A stretch of 64,000 bases of DNA from Anolis carolinensis (Eukaryota), in contig NC_085846.1 in assembly GCF_035594765.1 (NCBI RefSeq), positions 20,881,190 through 20,945,189 on the forward strand. Direction: 5' to 3'. Position 1 is the first letter of the stretch, and every line of letters begins with the position of its first letter. The notes beneath the pieces are model-generated. The model ran no database searches. It was given only the letters and a program-made list of their open reading frames with translations, and had not been told where the DNA came from. Shown here one piece after another: positions 1 to 64,000 of this stretch. The position numbers and the translations under genes are program-made.

Positions 1-494
1 TGTGGGTTGAGCCAGTGGACCGCATTGCATGATACCTGGCCCCAATCCACACAGCTGTCTTGGGATTTTTGACCTCCTGGAGCCCGAAAATCCAAGACAG
101 CCCCCACCCCCTCCCAAACCCCCTTAAAACACTAAAAAGAAAACAATACTTACCCGGCCAGCATTTCTCTGCTGCTGGCCTTATCCTGGCATATTAAAAT
201 GATGTGCCAGCAGAAGGGGTGGGAAGAAAATTGCTCCTTCCCCACCTCTCCTGGCATGTCATTTCTATGCGCCAGGAGGGGGTCAGCAGCAGGGAAATGC
301 CAGCTGCATAAGTAATTTTTAATTTTAAGGCCTTTCTGTGGGGTTTTCCTTTAAGTCTGGAAGGGCATGTGGACAACCCCCTCCCCAAGAAAACATAGGG
401 TTTCAGGCCAGTGTGGGGACTGCAGGCTGCTGTTACACAGGGTTTTTTTTTGAACCTGGGTCAGCACAGACTTCTTCTCTGTCTGGAATTGGCC
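1..494. mobile_element. Harbinger-like non-autonomous DNA element, truncated by the window edge; same family as 60495-61115
   Basis: Ends ...GTCTGGAATTGGCC followed by TGA. Internal blocks (CCCCCACCCCCTCCCAAACCCCC; CTCCTGGCATGTCATTTCTATGCGCCAGGAGG) match 60757-60920. Confidence 0.45.
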
Positions 495-994
495 TGAGTT
501 GCAGTCCGAAGAAGTAACACTTGTGACCTCTGATAGTAATCCTCCCTTACAAATTATCTATTTAATCCCTCAAAGTAATTTCTTTTTTTAAAGAAATTCA
601 CATCAATGTATTTTATGTTTATGTCTCCTTTCCCTATCTCTATATTTGTTATATGAAAACACCACATAGATTTTTAAACATAATAATAATAATAAAATCT
701 CTAGATATATATGTTGTGCTTATTTTTCAATGTATGTGTCTCACTGACTAAAGTGTGCTTCAGATATATATATAAAGTCATTTGTTCCTATGAAATATAG
801 CATGTAGCACATAGTATTCATTGATGCTCTCCCATCAGGGCTGAGCCTGCTTTGATTTCAAGACCAAAAGGAAGCTAATGTCTTTAAGATATCTAGACAC
901 CTACAGATACCTCTTAATAAGTCCAAGGTTAAGAAGTGGGAAGACAAGAGAGACCAACCAAAGATGAGGGTCAGGGCATTGGACCCTCTACAGC

Positions 995-995
995 G

Positions 996-1027
<32 letters not shown>
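995..1027 (+). repeat. (CT)n microsatellite that forms the polypyrimidine tract of the FN2 exon
   Basis: CT dinucleotide run ending about 5 nt before the AG at 1032-1033. Confidence 0.85.
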
Positions 1028-1033
1028 ATGAAG

Positions 1034-1189
1034 CATACTCCAACAGCAAGCCCTGCGTCTTTCCCTTCATCTACAGGGACCGTACATTCCACACTTGCAC
1101 CAATGAGAACTCAGAAGATGGGAGATTTTGGTGTGCTACAACAGGAAACTATGACAAGGATAAACAGTGGAGCTATTGTGCTAGTTCAA
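1034..1189 (+). CDS. Exon encoding one fibronectin type II (FN2) domain; probably a BSP/ELSPBP1-like multi-FN2 gene whose 5' exons lie upstream of the window
   Basis: Translation PCVFPFIYRDRTFHTCTNENSEDGRFWCATTGNYDKDKQWSYC has the 4-Cys FN2 signature. AG at 1032-1033 and GTAAGT at 1190. The exon is 156 bp, phase 1-1. Confidence 0.85.
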
Positions 1190-1536
1190 GTAAGTCAGAA
1201 AAAGGGACAGGAGAAATAAAATTGGAACATTTTAAAAGCAGCTGAAAAAAAATGGAGGAATACTTTGGACTTTCCCAGCTACATTGGGACACATTTGTAA
1301 AACTGTTATTTGTAGATCAGCATGTGTTTATCAGCTCTGTTGTTTCTAGCTAGCATAAAGATGAATTAGGAAAAGAGGTTGATATATTCCACTCCAAACT
1401 AATTAAGTGGGCAATATGTGTTCAGACCTTTAGTCCTCTCTCCTTCCTCAAATCTCAGGCCCCTGCGTTATATGGCAGTGTAGATCCAACCTGATAGGAA
1501 CTACTGCTTCTTCTAGGAAGCAGGGAGATGATTCCT

Positions 1537-1718
1537 GGGCCCCTTCCACATAGCTGAATAAAATCCCACATTATCTCTTTGAAATGAAATATATGGCAGT
1601 GTTGACTCAGATATCTCAGTTCAAAGTAGATATTGTGGGATTTTCTGCCTTGATTTGTTGTTTCAAATCAGATAATCTGGATTCAGAAGCTGGATTATAT
1701 GGCAGTATAGATGGGGCC
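1537..1718. mobile_element. Harbinger-like MITE (GGCCCCTTCCACA family); related copies near 13080-13225, 19299-19447, 22070-22200, 32519-32625, 46425-46573 and 59291-59335
   Basis: GGGCCCCTTCCACATAGCTGAATAAAATCCCAC...GATGGGGCC with an internal palindrome around TTTGAA/TTCAAAG; multiple copies in the window. Confidence 0.65.
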
Positions 1719-1829
1719 TCAAATTACCTAAATGATGGCACGTCCACATCTTTAACTATAGATCTGTTCCAACTGCCGACAAGGGCTTTGTTTTAATTTT
1801 TAATAAGAATTTTTTAAAATGATAAATAT

Positions 1830-2872
1830 TAGGGATGTGCAATTTTTTGTTAGTCGTCATAAGTCATATCAAATTCTTTACATTTGTACTTACAATGCAA
1901 TATTTGGTGCTGGCATGGACTTAAAACTTAAAAATCCAAACTTACGCAATATGTTTTTGTTTGAATTTTTTTAAATCTCGGAATCCTCCCAAGGTCAGTT
2001 TCATTTTCAGTGCAAGGAAGCAAAGGAAAGCCAAAAAGGCTGCCTTTCCTCCTTACATGAATAGCCTTTGGTGATTAGAAGAGAGAAATGCAGCAGGGAG
2101 AAAGCAAAGCTTGCCGGGAGAAAGACTGAGAAAGCACAGATTTCTGGGAAATGTAATTTGGGAAGGTGAGGAGGCCTATGGTAGAGAATTCATAAGGCCC
2201 TGCCCTAAACTACATTTCCAAAATTCTGCTCAGCCTCAGAAAGCCCCAATCAGAAGGGGGGAGATTTTTTTTCCCTCTGTCGCAGCAGGCAGCCTGAGCT
2301 CCAATAAATTGTTGAATCTGTAAAGAGGAGGACTGGCTGATACTTCTAGTAAGTAAATCTCTGTGCTAGGCTGGGAAGAAATCCCTAAATGGAAGTTCTG
2401 TTGGTTAATATGATAGACATTTAATGAGATAGCTGTTGTGGCTTTACAAAAACATATTTTGTCAATCCCTAAAATCAATAGATGTATGAATATTTCTGAA
2501 AGTTGGGGGTGATACCCTATTATATTTTGTCATTGTACAGAAAATTCAAGAAGATAGCACTTGTAGTTTTTTTAAAAAAATGTTGTTTATAAAAACGTTG
2601 AAAATTCTCCAAAAATCCATGTGTAGGTGAAAAATTCTGAACCGTGATGTGCTAACAGCCCAATAGCTGTAAAAATGAGGAGAAAGGAGTCCCTGAAGTT
2701 TATTCACTTGTGCAATTACTATAACGAAAAAGTAACCAAATTTCGTTACTCTTGTTATAGTAACAAAATTTTTACTAACTATACTTTAGAAACACTTTAG
2801 AAATGAAACACTGGCACCCCCAATTTTGTAATGACGTTTGAAACTTTTTTTTTTATCTATCGCACTGGCCTA
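1830..2872. mobile_element. Non-autonomous hAT-type DNA element with TAG...CTA termini
   Basis: Termini TAGGGATGTGC / GCACTGGCCTA. Flanks ATAAATAT (1822-1829) and GTAAATAT (2873-2880) give a 7/8 TSD. Confidence 0.6.
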
Positions 2873-3127
2873 GTAAATATGTTCTTTTTCAATATAAATT
2901 TAAAAATAGATCAAAATGGGTGAAATCAACACTGACTCGTCTAACTAAGCTCATTACTTTGGGTTTATATTAATTTTGGTGCTAAATTCATATATTTTTA
3001 TTGGTGTGGGCATTTTAATTGCTTTTATATGTTGACATCTTCTTCCTTTGGATTCCTGGTTGTAGTTTTATAGTTCTACCAAATTAACTTTATAAAGGGA
3101 TTTTAATTTTAGTTTTTCTCTTTCTAG

Positions 3128-3135
3128 GTGGCTAA
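3128..3135 (+). CDS. Putative terminal coding exon of the FN2 gene (adds Ser-Gly-stop), followed by a 3' UTR
   Basis: Polypyrimidine tract TTTTTCTCTTTCTAG ends at 3127. The phase-1 join reads A|GT GGC TAA. AATAAA at 3257-3262. Confidence 0.5.
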
Positions 3136-3361
3136 AGACGACTCACGCAATAGATATCAGTGGTTCCTACCATGAAGCAGTCATTGTTCTTCTGATTTGA
3201 TCATTGCAGCCATTGTTCATCTGATTCTATCCTGACAAGATCAATCCAAAATCAGAAATAAAGTCTTTATGCAGCATGCCATGACTGAGTCTTTGGTCAT
3301 CTTGTTTCCTGTCTTGGATCCCATATAGGCTTGTCATTTTGTAACTATTTTATAAAATTAA

Positions 3362-3572
3362 TAGAATCATAAAATCCTAGAGTTGGAAAAGATCACAAGG
3401 GCCAACCCCCTGTCATAAAGAATACACGAATTACTCTCAACAGATGCCCATTCAGACTGTTTAACAATCCCCAGCGAAGAAGACTCGACCACACCCTGAG
3501 GCAGTGTATTGTTCCACGGTTAAACAGCTTTTACCCTCAGGAAGTTCTTCCTAATGTTTAGGTGGAACCTCT
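3362..3572 (-). mobile_element. Degenerate CR1 LINE 3' fragment
   Basis: TAGAATCATA tail remnant followed by sequence similar to the young CR1 at 12160-12400. Confidence 0.7.
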
Positions 3573-3659
3573 TTTGAAGCTCTTTTAGCTTCTTCATTGG
3601 GTAAAGAAGATTTCACCTCAATTTCTGCCCCTGTGATAAATGAATTATGATTTTTTTTT

Positions 3660-3845
3660 GCTTGTTGTGGAAACATGGATTGGTGATAAAGCTTCAGTGG
3701 AGACACCTTTTCCCCATGATCTTTCAGGATTTAATTTCCCTTTCTAGGGGTAGATTTTTCTCATTTCCCGTTAACTCTCTCACCCCCCATTCTTAAGTAT
3801 GAGCCGTTTGTAAGTCAAATGTTTGTAACTCGGAGACCTCCTGTA
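3660..3845. mobile_element. pogo/Tigger-like MITE fragment
   Basis: Ends in TTTGTAACTCGGAGACCTCCTG followed by TA, a typical Tigger-like terminus. Confidence 0.45.
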
Positions 3846-4037
3846 TATGATTGTAAAAGACTGGTAACTGTATGGGCCTATTAAAGAAACCAAAGATGCT
3901 ATTGTTCTCAAGGGTTAAAGTATCACTTTTTTGTTGTTGTTGTAAAGAGGCAAAAGAAAATCAATTATAAAATGTTATTTTGCTGTGATACAATGGTAGT
4001 CCAAAATCATATGAAAAATTCCAGGACCAAACAAGAA

Positions 4038-4500
4038 TGTGAGCTTACTTTGCTCTTTCAAATCTGGCACTATAAGCATTACTCCAGTTCTCTTGGGAGA
4101 GCACAGTCAACCCTCCACATTAGTGGGTTTTAGATCACTAAACCTAAAGAAGCCATTCCAGAGCCTTGTTTTCCTGTGCCTTGTTTGTGTATCATCATTG
4201 ACTTCATACCTTGGACTACCTTAGAATTATTCCTGCATTCCAGTCTTGGTTTCCTGTGGTTATCCTTGATTCATGTCTTGGGGAATAATCCAGTTGTGGA
4301 CTATGCTGTTTGAGTGGTTTTTATAGACTCGTGTTTCATGAACTTCAGATACCTTGCTTTTGTGGATTTAACCCTAATTTACTGACTCTGAACTATATTT
4401 TGCTTTTGCTTGCATATAATCATCAATAAACAACTTGCTTGCTTATATTCTAGGGCTTCAGTGTGGTTTTGTGGTGCCTATGTAGCCTATGGGTGCAACA
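4038..4500 (+). mobile_element. Possible solo LTR
   Basis: Pyrimidine/T-rich body, AATAAA at about 4425, ends ...GTGCAACA. The 5' boundary and TSD are not resolved. Confidence 0.25.
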
Positions 4501-6798
4501 GTGATAGACCATGCAGATCAAGAATAGGTCTCTACAGTTACGGACCCACTCCCAAGACTCTACCCTTGGAAGACAATCATACTCAGTCACAAGGGATAGC
4601 CTATGATGATGATTAGATCAACGAATTCATTTGTCATGGATAACAGATAATTTTGATGAAATAATATTGATAATGTTAATAGGCCTGTTATCTGGTGTCT
4701 CTGTTTAGATTTTTGGTGAAGAAGAAGACCGGGAGGAAAGGTGATCATTCACTCTCCTTCCTTTTTCTTAGCTTTTGCAGCATTGAGTGCTTTATCTTTT
4801 CATACTATAATGCCCTCGCCTGACACTAGTCTTTCCATCCACCAAAGAACATACAACATATGTGTTAGTTTGTAATACTAGTTCCATTAATATGTCTTTC
4901 TTTGTTCTTCTTTTGCATTGGGAGTTTATCAAACAAGGTAAGCAAATCACATACAAAGCAGGACAGCAGTGTCGTGGTCTTATCACACAATGGCTCTCCT
5001 TTCCCATCATGCCCCCAGTGGGATATATTTGAAAGATGTTTCTTTTACAAAAAGAAGTCATTAACAGGTTATTCATGTTTGTAAAAAAACATTTCCAGGA
5101 TGTTTTCCAGCATGAGAATAGATGGAAAAGAATGATGTCAAGTGAAACATGAAAGGCAAAGATGCTATTGCCCTTCTATAATTTGCAATTTGTCTGCCTC
5201 ATGTGATAAACTCCTTAGTCATTTACATTTTGGCTTGTAGGATACAACCAAATACTGATTGTTGGATATGAAATCCATTAGTAGTAACTTCTGTCTAATT
5301 TATTTTCCATAGAATTTTATTCAAATAGGATACAAAGATAAATTAAAATAAAATTATTTTGCTATGAGAAGTTTCCAGAACCTATTTAAACTACCATGCT
5401 AAGCTATTTCTCTCCTCCAAACCATAGTCTTCATTTAGTTTCTGAAGAAGAGGAAAAAATGTTTTAGACAAATGAACAGTTGTAATTAGAACGCAAAGGA
5501 AAAATTAATTGATGTAACTTGAAGTCTTGTTTACATAAATATGCCAGTCTCAGATCATGCTGTGCCATAAGCAGATGAGAGGAACCTGCTGGACTGAGCA
5601 GAGCAAAATGCAGTATTGTGCAGAAAGAATAAAGGAGTGCACTAAAAAATTCCACAAGTACAGTAGCTGAAATGCATCTATTAGCATTCTTATTATAGCC
5701 AGTACGTTATGTTCCCAGAAATGTCAGCATTTATATTTTGCTTCCTTTTTCTTTCCTTCTTTCTTGGTCCACTCCTCTGGAAACATCTTTATTTTTGAAT
5801 GCACATATTGTGTTTGCAGACATTCACATCCACTGCAGGTTGTAAGTATGTAAATCTTATTTCAGTAATGGAAAGTATTTCTTCAATTATGTCCAGAAAA
5901 AATGTTTTTGTAGAATATGTTTATATGATTTAATGTTTTAAAGTGAAACATGATAAATTGTCAAGGGGGTATTTTCTATACAGGAAAGAAAAATAAAATA
6001 AATTTATTTTCCTTTGCTTTTATTGCATTTTGCAAAGACATAATCTGAGTGAATCTGGTAATATTCATTTTAAGAAATTAATTGCTTTAAGAAATGTGTT
6101 GGCTACATTGGTTTGCTGTCATGTCATATTATGTTCAATAACCATTTTGACAAATCATCAGCAACATTGTCAGCAACAGCACCTCCAACTTTAAATGTTT
6201 TTACATTTTAAGAGATTTTAAAGACATCTTTGTTATTAGGTGGTATGAAAATGTAACTGATCAATCAATATGCAGGTAGATGTTGTACCATCCAAAGGTA
6301 ATATAATTATCTCAATAAACATGAGTAGAAAAGCACCAGTGGAAGAAAGCTAAAATATGTCTGACAGTTCAAGATTCGTATAGGCACATGATAGTAGATT
6401 CAGATCTTAGGTAATTTGTTTTACAGATACATTCACAACTTCTTGCAAGGTGACCAGCATTGCATTTTAACATTGTAAAGTTAGACTGAAAGATAGTGAC
6501 CTGCTTGAAACATTCCAATGAACTGCATGGAATTTTACCCAAAAGCAGGAATTTGACCATAGCTTTTCAGACCTAAGATTAAATTCTTTTAGTCTCTCTA
6601 CTAAATTGCCTTAAAATACATTATAACAGAAGAGAAAGCACTTTGAGTTTGCTTAAACTTGAAATCAAAGGTATATAACACAACTATATATTGTTCCATT
6701 TATTCTTATCCAAAAGTAACCTGGGATCCTCTCACTTTGTTGCATCATGTTTTGGGAAACAGCTGTAGACAGATTTGCAGAGAAAATATTTACAATGT

Positions 6799-7027
6799 GT
6801 TGTCGAAAGCTTTCATGGCCAGAATCACTGAGTTGCTGTGAGTTTTCCAGAAGCATTCTCTCCTGACATTTTGCCCACATCTATGGCAGGCATCCTAAGA
6901 GTTTATAAAGTCTTCACAACCTCAGACTTCACAACTTCTGAAGATGCCTGCCTTAGAATTGGGTGAAATGTCGGGAAAGAATGCTTTAGGAACATGGCCA
7001 TACAGCCCGGAAAACTCACAGTAACCC
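6799..7027. mobile_element. Penelope-derived short insertion with an inverted (hairpin) structure
   Basis: 6829-6900 is the reverse complement of 6915-7027 and is homologous to 31910-32010. TSD AATATTTACAATGT (6785-6798) / AATATTTATAATGT (7028-7041). Confidence 0.7.
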
Positions 7028-7218
7028 AATATTTATAATGTCTGTCTTTTCCCCCTGCAGTGTATCACACTTCAATGCATTGTCTTTATTCATGCATTTC
7101 CTGAATTTTGTATTTTCTTGAGTGCATCAAAATGTTGCTTTCTTCTGTGAAGACTACCCTTCATTCTGTAATATGAGCATGATTATTCTTTCATTTTTCT
7201 GTAGATCCTTTGACCAAT

Positions 7219-10172
7219 ATGAAATTGGAAAACCAGACCAGAGTGCAGGAGTTTCTTCTTCTGGGCTTTCCCACTTTCATGGAATTTCAAAGGAGGTAAC
7301 TGAGGCACCTGTCTGTTCGAACTTGTGGGATTCGTTTCAGCTTGTTCGCCCGGATGACGTGGACAGGATCCTTGGGGCGGTGAGAGCGACCACTTGCTCT
7401 GCAGACCCTTGCCCCTCGTGGCTAATTAAATCGGCCAGAGGAGGGTTGGTAGAGTGGTTTGTGATGATAATTAATGCCTCTTTGGATCAAGGCAAATTTC
7501 CATCTGTCCTCAAACAGGCCATAGTGAGGCCTATATTGAAGAAGGCCTCCCTTGATTCGGCCATTCTAAACAACTACAGACCAATCTCGAACCTCCCTTT
7601 CTTGGGCAAGGTCCTGGAGCGGGTGGTTGCCTCGCAGCTCCAGGGTTTCCTGGATGACACCGATTTTCTGGACCCATCGCAGTCTGGCTTTAGACCTGGG
7701 CACAGTACTGAGACGGCTTTGGTCGCCTTGGTGGATGACCTCCGCAGGGAGCTGGACAGGGGGAGTGTGACCCTGCTGGTTCTCTTGGACATCTCAGCGG
7801 CTTTCGATACCATCGACCATGGTATCCTTCTGGGACGGCTCTCCGGGATGGGCCTTGGGGGCATGGCTCTGTCGTGGCTTCAGTCCTTCCTGGAGGGCCG
7901 TTCCCAGTTGGTGAAGCTGGGGGACACCTGCTCAGACCCCTGGCCTTTGACCTGTGGGGTCCCGCAAGGTTCCATTCTGTCCCCCATGCTTTTTAACATC
8001 TACATGAAACCGCTGGGAGAGGTCATCCGGAGTTTTGGAGTTCGGTGCCATCTCTACGCAGATGACACTCAACTCTACTACTCCTTTCCACCGAACTCCA
8101 AGGAAGCCCCCCAGATACTGAACCAGTGCTTGGCAGCTGTGATGGGCTGGATGAGGGCGAATAAGCTGAAGCTTAATCCCGACAAGACAGAGGTCCTCCA
8201 GGTCAGTCGTATGTCCGATCGGGGTATTGGGTGGCTACCTGTGCTTGACGGGGTCGCACTCCCCCTGAAGGCGCAGGTCCGCAGTTTGGGGGTCCTCCTG
8301 GACTCAGCACTGACGCTTGATGCTCAGGTGTCGGCCGTGGCCGGGAGGGCCTTTGCACAATTGAAACTTGTGCGCCAACTGCGACCTTACCTCGTGAAGT
8401 CTGATCTGGCCACGGTGGTCCATGCCTTAGTTACCTCTAGACTGGACTATTGCAATGCACTCTACGTGGGGCTGCCCTTGAAGACGGCCCGGAAACTCCA
8501 ACTAGTTCAACGTTCGGCAGCCTTGCTTCTAACTGGAGCAAATTATAGGGAGCGGTCAACCCTCCTGCTTAAGGAGCTCCACTGGCTGCCGTTCACCTTC
8601 CGGACCCAATTCAAGGTGCACGTGATCACCTACAAAGCCCTGAACGGTTTGGGACCCTCCTACCTTAGTGATCGCCTCTCGCCCTACGAACCTGCACGAT
8701 CTCTTCGTTCGTCGGGGGAGGCCCTCCTCTCGCTCCCACCTCCGTCACAAGCACGGTTGGTGGGGACGAGAGAGAGGGCCTTCTCCGTGGTGGCCCCCCG
8801 GCTCTGGAACTCGCTCCCCAGGGAAATCAGGCAAGCCCCCACCCTGGTAGCATTCAGAAAGAGCTTGAAAACCTGGCTCTTTACTCAAGCCTTTAGATAA
8901 AGATTGCTCATCCAGAAGCAACCTGTATCTGTGACCATTCTTGTACCGGTTTGCACCTTTTACCTTTGTCAACTCGATATAGACACAGGGTCTATTCCCA
9001 TCCCAATTTGCACTTCCAGAATTTGCAGCACTTTATCAGTCACCTCGTGTCTACAATATTTATATGGTGCACCTTACCCAGTCTACTTTTACAATCTCTC
9101 AGTTTTAATCCATGTTTTTATTAGTTCTTGTTTTTTATTGGCTAATGTTTTATTTTATTTTTTTATTTTTTTATTGTGCAAGTTGTTGTCTATTGCTGTG
9201 TTTTATACTGCTACTGTTTTTATTCGGGCTTGGCCCCATGTAAGCCGCCCTGAGTCCCCTTCGGGGAGATAGAGGCGGGGTATAAAAATAAAGTTATTAT
9301 TATTATTATTATTATTATTTCAAATACTGCTGTTTATAATATTCCTTATTGTTTATATCCTCACCCTGTTGGAGAACATTGTGATTATTATGCTGATAAG
9401 GATGAACAAACAACTTCATAAACCAATGTACTTTTTCCTCAGTCACCTCTCTTTCCTGGAAACTTGGTACATTTCTGTGACAGTTCCTAAACTCCTGGTT
9501 AACTTGGTCACAAAGAACAAAAGCATTTCTTATGAAGGATGCATGGCCCAGCTATACTTTTTCATATCTCTAGTCTGCACTGAGTGTGTCCTCTTGGCTG
9601 TCATGGCTTATGATCGTTATGTTGCTATTTGCAACCCTCTGCGTTATCCAGTTATTATGACTGCTCAATTTTGCTTGCACTTAGCTGTGGGGTCCTGGCT
9701 TACTGGCTTCCTCATTTCAATGTTAAAGGTCTTCTTCATATCCTGCTTGAATTTTTGTGGACCCAACACCATCAACCATTTCTTCTGCGATATCTCACCG
9801 CTGCTCAACCTCTCTTGCACAGACCGCACAGTGGCTGAGATGGTGGACTTTGTTTTTGCTCTCATTATCCTCATAATTCCACTGTCTGTCAACATTGGGT
9901 CCTATGTATGCATAATAGTAACCATTTTACATATTCCCACAACCCAAGGGAAAAAGAAAGCCTTTTCCACCTGTGCTTCACACCTCACTGTGGTTATGAT
10001 CTTCTTCTCAGCCACCCTCTTCATGTACGCTCGACCCAAGAGAATCCATTCTTTTGATCTCAATAAGCTTGTTTCAGTTGTGTACACTATTGTCACACCC
10101 ATGTTGAATCCCTGCATTTACTGTCTAAGGAATCAAGATGTAAAGGAAGCCCTGAAAAAAGTTTTTTTGTAG
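7219..10172 (+). pseudogene. OR6B1-like: OR6B1-like olfactory receptor disrupted by an L2 insertion (coding parts 7219-7291 and 9325-10172)
   Basis: ATG at 7219 gives MKLENQTRVQEFLLLGFPTFMEFQ. The frame resumes after the L2 tail as [20 protein letters not shown]...PMYFFL...[10 protein letters not shown]...KAFSTC...[12 protein letters not shown]. Removing the insert and one ATTTCAAA gives an intact 921-bp ORF (306 aa). Splice acceptor TTTTTCTGTAG at 7204. Confidence 0.92.
7292..9316 (+). mobile_element. 5'-truncated L2-clade LINE with an uninterrupted RT reading frame to 8900
   Basis: Motifs NYRPISNL, LLDISAAFDTIDH, GVPQGS, YADDTQLY, SRLDYCN and LHWLP. AATAAA at 9287 plus a (TTA)n tail. TSD ATTTCAAA at 7284-7291 and 9317-9324. 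Confidence 0.95.
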
Positions 10173-11049
10173 TTTGTAGAATGTCACCACAGTCATCTGT
10201 ACTGACCATTAGAGTCATATAAGATAGACAATAATAATGGAGTGAAGTAAAATTGATTGCAGGCGGAGAAGAATAATGATCAAGGGAAAGGAGGTACTCT
10301 GTGCCATCTAATGTAGTGTTGGAAAAATGATGTCACTCTTTCCCATATTATTCATCTAATGGTCAATGTTGTATCAATTAAAATTTCCCTATTTTCTTCC
10401 CACTTCCCTGAAGATGACATGGTTTTCCCTTTTCACTAAAGCCATTTTTAAAGCTATTGCTGGAAACACCCAAGAAGTCCTCCTCACTCCTTCTCTCCCC
10501 ATCTCCCAGCTCAGTTGTCGCATGGCCTATGTCCGACCTTTCCCATAAAATAATTCAAATTGTTTCCAATACTAATCAGATTTTCCAAGAGTAGTCTATT
10601 CCATTATTTCTTAGGTTAGTCAATATGAAGGAACCAACAATTTCACTGCTAATTTGCTTGTGAGCTGGCACAAAGTTTCCCATTGGCTTTCTCCGTTTCT
10701 TTCTTTCCTGGAGACTTACTAGGGATTCAAAGCCAATAATTCAGGTATCAGTACATTGTATGGCACAAGTCTTGTCCACATCAAAGATTTTCTGTTGCTG
10801 TTTTTCTATTGTAAAAAAGATGTAGAAATGTGTTCCCAAAATGTGTTCCTCTATGTTAAGTATTTGATGTTCTATATGATGAAAAGTGTCATGAATTCGT
10901 CTTTCCTATGTGAATTAATCATGCAACTGAGATTCATAAGCATTTTACAATTACAATACATGTAATTCTGACTTTATATGAAATCATTGGATGGATGAAG
11001 TGTGAGTAACAATGGCATGAAAGTTCAGTAAACATCAGTGATAGCTATC

Positions 11050-11125
11050 TTATTTATTATTTATTTATTTCCAATATTTTTACCCAGCCCTTCTCCCCGA
11101 GGGGACTCAGGGCGGCTTACACAAC
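11050..11125 (-). mobile_element. L2 3'-terminal remnant (similar remnants at about 45880-45955 minus and 34285-34335 plus)
   Basis: Reverse complement of the L2 3' end (GTAAGCCGCCCTGAGTCCCC...) next to a (TTTA)n tail. Confidence 0.65.
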
Positions 11126-12157
11126 TGGTAGGATCACTACCAGTACATCATAATACAATAAAATAAGAATAAAACAGTTAAAATAATTAAATAACATAGT
11201 AAAATACAATATATAAAAATTTAACACAATGCAACACCAAATATATATACCAATCATCCATTAGACCTTGTGCAAAAGCCTAAATCCAATCCATGTCAAT
11301 GCTAACTGAGTTAGATATCTCATATGTGAATGCTGTGAAATAACAATGTGCAAAATGTAATATGTCTTGTTTCCCTTAAATCTATGTCAATTAGGGAGAT
11401 AAACGATACACACCAATGTTCTTGTCATTAAAAAAGCATGATTTCTTAATATATTAAGACAACCATTAAAATTGGTCAACTATACTGTAAACTCCCCTGA
11501 TATTTTTCAATCTAGGCAGAATCTAAATATTTAAATAAATAAATAATACTGTGAGGTGTTTGTCCCCTTTGCAAGAGTGGGAAAGACAACACTTCTACAA
11601 GTGGAAGAAATCAATCTTGTAATTTATGAGAAATATTGTATTCTGAAAAAAAATGCATACTATGTTAAAAAATCAATTTTTTAATAAAAGTCTTTTACAA
11701 AAATACTTTTTGTAAAAGTCTCACTAAAAAGACCAAAATGCACATATTGAAAATGTGCAAAAGCTCACATTTTCACTTTGAGCAAGAAAAAATGAGTACA
11801 GGTTTCTATCTAAAAATATCAATACATATTGATCAATCAACAGCAACTACTCCCCCAACATTGAATTATTAAATCTGTAATTGAGTTGGATCCAAAGTTA
11901 GATTTTTCAACAGGTGAAAATAGAATTCTTCACAACTTTTTCCCGTGCAACTACTACCAACACCAATGAATGAATTTTATTGTAATGGTCACAGACTAGG
12001 AATACAAAACATTAAAACACACACACACACACACATATATATATAAAATCATTAAGATCAATTATTCAAAGCATTAAAAGCAGAAGGACCCCGACAATGT
12101 ACCACTATAATTTTCTTCTTTCTCCATGTTGTCCTCACCATTTACATTAGTAAGGTA

Positions 12158-13001
12158 AGAATCATAGAATCATAGAATCATAGAATAGTAGAGTTGGAAG
12201 AGACCACATGGGCCATCTAGTCCAACCCCCTGCTAAGAAGCAGGAAATCGCATTCAAAGCACCCCCGACAGATGGCCATCCAGCCTCTGCTTAAAAGCCT
12301 CCAAGGAAGGAGCCTCCACCACGGCCCCGGGGAGAGAGTTCCACTGTCGAACAGCTCTCACAGTGAGGAAGTTCTTCCTGATGTTCAGGTGGAATCTCCT
12401 TTCCTGTAGTTTGAAGCCATTGTTCCGTGTCCTAGTCTGCAGGGCAGCAGAAAACAAGCTTGCTCCCTCCTCCCTATGACTTCCCCTCACGTATTTGTAC
12501 ATGGCTATCATGTCTCCTCTCAGCCTTCTCTTCTGCAGGCTAAACATGCCCAGCTCTTTAAGCCGCTCCTCATAGGGCTTGTTCTCCAGACCCTTAATCA
12601 TTTTAGTCGCCCTCCTCTGGACGCTTTCCAGCTTGTCAACATCTCCCTTCAACTGCGGTGCCCAAAATTGGACACAGTATTCCAGATGTGGTCTGACCAA
12701 GGCAGAATAGAGGGGTAGCATGACTTCCCTGGATCTAGACGCTATGCCCCTATTTATGCAGGCCAGAATCCCGTTGGCTTTTTTAGCAGCCGCATCACAT
12801 TGTTGGCTCATGTTTAACTTGTTGTCCACGAGGACTCCAAGGTCTTTTTCGCACACACTGCTGTCAAGCCAGGCGTCCCCCATTCTGTATCTTTGATTTC
12901 CATTTTTTCTGCCGAAGTGAAGTATCTTGCATTTGTCCCTGTTGAACTTCATTTTGTTAGTTTTGGCCCATCTCTCTAGTCTGTCAAGATCGTTTTGAAT
13001 T
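12158..13001 (-). mobile_element. Young 5'-truncated CR1 LINE
   Basis: Stop-free ORF2 C-terminus (IQNDLDRL...[13 protein letters not shown]...RRLRGD...LDGHLSGVL*) and an (ATTCTATG)n tail. Confidence 0.95.
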
Positions 13002-13914
13002 AAAGAGTCAGTACTACCCATCCCCCACATCTCACAAAATATTTAACAAGAAACTTATATCTCACATGTATCATTTAAGTCCCATCTACACCGCCATATA
13101 AATTCCAGTTTATCTGCTTTGAGCTGCATTATATGGCAGTGTAGACTCATATAATCTATTTGAAACAAGATAACCTGGATTATCTGATTTGATAATCTCT
13201 ATTATATGGCAATTTAGATCCAGCCATAGTTGCATCTCTGTGGCTCCAGATGCTATCCTTTAAACCTAGTGTGCCTCCACCCCCAGTATGGTCATTTTCA
13301 TTATCTTATAGACAGGAAATGTTGTGACAGTGATAAGCAGGCATCAATATGGATCTCAAGGGGAAACTCAGGCCTCAGCTACACTGTTGGAAAAAATCTG
13401 GATGCATCTACAGTCTGGAATGAATACAATGCCACAACTCTTTATTTGCCGTAGCTCAAAGCTGTGGAACTTATTCATTTTTTCTGAGGAAATGAATCGT
13501 TGTAATAGCCCATTGAGAAGACACATTCGCTCAAGTAATCCCATTTTTATTTAAAATGACACCCAGCTCTATTGGTTCACATAGCCCAAAGTATATTTCC
13601 CTGTTGCTACAGATCTCATTCAGAGAAAAATACTAGGTCTTTGATCTTCTTTGCCAAAGAGTGGTGGTGCCTCACCAAACTACAACTCACAGGATTCCAT
13701 GGTAGTTAAAGTAATGTCAAACTGCATTATTTCTACAGTGAAGATTGCACATTTGTTCCAACCATTTCTACCATTTCTTTCATGTCTTCTGTTTCTTTGG
13801 AAGCATGAAACAAGAAGCCCCCTCTCCACACAAAAATCTGCTTGACACGAAAGCCTGCTTTTGTGTACATCCAAGCTTGCCTCCTTGCCTTGGAAAGAGA
13901 ATGTATGTGTTGCA

Positions 13915-14183
13915 GGGCATGCAGGCAGGCAGGCCCAGAGCTCGGTTGTAGGTGTGCTCTTGGCCTGCCTGCCTGGATGCCCTGCCACACACACACTCTC
14001 GGAGAGTGTGGTGGGGCATGTGTGGCAGGGTGTGCAGGCAGGCAGGCCGGCCCAGAGCACACCTGAAACCGAGCACCTCTTACTCTAGAGTAGAAACAAT
14101 AGGTGCCAAGTAAGAACAACTTATGCCAGGAGGGGCAGCCAGTGGGTAGGAGCCCCCCCCCCATGGTCCTATTTCCGGCCCTG
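13915..14183. repeat. GC-rich inverted/direct repeat block with a hAT-like terminus
   Basis: GCAGGCAGGCAGGCCCAGAGC at 13921 and 14034, with an inverted copy at 13955-13976; ends ...TTCCGGCCCTG. Confidence 0.4.
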
Positions 14184-14407
14184 AAATGAAAGAACCGAAA
14201 ACAGTCCTCTCAATTTCGGGAAGCTTACAAATAACTGATCAGGGACTCCAAACGAAAGCTGGGACACAAAATGGGCCAAGATTTCCCCTGAATGCACATG
14301 TCTAGTGTAGATGCACCCTGTAGATTCAACTGGTTTAGCTTGGTCTGCCTAATAGATTTCTAAATAAATTAGATATGTCATTTTTGAGAACCAATGTTTT
14401 CCAAAAA

Positions 14408-14730
14408 CAGTAGAGTCTCACTTATCCGAACTTCGCTTATCCAACCTTCTGGATTATCCAAGCTATTTCTGTAGTCAATGTTTTCAATATATCGTGATAT
14501 TTTGGTGCTAAATTCGTAAATACAGTAATTACAACATAACATTACTACGTATTGAACTACTTTTTCTGTCAAATTTGTTGTATAACATGATGTTTTGGTG
14601 CTTAATTTGTAAAATCATATGCTAATTTGATGTTTAATAGGCTTTTCCTTAATCCCTCCTTATTATCCAAGATATTCGCTTATCCAAACTTCTGCCGGCC
14701 CATTTAGTTTGGATAAGTGAGACTCTACTG
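14408..14730. mobile_element. pogo/Tigger-like (Tc1/mariner superfamily) MITE
   Basis: TIR CAGTAGAGTCTCACTTATCC at both ends; right flank TA. Confidence 0.9.
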
Positions 14731-16746
14731 TAGTACTAAATCCTCACCATTACCCTTGGTTCCTAGCTATGTAAATGGGCATTGGTTTAGGTTTTGTTAA
14801 TGCAATCACCTTTCAAATGTTTGTAAACTGCATCTATAGAATGTGAACTAGAATAGGAAAATATCAAATGATAAGGCAGGATTTGTATTTTGCCTGCTAA
14901 GTTTACAGAGGCATTCCCTGAACAGAGAAAGTAAACTTTTTGCTCCCTTGATGATTTTAGGAGGCAGGACAACTTTAGCTTGTAATTCTTATACCCTTCC
15001 ACCAAGTGCATTGTTCTTTCTGAACAGTGTGATTTGACAGCATTGTGAGAATTTCTTACTATAGCTTCTTATTGAAATAGGACTTTTATTGGATTAACAG
15101 ATATTTACTCAGATGAAGTTGCAGCTTAGGTGAGGAGTCAAGATGAGCTGTCTTGAAAACAGTTCCAAGTTTAACTTCATCTTATTTTTTTTAAAACTAC
15201 ACAAGATTTTTAAAAACTGTTCAAGGTATAACCAAATGTTACTTAGAAAATAATGTGAAGCATTCTTTGGAAGTTCACCTGAAACTCAGGTAAATGATGA
15301 ATTCATTTTTACTTGTTTCACTCATTTTGCTTCTCTGGTTTAGCAAATATAAAATATGATTGTACATTACATTTAGCACTAAAATGATGACTGAGAAAAA
15401 TAGTAAGGACAAGGAGAGAAAATCAATGATGGAAGAGACATGACAATAATGAGAGATTTGAATTTAAATTAGAGAAATGTGTATGAAAGATTGACAGCTC
15501 TACAAGTGTTTTTTTCATGCAGAGTGAAGTTTTACCACTTTTCCCATGTCATCACAGCTTTCAATTTGGAATTACATGTCGAGCAGGGAAACTATACGCA
15601 TATGTGTTCAGAAATAACTTAATCATATTTATTTTGCTTACTCTCAACTGTGTTTAGATTTGCAGTCATATGTCATTGAAAAATGTAATGCAGTACAACT
15701 ACTATCTAGAAGTGTAGCTTGATCTTCCCATTGCAATATTCTGTGTCAGGGTCTCTTCTTGAATCATCAAACTTTCTCCAATACAACTTATTGACCACTT
15801 TATAGGACATGCCATTTTGATTTCTTTAGTTATGCAATGATTAAATCAATACCTGACTCATAAGCTTCTATTTCATATAGCAGCAAATAATGTTATTGTT
15901 ATGACAGGTATTGTGATGAATGAGTTTGCATCTAGATTTTGTAACATATAGAAACATGCTAGAATCATTAGGAATTAGGTTAGTCTTGATGTATTATTCC
16001 ATTAATTTCAGTGGATGTATTGACACTTAATGGGTTTAAATCCATTAATCCCAACTACAGAAGCAATTGAAATTGCAGGGTTAGAATAAATGGTATATAA
16101 AATGAAAAGCCTATATGAAATATGTGAGTTATGGGATGTATTACATGCAGAATATAAACTATCAAAACAGCATATGAGTTATGTAGTTTATGAGAATGCT
16201 GAAGATTTGATTAAGATAAAAATTCTTACTAGCTAATAGCTATAGAAATTATTAGGAATAGTAGCTCCTGGTAATGATATATCTTTAATCTGAGATGAAT
16301 TTTCATGAAATGTGAAATTAGCCACATTTATGTGTATTATTCTACATAATATTTTGCATGCAACCCAACTCCAATTTTTCTTTAGGAATGCCAAAGTCAC
16401 ATATTAGCTTTATAGATCATAGTTATTAAAATATTACATTTCTTGTATTTTAGAAATAATTGTGTTAACACTAAATTATAGCAGTAAAATTGTAAGAAAT
16501 AAACATTGTCCTAATATCCTATGGTGAAGTAGAAACCATCTGATATAAATTAATTATTATACCTAATCATAAATTAGTTCAATTTTTTTTAGTGTTTGAT
16601 TTTAGTTATTTTCACTTAGGTTGGACGTTTGAGGGGGTTGCTTTGCTTGTAACCAAGAGGAGCTGGCAGCTCTCACTAACAAACATGTAGATAATTTGTA
16701 GCTCTAAAAATTAGTACAAAATAATTTTAAAGATGAGAAAAATATG

Positions 16747-16756
16747 TCCCTAGGGA
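16747..16756. promoter_or_regulatory. Perfect O/E (EBF) site upstream of OR 17141
   Basis: TCCCTAGGGA matches the EBF consensus TCCCNNGGGA, about 385 bp upstream of the ATG. Confidence 0.4.
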
Positions 16757-17140
16757 TTCTGTTTCTTAAAAAAAATAGTTCATTCCAGCAGCCATGCTAA
16801 AAATTTGAAGACTAAGTTTGCATTTGCTTTCTTTCCAACATAGGTTTGTTGTATGAACTGGTTCTTGCAAATTTCACCTCAGATTGAAGTACAATTTTGA
16901 AAGTAAAACACATTACTGTAGACAAATGAAACAGATAATGGACATAGGCATGGTAACTAAAATCATCAAGCTGCATAACTTTATTACGACATATATCTAT
17001 TCTGCCTTCAGAGTTCTAAGAGCTTTTTTTTTAAAAAAAAAATCTCTTTCTTCCCTAATTACTGTGTCCTCTTGATATATTTTTGAATTGCCATCATTGT
17101 ATTATTCTAACATATTTTTTCTTTTATTTCTTATAGATCA

Positions 17141-18112
17141 ATGGACCATAAGAATAAGAGCACTGCCAAAGTGTTTGTCTTGCTTGGCTTTCCAACTTCC
17201 ATGGAACTTCAAGTGGTTCTCTTTGTTATATTCCTTGTAGCCTACATTTTGACACTCCTGGAAAATGTTATTATCATTGCTGTGATCAAAACCAACCCTT
17301 ATCTTAATAAACCCATGTATTTTTTCCTCAGCAACCTCTCCTTCCTAGAATCATGGTACATTTGCGTCATTGTTCCTAAGTTACTGGTCAACTTCCTAGT
17401 GAAAGAAAATACCATCTCCTTTGAAGGCTGCATGACCCAGCTCTACTTTTTCAGTTCCCTCATCTGTACAGAATGTGTTCTTCTGGCAGTAATGGCCTAT
17501 GATCGATATGTGGCCATCTGCAACCCATTGCGCTATTCGACCATCATGACCCAACATTTCTGCATGCAGTTAGCAGTGGGTTCATGGATAACTGGATTTG
17601 TGGCTTCAATGTTGAAGGTTGTCTTCATATCTCGACTGCCCTTTTGTGGTCCTCACATCATCAACCACTTCTTCTGTGACATTTCACCCTTGTTACATAT
17701 GGCATGTGAAGATATGACAGTGGCTGAAATAGTGGACTTTGTTTTGGCTTTAATAATTCTGTTAATCCCATTGACAGTAACGATCATTTCATACATCTGC
17801 ATTATCAGAACAATTCTGGGTATTCGTTCTGCCCAGGGCCAGAAGAAGGCTTTCTCCACATGTGCTGCCCACCTCACTGTAGTCACAATCTTCTTCTCAG
17901 CTGCCCTCTTCATGTATGCAAGGCCAAAAAGAATCCATCCTTTCAATCTTAACAAATTGGTTTCTGTTGTATATACCATTGTAACGCCAATGTTGAACCC
18001 TTTCATTTACTGTTTGAGAAATCAAGAGATAAAGGGGGCTGTGAAGAAAGCTTTCCGTACCCACCAATCCCTGTCTCAAAACTTTGTGCCTAAGGTTGAA
18101 TGGGTCAAATAA
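17141..18112 (+). CDS. OR6B1-like: Olfactory receptor, family 6 (OR6B1-like), intact, 323 aa
   Basis: N-glycosylation sequon [31 protein letters not shown] and PMLNPFIYCLRN. Acceptor CTTATAG just before the ATG. Close paralogue of the disrupted gene at 7219. Confidence 0.95.
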   Translation: MDHKNKSTAKVFVLLGFPTSMELQVVLFVIFLVAYILTLLENVIIIAVIKTNPYLNKPMYFFLSNLSFLESWYICVIVPKLLVNFLVKENTISFEGCMTQLYFFSSLICTECVLLAVMAYDRYVAICNPLRYSTIMTQHFCMQLAVGSWITGFVASMLKVVFISRLPFCGPHIINHFFCDISPLLHMACEDMTVAEIVDFVLALIILLIPLTVTIISYICIIRTILGIRSAQGQKKAFSTCAAHLTVVTIFFSAALFMYARPKRIHPFNLNKLVSVVYTIVTPMLNPFIYCLRNQEIKGAVKKAFRTHQSLSQNFVPKVEWVK

Positions 18113-18363
18113 TTTAATCAAAAGAAATGTCATTAGCATTTTCTAGCCTTTCCTTTATTTTTCTAGAGAGTGGATTTCTGTGTGTGTTGGGATAATATCA
18201 AAGACAGCCTTTTCACGATATGCTAATACTTTGGCATTACATTTTTGCTGCCAATGGCAAAACAACAGGTGTGAAAGAGAAGTTTTAAGATGGGGCACAA
18301 AGATCTAAATGGTAGCTTAAGTTCTAAACATAGATTTCCAGAAAAAGGGGTGTTTTCATACTA

Positions 18364-18674
18364 CAGTAGAGTCTCACTTATCCAACACTCGCTTATCCAA
18401 CATTCTGGATTATCCAATGCATTTTTGTAGTCACATCATGATATTTTGGTGCTAAATTAGTAAATACAGTAATTACTACGTAGCATTACTGCGTATTGAA
18501 CTACTTTTTCTGACAAATTTGTTGTATAACATGATGTTTTGGTGCTTAATTTGTAAAATCATAACCTAATTTGATGTTTAATAGGCTTTTCCTTAATCTC
18601 TCCATATCATCCAACATATTCGCTTATCCAACGATCTGCTGGCCCGTTTACGTTGGATAAGCGAGACTCTACTG
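18364..18674. mobile_element. pogo/Tigger-like MITE (same family as 14408)
   Basis: TIR CAGTAGAGTCTC(A/G)CTTATCCAAC with TA TSD on both sides. Confidence 0.9.
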
Positions 18675-18752
18675 TATAATTGTGAACAAAGCTCCATGAA
18701 AAATCAGCACAATTCATTCTTATTCTCTGTGACAGCATCCAACCATTCACAT

Positions 18753-19049
18753 AGGCCCGTTCTACACTGCCCCTATATCCGAGGATCTAATCCTAGATTA
18801 CCTGCTTTAAACTGGACTATATGAGGCCCCCTCCACACTACTGTATAAAATCCCACATTATCTGCTTTGAACTAAATTATATGGCAGTGTGAACCCAGAT
18901 AACCCAGTTCAAAGCAGATATTGTAGATTATCTGCCTTGATATTCTGGGTTATATGGGTGTGTGAAAGGGCCCTGAGTTTCCATTGCCAGATAACCTGGG
19001 ATAAACAGATCATTAGATCCTGGGATATAGGGCCAGTGTGGAAGGGGCT
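18753..19049. mobile_element. Harbinger-like MITE containing a nested second Harbinger-like MITE (18825-18973)
   Basis: Inner element GGCCCCCTCCACAC...GTGTGAAAGGGCCC is flanked by TGA/TGA. The empty site is visible in the related copy at 22370-22405. Confidence 0.7.
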
Positions 19050-21008
19050 ATAATCACGTTCCTTTAGACATGTCCAATAGATGGCAGCAAATGATATTGT
19101 TTTTTATAATGAAGAGTGAACTATTCAGAGGAAAAGTCAGAATTACATCAATATCAAATATACTCGACAGAAAAAGCAATTGAAGAGAGGAGCATGTGTT
19201 CTCAGTTTTAATGATATACATGTTCAAATAAGAGAAATGATAATCATTTCCACAATGCAAGAAAGCGACCATTTTCAATAGACAAAAGGTGACTCTTAGG
19301 CCTCTTCCATACAGCTGAATAAAATCCCACATTATCTGCTTTGAACTGGATTATATGCAGTATGGACTCAGATATCCCAGTTCAAAGCAGGTGTTGTTGG
19401 ATTTTCTGCCTCGATATTCTGTGTAATATGCTTGTGCGGAAGGGCACTTAGTTAAGCTGTTGTTGCTTTATACTAAAGGATTCAAAATTGGTACCAACCA
19501 TAGCGCATTGACAAATATCTCTATATCTTACACGTATGTCATCAATTGTCAATAGTCAAACCTTTCAGAGTCCTAAACTGAATTGAACCTGGTGACTCTT
19601 GGAATACCTGGTGACTCTTGGCATATTTTACATCATGACATGATCCAGTTATCTATAATCAGGAACCAGATATTTTTAGAATATTATTTGATGGCCTAGT
19701 AGGTTATGATGGTACTGGGGGCGGGAGAGAGAGTAGAGCAAACACCTATGCCCCCCATTTCTTGAATAGCAGATCTCTGGAGCTGCACCCACCTGTCTTG
19801 TTCCATGGGGGTTGGGAATGAGAGTGTCCTTGGGACTGGTCTGGGGTTTCATGCTCATTCTAGCTCAGGTGAATTGAGGGTTTGACCCTCAGGTTGTCTT
19901 TCCAGGAGATGTCCAACCAGAAAAAAACCCAGATTGCAGGTTCTCTCTGGATCTCATACATTTCATTCAGAGAAACTACGGAGGAAGTCTGGTAGAGAGC
20001 CTAGCTAGGTTATTCCTCCAATTTGCTCTTCTCAAGGAATATTTAAATAGATGATAATTTAAATAAATTGATCCACATTTCAAACCATTTAACATGTGTG
20101 GTCTCATTATTTCATGGATAATAGTTCAGCAATGACACTACCTGTCCATTTGAACCATCTGTCTACTGAATCAAGACTGTTTGATAAATAAATGTGTCTT
20201 CTATTTTCACTAACAAATCTTACCAGTTCTCCATTTACTTCATTCAAATGAAGAATGGGTAATGCATTAAACAATCAAAAACTCATCTGATTGCTTCTTA
20301 AGGACGTTGTTCACAACTCTCTATTTAATAATTCTATGCAGAGAACCAAACTACACTGAAACACGAGTGTCATAAGATGGAACTTGTTTACTGATCTTGC
20401 TAATGATTTCCACAGATGATTGGAACTTGTTTGAGGGATCTAGATGTGTACATTCTCAAAATACAAATACTCCAATGAATCTATTCTGGAAAAGTAAAAT
20501 ATGGATCATGTTCATATTTTGATTTGACATTGGCCAGTTCACACAGTTTCTGGAATCAAACACAGATGCAAACAAACCCTGCTATTAGAATAGATTCCCA
20601 AATGTTATGTGTATGTGCACCATAAGTAAGTTACTTATGGCAATGCTATGTCTAAGCTATCACAGGTTTTTTTCTGATGCTGAGAGTATGTGACTCACCC
20701 CAGGGTCACTCTGTGGGTTTCCATGGCTTAGCAAGGAATTGAACTCTGGTCTCCAGAGCTATAGAACTAAGCCATTTTGTGTCTCAAAAAAGAGAGAAAA
20801 GGGGGGGGGGGGTATAAATCACCTTCATCATTGCCATCACCATCCAAACACATGGACAATTCTCTCTCATTTTCTAATGCACACGCACACTGAATGGTAA
20901 CATTTCAGTCAAGGTAAAATGCTACAAAATGTATTGATTTGAAAATGTGCCCAACAATGTATTCATTAGAAGAAACTTACGTATAAATTAAACACACACA
21001 CATATATA

Positions 21009-21205
21009 CAGTGGGCCATTGGTTTCCACTAAGATTTAGTTCCAGAATCCCATATGAATCCAAATTTGTGTATACTCAAGTTCTATTATATGGCGTTGTA
21101 AAATGGTAAAATCAAGGTTAAATTTTGGGAATTTTTCTTTTTGGAGGGGATCCTTTCAAGCTGAATCTGGGGATATAATATTATAGATGCAGAGGCCCAA
21201 CAGTG
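21009..21205. mobile_element. Degenerate Tigger-like MITE
   Basis: TA-CAGTGGGCC...GGCCCAACAGTG-TA. Confidence 0.5.
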
Positions 21206-22409
21206 TAACAGAGGATTTTATGATATCATTACGGGGTAATTTTTACTAAATTCAAGAGGCTAGTCTTGGAGATAAATAGCAGACATTGCACTGAAATCAT
21301 GTGTTTGTCTATGACATGTCAATCTTCATCATTCAATACATAACTTCTATACCTTTTTTTCTTAAACAGAACTTCATAGAAACTTTTTTCTGATCAACAA
21401 AGTTATCCATCTACACATGTTTCTCTAGACAATCTTATGCAATTAATGTGCAACCTAGCTAATGGGTTCCTTTGTGCACTGTAGTTAGTAATTCAGATAA
21501 TTAAAAAAGTTTAACTAAAGTAATTAACATTTTCAACCTTCTCTTCCCCCAAGGAAGGAAAGCCATGTCAACTCCTCTAAGGGCTATGGAAGACATAAAA
21601 GCCTAATTATAACTTGAAAAGCTCAGGGGCTTTGTTAATGAAGATACAAACCACCTGGCACAAAACAATGTCAGTAAACTATTTGCAGGTGTCTCTGAGG
21701 TCTATGTAACAGGCAGACCGAAGAGAGAAATAAAGTTTAGAGTAAAAAATGCTTAATATGAAAAAAGGCCCCAAGGCCTATTTGGCCAGGAAGAATTTCT
21801 GATGGACAGTGAGAGGATGAGATTTATTGTAAATTGGTGAATACCAGCTTCTTGAATAATAAAGCCAGAAGTAAATTCCGCTACACAAACAAACATGACA
21901 ATGTGTTTCTATGATACAGTGAATCCATTCATGATATTGAATGGATGTGCATGCATTACATTAAAAATTGAAAACAAAGGAAAGAAATATCATGACAGCA
22001 CACTATCTTCCTCAGACATAATTTAAAGAAACATTACATAATTTTACTATAAGTGACACAGAATACTCAGGCCATATAAAATCCAGATTATATGCTTTAA
22101 ACTGAATTATATGGCATTGTAGACTCACATAATCCAGTTCAAAGATGATGATGAGGATTATCTGCTTTGATAATCTGGATTATATGGCAGTATAGAAAAG
22201 TCTCAGAAAATTGCTTGTTTATGGTAGTAGCTGATAGCTGTCATCTCAGATTCCAGATTTTAATTTGAACTAAAGGTTGGAATCTATTTGGGAGGACAGA
22301 GGATGGCATACTGAACAGCCCCTTCTACGCTGGCCTTTATCCCAGGACCTGATCCCAGATTATATGCTTTAAAATGGATTGTATGAGTCTCCACTGCCAG
22401 ATAATCTGG

Positions 22410-23197
22410 AGAATAACTACAATTTGGAATGGAAAGGAATAAAAAAGAATTTGGAAAGTTGGAAATTTTTGAGCTTATCTCTTTTAGGAAGAATTGCTAC
22501 TGTAAAGATGAACGTGTTACTAAACTTATCATATCCATCCCAGACTTTACCTATAATTAGGAATATGCAGACCTTCAAAATATGGAACAAAGATCTTATA
22601 AAATTTATTTGGCAGGGGAATAACAGAGACAGGTATGGATGAGAACAAAGGAAAACTCTTCCATTATCTAACAGCTAGAATGAACTACCCATGTCATTGG
22701 AGGATGAAGGAGATACCAATACCAATCAAAAAAACAATGGATTTTGAAAATAATTGACATAATGAATATGGACACTTTAACACAGATAATGAAAAATAAT
22801 GAATATAAAAAAAGTAAAACAACAGACTAGTCACCAAATAAAGACTATATGAACGAAGAAAATATTAAACTGATAATTGACATATAAGAAGTCCTACAAC
22901 AAAACAATGCCTCTGCATAAGAGACAAAAAAAGGAAAAAGCAGATTAAAATCAGAATGTAAAAAAAACTAAGAAGGAAGTAACCACAATAGAGAAGACTG
23001 GAAATCAAACTCTTCAATCCTCCCACCACTCCACTTCTTCCCTTAAACACTATCTTGTAGATCCCCCTTTAGTGTATAGATACCTAGAAAACATCCAACA
23101 CCCAAATGTCCCTTATCTCTATCCCTCTATAACAATTCTATACTTTTTATTATTTGTAAATATAAACATTCAATAAAAAATCTCTTGCAAAAAAAAA
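22410..23197 (+). mobile_element. L1 LINE 3' fragment with internal deletion
   Basis: [15 protein letters not shown] and KFIWQG (L1 ORF2 post-RT region), then ILKIIDIMNMDTLT, AATAAA at about 23172 and an A-tail. It abuts a truncated Harbinger-like MITE (22318-22410). Confidence 0.75.
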
Positions 23198-23584
23198 TGA
23201 ATTAAACAGGAGAACAAATTTCGCACACATGTCTAGTAGATATATTTTGTCTTTCACATACCTGCTAACACAAACCTGTCACACTTGAGACAGGTAAAAC
23301 CATGCCCCTTAGCAACAGCCAAGCAGTCTCCTCCTTCCTTAGCCACCATCGAAGCAGGTGGCTCCTCCCTTTAGCAACGACACTAGCAACAGCCAAGCAA
23401 TCTCCCTTTAGTAACTGATGTGGGCGGGGCCACAAGGGATGGCTAAGCCCGCCTCCTCGCCACTCAGTTCGGCTTGGTGAGTTACATGAAGCCGAGGATC
23501 CATGGCCTAGCCATGGAAAGGAGGGATACTGAGACTGAAAATCCTTTTTGTGGGCTCTAGCAAGGTGAGCAAGAGGTACCACTA

Positions 23585-23800
23585 TTTATTATATTATTAT
23601 AATTGTATTACATTATCATTATATTTTATTAGTATACTTATATTATTACATTATAATATATTATAACTGATAATTATACTGTAATACAGTTATAATATGA
23701 TATTATAATGTAATAATATAATAAGTTTATATTATTGTTATTATTGTATTACATTATTATATATTATTACAATATTATAATATATTACACAATGTAACAT
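23585..23800. repeat. AT-rich low-complexity (ATT/TAT)n-type tract
   Basis: Degenerate TATTATA/TTACATTAT repeats. Confidence 0.8.
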
Positions 23801-24094
23801 TATGATTTCTGCTCCTAGGTTTATCATTGTCATTATTTCCTAGGGTTCTATCATAAAAACATGGAAAAAGGCTGATTAAGCTGCAAAAATTTTGTTGCTG
23901 AGGTACATCCTGAAGCACATTATATAACAATATTACTATATTACTAATTATATTTTAATTTTAATTTTTTTTCCATGTCAGGAGCGACTTGAGAAACTGC
24001 AAGTCACTTCTACTGTGAAAGAATTTGCTGTCTGCAAAGATGTTGTCCAGGGGATACCCAGATGTTTTACCATCCTGTGGAAGGCTTCTCTTTA

Positions 24095-24985
24095 TATATC
24101 TGTGGAAGGTCCAGAAAGAACTCTTTTCTGCTTGAGGCAGGTGTGAATGTTGCAATTGGCCAGCTTGATTAGCATTGAATTAGCATTACAGCCAGGGCCA
24201 GCCCAACACGGAGGCTATTGAAGCGCCCGCTTTGGGCTCACGGTCCCCGGCGGGGACCTTGGGCTCGCTCACTGCCAAACAGGAAGGCCTGTTCAGCAGC
24301 TAGCGAGCTCTCCCGCTGCAGCCTGGCCGGCTGCAGCCTGGAAGGACTTTCCTGCTGCAGCCTGGTTGGCTGGGCCAGGGAGCATGGCATGGGAGGCGGG
24401 GCTCCATCTGGGCGGTGCCTTGCCTCCCGCGCCACGTGCCCTGGCCCTGCCTCCCACGATGTGTGAGAGGCGGGGCCAGGGAGAGGGGCGCGGGAGGAAG
24501 GGCCAAGGTTGGCCCCGCCTCCTGCACCGCTCGCCCTGGCCTGGCTGGCCTTGCCTAGCCAGCCAGGCTGCAGCAGGAGTCCTTCCAAGCCACGGCGAAG
24601 GCCCAGCCTAGAAGTATGTTCCCACCGCTTCCTGGACGGCTGGGCCAGGGCATGCGGGGTGGGAGTCGCAGCACCATCTGGGCGGGGCCCCACCTCCTGC
24701 AGCCATGTCCCACCTTCCACACTGCGCGAGAGGCGGGGTCAGGGCGCGTGATGCGGGAGGTAGGGCCAGGGCGTGGGAGGCGGGGCCAGGTCTGGCCACA
24801 CCCCGCCTCCTGAGGCACATGGCTTAACACTTAAAATTACCTCGGGCCGGCTCTGATTACAGCTTCAAAGCCTGGCTTCTTCCTGACTGGGCCCTGATTG
24901 TTTCATGTCTGGAATTCCTCTGTTTTCTGAGTGGTGTCCTTTATTTACTGATTTTAGAGTTTCTTAAGATTGGTAGCCAGATTTT
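24095..24985 (-). mobile_element. Penelope remnant interrupted by a hAT element
   Basis: 24095-24192 and 24856-24985 match the reverse complement of 31635-31885. Confidence 0.65.
24193..24855. mobile_element. GC-rich non-autonomous hAT element
   Basis: Termini CAGGGCCAGCCC / GGGCCGGCTCTG. Perfect 8-bp TSD ATTACAGC at 24185-24192 and 24856-24863. Confidence 0.85.
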
Positions 24986-26546
24986 CAATAATAGGGAGGA
25001 GGCATTGGGGTTGTTCCCTGGAAGAGGCCTATGGCTTCTCCCATCAGGAAAAAAAATCACATGGGCAGCTAGTGATATATATGCAAGTGCTAGTGAATGC
25101 TTATTAAGTAGTGCATTCAGTTGTAAGATTTTGTCATTGAATACTGAAGAATTGCATAGAGATGTATGTTAACTAGACCTGATATAAGAGCTTGGCCAAC
25201 CTAATGGTTGATTTATTTTATCGCTATGTATATGGCAAAGTGTTTGATGAGCTCTCCAGAATAACGACATCAGACACATGCAGTTGGTTGAAATAAGGGC
25301 CACTTTATTTGACTTATTAATTATTTAAGATTAAAACCAAGAAAACATGATAGAGAGGGGTAGCAGTCTGGTGGACGTCCTAGCTGAAACTCATTTCTAC
25401 TTGTGACAAACCTCCCAAGTTTCAACTTGAGCAAAAAGACTTAACCCTGCAGGCATTTTAATCTTATGGGTTGCTTACCAAGAGGGCTACATTTTGGAAG
25501 GCAGAATTATCCAACCTCTTCCCTCCTGGCAAGCCCCAGACTTCATAAGGGAAGAAAAACCCCCAAGAACAGAGTTCTTTTCAGTTCCCAGGCCCCAGAA
25601 CCCAAAGAGGCCTTAACACAAATGATGCCAACTTTTGTTATTTACCCCAAAACCTGCAAGTGAAACTTAATTCATAGGGGTGTGCACAATAGGGGTGTGC
25701 AATTCAGCTAAACCCTGTTCTGTTTTCTATATCCAAATTTCAGTGGATCCCAGATCCATTTTTTGTTTTTGGTTGTTTTTTTTGGGGGGGGGGGGGTTGG
25801 GGGGGGAACCTCCCAATTTCGGTCAGGAAAAAAAAACAGTTTTTTAATCTGGCAACTGAAAGATCTGGGAAGATCTGGCCCATTGGCAGCAATGGGAAAC
25901 TTATGAGTCTCCTTTTTCTGTCATTTAAGAAACCAGGCTTTCTGGTATCCTTTTTCCTTTTATCCTTCAATAAGACCTCGATTAAAGGCATCAGACTTAA
26001 GAAATCACCCTTTCTGGGATTCTTTCTCCTTTTCTCCTTCAATAAGATCTGGATTAAAGGCATCAGACTTAAGATCATTTGCCCTCAGCACCTTTTCAAT
26101 GAAAAAAGATTTTTAAAAAGATATAAATTACCTCCTCATTTTATTTAGAAATGGTAAGATATATCCTCTACCCCACATTTGAAGCTTGCCTTGTGTGAAG
26201 GACACCATCTGTGGCAGTTTCTTAAGTGTGTAGAAAGTAAACTGCTTATTTATTGCTATTTGAGTCAAAAAGCGAGCCAAGCCATGCAGAAATGTGAGTG
26301 TTACTGAAAAAAATGGTTGCCGAGACTATGCCGTTACAACTGGCCAAAAGGGCTGGAATAGCTGAAACAGCCAGAGCACAACTCAAATAACCTCTGACTT
26401 AGTTAATCAGTTACACAGAATCATGTATAAGTCTGTTTCAATGTCACTCAGCATACATGGGGAAAATATGGGGAAAATTTGAATTTAAAATAAATTCTGT
26501 CACAATGGAACCAAAAATAGAAGTGAAGGAAAGTACTCAAAATATT

Positions 26547-26641
26547 GGGGTGTTGCGTGGTTTCCAGGCTGTATGGCCATGTTCTAGCAGCATTTTCTCC
26601 TGACATTTCTCCTGCATCTGTCGCTGACATCTTCAGAGGAG
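26547..26641 (-). mobile_element. Penelope terminal fragment (a further piece lies at about 26737-26783 plus)
   Basis: Reverse complement of 31918-32010. 11-bp TSD CTCAAAATATT at 26536-26546 and 26642-26652. Confidence 0.7.
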
Positions 26642-27256
26642 CTCAAAATATTTATCAGTTGCTTTATTTATTTTGTGAATAATTTGTAATCAAAAGATTT
26701 ATATCTTCCTTTTCCCAAAACAGATAGCAACCTAAAGTGCTGCTAGAACATGGTCATACAGCCTGGAAATCACACAACACCCCAATAGAAGTCTAGTACT
26801 GGCAATAGAAGATAAAGTCTTACTCTAAAGTACATTATTCTACAATAAATATGAATTTAAATTCTGACTGTATGTCAGCAAAAGGATCACCTAGAATACA
26901 AAGAAAGCAAAAAGAAACATTTAAAATACTGAATCCTTTTCTTAAATCGACATCCAAGATTATAATTCGATTTTATTGCCAATTACATGTTTCTTTTACA
27001 TATAAAACTGTATTTTTTGCAGATTGCACTGAAGATCATTGTGTGGACTATCAAAAGTCTATTGCAGGAGAACAGATTTTGCAACTACTATTTATTTCTC
27101 CTGAATAGGTTTAATATGCTTAGCTTACCTAAGAGGGATAACTCTTTAGAGGTATAGCTTTAATGAACAAAGATATTACATATTATAGATATTATAGATA
27201 TATACAGGCATTGTAATATATTCCAACTGATATATAGTTAACATTTGTTGTTTTTC

Positions 27257-28266
27257 TCACGTTGATATCCTTTGCTCTAGCCACGTATTAAGATGAAAGA
27301 GAGCATCTGGGTTTGTAACTCTAAACTGAAAATATTTTTGTTCAATTTTGCAAATAAATTTTCTCAAGGCATCCTTGACATCCTTATTTCTTAGACTATA
27401 TATGAGAGGGTTGGATATGGGGGGAAGAACTGTGTATAACAAAGCAAAGATTTTGTTCAGAATTTTTATGGTTTCCATTTTTGGTATCAAATATACAATA
27501 ACAATGGCTTCGTAAAACATACAAACAACAATAAGGTGAGAAGAACAGGTTGAAAAGGCTTTTTTACTTCCAGTGGTAGATGGGATTCTCAAGATGTCAG
27601 AAATTATATATACATAGGAGATCAGTGTCAAAAGAAAAGGAGGGACGCTAAATACAAAAGCCACTGTTAATGTTATAAGGGCTAAAACTCTGCTGCAACT
27701 CCAGGAAAGTGTCCCCACTGCATATGCTTCACAAAAAAGTGGTCAATTTCACGGGGAGCACAATAATGTAGCCCTTCTAGCTCTAAAGGCAAGTACACAG
27801 AGAAAAAGACAATGCTGTTAATCCAAGAAAAACACACCAACTGGATACAGAATTTGCCATTCATAAGAGTTGCATAATGAAGAGGTCTGCATATTGCTAA
27901 GAGACGATCATAAGCCATCACAGAAAGCAGATAACATTCGGTACCCATTAGAAGATTTATAACATAGCACTAAGTCATGCATCCTTTGAAAGAGATGCTT
28001 TTGTCCCCTGTCACCAAACAGGCAAGCATCTCGGGCAGAATGGCTGAGCTGGAGAGGATCTCCAAACAAGACAAATTCACCAGAAAGAAGTACATGGGCG
28101 TGTGGAGGTGCTGATCAGTTACTATCAGAAGAATGGCGAGGAACTTGGCAATCAATGTTGAAATGTAGACTATGCAGCAGAGAACGAACAGCAATGTCTG
28201 TAGATGAGGTAGTTCCCCAAAACCCAAAAGAATATACTTAGTGATATCACTCTGGTTTCTTTGAAT
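27257..28266 (-). pseudogene. Olfactory receptor pseudogene, tandem paralogue of 32756-33697
   Basis: Start codon ATG>ATT at 28266 (IQRNQSDIT versus MQRNQSDIT). In-frame TAG at 27970-27972 where the paralogue has Gln. 1-nt frameshift in the T-run after DHFF (about 27735). C-terminus extended past the paralogue stop. Confidence 0.92.
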
Positions 28267-28904
28267 TTGGTCTCCTGTCTCCTAAATACGATGATTGAAA
28301 ACATGATACAAAAACATTGTAGATTATAATTTGTTTTTAAATGACATAAACTGATAAATTGGCAATGATGCTCTGAGAAAAAACCCAAGGTGATTATGGA
28401 AATGACTGGGAACAATTTTTAAACTTTATTAAGAAAGACAGAGACACACAACTATGGATCAACGACTTCAAATAAATTTGAAACAGGAGCAATCTTACAT
28501 CAGAAATATTTGGAAACTTTCATCTATGGGGTTTAACCTAGCACTGTTATCTTGGAAGATATTTGTCATACATGTCCAAAGTAGCAACATCTCCTACTCA
28601 GGAAAGCAGAAGCCAATAGAGAACATGGGAGAAAGGAGGAAGGGGAAGCAATTATACTACTATATTACATTTTATTGTGAACAAAACTTTTAATGCTTGC
28701 CTGCAATACAATTGTGGTAAAAAAAATACAATTATGTTAAAAAAAAAGAAAGAAAGAAAGAAAACATTGCCACCAGAGTATGGGTTTTATTCATTACAAT
28801 TTGATTCTAGTGGTGTTTTAGAAAGAACATCTCCAACCAAATATTTTCATATCTGATTATTTTTTTCTTTTTTATCTTTATTTTGAAAAATCATAGCTAT
28901 ACAG

Positions 28905-30603
28905 TGGGGTTGTCCAAATATTCGTTATGTTTCTCGTTTCGTAATTATTTTGGATTGTTCTCGTTTTTGAAACGAGTATTGAAACGTTTTCCCTGGGCGC
29001 AACTGGCAATGTAATTCGAACCATCGTTGGCCCATTCTCTAATTGTTTCTTAAAATTTTCGTTAAATTTTTTCCTTCCAAAATTTTTTTTAAATATTTTT
29101 TTAAAAAATTTTTTAATTTTTTTTTGTTTCTGCAACCTAACATGAATGGGAGCCTAGTGCAGCCTAACATGGCTACCGCTCCCTGGCCAATCAGAGACTT
29201 CCACGATGGCTGAAAAAGGTGGGGGCTAGCGTCCTCCGCGTCCACGTGGAGGATCTCTATAAAAATCCCCTCCCCAACTGAGCCAAGCCATTCTGGGTTG
29301 GGATACCGAGGAGAGAGGGTGTTTCGCGCGTGCTGGGAAGCTGCTTGCTTGCTTGGGGGAGAGAGGGCTAAGTGACTGGGGGTAGAGTGTTTCTGTTGTT
29401 GCTGGTTCGATATTATGTTTTTTTTGGGGGGGGGAATTGGCTGGGGGCTTGGGGCAGAGTCCTTGCTGTGGCTGGCTTTAGGAAACTTTTTTTTTCCAAA
29501 GGACATCTGCGTCCCTGCTAGTGCTGAGCTTGGGGTTCTTTCCATCTACTCCTGAGGGAGACCTTTTGCCTTTCTGTTTTCTTTTTTGGAATTTAGCAAT
29601 CACCACATCAGCCCTTCTTTGCAATCCTGAAAGGGGGGGGACTTGAAAATAATAGTTTCCAAAGGACATCTGCGTTCCTGCAAGTGCATTGCTTCCCTCC
29701 CGCTCCGTTTGTAATCCCAAGCCCCCGGGCTGAGTGTTATTGCAGCAATCACAAAGACACACATTGTTTTCAAACCTAAAGGGTACATTGGAAGAAATAG
29801 TTTCCAAAGGACGTGGGGCACCCGCCAAGGCATTGCTTCCCTCATGCTCCATTTCTATTCCCAAGCCTTGGGCTGAGTTTTATTTCTGCAATCACAAAGT
29901 CAGACATTGATTTGATTCAATAGAGGGCCCACAGCAATTTATAGTTTCCAAAGGACGTTGCCAATCCTGTCAAGGCATTGCTTGGCGTGTGCTGCATATC
30001 TAATCCAAAGTCCTCAGCCAGAGTTTCATTTTTGCAATCACAAGGTCAGCCAGTGGCACCATTGATCAAAAGGTTCAAAGGCAATTTATAGTTTCCAAAG
30101 GACGTTGCCAATCCTGTCAAGGCATTGCTTGGCGTGTGCTGCATTTCTAATCCAAAGTCTACAAAAGTAGAAGAGGGACTTTTACAGTGATAAGAACCCA
30201 ATTGAACAGGAAATAAGACTTTCAAACCAGGAACAGGTTTCTTCAAATATTGAAAAATAGTGTATTATAAAAAGTTATGAAAATTCGCCAAAAATCACAG
30301 GAGACAGGAAACATTCTGCAATTTGTTGAGCAAAGAGTGTGGAATGTGTTCTCCCACTGTACCAAATTTGTTGAGAATAGCTCAAGAAATGAGGGCGGGA
30401 GACCCCCAGAAAAGTCCCCCCCAGTTTCCTGTTTTTTGGCGATTGCGCATGCACGTCCGCCATCTTAGAAACATTACGAATTTTCGGAAATATCCGAAAA
30501 TTTTGGGTGAAAAATTAAGAAATAATTTCTATATCGAAGAGCCGGCACCCCCTACTTTAGAAACGAGAATTGAAACATTTTTTCCATCGATCGGACAAGC
30601 CTA
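28905..30603. mobile_element. 1.7-kb non-autonomous hAT-type DNA element with an internal tandem array of about 145 bp
   Basis: Termini TGGGGTTGTCC / GGACAAGCCTA. Perfect 8-bp TSD CTATACAG at 28897-28904 and 30604-30611. Confidence 0.8.
29493..30160 (+). repeat. Degenerate tandem repeat, about 4.5 units of about 145 bp
   Basis: Anchor (ATAG)TTTCCAAAGGAC at 29493, 29652, 29797, 29941 and 30088, with shared GCATTGCTT and GCAATCACAA blocks. Confidence 0.85.
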
Positions 30604-30735
30604 CTATACAGGGAGGATACAACTCAAAGACACATTTTGCAAGGAGTTGAAACAAGACAATATCATAAATATTTCTGTCACTTAGAAAATATATCCTACC
30701 CAGCCAAGTGAACAAACCATACAGCATCATTTTCA

Positions 30736-31469
30736 TGTTTAGGGCTTTGTAGGCCAAGACCAGCACTTTGAATTGGGCCCGGTAGCATATCGGCAGCCAG
30801 TGGAGCTGGCTCAACAAGGGAGTAGTGGGCTCCCTGTATCCCGCTCCTGTTATGAGTCTGGTTGCTTCCAGGCCGTCTTCAAAGGCAGACCCACGTAGAG
30901 CATGTTGCAGTAATCCAAACGGGATGTAACCAGAGCGTGGACCACCGTGGCCAAGTCTGACTTCCCAAGGTATGGGCACAGCTGGTGCACAAGTCTAAGT
31001 TGTGCAAATGCTCCCCTGGCCACTGCTAAAACTTGGGGTTCCAGCTCAGCGATGAGTCCAGGAGAACACCCAAACTGCAAACCTGTATCTTCAGGGGGAG
31101 TGTGACCCCGTCCAACACAGGCTGTAACCCTATACCCTGTTCGGCCCTGCGACTGACCAGGAGGACCTCTGTCTTGTCTGGATTCAATTTCAATTTGTTC
31201 ACCCTCATCCAGTCCGACACAGCAGCCAGACATCGATTCAGGACCTGAACAGCCTCCTTAGTGACAGGTGGGAAGGAGTGACAGAGCTGGACATCATCTG
31301 CATACAGATGACACCACACCCTGAAACTCTGGATGATCTCTACCAGCAGCTTCATGTATATGTTGAACAACATGGGGGACAGTACTGACCCCTGCGGGAC
31401 CCCACAAGACAATGGTTGTGGGGTCGAGCAGGTGTCCCCCAATGACACTATCTGGGATCGACCCTCCAG
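30736..31469 (-). mobile_element. L2 LINE RT fragment, frameshifted, from a different subfamily
   Basis: GVPQGSVLSP, YADDVQL, LNPDKTEV, SRLDYCN and LHWLP spread across three frames. Confidence 0.92.
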
Positions 31470-31581
31470 CAAGAGAAGACTTAGGTCTTGCTCACACAAG
31501 ACAAAAATATTCTGTGTATCATTCAGAATTGAGTAGTGAACAAATTAAAAGATAAAAACATATGTAAGAAAACATGAAATT

Positions 31582-32010
31582 CACAAGCATGTGGACAACT
31601 TCAACAGAAAGAAAGAAACCATGAAAATGAACAAAATCTGGTGACCAGTATTACAAAACTCAAAAATCAGAACAGTAAATAAGAAGCAATACTCTGAAAA
31701 CAGAGAAGTTCTAGACATGGGAACCAAGGGCAGCTAATGACTCTGAACAAAGGAAGCCCCCAGGCAGGAAAAGCCAGGACATGAAGCTTTTCACTGCTAA
31801 TTAAGGTGATTAACTACAACATTCACACTGGCCTCCAACTGACAAAGAGTTCTCTCACCCTGGACTTTCCACAGATATATATAAACCTCCTTGCTTAGTT
31901 TCGCCATACCTCACAACCTCTGAGGATGCCTGCCATAGATGTGGGTGAAATGTCAGGAGAGAATACTTCTGGAACATGGCCATACAGCCTGGAAAACATA
32001 CAACAACCCT
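31582..32010 (+). mobile_element. Penelope-like element 3' fragment
   Basis: Begins EIHKHVDNFNRKKETMKMNKIW, recognised as the C-terminus following the GIY-YIG domain. 14-bp TSD GAAAACATGAAATT at 31568-31581 and 32011-32024. Confidence 0.75.
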
Positions 32011-32344
32011 GAAAACATGAAATTATTATTAAAATATTATTCAATTATCAATATAATTAGGAACAATTGAAAAGATATCAAATGAAAAAGACAGCAATTA
32101 GTGCAGAACATTTTTAAAGACCTTATTAGCCATTTCTAAATTGTTATGCTCAGAAATTAGGTAGTTACTGTCTGATAATTTCATGGTGAAAGGAAACCAA
32201 TCCAGTATCTATAGAAAGAGCTGCAGAGCCTGGGAGCTACCACTATCCCATGTTTCCACCATTGATGGGAGAATCCTGTACTGCTTGCCCGATAGTAGGC
32301 CCAATTGGACCCAATTGTCTTAATTATGCATAGCTGCCTTAGAG

Positions 32345-32479
32345 CAGTAGTTCTCAACCTGTGGGTTCCCAGATATTTTGGCCGTCAACTCCAAGAAATA
32401 GTAACAGCTGGTAAATTGGTTGGGATTTTGGGGAGTTGTAGCCCAAAACACCTGGGGACCCACAGGTTGAGAACCACTG
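32345..32479. mobile_element. Palindromic hAT MITE
   Basis: TIR CAGT(A/G)GTTCTCAACCTGTGGGT; TSD CCTTAGAG/CCTTAGAA. Confidence 0.85.
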
Positions 32480-32755
32480 CCTTAGAACTATTCTAATTGC
32501 ACATGTTTGTAATTTTGACCCCCATCTACACTGCTACACTCTTCAATTGAACCTTCTATATATGGTCAGTGTAAACTCATATGATACAGTTTCAAAATAC
32601 ATTATATGGCACTATAGATGGGGCCTCTATCAGTGACATTAATTCTATTTAACCTCACAATTAGCTTGGACTGAATAGTGTTCACTGTTATGTCCTTAGT
32701 CACACAGTTATTTTTTATAACATGAAAGAGACCATCAGATTTTAAAACTCAAAAA

Positions 32756-33697
32756 TTAGGAATGGCCTTTCACAATCTTCCCAACAACCTTTCTTAGAGC
32801 TTCCTTGACATCCTTGTTTCTCAAACTATATATGAGGGGGTTGGCTATGGGAGGCAGGACTGTGTAGAAGAAAGAAAATATTTTTCTCATAGTTTTTGTT
32901 CTTTCCATTTTTGGTATACAATATACAACAACAATTGCACCATAGAAAATAGAAACCACAATCAAGTGAGAAGAGCAGGTTGAAAAAGCCTTTTGCCGCC
33001 CAGTGATAGATGGGATTCTCAGAATGGCAGAAATTATATATACGTAGGAGATTATGGTAAAAAGAAAAGGAGGAAAACTGAATATAAAACCCAGGGTCAC
33101 AGTGACAAATGGCAAGATTTTGATGTGACTACAGGAAAGTGTTCCCAGCTCAGATGCATCACAGTAGAAGTGATCGATTTCACTGGGATTACAATAGTGC
33201 AGTCCCTCTAATACCAAAGGCAAATATAAGGAGGTAAACAAAATACTATTTATCCAAGAGCCACCAGCTAACTGGATACAGAACTTGCCATTCATTATGG
33301 TTGTATAATGAAGAGGTCTACATATTGCTAAGAAGCGATCATAAGACATTACAGAAAGAAGATAACACTCTGTTGCTCCCAGGAAAGAGAAGAAATAAAA
33401 CTGTGCAATGCATCCTTTGACAGAGATGGTTTTGTCTCCTGTCACCAAACTGGTCAGCAGCTTTGGCAGGAAGGATGAGCTGTATAAGATTTCCAAACAA
33501 GACAAATTCACCAGAAAGTAGTACATGGGTGTGTGAAGGTGCTGTTCAGCCATTATCAGAAGAATGGTAAGCATGTTGGCAGTCAGTGTTGAAATGTAGA
33601 TGGTGAAAAACAGAAGGAACAGGAAGGTCTTCAGAGAATGTAGCTCCCCCAAACCCTGAAGAATAAACTCAGTGATGTCACTCTGATTTCTTTGCAT
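32756..33697 (-). CDS. Olfactory receptor (family 6/11-like), intact, 313 aa
   Basis: NQS sequon, LHTPMYYFL, MSYDRFLAIC, IDHFYCD, KAFSTCSSH and NPLIYSLRN. Confidence 0.95.
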   Translation of the reverse strand: MQRNQSDITEFILQGLGELHSLKTFLFLLFFTIYISTLTANMLTILLIMAEQHLHTPMYYFLVNLSCLEILYSSSFLPKLLTSLVTGDKTISVKGCIAQFYFFSFLGATECYLLSVMSYDRFLAICRPLHYTTIMNGKFCIQLAGGSWINSILFTSLYLPLVLEGLHYCNPSEIDHFYCDASELGTLSCSHIKILPFVTVTLGFIFSFPPFLFTIISYVYIISAILRIPSITGRQKAFSTCSSHLIVVSIFYGAIVVVYCIPKMERTKTMRKIFSFFYTVLPPIANPLIYSLRNKDVKEALRKVVGKIVKGHS

Positions 33698-34417
33698 TGT
33701 GTTTTAGTGGCATACAAACATCATACTGAAAAAAAGAAAGCCAATAATGTAATACAGAAATGTTGTTAATGGATCAAGGATTTTACTCATCACCGTGGTT
33801 CTATTACTTTGTAGATAAATACAAAAGAACCTACAATGTTATACCCTCATTATCTTCCCTTCTACTTTCTACATCTACACTTTAGGTTAGAATTGTGCTA
33901 CAAAAATCATATATCATATACACCAAACGCCAACTAAACAATATGGCAAATACCTCTGCTGCACGGAAGAAATTTTTTTTTGTCTTGCCTCAGGAAACAA
34001 GTTGTGCAGTATTCTTCTTCTCACTTCTTTGTGGGTATAGTTTTGTGTGATATATTGTATTTGTGCGTTTCCTACTGCATGCCTTATTAAATATGCCAAT
34101 GTCTCTCTAGGGTTTATTTCATTAAGGGAAAAAAGACCTATCAGGAGATATGGACTAATGAATGCTTTGGTTGGTTTTCTGCTTCTTTTCATGTGGTATT
34201 AATTCTCTAGATAATTAATTGTATTCATTGTATCGTTTTACTGATGTCATTTGCATATATTTTATTTTGTATAGATCTTAATATTTTGTAAACTGCCTTG
34301 AGTCTCAATATTGGTGAAAACATGGGGAATAAATTAAAGAAGAAGAAGAAAAAGAGGAAGAGACAGATGAGGCAGAGGAAGGAAGAGAAGGAGATCATCC
34401 AAAATCCTCCATTGCAC

Positions 34418-35215
34418 TCATAGAATCATAGAATCATAGAATCGTAGAGTTGGAAGAGACCTCACGGCCCATCCAGTCCAACCCCCTGCAAGAAGCAGGA
34501 AAATCTCATTCAAAGCACCCCCAACAGATGGCCATCCAGCCTCTGCTTAAAAGCCTCCAAAGAAGGAGCCTCCACCACAGTCTGGGGGAGAGAGTTCCAC
34601 TGCCGAACAGCTCTCATAGTGAGGAAGTTTTTCCTGATGTTCAGGTGGAATCTCCTTTCCTGTAGTTTAAAGCCATTGTTCCACGTCCTAGTCTGCAGGG
34701 CGGCAGCAAACAAGCTCGCTCCCTCACATATTTGTACATGGCTATCATGTCTCCTCTCAGCTTTCTCTTCTGCAGGCTAAACATGCCCAACTCTTTAAGC
34801 CGCTCCTCATAGGGCTTGTTCTCCAGACCCTTGATCATTTTAGTCGCCCTCCTCTGGACACCTTCCAGCTTGTCAATATCTCCCTTCAACTGCGGTGCCC
34901 AGAATTGGACACAGTATTCCAGGTGTGGTCTGACCAAGGCAGAATAGAGGGGGAGCAAGACTTCCCTGGATCTAGATGCTATACCCCTATTTATGCAGGC
35001 CAGAATCTCGTTGGCTTTTTTAGCAGCCGCATCACATTGTAGGCTCATGTTTAACTTGTTGTCCACGAGGACTCCAAGGTCTTTTTCACACATACTGCTG
35101 TCGAGCCAGGCATCATCCCCCATTCTGTATCTTTGCATTTCATTTTTTCTGCCAAAGTGAAGTATCTTGGATTTGTCCCTGTTGAACTTCATTTTGTTAG
35201 TTTCGGCCCATCTCT
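34418..35215 (-). mobile_element. 5'-truncated CR1 LINE
   Basis: Near-identical to 12158-12975, with an (ATTCTATG)n tail. A 19-bp deletion between CCCTC direct repeats at about 34725 shifts the frame. Confidence 0.95.
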
Positions 35216-36818
35216 GTAGCAGCCCTTGGCAATGTTCTAATGCACATCAGGCTCTACCAATGTGCATTGGTACTCCCTATCCAATGTGTTGGTGCAAAAT
35301 AAGATTCTCAAAGTACATTGGTTTAAAGGAAAAAATGCACAGCAGGATAAATAAACATTTAAGAACATCATAAACATTAGAAAAGTTAACAAGCAAACAT
35401 ATCTGAAATGTGAAAGTGCTCTTGTATTGATCAGATTCTAAGTGTGTAATACAATATCTAATGCCAATAGAATCTAACTACGTAGTGTTTTTTCCCACCT
35501 CCTTTTGACCTTTTAAACATATATTTCAATTTTTAGGACACATGGGGACTTTATGAGAACTTTCTGTTATTGGTGTTCTTTTCAACACAACAAAAACTGG
35601 GCTTCATCCAGCCCATTATTATATTATTGAAATATGCTGGGTGGCCCAGATATTTTTTAAAAATGGAGTCACTGCAAAACTGTACCTCTAAATCCCATGT
35701 CATAATTATTGGTATCAAAAGCTGCTGACATAGTCCAAAGAAACACTACATCCAGCTCTCTCCATAATCTTCTAGGCTGCTGTCAGTGGAATAAATATGG
35801 ATCTGGCTGCAATCTAATGTTCACAAGTCAAGGAGGTCCCACTGAATTCAATGGAGATTACGTTTGAAGAGACGTCTGAGTCACTTTCCAGTTCCGTGAT
35901 ATCTGGAGTTGATTTGTGTTAATATGGGCTAAAGCTGCTTACATAAGCCTTGAACTGCATTAATAAAAATGTGGGTTGCTCTGAAGCAAACTGCGACTTC
36001 AGGCCCATGTAAACACTTCAGCCACTTCCAAGACTGAACCACCTACAATTGTTCACATGGCCATGCCATATTCCCTGGACTCTGGTGGCTTGGGAAAATG
36101 AAATAACACTTACCATCCACTTCTGTTCTTATCATAGCGGTAGCTGGTCATTATGCACAAAATGACTGATGACCATCACTCATCACTTGGAATAATGTTG
36201 GTTGGGGCACAAGGGCAATCTGAGAAGGGAGAGGGAAGGGAGCAGGTGGTTCCACCCACCCCCATCTCCTGCTTTGCTCCAACACCTTGGCTGATATCAT
36301 TCCAGCCACAAGCTATTTTGCACCTAATGACCATCACTATAATGTGAATGGGAGAAAGATGGTAAGAGTGGCTGACCAGTGTCATCAAAAAGGGTTCAAA
36401 GTCACTGGGTGGTCAGGACTCTTTCCCACCTCTGTAGCAAGCTGGGGCTGGTGGTCAGGCCTCCTTCCTACCTCCACAGCAGTCCAGGGATTCGCAGTAA
36501 GTATCATCCCAGGAAATATCAACACTCTGGGTTGGCCTCATAATAAAAAACTCCCCAGAATAGGTTATCATCACACTAAATAACTGAGATGCACACTGAT
36601 ATTTTATAATCAAAAGCATTTTATTTTCCAATATCAAAAATGTAACAATTATTTTAAAGTTCATTCTAACGTCAAGTATACAAATTAAGCCCATTCTAAG
36701 TTGTTAATTTTTTTCTGTTGTTTTGATTAAATTTTGCTCCGAGTCCGAAAAAATGGTGAGTCTTATTTTTATTTGTAAACTGAATTTTTCATCATTGTTG
36801 AGAATTTTTCATCATTGT

Positions 36819-39362
36819 CTAAGACTTACCGTGTCCCCAAAAAACCTCTGCAGGGGTGGGGGACCCATTAAGATGGTCCGCCCCAGGAGACTGATGGATC
36901 CTAATGGATTCCTGACATCTCTTGGGGATTCTCCTGTCTTGGGTGCTGATGATCTTGTCGATGCCTTGGTAGATCGCTATAATAGCGAGATGTCTAGGGC
37001 AATTGACACGATCGCTCCCAAACGTCCCCTTCTTGTTGCGCAGAGTCACTTCGGCTCCCTGGTTCACGGAGGAGCTGGCAGTGATGAAGCGCTCGAGGAG
37101 GGGACTAGAGTGCTACTGGAGGAAAATTTGTAGCATTGCTGACCGAGCACGGGCTAGAGCCGCTATTAGGGCCTACTCCGCGGCTTTGCGGGCAGCCAGG
37201 AAGATCTTCACAACTGCCCGCATAGCGTCTGCAACTAACAGACCATCTGAGTTGTTTCGGGTCGTCGGGGAGCTTTTTCACCCTCCTGAAGGTGGGGAGG
37301 CACCCGAAGACTCGGCAACTCGATGCAGCGAGTTCGCGCACGACTTTGCAGACAGTTGCTCAGATTCGCTTCGACTTGGACGCTAGTTTTGTTGCAATGC
37401 CAAAGGAGGTAACCGAGGCACCTGTCTGTCCATATTTGTGGGATTCGTTTCAGCCCGTTCACCTGGATGATGTGGACAAGATCCTTGGAGTTGTGAGGGC
37501 GACCACTTGTGCCATGGATCCTTGCCCTTCTTGGTTTATAAAATTGGCCAGAGGAGGATTGGGAGATTGGTTTGTGAGCATAATAAATGCCTCATTGGTT
37601 CAAGGCAAATTTCCATCTGCCCTAAAACAGGCTATAGTGAGGCCAATTTTGAAGAAAGCCTCCCTTGATTCAACCATCCTAAATAATTACAGACCAATCT
37701 TGAATCTTCCTTTTTTGGGCAAGGTCCTGGAGCGAGTGGTGGCTTCTCAGCTCCAGGGGTTCTTGGATGACACTGATTTTCTGGATCCATCACAATCCGG
37801 CTTTAGACCTGGGCACAGTACCGCATTGGTCGCCTTGGTGGATGACCTCCGCAGGGAACTGGATGGGGGAGTGTGACCCTACTGGTTCTCTTGGACATCT
37901 CAGCGGCTTTCGATACCATTGACCATGGTATCCTTCTGGGACGGCACTCCGGGATGGGCCTTGGGGGTACTGCTCTGCAGTGGCTCCAGTCCTTCCTGGA
38001 GGGCCGATTCCAGTCAGTGAAGCTGGGGGACACCTGCTCGGACCCCTGGCCATTGACTTGTGGGGTCCCGCAAGGTTCTATTCTCTCCCCCATGCTTTTC
38101 AACATCTACATGAAACCGCTGGGAGAGGTCATCCGGAGTTTTGGAGTTCGGTGCCATCTCTACGCAGATGACACCCAACTCTACTACTCTTTTCCACCAA
38201 ACTCCAAGGAAGCCCCTCGGGTACTGGACCAGTGCTTGGTCGCTGTGATGGGCTGGATGAGGGTGAATAAGCTGAAGCTCAATCCCGACAAGACAGAGAT
38301 CCTCCAGGTCAGTCGTACGTCTGATTGGGGTATTGGGTGGCAACATGTGCTTGACAGGGTCGCACTCCCCCTGAAGGCGCAGGTCCGCAGCTTGGGGGTC
38401 CTCCTGGACTCAGCGTTGACGCTTGATGCTCAGGTGTCGGCGGTGGCCGGGAGGGCCTTTGCACAACTAAAACTTGTGCGCCAGCTGCGACCATACCTCG
38501 TGAAGTCTGATCTAGCTACGGTGGTCCATGCCTTAGTTACCTCTAGGTTGGATTATTGCAACACACTCTACGTGGGGCTGCCTTTGAAAACAACCCGGAA
38601 ACTCCAACTAGTTCAGCGGGCGGCAGCCAGGTTCCTAACAGGAGCGAATTACAGGGAGCGATCTACTCCCCTGTTTAAGGAGCTCCTCTGGCTGCCGTTT
38701 ATTTTCCGGACCCAATTCAAGGTGCAGGTGTTGACCTGCAAAGCCCTGAATGGTTTGGGACCCACTTACCTTTCTGACCGCATCTCCCCCTATGAACCTG
38801 CATGATCCTTTCATTCATCGGGGGAGGCCCTCCTCTCGCTTCCGCCTCCGTCACAAGCGCAGTTGGTGGGGACGAGGGAGAGGGCCTTCTCCATGGCAGC
38901 CCCCCAGCTCTGGAACACGCTCCCCAGGGAAATTAGGCAAGCTGCCACCTTGGAAGTGTTCAGGAAGAGCCTGAAAACCTGGCTCTTCAAACAGGCCTTT
39001 GAGTAAGTACCGCCCACTATACGCGAAACCCTTGTACTAACGGTTACTTCTGACCAGTTGTACCTGTTGGTTAATCTCCTCGACATAGCCACAGGGTTCA
39101 CCCCAGTTTAAGGTTCTCCCCATGATCTCATAGCACCTTAACGTCCTTCATGTTTATACGTTTCACTCAGTGCACTTTGCCCAGTCCATTGTATGATTTT
39201 ATTGCTGTGTTTATCATGTATTTTATAATGACTGTGATTTTATTTTATGCCTTCTAATCTTATCTGTGTGTTTTTTGGTATTTGTTACTCTGTATGCTGG
39301 TTTTATATTTGTGAGCCGCCCCGAGTCCCTCTGGGGAGATGGTGGCGGGTTATAAAAATAAA

Positions 39363-39409
<47 letters not shown>

Positions 39410-39410
39410 C
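36819..39410 (+). mobile_element. 5'-truncated L2 LINE (2.6 kb) with several frameshifts
   Basis: APWFTEEL, RT motifs closely matching the 7292 copy, L2 3' end and a long (TTA)n tail at 39363-39410. Confidence 0.95.
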
Positions 39411-39849
39411 ATTATTTGACAATCCTAAGTTTAGGTTCAAAGGCTTCCTTAAGCAATATATACCACAATCAAGTTATCTACTCTTTGTGTCCCTACTTAT
39501 TCTGCTTCAGTAATCTTGGCAGAGGTAACATATGTGGGGAACATATTATCTGGATACATCTACTGTAGCAATTCACAACAGCATCTCACTTGCATTTTAG
39601 AATGACCTCATCAGAATGCATAGTGTATAAGACTTTGGTCTCCTTGGAAGAGGAGACAATGAGTTCTCCAATGGAAACTCCCAATTAGTAGTCATAATTA
39701 TGGCACAAGATTCTACTGGTCCGATGTGGATTGTAGTACTTTCTTCTTCTAATCCATATGTGTCTACCATAGCCTTCCTAATTACCTTATGCTAATTAAC
39801 CTCCAAGAGGGATCTTTAGCATTTTTCTCATCAGAACCAGAAGTTAAAA

Positions 39850-40400
39850 ATAGAGAGCTTTAGACAGTAGAGATTGGTAATTTTTTTTATCAGGTATTAC
39901 TGTGAAGCTATTGCCAATTACTGAGGTAAGGATTCTGAAATTTTAATCTTTATACAAGAGAAGAACTCAATCAGAAAAACAAAAATCATTCATTAATTAA
40001 TACGAAGTGCAAAAAAGATCAGAAGTGGCATCACGGTAAAAAGAGCAGAGCAGGTCGGTACTTCTTTTGGGTTCTCCTGTGATAGACTAAACCGTTGATT
40101 ACTTTTTGGATAAGAGGTAAAATACTGAACTCAGTCACATTGATCTGTAGACAATTCAATGAAGTTTTTTTTGGTTAATTTTGACTAAAATTTCTAGATT
40201 TATGCATGAATATATATTCAGTAATTTACTTCTGCAACTGTGATTTCAGTCTTCATCCATAACATAGCAATGGAAAATGGGATTATGGCAAAACTAATCT
40301 CATCATGTCTATTCCTATATTGGAGATGGATGCATATATCATACTATAGGATCAAAATTATGAGGAGGAGGAATTGCAATTCCAAGGAAAGGGAAAATAT
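39850..40400 (-). pseudogene. Possible highly decayed OR remnant
   Basis: Fragments on the minus strand occur in OR order across frames: LLLI..FD..IC.HLQY (about 40350), PTCSALFTVMPLLIF (about 40050), FTVIP and LYCLK (about 39900-39860). Confidence 0.25.
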
Positions 40401-40532
40401 GTCCACATTCACAAATGTATCAGTTTGATGGGAAGTAATGAAAAGATTAGATACTATTTTCCTCAATAATGGAGAACTGTGTGTTGCGTTGAAAAAATAG
40501 GTTGGCTCCATTTATGAAAAGGAAAGGAACTA

Positions 40533-40855
40533 CAGTAGAGTCTCACTTATCCAAGCTAAATGGGCTGACAGAAGCTTGGATAAGCGAATATCTTGGATAA
40601 TAAGGAGGGATTAAGGAAAAGCCTATTAAACATCAAATTGGGTTATGATTTTACAAATTAAGCACCAAAACATCATGTTATACAACAAATTTGACAGAAA
40701 AAGTAGTTCAATACGCAGTAATGTTATGTTGTAATTACTGTATTTACGAATTTAGCACCAAAATATCATGATATATTGAAAACATTGACTACAAAAGTGG
40801 CTTGGATTATCCAGAACCTTGGATAAGCGAGGCTTGGATAAGTGAGACTCTACTG
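40533..40855. mobile_element. pogo/Tigger-like MITE, in opposite orientation to 14408 and 18364
   Basis: TIR CAGTAGAGTCTCACTTATCCAAGC with TA TSD. Confidence 0.9.
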
Positions 40856-41293
40856 TAATTGGGATATATGTGGATATGGTGTCATTACTGAAATAGGTAC
40901 AAAATGCTAACTTGCTTTAAGAACAGTTTAAATCATTAAAATAAATGAGAACAAACATTTGCCTATCAAAGATTTTAAAATAATATTTTTACCAATGCTG
41001 CGAGATCAAGTTTTTTAACAGCTCAGTAAATCTACTATAACAGGAAATATGTCAATGACTTTCAGTTTCCATAGTGCCACTAATGCATTCAAAAATCATC
41101 CATATTTCCATAATTATTTTTTTTTATCCCCAGCAAATCACTAGTTGGAAAAAAGGTGTTTTATTGTGTTTTGATAACCCATGTGAACATGAGTTTGCCT
41201 GGGTTTGTTCTCTAGATAAAGTGAAAATTATGATAAACAGTTTAATAGGCAGGTTCTCAAGAAGACAGCAAATTTTTCAGGTTTTTCAACATA

Positions 41294-41551
41294 GCTCTGA
41301 GTAAACTCTGAGAACAGTAAGGAAATAGACCAGATTGATCCTGCTTAAGTTGCCAGTTAGCCTGCCCTTCCCCAATAACACCACATTCCACCTTTAAACT
41401 ATTCATTACCCTTTCCCAACAGCTCTGAGTACACTCCCATAACAGTAAAGAAATAGACCAGATTGATCCTGCTTAAGGTGCCAGCTAGCCTGACCTTCCC
41501 CTGTAACACCACATTCTACACCTTTAAACTACCATTGCCTTTTCCTAACAG
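41294..41551 (+). repeat. Tandem duplication, two units of about 128 bp
   Basis: AGCTCTGAGTA...GAAATAGACCAGATTGATCCTGCTTAAG...CCTTTAAACTA repeated at 41294 and 41421. Confidence 0.9.
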
Positions 41552-41779
41552 TAACTAAGCATTTCATCATCACTGAATATGCACATTCTTCACACCAGCT
41601 CCAGGCCCTATAAAGAGCAACTTAGGGAGCTGAGTATGTTAATGATGCTTTAATTTATAGATGAATAAATGATTTAATGAATTAATAAATAAATTATTTA
41701 ATTTATGGATGCTTTAATATGTTCATATGGATATGAGGCATTGACTCTATGCCATGTATAATGCTGTACATACTGAAGG

Positions 41780-42040
41780 TGGAGGAAGCTTTTTCTTTAG
41801 AGACTAGGACACAGATTAATGGATTCAAACTTACTAATAAGAAGGACCTCCTGATGGTCTGAGCTATTTGACAGTAGAATATGCTGTCTCAGAGCATGGT
41901 GGAGTCTCATCCTCTGAAGGTTTTTAAAGAAAATTTGGATTCCAATTTGTCATGAGTGCTTTGATTGGATATTCCTGCATGGTAGGGAGTTAAACTGGAT
42001 GACCCTTATGATAGCTTCTAACTCTATGCTTCTATGCTTC
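41780..42040 (+). mobile_element. Old CR1 3' fragment
   Basis: Diverged match to the CR1 3' end with a CTCTATGCTTCTATGCTTCT tail. Confidence 0.65.
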
Positions 42041-42310
42041 TAAGATTTCTGCAGACCTACAGATTTTTCTTCAGTCTCAGATGCTTTCTCTTCCTTCTCC
42101 TCTTCCTCCTTCTGGTAGATTTAAATTACATATGAATGCAGTCTGAAAAAATGAGTTCCTCTCCCATATAGTGTGGCGAAAATGTAATTGAAATGATCCC
42201 AAGGAAATGCTTGAATTAGAATGGTTGTGCCCACACTCCTGGTGCTTCAAATAATGTGTTATCTTCCAAACATTTATATTTGGGGAACATGGACATGATT
42301 AAATCTATCA

Positions 42311-42849
42311 TCTATATATATAAAAGAGTGATGGCATCAGGGCAGCGGACAAAACAACAAAACTACAGGCCCCCCAACCTCGAAACTTGACAACACAACC
42401 CATCATTCACGGCTCTAGGTTGAAACAACAAAAAGAAAAGAAAAATAAAGTCCTAATTACAGGGAGAGGAATAATAGTTTTTATCCAATTGCTGCCAGTT
42501 TGAAGGCTAAGCTCCGCCCACTTGGTCTCCTAGCAACCTCCTCAGCCCAGGGGACAGGCACAGTTAGGCCTCACTTAGGCCTCTTCCACATATTATCAGA
42601 TTTGAACTGGATTATATGGCAGTGTAGACTCAAGTCCCTTCCACACAGCTATATAACCCATTTAGAATCTTATATTATCTGCTTTGAACTGGATTATCTT
42701 GACTCCACACTGCCATATAATCCACTTCAGTGTGCATACTAAATATAAAGACAACCATACAACAGACATTCAATACCACCACTACCTCAACAATTTCTCA
42801 CCAACACCACCAGACAACGCCACAGCAACGCGTGGCCGGGCACAGCTAG
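42311..42849 (+). mobile_element. Non-autonomous Helitron
   Basis: 5' TCTATATATATAAAA; 3' hairpin GCCACAGCAACGCGTGGC followed by CTAG; inserted between A (42310) and T (42850) with no TSD. Confidence 0.85.
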
Positions 42850-42884
42850 TTTCAATATAATCATATAATTCCCCTGCTAACAGA

Positions 42885-43065
42885 ACATTGGCTCCTGGTT
42901 TGTTTCTGGGCACAGTTCAAAGTGTTGATCATGATCTATAAAGTCTTATACAATTTAGGTCGAAGCTATCTGAAAGACCATATCTCCCTATGCCAACCTG
43001 CCAGAACCTTGAGACCTACAGTGGAAAGTATTATCTTGGCTCCACCACTACCACAGGCTCATTTG
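42885..43065 (+). mobile_element. Old L2 fragment
   Basis: WAQFKVLIMIYKVLYNLGRSYLKDHISL resembles the L2 ORF2 C-terminus. A possible 3' tip lies at about 43540-43600. Confidence 0.6.
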
Positions 43066-43998
43066 TGACGTCAACACCTTTAACTATGCTAGCATTTTAC
43101 AATGTTCCACTCCAGCTAGAGGTGACTCTGGGTGACTCTTCCCCAGTTTGATGGGGGAAATGTTTGCTGCAAGGGAGCAGTGCATGGGGTGATAGATTCA
43201 CCCCAACTGCGCTGCATTTTGACGGTGAAGCCAGGTGAAATGGGATGCTTTGCTTGGCTAATATGATAAGCTGGTTGTTGAGGACATGACAATGAACCTT
43301 CTCAGTGACTGCTTTCACCCTCTGGGACATTCTTCCATAGGCTCCATACTTGTTTTTCTTTTTGCTGGCAGATGAAAACATTTAGCCAAATTTTAATATG
43401 TATGCCGTGGTGGCTTTTTATTGGGCATGTTTTATATATCTTTTAACTTGTATATGTTTCAATTAGTTTTAAAATGTATTGTGATATGATAGTAACTGTT
43501 TTTAGATTGGGTAATAAATATTTTTAATATTAATTTTGGATGCCACCTTGGCTCCCACTCTGGGAGGTAAGCAGCATATTAAATATATGAATAAATAAAT
43601 ACATTGTATCAAAATGAATTTAGAAACTGCTCAGGTTTTTTATCTTTACATCTCAGGCAAGATGATATATCCTTCCATTGTTATATTTAATCAAGCATTT
43701 AGGCTTAAACATTTTATTTTCCAGATGTTTTAACTCTTATATTTCTGCTTAACCTTTCATGATAACAGATGTTGAAGATGATATTTCGAAGTGGGTGGAT
43801 CAAAATCATTCTAAGCAGAGACAAAAACAAAAAATTTCTTCGACAATGACACAAACACTTTCTGCACTCAACTGAGGCAGCAACAGCAAACATGAAGAAT
43901 GGATTTTGCTCCTAAGAGAATCTGGAATTATTGGTGGAGTCAGTCTGTGCATTGATTCATTGACTGTAATTGTAACATCGAATTTAAGATTTGAAATC

Positions 43999-44937
43999 AT
44001 GACATGGAACAATGAGACCAATGTCAATGAGTTCATTCTTTTGGCATTTTCAAACCTAGGTGACCTTCAAATCCTTCTTTTCATGGTGTTTCTTCTTGTT
44101 TATATGACAACAGTGGTAGTAAATTTAATCACAATTTTGACAATAATTGTGGACAGCACTTTGCACAGTCCCATGCATTTCTTCCTCCAAAATCTTTCTT
44201 TTGCAGAAGTTGGCTTGACTTCGACTATAATCCCCAAGCTGCTTGTGAATCTTCTCTCTGAAAACAAGGTCATTTCTTTATCAGGATGCAGGGCTCAGAC
44301 ATATTTTGTCTTCTTCTTTGGATCAATGCAGTGCTTCATATTAATTGTCATGGCATATGACCGTTTTCTTGCCATATGCAACCCTCTTCATTATGTGGCC
44401 AAAATGAACAGGAAATCCTGTCTACTGCTGGTGGCAACTGTCTGGGCTTCAGTAATTCCCATTGCAACTGTACAGAGCACATGGTTGCTCAGCTTCCCAT
44501 TTTGCAAATCCAATGCAATTTATCATTTTTTCTGTGATACTCCACCAATTCTACAGTTAGCCTGTGAAGACACTTCCTGGTTTGAGACATTCGCCCTCAT
44601 AGAAAGCTTTATACTTTTTATCTTCCCCTTCCTATTGATCCTGGTCTCCTACATTCGTATTATCAGCACCATTTTGGGAATGACTTCAGTGGAAAGGAGA
44701 CGGAAAGCTTTCTCCACTTGTTCATCACACATTATTGTTGTGACACTGTTTTTTGGGTCTGCAAGTCTGACACATTTTCATCCTCAATCAAATTATGGTC
44801 TAGGGAACCAACATTTGCTTTCTCTCTCCTATGTGGTCTTCACCCCCTTACTAAACCCCTTGATTTATAGTGTACGTAACAAGGAGATAAAAAGAGCTGT
44901 GGGCAGATTTATCAGAAGGAGAATACATTGTCGTTAG
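43999..44937 (+). CDS. Olfactory receptor, family 10 (OR10A-like), intact, 312 aa
   Basis: ATG at 43999 (MTWNNET sequon), LHSPMHFFL, MAYDRFLAIC, HFFCDTPP, KAFSTCSSH and PLLNPLIYSVRN. Confidence 0.93.
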   Translation: MTWNNETNVNEFILLAFSNLGDLQILLFMVFLLVYMTTVVVNLITILTIIVDSTLHSPMHFFLQNLSFAEVGLTSTIIPKLLVNLLSENKVISLSGCRAQTYFVFFFGSMQCFILIVMAYDRFLAICNPLHYVAKMNRKSCLLLVATVWASVIPIATVQSTWLLSFPFCKSNAIYHFFCDTPPILQLACEDTSWFETFALIESFILFIFPFLLILVSYIRIISTILGMTSVERRRKAFSTCSSHIIVVTLFFGSASLTHFHPQSNYGLGNQHLLSLSYVVFTPLLNPLIYSVRNKEIKRAVGRFIRRRIHCR

Positions 44938-44940
44938 TTA

Positions 44941-45222
44941 GGTAAAGTTAAAGGTTTTCCCCTGATGTTAAGTCCAGTTGTGACCGACTCTGGGGGTTGG
45001 TGCTCATCTCCATTTCTAAGCCGAAGAGCCGGCGTTGTCTGTAGACACCTCCAAGGTCATGTGGCCGGCATGACTACATTGAGTGTCGTTACCTTCCCGC
45101 CAGAGCGGTACCTATTGATCTACTCACATTTGCATGTTTTCAAACTGCTAGGTTGGCAGGAACTGGGGCTAACAGTGGGCACTCATTCTGCTCCCGGGAT
45201 TTGAACCTGGGACCTTTTGGTA
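44941..45222 (-). mobile_element. Sauria SINE
   Basis: Reverse (ACCTTT)-type tail GGTAAAGTTAAAGG, characteristic body, and B-box-like GGTTCAAATCCC at about 45198-45210. TSD GTTAGTTA at 44933-44940 and 45223-45230. Confidence 0.85.
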
Positions 45223-47388
45223 GTTAGTTACTGATATCTAATAAACATAAGCAAAACAGGAAGTCTACAAGGAAGATATGAGTGTAACAATTTCAAGATA
45301 TTTTATTTCTGTACCAAATGAACAGCTACAACAAGAAATCACTTAGAATTATCAGTAATATAACAGGCAGGCTGGATCACCCTATGGCCACTTGATGGCC
45401 AGGAGAAAAATGTGGAATGGATGATGGGATTGTAATTCAAAACATCAACTGGTTCTCAAGGCTATATCACAACTTTTCAACAACTGTCGGGGGGTGGCGG
45501 CAGTGCATTAAATCATGGGTATCTTGAAAAAAAGTAAGAAGACCAAGATGTAGTCTATAAGCCAAAATGTTTTGTTGATATACACTGATATACAAAATAG
45601 GCACATTTTCACACATTTCCAAACAGGAAGAAAACAACAGTGTCACAGCTTGCAATGATTCTGAGGACTCCAACAAGCAGGATTTTGAGAAATTCAGTGA
45701 AAATAAAGGTGTCATAAATTTTAACTATGCTCTAGCATATCTCTGTCTTCATTAGACTTCTAGGGTAATTCATGGTGTAAGCAAGCAGAACATATTTTCA
45801 AGTGCAACCCTTACAGTCTGTCACCAGCCCCTATGCTGACTAGAATATATGGTGTTACAGTCTGGAAACCATAGGTTTATTTATTTATTTATTTATTTAT
45901 TTATGACATTTTTAACCCGCCTTTCTCACCCGAGGGGACTCAAGGCGGCTTACAACAACTGGCAAAATTCAGTTCCCCAACAAAATCAATAAAAATCAAC
46001 AATACATTTAAAGAATTAACAATAATTAATAAAAACACATTATATAAGCTTAAAAACATATAATTACTTAATTCCATTCTTCCAAGAACCTTGTACATAG
46101 ACCTTAGTTCCTAATCCTGTCTAATGCTATAAGATTTCCTGCAAAGATAGCTCTTTTCTTCTCTTTCAGACCTAGATCATCATGCACAGAATGCCCATCT
46201 GCTGTAATGGAAGGGCATCATTTGCCCCTCCCCTTTATCTTGGGATGTAATTTGGGGAGGCACAAGCATTACTTGCCAAAGGGGGCTAACACCTTGTAAA
46301 ACTTTATTTCCCATGATTCCATAGTATTATGCCTTGGCAGTTAAAGTGATGCCAAACTGCATTAATTCTACAGTGGAGATCGGGAGAAAGAAATATCATA
46401 CGCATCATTACTTATGCCTTCTTAGGCCCCTTCCACAAAGCTGAATAAAATCCCACATTTTCTGCTTTGAACTGGAATATATGGTAGTGTGGACTCAAGT
46501 AACCCAGTTAAAAACATTATTGTGGGATTTTCTGCCTTGATATTCTGGGTTATATCTCTGTGTAGAAGGGCCTTCAGTCTATCTTGGCTCCCAATGGGAC
46601 ATGACATTTTTGTCCAACTGTCTTAAAAATAATTGCTTGAGGGGAAAAAACTTTATAATACAGAATTAATAAACTGGAAAAAGTTATTGTGGTTACCACA
46701 GTAAAACAGGAGCATTCTCATATGCCATAACAATAAAGTTATAATGGTTATAATATTAAGTTCATTCAGTTTTTGATTTTGAACTGTTATTACTATATTT
46801 GTACATTAATCAGAGAACAACAATAAGCTTTTGCTAAACAAAAAACAAATAAAAGGGCTAAAATAGAGGACTATTTAGTGAAATGAATTCAAAATAACAG
46901 TCTTATTAGCTCATCCCATTGATTGTAAATTATATACTTTAATTGAGTCAGTGTGCCATAGTGGTTTGAATGTCGGTCTGCTTGTCATCTTGCCCCAGAA
47001 ACTAGCACTAAAGGTTGAAAAATGGATATTTATCATATTATAAGACAAAATAATCATACCCAACAACAATAATAGGTAGAATCTCTACACTCTACCTTAT
47101 AATACATCCAGACATAATAAAACCCAAACTCTATAAGACATTTTTGAGATTTCTTAATAAAAAGAGGAAAATATTTTCCCAGCCATTCCCAATAATCCCA
47201 AGCCAAAACTAACTTCATTGTTCAATAATAATATTTAGAATTCAGTTGGCCTATTCAATAATCAGTTGGGGCTATCAAAATAAGTATATTGAGGATAAGT
47301 AAGGGGAGGAAGAACTTATCCTGCTCTGAACATCTTAAAGGAGAGGTAACCTAAAACTGTGAGTGAATCACACCACTTCTCTCTTAAG

Positions 47389-47523
47389 CAGGGGTTCTCA
47401 ACCTGGGATCCCCAGATGTTTTTGGCCTTCAACTCCCAGAAATCCTAACAGCTGGTAAACTGGCTGAAATTTCTGGGAGTTGTAGGCCAAAAGCATCTGG
47501 GAACCCCAGGTTGAGAACCACTG
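47389..47523. mobile_element. Palindromic hAT MITE (same family as 32345)
   Basis: TIR CAG(G/T)GGTTCTCAACCTGGG; perfect TSD CTCTTAAG at 47381-47388 and 47524-47531. Confidence 0.88.
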
Positions 47524-47967
47524 CTCTTAAGAGTTTTGAGACTTGCCATCTATGGTTCAAATATGAAATCATTTAATAAACAAATCACACCCTTTTCATG
47601 AAAATATGAGTAACTTACTATACCAAATGTACACAGAACCAAACACACATAGAGAACCGGGAAGGGGGAGGGGGGCAAAGATGTGTTTACTTTTTAATTG
47701 AAGTTAATTTTGAACAAAATGCTATGCTTTTTCATTCCTGCTTTCAGTTTTCAATGGTGCTTGTATTGAACTCTGTGAGATAGAAGTTAACGCCAACTTT
47801 AATTATATTGAGAATAAATCCAACATTGTAATCAGTGGATCTTAATTTAATAACGACTAATGATAAATTTGTTCAGATGATTCTATTCTGGAATCAAGTC
47901 TGAAAATGATGTGAACCTCAAATAGGCAAATAAATAGTAAAGAAAATGACAAAACATAGCCTCGCTT

Positions 47968-48900
47968 TCATTTTGAATACAATTTCATCAGAAATATTTT
48001 TTTCAGAGCAACCTTCATGTCTTTGTTTCTCAAGGTGTATATCAAGGGGTTTAGCATGGGGGTAACAATGCTGTAAAGGACAGAAATGAGCCTATCCTTT
48101 TCCATTGAATAGGTCGATATTGGTCGGACATAGTTGAAGATGGCACTTCCATAAAACAAGAGAACAATGGTCAGATGTGAAGTGCAGGTGGAGAATGCTT
48201 TGAGTCTCCTTTCACTTGAGCGTACCTTCAGAATGGTAGAGATGATGTAGACATATGAGAGGACTATGCAGACAAAAGGAACCCATCCTATGAAAACTCC
48301 CACAACGAGCAGAATTATCTCGTTAAGGAAGGTGTCTCCACAGGAAAGCAGTAGCAGGGGTGGGATATCACAAAAGAAGTAGTTGAGCTGATTGGACCCA
48401 CAGAATGGGAGTCGGAAAGTCATGTACGTATGTACAATAGAGTTGAGAAAGCCACTTGCCCAGCAAGCACCAACCAACTGGAGACAAAGAACTTTCCTCA
48501 TGATGGTTGCATACTTCAGAGGATGGCATATAGCTACAAAGCGATCATAGGCCATTGCAGCCAACAGGACGCATTCAGTACCCACAAATGAGATAAAGAA
48601 ATAGAGCTGTACTATACACCCAGTGTATGTGATGCTTTTCTCCTCTGACACAAGGTGCACCAGCATCTGTGGGACATTGGTAGTGGTGTAACAGATATCT
48701 AGAAATGAGAGATTCCCTAAGAAAAAGTACATGGGTGTTTGAAGCTGAGGATCCAGACAGGCAATGGTAATGATGCAGATGTTCCCCACCAGAGTACAGG
48801 TATACATAACAAGAAAGATGAAAAATAGCAGCAGCTGCAATTTCTGAAGACTGGAGAAACCTAAGATGAGGAATTCAGTCAGTAATGTGTCATTGAGCAT
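47968..48900 (-). CDS. OR5V1-like: Olfactory receptor, OR5V1-like, intact, 310 aa
   Basis: ATG at 48900 (MLNDT sequon). Splice acceptor TTCATTTTGCAG ends at 48928. Peptides [35 protein letters not shown] and YVRPISTYS closely match mammalian OR5V1 as recalled. Confidence 0.93.
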
Positions 48901-49674
48901 TTTAGAAAGCTCATCTACTTGCTGTGCCTGCAAAATGAATAAAATGGTGAAGTGCTACATTGCTATAAGTAAAGTTTGAAAGTCTTAAGAGTGCTATTAT
49001 ATTCTTTCCCTTCATCATTTAACCAGTTTAAGTCCAGTTCGAAACAGTGAAGCCTGTTCCCTTTCCTGTTTTCTAGTACACAATTACATGAAGTCATGTA
49101 AGTTAAGCAGGTGATATATTACACAGAAAGAAATGCAATTATTCATGTGACATTTTAAGGAAAAATTATCATTGTATATATATCAGTTGTATGCTTAATG
49201 TATTTTCAGTATATTAATGTAACCACCTTCATTAACTTATGGAGCCCAATTCTTCCATATATCAACCTGCTCCTTCTTAAACAAATTGTTGGTAAATATT
49301 TATATTAAAATACAAGCAGCTTAAAAAATTACTATCAAAATGGATAAACTTTGACAGGTACAAGCATTCTATCTCTAAAATTCACATGTCATATATACTC
49401 ACATGTTCTTGTACACACTCTTGACTGTGAATACCACAATTTCATCTATGAGTGGTAACATAAAGGCTGAGCAAGTACACAGCATATTGACCCTGTGTCT
49501 TGCCAGAATTCATGTGATAGATGATACATAGAGAGATAGAGAGATAGATATGAGCCATTTGAAATGAATGAACTTTAGAATTATGATAGTTTAAATGACC
49601 TGCCTGGTTTAGCTGTAAATAAAGTTTACTAAAAATTGCACAGATACTATTCATATTACTACAAAAGATGTATA

Positions 49675-50065
49675 CTCACCATTTAAAAATGTTTAAATTT
49701 CCCTGATGAAGAATGGATGATAAATTGCTGTTGATAAATTGAAAATGTTTTCCAGTTCTGAGAGACAGCCATATGTCAGCAGATATAGAGAGATATTTCA
49801 AGGACTCCACTGTCCTCGATTCTACTTACAGCATTGATAGGCTGCCCATAGTGCCCTTAATGACAAGTCAGACTTTCAGTATGAGGGCTCTCTAGATATG
49901 AGGCTGAAGAAAAGAGATGATGAAACAGAATTATAATTAGGATTAACAAAGAGCAAATTAAGTGCTTTAGTTAATTGAATGATGCTGCATTTAGGTTTGT
50001 TTACACACAGAAGTGTGATTTAAGGAATAAGTCTCAGAAGAAACTTTTCCATGGTCCTAAAGGAT
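49675..50065 (-). promoter_or_regulatory. Putative non-coding first exon and promoter of the OR5V1-like gene
   Basis: Minus-strand donors GGTGAGTA (about 49673-49680) and TGTGAGTA (about 49397-49404). Cluster of TAATTA/TAATTG homeodomain sites at 49930-49980. Confidence 0.35.
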
Positions 50066-50227
50066 TTCTTTAAAATGCACTGTGGAGACATTCCACCAAC
50101 ACAAGTAATTCACCTATATCACATTGTGGATTTTTGGGCTTTATTTTTCAGCTGAAATTCATATTCATCTAAATGGAGTGAATATGAACTTCAACTGACG
50201 CATTTATGAAGCATTTCAACTGAAGCA

Positions 50228-53200
50228 TTCCAGGAGGATGGCCTACTGGCAAGTGATGGGGTGCATCTCACATAAGTAGGAAAACACCTTTTTGCACACA
50301 GACTCACAAACCTCATCAGGCACACTTTAAACTAGATCCACTAGGGGAGGGGTACAACAGCCTTGCGAACAGGTTTTTACCCACAAACATGGAGAACTGC
50401 AAAAAGGATAAATGGAGGACTGCACAAACACAGCAAGGTCCAGGTACCAAGAATGTAATGATCCCAAATAAACAGTTCCGGGGAAGGTCACAGGGGCTTA
50501 CATGTCTTTACACTAATGCACAGAGCATGGGGAATAAGCAAGACAAACTCCAACTTTTAGCACAACACCACACTTATGATGTCATAGGCATCACTGAAAC
50601 CTGGTGGGATGACTCCCATCACTGGAATGTAGACATTGAGGACTATAACCTCTTTCACAGAAATAGAACAAAGGGGAGAGGAGGGGGAGTAGTTTTATAT
50701 GTCAAAAGGAGTTACGCTGCAGAAGACATGCAAGACTGCAATCCGGGAAACCAGCTTGAAAGCATCTGGATAAGAATCAAGGGAACTGTGACTCAAAAAG
50801 ATCTTGTTGTGGGTGTCTACTACAGACCTCCGAGCCAGGATGAAGGACTTAATTAAGGCTTCTGTCAAAAGTTGATGAAACAGGCACAAAGAAGAGATAT
50901 TGTAGTCATGGGCGATTTCAACTATCCCGATATCTGCTGGAAAACAAATTTGGCTGAGAGTACAAAGTCCAACAAATTCCTCGTTTGCCTTGCAGACAAT
51001 TTTATGGTCCAGAAGATAGAAGAGGCAACAAGGGGATCAGCTACTCTTGATCTCATCTTAACAAATGTGGAAGACCTGATCAATGCAATCGAAGTGGTTG
51101 GAACCTTAGAGGCAAATGACAATGTGCTCCTGCAGTTCGCCATACAAAGGAAGGCTGAAACTAAGACAAGTCAAACATGCATTCTGGACTTCAAGAGAGC
51201 TGACTTCCAAAAAATGAAGGAAATACTGAGCGGCATTCCATGGACTCCAATACTAAAAGACAAGAGAGTTAAGGATGGATGGGAGTTTTTCAAAAGTGAA
51301 ATACTTAAGGCGCAATTGCAAACAGTGCCAACAAAGAAAAAAAAATAAGACAAGTGTGAAGAAGCCAGAATGGATGTCCAAAGAGACTCAAAAGAGACAT
51401 GCACAAGAAGTGGAAAAGGGGAGAAATCACCAAAGAAGAATTCAAACAAATAGCCAACTCCTGTAGGGAAAAAGTTCTCAAGGCTAAAGCGCAAAACGAG
51501 CTCAGGCTTGCCAGAGACATTAAAAACAATAAAAAGGCCTTTTTTGCTTACGTCAGTAGAAAAAAGAAGAACAAGGAGGCGATAGGGCCTCTGCGAGGAG
51601 AAGATGGGGTGATGGTGACAGGGGACAGGGAAAAGGCAGAACTATTTAACGCCTTCTTTGCCTCTGTCTTCTCACAAAAAGAAAGCTGTCTTCAACCTCA
51701 GCAACATAGAATGAACAAAGGATTAGGGGAAATCCAACCCAAAATAGAGAAACAAGTTGTCCAGGAACACCTGGCTGCTCTAAATGAATTCAAGTCCCCA
51801 GGGCCAGATCAACTACATCCAAGAGTATTGAAGGAACTAGCAAAAGTTATTTCAGAACCACTGGCAATAATCTTTGAGAGCTTTTGGAGAACAGGAGAAG
51901 TCCCAGCAGATTGGAGGAGGGCGAATGTGGTCCCTATCTTCAAGAAGGGAAAAAAAGGACAACTCAAATAATTACCGTCCAGTCAGCCACACATCGATAC
52001 CAGGCAAGATTCTGGAAAAGATAGTTAAGGAAGTGGCTTGCGAACACTTAGAACACAAATGCAGTCATTGCTAATAGTCAACACGGATTTATCAAAAACA
52101 AGTTATGCCAGACTAATCTGATATCTTTTTTCGATAGAGTCACAAGCTGGGTCGATACAGGTAATGCTGTGGAAGTAGCGTATCTGGATTTCAGTAGGGC
52201 CTTTAACAAAGTCACCCATGACCTTCTGGCAAACAAACTAGTAAAATGTGGGCTAGATAAAACTACAGTTAGGTGGATCTGTAATTGGTTAAGTGAACAA
52301 ACTCAAAGGGTGCTCACCTATGCATTGTCTTCATCATGGAAAGAAGTGACAAGTGGAGTGCCACAGGGCTCCGTCCTGGGCCCGGTTCTGTTCAACATCT
52401 TTATTAACGACTTAGACAAAGGGTTAGAAGGCACAATCATTAAGTTTACAGACGACACCAAACTGGGAGGGATAGCTAACACTCCAGAAGACAGGACCAG
52501 AATCCAAAACGATCTTGACAGACTAGTGAGATGGGCCGAAACTAACAAAATGAAGTTCAAAGGGACAAATGCAAGATACTTCACTTTGGCAGAAAAAATG
52601 AAATACAAAGATACAGAATGGGGGACGCCTGGCTCGATAGCAGTATGTGTGAAAAAGACCTTGGAGTCCTCGTAGACAACAAGTTAAACATGAGCCAACA
52701 ATGTGGTGCGGCTGCTAAGAAAGCCAACAGGATTCTGGCCTGCAGCAATAGGAGTATAGCGTCTAGATCCAGAGAAGTCATGCTCCCCCTCTATTCTGCC
52801 TTGGTCAGACCACACCTGGAATACTGTGTCCAATTCTGGGCACCACAAATGAAGGGAGATGTTGACAAGCTGAAAGGTGTCCAGAGGAGGGCAACTAAAA
52901 TGATCAAGGGTCTAAATAAAACAAGCTGGGTTATTGAGGCCACAACTTCATTTTTGTTGGCCGGTTATAACCTCACTCTGACAACAAAAGTGGCCTTGTA
53001 TTTGTTTAAAGCTGCTAAAAGGAGATCAGAGTACATAGATCAGATTGGGGTGCAGTGCAGGGGAGATGAGGATAGTTGATGCATAGATCTTTAGCTAAAC
53101 TACATTGGCACCAAGCAGGCAGACACCTGTATATCTGTATTTTATTTTAAGTGAACCAGATGTATGTTGTATGTTGTTTTTGTATTGTCTGTCCTTGATA

Positions 53201-53671
53201 AGGCCAACTGGCTAATCAATAAATTGTTGTTGTTGATCAAGGGTCTGGAGAACAAGCCCTATGAGGAGTGGCTTAAAGAACTGGGCATGTTTAGCCTGCA
53301 GAAGAGAAGGCTGAGAGGAGACATGATAGCCATGTACAAATACATGAGGGGAAGTCATAGGGAGGAGGGAGCGAGCTTGTTTTCTGCCGCCCTGCAGACT
53401 AGGATGTGGAACAATGGCTTCAAACTACAGGAAAGGAGATTCCACCTGAACATCAGGAAGAACTTCCTCACCGTGAGAGCTGTTCGGCAGTGAAACTCTC
53501 TGCCTCGGACTGTGGTGGAGACTCCTTCCTTGGAGACTTTTAAGCAGAGGCTGGATGGCCATCTGTCGGGGGTGCTTTGAATGCGATTTCCTGCTTCTTG
53601 GCAGGGGGTTGAACTAGATGGCTCATGAGGTCTCTTCCAACTCTATTATTCTATGATTCTATGATTCTATG
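50228..53671 (+). mobile_element. CR1 LINE of 3.4 kb: ORF1 C-terminus plus degenerate full ORF2 (APE endonuclease and RT)
   Basis: DGLLASDGVHL (SGNH-esterase ORF1 end); YTNAQS, GITETW, GDFN and LDLIL (APE); NYRPVS, GVPQGS and FTDD (RT); (ATTCTATG)n tail. Several stops and frameshifts. Confidence 0.95.
52914..53233 (+). mobile_element. Non-LTR retroelement 3' fragment (possibly RTE-X-like) nested in CR1
   Basis: 13-bp TSD TGATCAAGGGTCT at 52901-52913 and 53234-53246. ORF end [25 protein letters not shown], then AATAAA and a (TTG)n tail. Confidence 0.8.
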
Positions 53672-53907
53672 AACATATCTGAATTTATCTCACAAAATGA
53701 ATATGTTTGCTCTATTTGTGCATTTAAGTCAAATTAATAGAGCCAAATGTCCTCTAAAAAAAGTAAGGTGATGTTTTCTGTGCCCACTCCCTCCTCTTTC
53801 ATATGAACTAAGGAAAGTTCTAATATAAGGTGTGATGCAATCAAGGAGGTTGTGGGGCCCATAATCTAACAGAGAGAGAAATCAAGCTTTCATACTAGGG
53901 TTTAGCT

Positions 53908-53998
53908 CAGGCATAGACAATCTTTGGCCCTCCAGGTATTTTGGACTTCAACTCCCACAATTCCTAAAAGACTACCGGCCGAAGTTTGCCCATGCCTC
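53908..53998. mobile_element. Internally deleted hAT MITE
   Basis: CAGGCATAGACAA...TTTGCCCATGCCTC; flanks GTTTAGCT/GTTTAGAT. Confidence 0.65.
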
Positions 53999-54689
53999 GT
54001 TTAGATTCTTAACATCTATGATTGCCTCTTGCCTCTTGGCATCCATTTCTCAAATCTTAAATGACTCACTATTTGATCATCCACAGAAATACCTGTTTAT
54101 CAATTTACAAATATATTTAACAAATTTAGCTGTTATCAACATATGTTTGGCACACATCCTGCTGACATCTATGTGTTTTGTTCTGACTGGTTTAAATTTT
54201 AGTCCATCAGTTTGAATTTTGACATTAAAGTAAGCTATTCTCTTCCTTTCTAGACAGAGGTGGATATCTTCTTTAATTCTAGCAGAATCTCAAAGATGCC
54301 CACTTCTATCTAAATGTCTCTCTGAACCGTGAAAAATTTTTATCAGAGCTTTGAAAAACTGAACCTTACTGCTAAACCCTCTCTTTGTGTGATGGAGATA
54401 ATGGAACAGTTGGATTCCCCTGAATAACAACAAAACCAACACCAACACCATCACCAGCAGCTTGGTGAAGACCTATATATACAGAGATGATTGTGTGATT
54501 ATTTAGTTAGACATCCAAAATGGGTTAAAATGAATATACTTCATACACACTACTATAATTACTAGATAAAACCCTTCTAGGAATTAGACAAGCTGACTAT
54601 AATATAAAATTTCTATATATTTTACCATTCAGGAACACATCTCAAGAGTATTACGATATTCCCAAAATGTATGTATTCTCACAGGTTCA

Positions 54690-54735
54690 CATAAATTAAT
54701 TTCCAGGGAAATGAATTCTCAAGATGGGATATGTT
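54690..54735 (+). promoter_or_regulatory. Candidate homeodomain + O/E promoter module for OR 56644
   Basis: AAATTAATT directly followed by TTCCAGGGAA and TCTCAAGAT. Downstream consensus donors AGGTGAGT at about 55073 and 56251. Confidence 0.35.
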
Positions 54736-56643
54736 AATATTGCTTCATTCCCACCTACCAAATTGTGGAGTTCTTATGTCTCTGATTCTCTCTGTGCAAA
54801 TGCAGTAAGCCTTACCTGAGTCTGAACATAACATTTTTAAAACCGTTGAATGTATTTCTTTATTTTGATATTTCCATTCAATTTGAAAAGAAGTGATAGC
54901 CCTGACAAAGATGTAGAATCCATACTTGTGTTATTTAGACCCATGTTTATTCAAATGTGAAGAAAAGATCTGAAATGAGCTAAAACGATTTTGGTCTATT
55001 CCATTCTTTTAATGAAAGTGATTTTTTTGTCATAAATATGAATGTGAGACAGAAAAAAGAGCTCTCTGTGTTAGGTGAGTAGCTTTGATTAATTTTAATC
55101 TAATAAATATATACTAGATGTCTGTATTATGCACTTGTAAGCTTCCTTACAGATAAGGTTGTTCTTTTTGGCATTGACATTAAATCTGTATTCAGTTTAT
55201 TGTTCTGCAAGTCTAACAGCTGCATATGCAGCTGTACATGCTTGGATGGGGTGTAGCTATTTGTCAATGTCCTGAGGGTACTACCTAAAACAGCAATTAA
55301 ATTTACAAATACAAAATTGTTTGTACAATATTGTTACTCAGTAGGAGAAAGGTGTAACACAACTCGCACTTAACTACATTATTGCAAATATACAAGATGC
55401 ATAGATGTTGTAAGATCACTGATGTAGGATTTTTTTCAAATGTAAGAATTTAATTTAACTTTTAAGAGAAAATTGCACAATTGCTTTCCTTCTCTGAAGT
55501 ATAATATAGCTCTGTCTTTTTCTATAAGAGTTCTTCACATTTGCAAAAATGATTTCCCCGCACAAATTGTTTAGTTAAGCAAAACTACAATACGTACTGT
55601 CATTGTATGAGCTCAAAAAATAAAAAGCATCTGGTGGGTTAACTGCATTTTTCTATCCATCAGTCCTTTGTTTATTGGGACTGTGCTTAGCTTCAAAAGG
55701 AAAAAGCCAGTAATCTTGTGGAGAGTCATTTTGAGCAAATTATGGAAATCTGAGTAAGAAAAGTTCAGTATTGGTCATTTTCATACTGGAGATACAAATT
55801 GCAGTGAAGCATAGTAATTTCCCAGTATGCTGTTTTGAGATCTTAATTTCTTTCAGTAAAAATTGGGATTATTCAGATATGTATAGGACTTATGTGCACA
55901 AGGTTCCATTGTATTCTGGTGATAAATCCTACTAGCTATCTGGGTTTTGCTGCCAGTCGACATTGACTGGAAAAGTAGCCTAAACCTAAATATGATTTGC
56001 ACTTAAAAATAAGGGAAGAGCCCAGCTGAATCAGCCTAAAAGTCTACCTGTTTCCTGATATGGAACTCATTATTCAGAGAAACACTATTGTCATCTTGGA
56101 AATAATATATCTGCATCATTACTATTAACTTTATCCCATAGCTTCCTGCACCATCAGAAAATCTGCTTGTGGGTGGAAGAAATTGTGAAGCAGGCTTTCG
56201 GGGAACACACGGGGCTTTCAGAGAGAAGAAGATGAGAAAAAGGACTTTTCAGGTGAGTTGACTTCTACTCACATAATATAGACTTCGCCCAAGGATATTA
56301 GAGCATCTCTAGCTGCATTTCATAAACTAGTGGTTTATTTTCCATTGTTTGGTTATTGCAACGATCAATGAGTTTCTAATATATTTATCCCCAAATGAAC
56401 CAATTTCTATGTGAGTAGAGATATGTTTCAGTTGACATAAATGTGTGTGTAATGCTTGGATGTGAACAAAAAGGTTGTTATTCAGAAAAAATAGGTACAA
56501 GGAGCTTGATGGCTTATGCAGTCACATCAACATATCCAAGTCTCTCATGCCAATTGTTCTGTTTGTCTCCCTTTTATGTTTATTATTGAACCGAATTCTT
56601 CATCTTCTTTTCATCCACTTGTTTTCTAGATAAGAGACCTGTC

Positions 56644-57591
56644 ATGAATAGTGCAATGGAAAACCAAACAGCGACGGTAAAGTTTCTTTTATTGGGCTTT
56701 ACTGATGATGCAACGCTCCAGATTTTCCTATTTTTGATTTTCTTACTAATATACATAATAACTCTGTCAGGAAATGTGCTCATTATGTTGGTGATAAAGG
56801 CTGATCCACAGCTGCACACACCTATGTATTTCTTTCTTACCAACTTATCATTAATTGATATTTGCTTTTCCTCTGTGACAGTTCCCAAAATGCTTGAAAA
56901 TCTTTTGGCTACAGAAAAGACAATTTCTCTCAGTAGCTGCATTGCACAAATCTTTTTCTTTATTTTCATGGTTGGGACAGAGATCTTCTTACTCTCAGCA
57001 ATGGCATATGATCGCTATGCTGCTATATGTCACCCACTAAGATACAGCACCATTATCAGTCGCCAAGCTTGCTCCCAAATGGTGCTAGGTGCATGGATAT
57101 CAGGCTTTGTGGACTCCCTTGTAAATACTCTCTTTCTAACTGGCTTACATTTCCGTAATCGTGGCAGCATCAATCATTTCAGCTGTGAATTACCTTTGCT
57201 ACTGCAGTTATCTTGCACAAGTACTTTTGCCAATGAAATGGTGATTCTCACTTTCAGCATGGCACTAGGGTTTGCCTCCCTCCTTCTGATTATAGCTTCT
57301 TACGTTCGTATTATTAGCACCGTTCTCAAGATACAATCTGCTGATGGAAGGCAGAAGGCATTCTCTACTTGTACTTCCCATCTCATGGTGGTGCTTTTGT
57401 TTTGTGGGACTGCATTCATTCGGTACATGCGACCAGCATCAAGTTATTCAGAAACAGTAGATAAGCTTGTGTCAGTTCAGTACAGCATTCTAACCCCGAT
57501 GTTAAATGCCATTATATATAGCCTAAAAAACAAAGAAGTGAAGAAAGCTATAAAGAAGCTAGTTAAAAATAAGATTTTGACATTGTTTTAA
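56644..57591 (+). CDS. Olfactory receptor (class II), open frame, 315 aa (311 aa from Met 56656)
   Basis: NQT sequon, LHTPMYFFL, MAYDRYAAIC, KAFSTC and PMLNAIIYSLKN. Confidence 0.93.
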   Translation: MNSAMENQTATVKFLLLGFTDDATLQIFLFLIFLLIYIITLSGNVLIMLVIKADPQLHTPMYFFLTNLSLIDICFSSVTVPKMLENLLATEKTISLSSCIAQIFFFIFMVGTEIFLLSAMAYDRYAAICHPLRYSTIISRQACSQMVLGAWISGFVDSLVNTLFLTGLHFRNRGSINHFSCELPLLLQLSCTSTFANEMVILTFSMALGFASLLLIIASYVRIISTVLKIQSADGRQKAFSTCTSHLMVVLLFCGTAFIRYMRPASSYSETVDKLVSVQYSILTPMLNAIIYSLKNKEVKKAIKKLVKNKILTLF

Positions 57592-58410
57592 GGAAAAGAG
57601 AAAATGAAGAAATGGGATGTGATGAATCAAGTAATGTTCATACTGTTGGAAATTTATGTATTTATTGGGTTGTTAAATTTATATTCCTCCTTTAATCTTA
57701 CACACATGGCTCTACTGTTCCTTAGCAACCACCATCTTCACCAACCAAAGCAGACAATAGTCTGACTGACATGAACACAATGGCAATATCACAAATGAAA
57801 TATTATGAAGTTGATAACATAATTATTATGAGAATAAACTATGTTACTCATAAGACCAGCTTGGAAAGTGGCAATATTGGAAACCACATTGCAAAATAAA
57901 GAGGCCAGACAACAAAATACAGTATAAAAGGGCAATTATTTAACTTATTTATTCATTAAACTTCTGCAACCTGCAGAAAAGGGGTTAACTAATGGGTATA
58001 GTCAAGGGATATCAGTTCTTTGACTATCTCCACAGATCACCCTGTGCCAGCACATCAAACTTGAAGGCAATGCAAACTGTTTTGGTTCCTCGCCCTAGCC
58101 AGTCTTAAGAGGGTACTTCCTCCTAAACCACAGGGTTGCCCCTTTCCCAGTTCCCCAAGCATAGAACCAAGAAAGTGACTTCCAGAAGCCTACCCTTAAC
58201 ACACAAAGGGAATGTCTTGGTGTCTACAAATCCAATTAAAATTTTTACATGTCAGTGACAACCTATTTAAGTGACATCACCTCAAGCCAATTTCTACATC
58301 GAACAGAAGCAATGTGGGGTTGGCAAAAAAATGTGGAGCAAATGCAAAGGGGAAAAGTTCTACCTGGCCCTGATGCAACCACTCGCACTATCCTCAGTGT
58401 TGGTCACATC

Positions 58411-58940
58411 AACAACAACAACTTTATTTTTGTAACCTGACTCCATCTCCCCAAAGGGACTGAGGGCGGCTTACATTTGGCACAAAGTGCCTAAAACAAC
58501 GCATAAAATAAACACACAGTACAATACAACATAAAACCAGTAGTATTAAAACAATTTCAACTCAGAACAGTACCCAATAACCTATAGTGTCAACTGTCAT
58601 AAAAACATGGCCATCTCTAAACAATAAGAAAGGAAAGGGATAATGCAAGTTGTAGCTAAGGAACAGGGGCATGGGATGAAAGTGATGCGTTGTATCATAA
58701 TTGGGCTAGACATTCTCAAAGGCTTGTCTAAACATCCAAGTCTTCAATTACCTCCGGAAGGAGGACAGGGTGGGGGCCTGCCTAATCTCCCTGGGGAGGG
58801 TGTTCCAAATCTGGGAGGGCCACCACCAAGAAGGCCCTCTCCCTTGTCCACACTAACCATGCTTGTGAAGGTGGCAGCACCATGAGGAGGGCCTCCCCAA
58901 CAGTTCTTAATGCTTGTGCAGGTACATATGGGAGGGGGGA
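58411..58940 (-). mobile_element. L2 3' fragment
   Basis: (TTG)n-type tail, reverse L2 3' stem, and a degenerate ORF end (compare 8720-8900). Confidence 0.8.
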
Positions 58941-58941
58941 T

Positions 58942-59245
58942 CAGGGGCGGCCCTAGGTAATTTTGCCTTGTAAGCGAACCTAGTGGCCTCGCTCCCCCCC
59001 CCAAAATTGCGCCCCCCCACCCCCAAGGCCCCACACATACGTCCTTCATTGGCGGCGGTGGAATCGGGGGCGAGGGCGGCAAGGACCATCACCTACCTCT
59101 GAGGCAAAGGCCTCAACTGAGGCCTAGCTCTTCTCGCAAGGCCTTCCGCGTTTGCCGTGGATGGAGGCAATGGTCCCCGCCGCCGCTTCCCCCCTCAGCG
59201 AACGCGGAAGGCCTCATCTGAGGCCTAGCTCTTCTCGCGAGGTCT
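58942..59245. mobile_element. GC-rich hAT-like fragment with internal palindromes
   Basis: CAGGGGCGGCCCTAGGTAATTTT matches the reverse-complement end of 24193-24855. AGGCCTCA.CTGAGGCCTAGCTCTTCTCGC occurs twice. Confidence 0.55.
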
Positions 59246-59374
59246 TTAATACTTTAAAGGCACCCGATCTCATATAATTTGGGAAGCCTAGGCCCCTTCC
59301 GCACAGCTGAATGAAATTCCACAATATCTGCTTCTTTGGGGATGTGTGCGGGGGATTGTACAGTTAGTCTAGAT

Positions 59375-59748
59375 CAGGGGTCCCAAAACTAAGGCCTGAG
59401 GGCCAGATGCAACCCTCCAAAATCATTTACCCAGCCCTCTTCCTAAATTTTAGAATTAGGGTCATCCTAAGTCTGAAATGACTTGAAGGCACACAACAAC
59501 AACAATCCTAATTAACTTGACTATCTCATCAGCCAAAAGCAGACCACACTTCCCATTTAAATACTGGTACATTAAAATTGCTCTTCATTTTAAACATTGC
59601 ATTGTTCTTTCGTGTGTGTTTTGGCACCACAAGTAAGATATGTGCAGTGTGCATAAGAATCAATTAATTTTTTTTCAAACTATTGTCCAGCCCTCAAATA
59701 TCTAAAGGACTGTGAACTGAAGCTCTGCTTAAAAAATGAGAACCTCTG
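59375..59748. mobile_element. hAT (Charlie-like) MITE
   Basis: CAGGGGTCCCAAA...GAGAACCTCTG; perfect TSD GTCTAGAT at 59367-59374 and 59749-59756. Confidence 0.85.
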
Positions 59749-60494
59749 GTCTAGATCTACAACTAGTCTGAATTTAATGTGTATTTTAATATATGCAATT
59801 TTTGGGACAACACCCCTCCCAAATGTTTTAGGTTAAAATAAACCTTATTTTCTCATGAATTTTAATTGGTTAACTGATTCATAAGTAAACCAGCTTTTTT
59901 TAACCTGAAATATTTCAGGGAGGCTACAGGACTGGATTAGCCATGTCTAGTTTAAGTTCCATGCATTTCAATGTGTATGCCGCAGGTAAGACAGATATTG
60001 GATGTAACATTCATATTTGAATTCAAAACAAAAGACAATTCTGTTGCATATAATATTACTATAACCTCCTCTTCCCAGAGTTGTCCAAACTGTGTCACCT
60101 AAGGTTTCAATTAGGAGGAGGAGACTAGTATAAGTTCACACATTAGAAGAAATGCTCAGTCCTTAATCCTCTTTTGCCAGTAAAATAGTTTTATCTGTTT
60201 TACCCCACTGGGGGGAAATATGGGCATCTCTTTGTTTTCCTTTGTAAATGCAGCCACAGCTTATTAAAGCTGGTTTTGAAGTAGAGAAAGAGCATGAAAT
60301 ATTAGATTCTCCAACACTCGCACAGTAGATCTCCCATTTTAAACTAGAGCCTCAGTAGTGGCAATTGCCAGAAAATGGCAATTATGAATGGCTGTTAATG
60401 CCACCAATATAATTCTTCAGGTAGTCTCTAAAGTTCTACAAGATTCCTTGCATACTGATATTCCCATGCCCTTCCAGATGGGACCCAAAATGCA

Positions 60495-61115
60495 GGCCCT
60501 GTCAGACTTTTACCTGAGGCGTTCAAACGATGCCACAGGTAAAAGATGATTAAATTGGGACATAGCAGGTAAACCCTGCTTTGTACTGAATTATTTAGAT
60601 AACCCATTAGAAATTGGGTCTTCCTGAAAGGCTTGGGTCTAATGGGTATGGGCCCTGTGGAGACACCCCCAAGTAGTCCGGGGACTGTTGAGGAGTCATT
60701 TCCCACAGTCCAATTCGCTTCTTCGGGCTCCATGAGGCAGGAGAAGTGACAAAGGCACCCACCCCCTCCCCAACCCTCCTAAAAAGCCCATAAAAGGAAA
60801 CTTACAGAGTACTATGAGACCTCTCTGGCAAGCCTCCTGGTGCATAGAAATGATGTGCCATGAGCCAATTCTCTCCTGCCCTATCCGCCTCCTGGCACAT
60901 CATTTCAATGCACTGGGAGGCCTGCTGAAGAGGCCTCATGGCACCCAGTAAGTTTCTTCTTATTTTAAGTGTTTTTTTCAGTAAGGGGATTCGGATGCAC
61001 CATGCCAACACAGAAGTTAGCATGGCAACACCAACCGGAAAAGCCCAGTTGTTTTGTGCAAGGTGTGGAGACTTAAACCCACGTCAAAGGCAGTTTAAGC
61101 CCCATCTGGAAGCAC
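60495..61115. mobile_element. Degenerate Harbinger-like element (same family as 1-494)
   Basis: GGCCCTGTCAGAC...ATCTGGAAGCAC followed by TAA; internal homology to 100-330. Confidence 0.45.
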
Positions 61116-62132
61116 TAACATAGCTTTGTCTTTGAATCGTACTCCAATATATCCCTTTATGATGAGAACTCCAAGATCTTCTGAAGCAGTCCTTCTCTCT
61201 GTCCCACCATCCTGTCAAAAACACTTGGTGGGAACAAGAAAGAAAGCCTCCCCAGTGCTTTCCCAAACTTAGCTGCCTCTAAATCCACTGAAAAGAAAAA
61301 TAAAGCTGACAATCACAAGCATACTCATTGCACTCAAACTCAAAACTCCAAATGATCTCTCTCAGCAGACTGATATAGATATTGAACAAGACTGAATGCC
61401 CATAACCAAAGCACATGGCCATGTTGCCAGAGTAGGTGGTGGTACAGACAGAAGGGTGTCTTAAATGAGCTCGTTATATTTTGGAATATCAGTCATTTTA
61501 ACCTGAGAAAACATCTCCCTATGATCATCTAGACCTCCAGCATCCACTAGAAGACCTAGGCATTCTTAGAGAGACTGTATTAATGAGATCTGCTCTGCAA
61601 ATAATCACATCTTCAAAAGTAGACCTGAAAATCTGAAGGAGGGAATGTACAAAGACTATATTCTGTTTTAAATACACTTTAAAAATCAGTTTGCATTTAC
61701 ATTATAGTTATATTTTGATAATTATACAAATAAAACTTGTCTCATTTTACACTGTAAATTGTTTATATTTTTATTATTTAAAGTTGCATACAACTATAAT
61801 AAGCAATTAAACTTTATTTATAACTTGTTTGCTTGCTTGAGAGCCAAAAAGAAGGGAGAGAAGTTGCTGTTCTGTGGGCAACAGTTTATTCATATATCAA
61901 TGTTAAAATACAGATATTACATATGATTCAAATAGGCAAATGAACAAGGCAATATCACATGAAAAATATATTTGCATGAATGTGTGTTTACTCCAATAAC
62001 TTTACAGCACTACAACTTGCTCACAAATCTCATTCATAATGCATAATTTCAGATATATGCATTGACGAGTAATGCATTTCTACAAATACATCACATGGTC
62101 TATTTCAGTCCTTGCCTTCAATGTACAGCATT

Positions 62133-62180
62133 TATAGAATCATAGAATAATAGAGTTGGAAGAGACCACATGGGCCATAT
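62133..62180 (-). mobile_element. CR1 3' tip in the V2R 3' UTR
   Basis: ATAGAATCATAGAATAATAGAGTTGGAAGAGACCACATGGGCCAT is almost identical to 12170-12216. Confidence 0.8.
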
Positions 62181-62221
62181 GTCCATGTATCATTATGAGA
62201 TTACATTGTATGTTCAGAAAG

Positions 62222-63126
62222 TTATTTTATTGACTTCCCTTTCTTAAACAAGTGGTCCTTTATGTTCATGTTTGGTTTCAGCAGAATAATGTACACTTTA
62301 GGAGCAAAAATAAAACTCAGTAATCCAACACCCGAGGCCAAAATAGAGAAGATTTCCACAGCTACCATGTACTTGCCTTTGGTACTCAAATAGGTTGGAA
62401 TAAAGGATATCCAGACACTACAAAACACTAGCATACTGAAGGTGATAAATTTGGCTTCATTGAATGTGTCAGGTAGTTTCCTTGTTAGATAGGCTAGGGT
62501 GAAACTAACACTGGCCAGAAAGCCCAGGTACCCTAGGACAATGTAGAACATAGTAGATGAGCCCTCATTACATTGAGCTACAATTTCTGCAGATTGTGAG
62601 ACTTTATCTGGGAAAGGAGGAGAGGTGCCTAGCCAGATGGCACAAATTCCAGCTTGGATAGCAGAACAAAAAAAGATAATGTAGTTGGATAATTTTTTGC
62701 CAACCCATTTAATTATTTTCCCCCCAGGATTTGTAGCTATGAATGCTATGACCACAGTTATTGTTTTGGCCAAAACACAAGAAAGTGCAAAAGTAAAGAT
62801 GTTGCCAAAAGCAACCTGTCTAAGAAGGCAAGTCACCGTGCTAGGTTGTCCAATGAATATCAAGGAGCAAAGGAAGCAGAGGAAAATTGAAATTAGCAGA
62901 CGATAAGTAAGGTCTCGATTTGTCGCTTTGACAATTGGTGTATTCCGGTGTCTAATAAATATACCAAATACTGAGGCTGTGAGTAGAGACAAGAAAACTG
63001 CAGCAGACACCAGACAGATCCCCAAAGGTCCATCATAAGTAAGAAAAGTGATGACTTTGGGAACACATCTGTTTCGTTTCTTGTTTGGACACTCCTCTTC
63101 TGGACATTTGTAACAATGATGTGCAT
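62222..63126 (-). CDS. Vomeronasal type 2 receptor (class C GPCR), final exon: end of the Cys-rich domain plus 7TM; upstream exons lie beyond the window
   Basis: Acceptor CTTCTACTTTTTCAG (AG at 63128-63127), phase 1. Open frame (D)[35 protein letters not shown]...TPIVKA.NR...LAKT...CNEGS...[22 protein letters not shown]...VEIFSILAS...PKVYIIL to stop. Confidence 0.93.
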
Positions 63127-63167
63127 CTGAAAAAGTAGAAGATCTTCCTGTGCAATAGTATCTGTAT

Positions 63168-63344
63168 CAGGTTTTCTCGAACTTTTTAACCCCGAGGAAG
63201 CCTTAAAATAATTTCCAGGCCTCAAAGAACCATTTCATAAAAATGATTCCATCTATAGTTTTAAAAAATACCATGATCACAATCTCTCATGAAACCCCTA
63301 AAGACCTGTCTCAGATCTCAGGGACCTGTGGTTGAGAAGCCCTG
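63168..63344. mobile_element. Old hAT-like MITE in the V2R intron
   Basis: CAGGTTTTCTCGAAC...GTTGAGAAGCCCTG termini; no TSD match. Confidence 0.5.
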
Positions 63345-64000
63345 CTTTATACATTGGCAAGACAAACAAGTAGACATATATATTTGTTTACTTAGATTTT
63401 AGAAACACTGAACTGAACAAAGAAATGCATCAAACACTTGGGAGACGAGGTTGTGTGGTTGATGAATTGCATTAAGCTTCACAACTAGTATTAAAATTAC
63501 AACTATACAACATTGTATTACACAAAAGTTTTGTGTCTAACATGATATTAACATAGAAGGAAATGAAGACTTAGGTCGCTATTCAAAAATGTATGTATGG
63601 TTATATATGCTGAATTAATTCATTTAAAAAACTATATCCTCCTCTCCATGCATTTTACTTTAGTACATTGACTGGAATCCTAGTAGTGCACTTCACCACC
63701 ATGACAGTTCACTATTATCCCAGTTGTCTAGCAGTCATGAAGACTCACTGTGGTCCTTATTGAATGCCAGTACCAAGCAACCTATTTGTCCAAAGCTGCT
63801 TATTTGTTCAGGAGGTTTATTGATTTAAAAGTGAAGGGGAAGGCTGTTTTTGACATTTGGGCTGTGGGACAAGCAATGATACTATGATGAAAAATTACAT
63901 TATCTGATCTATAATTGACAATAGTACACCAAGCTGGTTTTTAACAAATTTTAATCAAAATTTCATTCTAATATTTATTTTCAAAGTTCTATTTTATTTT

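Follow-up and report, generated by a model that had tools for sequence, protein, structure and literature searches.

A young L2-type retrotransposon insertion interrupts an OR6B1-like olfactory receptor gene in the Anolis carolinensis reference assembly

The interrupted receptor gene

The window considered here is a stretch of 64,000 nucleotides of the green anole (Anolis carolinensis) genome, and all positions refer to it. An olfactory receptor gene, which NCBI names 'olfactory receptor 6B1', lies on the forward strand in two pieces. The 5' piece (7219-7291, + strand) contains the start codon at 7219, codons 1-24 among which is an NQT glycosylation motif, and then one base of codon 25; its translation equals residues 1-24 of XP_003224587.1 (P0002) and P0003, and the N-terminus, MKLENQTRVQEFLLLGFPTFMEFQ, ends at 7290/7291. 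The 3' piece (9325-10172, + strand) supplies the remaining two bases of codon 25 and then codons 26-306 with TM1-TM7 and a PMLNPCIY motif, and the stop codon, and it is 100% identical to the A. carolinensis OR6B1 proteins P0001-P0003. Pfam profiles recognize the receptor body (9327-10169) as 7tm_4 (E=2.9e-51; 175 bits against a cut-off of 27) and as 7tm_1 (E=5e-41).

Joining 7219-7291 to 9325-10172 in a script gave 921 nt, that is, 306 codons with a terminal stop only. The product is exactly the AnoCar2.0 protein XP_003224587.1 and also Ensembl H9GT74, and the signature motifs of olfactory receptors (N-terminal Nx..., KAFSTCxSHL and PMLNPxIY) are all readable in it. Together with a single-exon orthologue in Anolis sagrei, the profiles, the motifs and the restored frame identify a class II olfactory receptor with a single coding exon. 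A reading made earlier from the sequence only had described the split at these coordinates, with the receptor N-terminus hidden in a 592-aa open reading frame and an intact 306-aa frame upon excision, and both statements hold. The 592-aa frame is real (7122-8900) and consists of an L2 reverse transcriptase (RT) frame extended back through the receptor 5' end in another reading frame.

The allele that carries the insert, here called the filled allele, is the haplotype assembled as rAnoCar3.1 (GCA_035594765.1, CM069372.1), which the window matches over 14,954 bp without a single mismatch; the site lies at about 20.888-20.892 Mb of CM069372.1. Its receptor frame ends after 26 codons, with ...MEFQRR as the last residues, so that no seven-helix receptor would be made from it, and we predict that it is a null allele. 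The dN/dS check suggested by the sequence-only reading gave 0.125 for the interrupted gene against A. sagrei (dS 0.20), and the gene was therefore under purifying selection.

The L2 insert

The insert is a 5'-truncated LINE of the L2 type, 2025 nt long (7292-9316, + strand), that reads in the same direction as the receptor gene. It is flanked by two copies of ATTTCAAA, at 7284-7291 and at 9317-9324, and this word occurs nowhere else within 7000-9500. The insert plus one duplicate adds 2033 nt to the filled allele. The last four bases of the left copy, CAAA, are also the L2's own sequence just 5' of the truncation point, as seen in a second L2 copy of the window and, as ...PKEVTEAP, in the A. 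carolinensis protein P0121. At the right junction, the ATT of the duplication is in phase with the (ATT)n tail. Hence, the claim of an 8-bp duplication around a 2.0-kb L2 stands as to the repeated word on both sides, but with microhomology at both junctions eight base pairs is a maximum and the true duplication could be shorter.

Most of the insert is the rest of ORF2 (7293-8900, + strand), which encodes the RT domain (RVT_1, E=2e-37, an RT of the non-LTR type) and the C-terminus in 535 codons plus the native stop, without any stop or frameshift. It had been noted before that the L2 frame looked undamaged, and it does remain open to its own stop. Of the 535 residues read from 7293-8897, 531 equal those of P0121 (784 aa), which has the same C-terminus; four differ. 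Contig pieces with at least 99% likeness to the insert's element run into the thousands. The open RT frame, the near-identity with P0121 and these contig pieces establish the insert as a young copy. The second copy (37388-39400, + strand) is an older, decayed member of a related L2 family, with about 88% column identity and indels; it has a longer (ATT)n tail and reaches further 5' than the insert.

The nearest RT relatives are proteins of anoles and other squamates named 'reverse transcriptase domain' and 'transposon BS/jockey'. An Exo_endo_phos domain was found in P0191, an anole relative that is 54% identical; P0121 (99% identical) shows RVT_1 only, and the insert is truncated upstream of the RT. 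At its 3' end, the insert has a predicted 3'-UTR hairpin (9239-9284, + strand; fold -28.7 kcal/mol, z -1.74, a modest value), the sequence block of which is kept in the second copy. The hairpin lies just 5' of a microsatellite tail, (ATT)8 (9296-9319, + strand), the last unit of which overlaps the right duplicate. This is a tail of the L2 type, with neither poly(A) nor a CR1 octamer.

CR1 elements end in octamer repeats (PMC4316615). The window has one CR1 copy (12162-13030, - strand), which ends in ATTCTATG octamers and is only 28% identical to the C-terminus of the insert's RT, and a CR1 identity of the insert was rejected. The insert probably belongs to the L2 clade, an assignment that draws on the type of tail, the exclusion of CR1 and the LINE families known from anoles.

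Empty sites and polymorphism

The sequence-only reading proposed that the insertion is very recent and may be polymorphic, and that an empty-site allele should be sought in other individuals and species. Such alleles were found. In three A. carolinensis sequencing runs from three studies (X1, X5 and X17), one contig each joins 7291 to 9325 and lacks the insert: X1 record 2 aligned to 7001-7291 and 9329-10069, X5 record 23 to 7002-7291 and 9329-10900, and X17 record 16 to 7004-7291 and 9329-10085. Four record letters stand between the two pieces in each contig, which fits positions 9325-9328, and the flanks differ from the window by 0-4 letters. The joint was read from paired alignment pieces, and the right junction falls within a masked repeat stretch (9281-9328) that the alignments skipped.

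The site is also empty in relatives. A contig from a close relative that is 2-3.5% divergent (X10 record 10) aligned to 7004-7289 and 9329-10897 with six letters between. In A. sagrei, the orthologue is a single exon of 921 bp without interruption, and it reads ...GGAATTTCAGATACT... at this position. None of nine equivalent excisions has canonical splice ends, so the older models XP_003224587.1 and H9GT74 imply an empty site in AnoCar2.0 as well; this is deduced from the protein models and not from the AnoCar2.0 DNA. The filled junctions are those of the rAnoCar3.1 assembly, along with the insertion hallmarks described above.

With a filled site in rAnoCar3.1 and precise empty sites in X1, X5 and X17, the insertion is polymorphic in A. 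carolinensis, and it is very recent; it is lacking in all of the other anole genomes sampled. With empty sites in all three A. carolinensis runs, in the close relative and in A. sagrei, we also rejected an old or fixed pseudogene. The five genomes sampled suggest that the insertion segregates at low frequency. Logan contigs show presence and not absence, so that X1, X5 or X17 could carry a filled allele in the heterozygous state. Since the insert is in the new reference assembly itself, it represents an allele that is present in the reference and absent from the population sampled.

Orthology and the neighboring paralogue

Among the 120 best hits listed for the interrupted receptor, 119 carry the name OR6B1(-like), the generic name 'olfactory receptor' or no name, and one is OR6A2-like. 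In a phylogenetic tree, where the identical protein XP_003224587.1 (P0002) stood for the interrupted gene, it belongs to a squamate clade (lineage A; SH-aLRT 97) whose next neighbor is tuatara, and the window's other four receptors are clearly separated from it. The gene thus groups with OR6B1, the names being automatic. No mammalian sequence was among the listed hits, and the resemblance to mammalian OR6B1 put forward by the sequence-only reading is one of database names. These are carried by lineage A and also by lineage B, which includes the tandem paralogue at 17141, so that either lineage, or neither, may hold the orthologue of the mammalian gene.

The paralogue (17141-18112, + strand; 323 aa) is 75% identical to the interrupted gene and intact, as had been stated earlier, with a dN/dS of 0.081 against A. 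sagrei. In the tree it falls into a different lineage, one that also has members in tuatara, turtles, crocodilians and birds, and the branching indicates that lineages A and B split before lepidosaurs diverged from turtles and crocodilians (archelosaurs). This position led us to reject the 17141 gene as a recent tandem duplicate or spare copy. In placental mammals, OR6B1 is one of only three receptor groups that are strictly 1:1 in 13 species, and no ligand was known for human OR6B1 as of 2014 (PMC4158756).

Annotation and alternative explanations

The current NCBI annotation of rAnoCar3.1 treats the insert as an intron. The model P0001 is a 306-aa 'olfactory receptor 6B1' that spans 7219-10172 and crosses the insert by way of a 2033-nt "intron" that is not canonical, which would imply that the insert is spliced out and the receptor is still made. 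However, the only way to arrive at P0001 is to leave out 2033 nt between ends of the type TT..TT, TT..TA, TC..AT or CA..TT, all of them non-canonical, and the P0001 residues LLL (versus FME) are read from the ATT tail, giving three wrong residues. Every excision that yields P0001 or P0002 has such ends, and we discarded a canonical intron as an account of these gene models. A scan of GT/GC-AG and AT-AC pairs found 17 combinations that keep the frame, of which a single one retains TM1 without loss of the N-terminus. Here, the L2 junction makes a good donor, GAG|GTAACT (7296), which with an AG at 9274 keeps the frame and gives a 324-aa product; the acceptor, however, is weak, lying in a purine-rich stretch without a pyrimidine tract, and an AATAAA occurs in sense orientation within the insert at 9287. 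Continued production of the receptor by splicing, as the NCBI model implies, is very unlikely in our opinion, and we would give little credence to the L2 copy acting as a newborn intron. If it did, 18 extra residues, partly a leucine run from the ATT tail, would be placed between the glycosylated N-terminus and TM1; the allele would then encode an altered receptor instead of being null, and it would be a segregating case of an intron gained through a LINE in a gene that normally has none.

Two other explanations accept the break in the gene but differ on its status. The filled allele might be common or even fixed in some A. carolinensis population, as a tolerated or favored loss buffered by the 17141 gene. 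Segregating receptor null alleles are common in vertebrates, the paralogue is intact and constrained, and only four or five genomes were sampled. Yet all three resequenced individuals, from three studies, have an uninterrupted contig, AnoCar2.0 gave an empty-site protein, and the LINE polymorphisms of A. carolinensis are for the most part singletons that selection acts against (PMC5389967). The sequence-only reading had likewise suggested that the loss may be tolerated due to the intact paralogue. This is doubtful: the 17141 gene belongs to an ancient, separately maintained lineage and both genes are constrained, so redundancy itself is questionable, and a rare allele needs no redundancy or tolerance to explain it. 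Overall, a common filled allele appears unlikely. The remaining possibility is that the insertion arose somatically, or as an artefact of the assembly or library, and does not represent a germline allele; the filled junctions do come from the assembly alone and all of the other genomes examined are empty. A chimeric join, though, would fail to explain the precise duplication, the 5' truncation at a microhomology and the end exactly in the element's own (ATT)n tail, and the flanks are collinear with, and identical to, independent contigs. An origin of this kind is therefore quite improbable.

Proposed origin and significance

The explanation that we favor is a young L2 insertion that created a rare null allele of a constrained OR6B1-like gene, and we consider it highly probable as a whole; the insertion mechanism, the loss of function and the low frequency are the parts of it that we infer. 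An active A. carolinensis LINE of the L2 clade would have inserted by target-primed reverse transcription in codon 25 of a single-exon class II receptor gene, the anole member of an 'OR6B1-like' lineage found throughout sauropsids. Reverse transcription presumably began on the (ATT)n tail at a nick in ...ATTTCAAA... and halted about 2 kb in; the 5' end would then have been joined at the 4-nt microhomology (CAAA), with up to 8 bp of target duplicated. Without a promoter, ORF1 or endonuclease, the resulting copy should be unable to move again. The product would be an allele with a truncated receptor frame, null, very recent and segregating at low frequency.

If so, the new green anole reference holds a very conserved olfactory receptor in knockout form, hidden by an impossible intron, and gene-family counts, orthology tables and selection scans that use the NCBI model inherit its error. 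Animals with this allele would serve as natural knockouts for one gene of the OR6B1-like lineage. The locus also offers a clean and datable case in which an active L2 family has broken a constrained gene within a natural population, and it agrees with a picture in which anole LINE insertions occur often, are deleterious and stay rare. The insertion mechanism and the population pattern are not new.

Comparison with known systems

Polymorphic L2 insertions are abundant in this species: 11,210 were found among 13 A. carolinensis genomes, with less than 7% being full-length, and the polymorphic LINE insertions overall were mostly low-frequency singletons under negative selection (Ruggiero, Bourgeois and Boissinot 2017, PMC5389967). 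The insertion described here is a further instance of this known kind, as it involves the same species and the same kind of element, and the insert, young and rare, has lost its 5' part but kept its 3' end intact. Insertions into coding exons are not discussed in that survey (the word 'exon' is not in its text), whereas this one breaks the coding exon of a conserved receptor.

The end of the insert resembles those of UnaL2 and ZfL2-1/2, the stringent-type LINEs of the L2 clade, in which a stem-loop at this position is recognized by the ORF2 protein (PMC4176376). Like them, the insert has no poly(A) but a hairpin followed by a short tandem repeat, the architecture that UnaL2 and ZfL2-1/2 need for recognition by their own ORF2 protein (PMC4176376); its repeat unit is ATT, and its hairpin is only predicted (z -1.74). 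With the CR1 LINEs of amniotes it shares a related RT, 5' truncation and a microsatellite tail.

As with the segregating null alleles of olfactory receptors in vertebrates, an intact and a disrupted allele of one gene coexist within the species. In this case, however, the disruption is a retrotransposon insertion and not a point mutation or small indel, and unlike the usual segregating pseudogenes the gene comes from an unusually conserved lineage, with 83-90% identity across squamates, tuatara and alligator.

The interrupted receptor and its insert

An L2 insertion that is polymorphic in Anolis carolinensis splits an OR6B1-like olfactory receptor gene in the window, which matches chromosome record CM069372.1 (GCA_035594765.1) without a single mismatch across 14,954 bp and contains no N. 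The receptor starts at ATG 7219, in the frame MKLENQTRVQEFLLLGFPTFMEFQ; retrotransposon sequence begins past 7291 and ends at 9316, and the receptor picks up again at 9325 and runs to a stop codon at 10172. The sequence ATTTCAAA is found at 7284-7291 and at 9317-9324, with no third occurrence in 7000-9500. When 7219-7291 was joined to 9325-10172 by script, the product was 921 nt, or 306 codons with the sole stop at the end. Every coordinate and count given in the sequence-only reading was right. With the insert in place, the receptor frame reads ...MEFQRR and then stops, and so the filled allele yields no receptor unless the insert is spliced out.

Microhomology is present at both junctions. 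CAAA (7288-7291) likewise occurs upstream of GGAGG in the L2 itself, as seen in an older related copy in the window and, as ...PKEV..., in the A. carolinensis RT protein P0121, while ATT at 9317-9319 extends the insert tail in phase. Therefore, the duplication is 8 bp at most. LINE insertions commonly show such microhomology at their two junctions.

The insert has a frame of 535 open codons (7293-8897) that ends at its native stop (8898-8900) and matches Pfam RVT_1 (E=2e-37). It is identical to P0121 (784 aa) at 531 of the 535 residues and aligns with residues 250-784, the C-terminus being common to both. Consequently, at least the first 249 ORF2 codons and everything upstream of them are missing, i.e., the element is 5' truncated. 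The older copy (37388-39400) is ~88% alike, has indels, reaches further 5' and ends in (ATT)n. The 3' UTR of the insert has a predicted hairpin at 9239-9284 (-28.7 kcal/mol, with a modest z of -1.74), followed by an (ATT)8 tail at 9296-9319. This architecture matches the stringent-type LINEs of the L2 clade, in which the ORF2 protein binds a stem-loop at the 3' end (PMC4176376). L2 is a well-supported label for the insert rather than a phylogenetic placement. A CR1 identity was ruled out: CR1 elements end in octamer repeats (PMC4316615), as does the CR1 copy at 12162-13030 (minus strand) with its ATTCTATG octamers, whereas the insert ends in (ATT)8; the two are only 28% identical over the RT C-terminus.

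Polymorphism of the insertion

Contigs of four public runs were aligned to 6300-10900. Three of the runs (X1, X5 and X17) are from A. carolinensis in three separate studies, and their flanks differ from the window by 0-4 letters; X10 is from a different organism that is ~2-3.5% divergent. Each run has one contig spanning both flanks without the insert: X1 record 2 (7001-7291 and 9329-10069), X5 record 23 (7002-7291 and 9329-10900) and X17 record 16 (7004-7291 and 9329-10085), all with 4 record letters between the pieces, and X10 record 10 (7004-7289 and 9329-10897) with 6. The 4 letters are consistent with 9325-9328, which is inside a stretch skipped as repeat (9281-9328). None of the contig pieces listed for the four runs crosses 7291/7292, although contigs cannot prove absence. 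The X1 contig differs from the window by one letter over ~1 kb, which implies that the haplotype hit by the insertion is still in circulation without it. The A. sagrei orthologue is one 921-bp exon with ...GGAATTTCAGATACT... at the insertion site.

The older reference, AnoCar2.0, can be added through its protein models. XP_003224587.1 matches the excised product exactly, and Ensembl H9GT74 is the same product with three additional N-terminal residues. All nine equivalent excisions lack canonical splice ends, and so these models, and with them AnoCar2.0 itself, most likely represent the empty site. There is therefore one observation of the filled allele, the new reference, whereas three resequenced animals show the empty allele, and the old reference joins them by inference. 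The insertion is polymorphic, as the sequence-only reading had suspected, and the empty-site allele that it proposed to look for in conspecifics and relatives was found in X1, X5, X17, X10 and A. sagrei. Among 13 A. carolinensis genomes, 11,210 polymorphic L2 insertions have been reported, less than 7% of them full-length, and polymorphic LINE insertions overall are for the most part singletons with signs of negative selection (PMC5389967); the present insertion fits this pattern.

The contigs display some other variation. X5, X17 and X10, unlike X1, have the change 9751 A>G (Asn167Ser) and the synonymous change 10070 T>C; single-base variants within A. carolinensis also occur at 10263 and 10866, and at the variant sites the insertion-bearing haplotype has the X1 state. 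X17 contigs have an extra GATC at the GATC sites 6402, 6724, 7203, 9611, 9997 and 10277, which resembles the filled-in junctions that ligation leaves in a Hi-C-type library rather than true variation. A very high-copy repeat (6762-7069) is ~150-450 bp upstream of the receptor start codon. Its summed contig depth is 10^5-10^6 in the four runs, with many internal joints at ~6843-6996; it resembles a SINE-like or variable-length element, and the unique contigs of all runs break there.

The gene model and other explanations

The current GenBank model on GCA_035594765.1, a 306-aa 'olfactory receptor 6B1' whose gene spans 7219-10172, has FPT-LLL-FQ, whereas the true allele reads FPT-FME-FQ (residues 20-22). 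The three leucines are the translated ATT tail, and the model needs a 2033-nt skip with ends TT..TT, TT..TA, TC..AT or CA..TT, all non-canonical. It is a protein-guided modelling artefact that conceals the disruption, so that a null allele in the reference goes unseen.

Could the receptor still be made by splicing the insert out of the transcript? In theory there is one route: a donor (GAG|GTAACT at 7296) and an AG at 9274 would give 324 aa, but this acceptor is poor and there is a sense-strand AATAAA at 9287. The filled junctions are read from the assembly, and the contigs come from other individuals; the hallmarks of insertion speak against an assembly artefact, which is unlikely. With five genomes sampled, it is improbable that the filled allele is a common, tolerated loss, and nothing supports that reading.

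Constraint on the receptor and its paralogue

The receptor body (9327-10169) matches 7tm_4 (E=2.9e-51) and has the usual motifs. In a word search, three A. carolinensis proteins with the name olfactory receptor 6B1(-like) matched its 281 residues at 100% identity. The figure was 95% for A. sagrei, 90% for Sceloporus, 84-87% for further lizards, snakes and tuatara and 83% for alligator, conservation that is unusually high among olfactory receptors. The comparison with the A. sagrei orthologue (dN/dS 0.125, dS 0.20, dN 0.025) shows that purifying selection acted on the gene up to the insertion. The anole gene belongs to a very conserved sauropsid lineage, and its namesake in mammals, OR6B1, is one of just three receptor groups that are strictly one-to-one in 13 placentals (PMC4158756).

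The paralogue (17141-18112; 323 aa, 7tm_4 E=1.6e-55) is intact, constrained (dN/dS 0.081) and 75% identical to the interrupted gene. In a quick IQ-TREE analysis of 42 receptors with SH-aLRT support, the interrupted gene is placed among squamate genes (clade support 97), accompanied by one tuatara gene. The paralogue is placed in a separate squamate clade, likewise at 97, together with another tuatara gene (95); genes of turtles, crocodilians and birds join both sides. The deep forks have support of only 85-88 and long outgroup branches, and their branching order is unsure. Nevertheless, the paired genes per species make it clear that most sauropsids have the two receptor lineages, and A. sagrei keeps the equivalent tandem pair on one chromosome. 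The paralogue was accordingly rejected as a recent spare copy, the tree placing it in a lineage of its own with tuatara, turtle, crocodilian and bird genes. The earlier suggestion that it allows the loss to be tolerated is thus a weak explanation: the gene is intact, but its lineage is anciently separate. A rare allele needs no redundancy argument.

Other features of the window

The CR1 copy at 12162-13030 has a 258-aa open C-terminal ORF as well as its ATTCTATG end, which points to a fairly young CR1 family in the receptor cluster; this copy and the CR1-type fragments at 34418-35114 (plus) and 52561-53672 (minus) are 90-95% alike. An olfactory receptor pseudogene (27257-28227, minus) is broken over at least three frames into fragments of 85, 88 and 153 aa, and its ~80% DNA identity to the intact receptor at 32756-33697 (minus) indicates that an older tandem duplicate has lost one of its copies to decay. 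Where the cluster ends, a 267-aa ORF (62222-63025, minus; Pfam 7tm_3, E=1.5e-81) belongs to a family C receptor (V2R/taste-type), of which it is the transmembrane exon. A short interspersed repeat occurs in both orientations at 14394-14734, 18435-18676 and 40529-40869 (91-93% alike), the second copy directly downstream of the 17141 receptor.

Comparison with known systems

In conclusion, the finding joins two well-known things, polymorphic truncated L2 elements in the anole and segregating olfactory receptor null alleles. Like most polymorphic L2 insertions of A. carolinensis, this one is truncated, but it has hit a very conserved receptor; as in other segregating olfactory receptor nulls, intact and disrupted alleles exist together, but here the target is a very conserved sauropsid lineage. 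What is also particular is that the disrupted allele is in the reference genome, beneath a misleading gene model.
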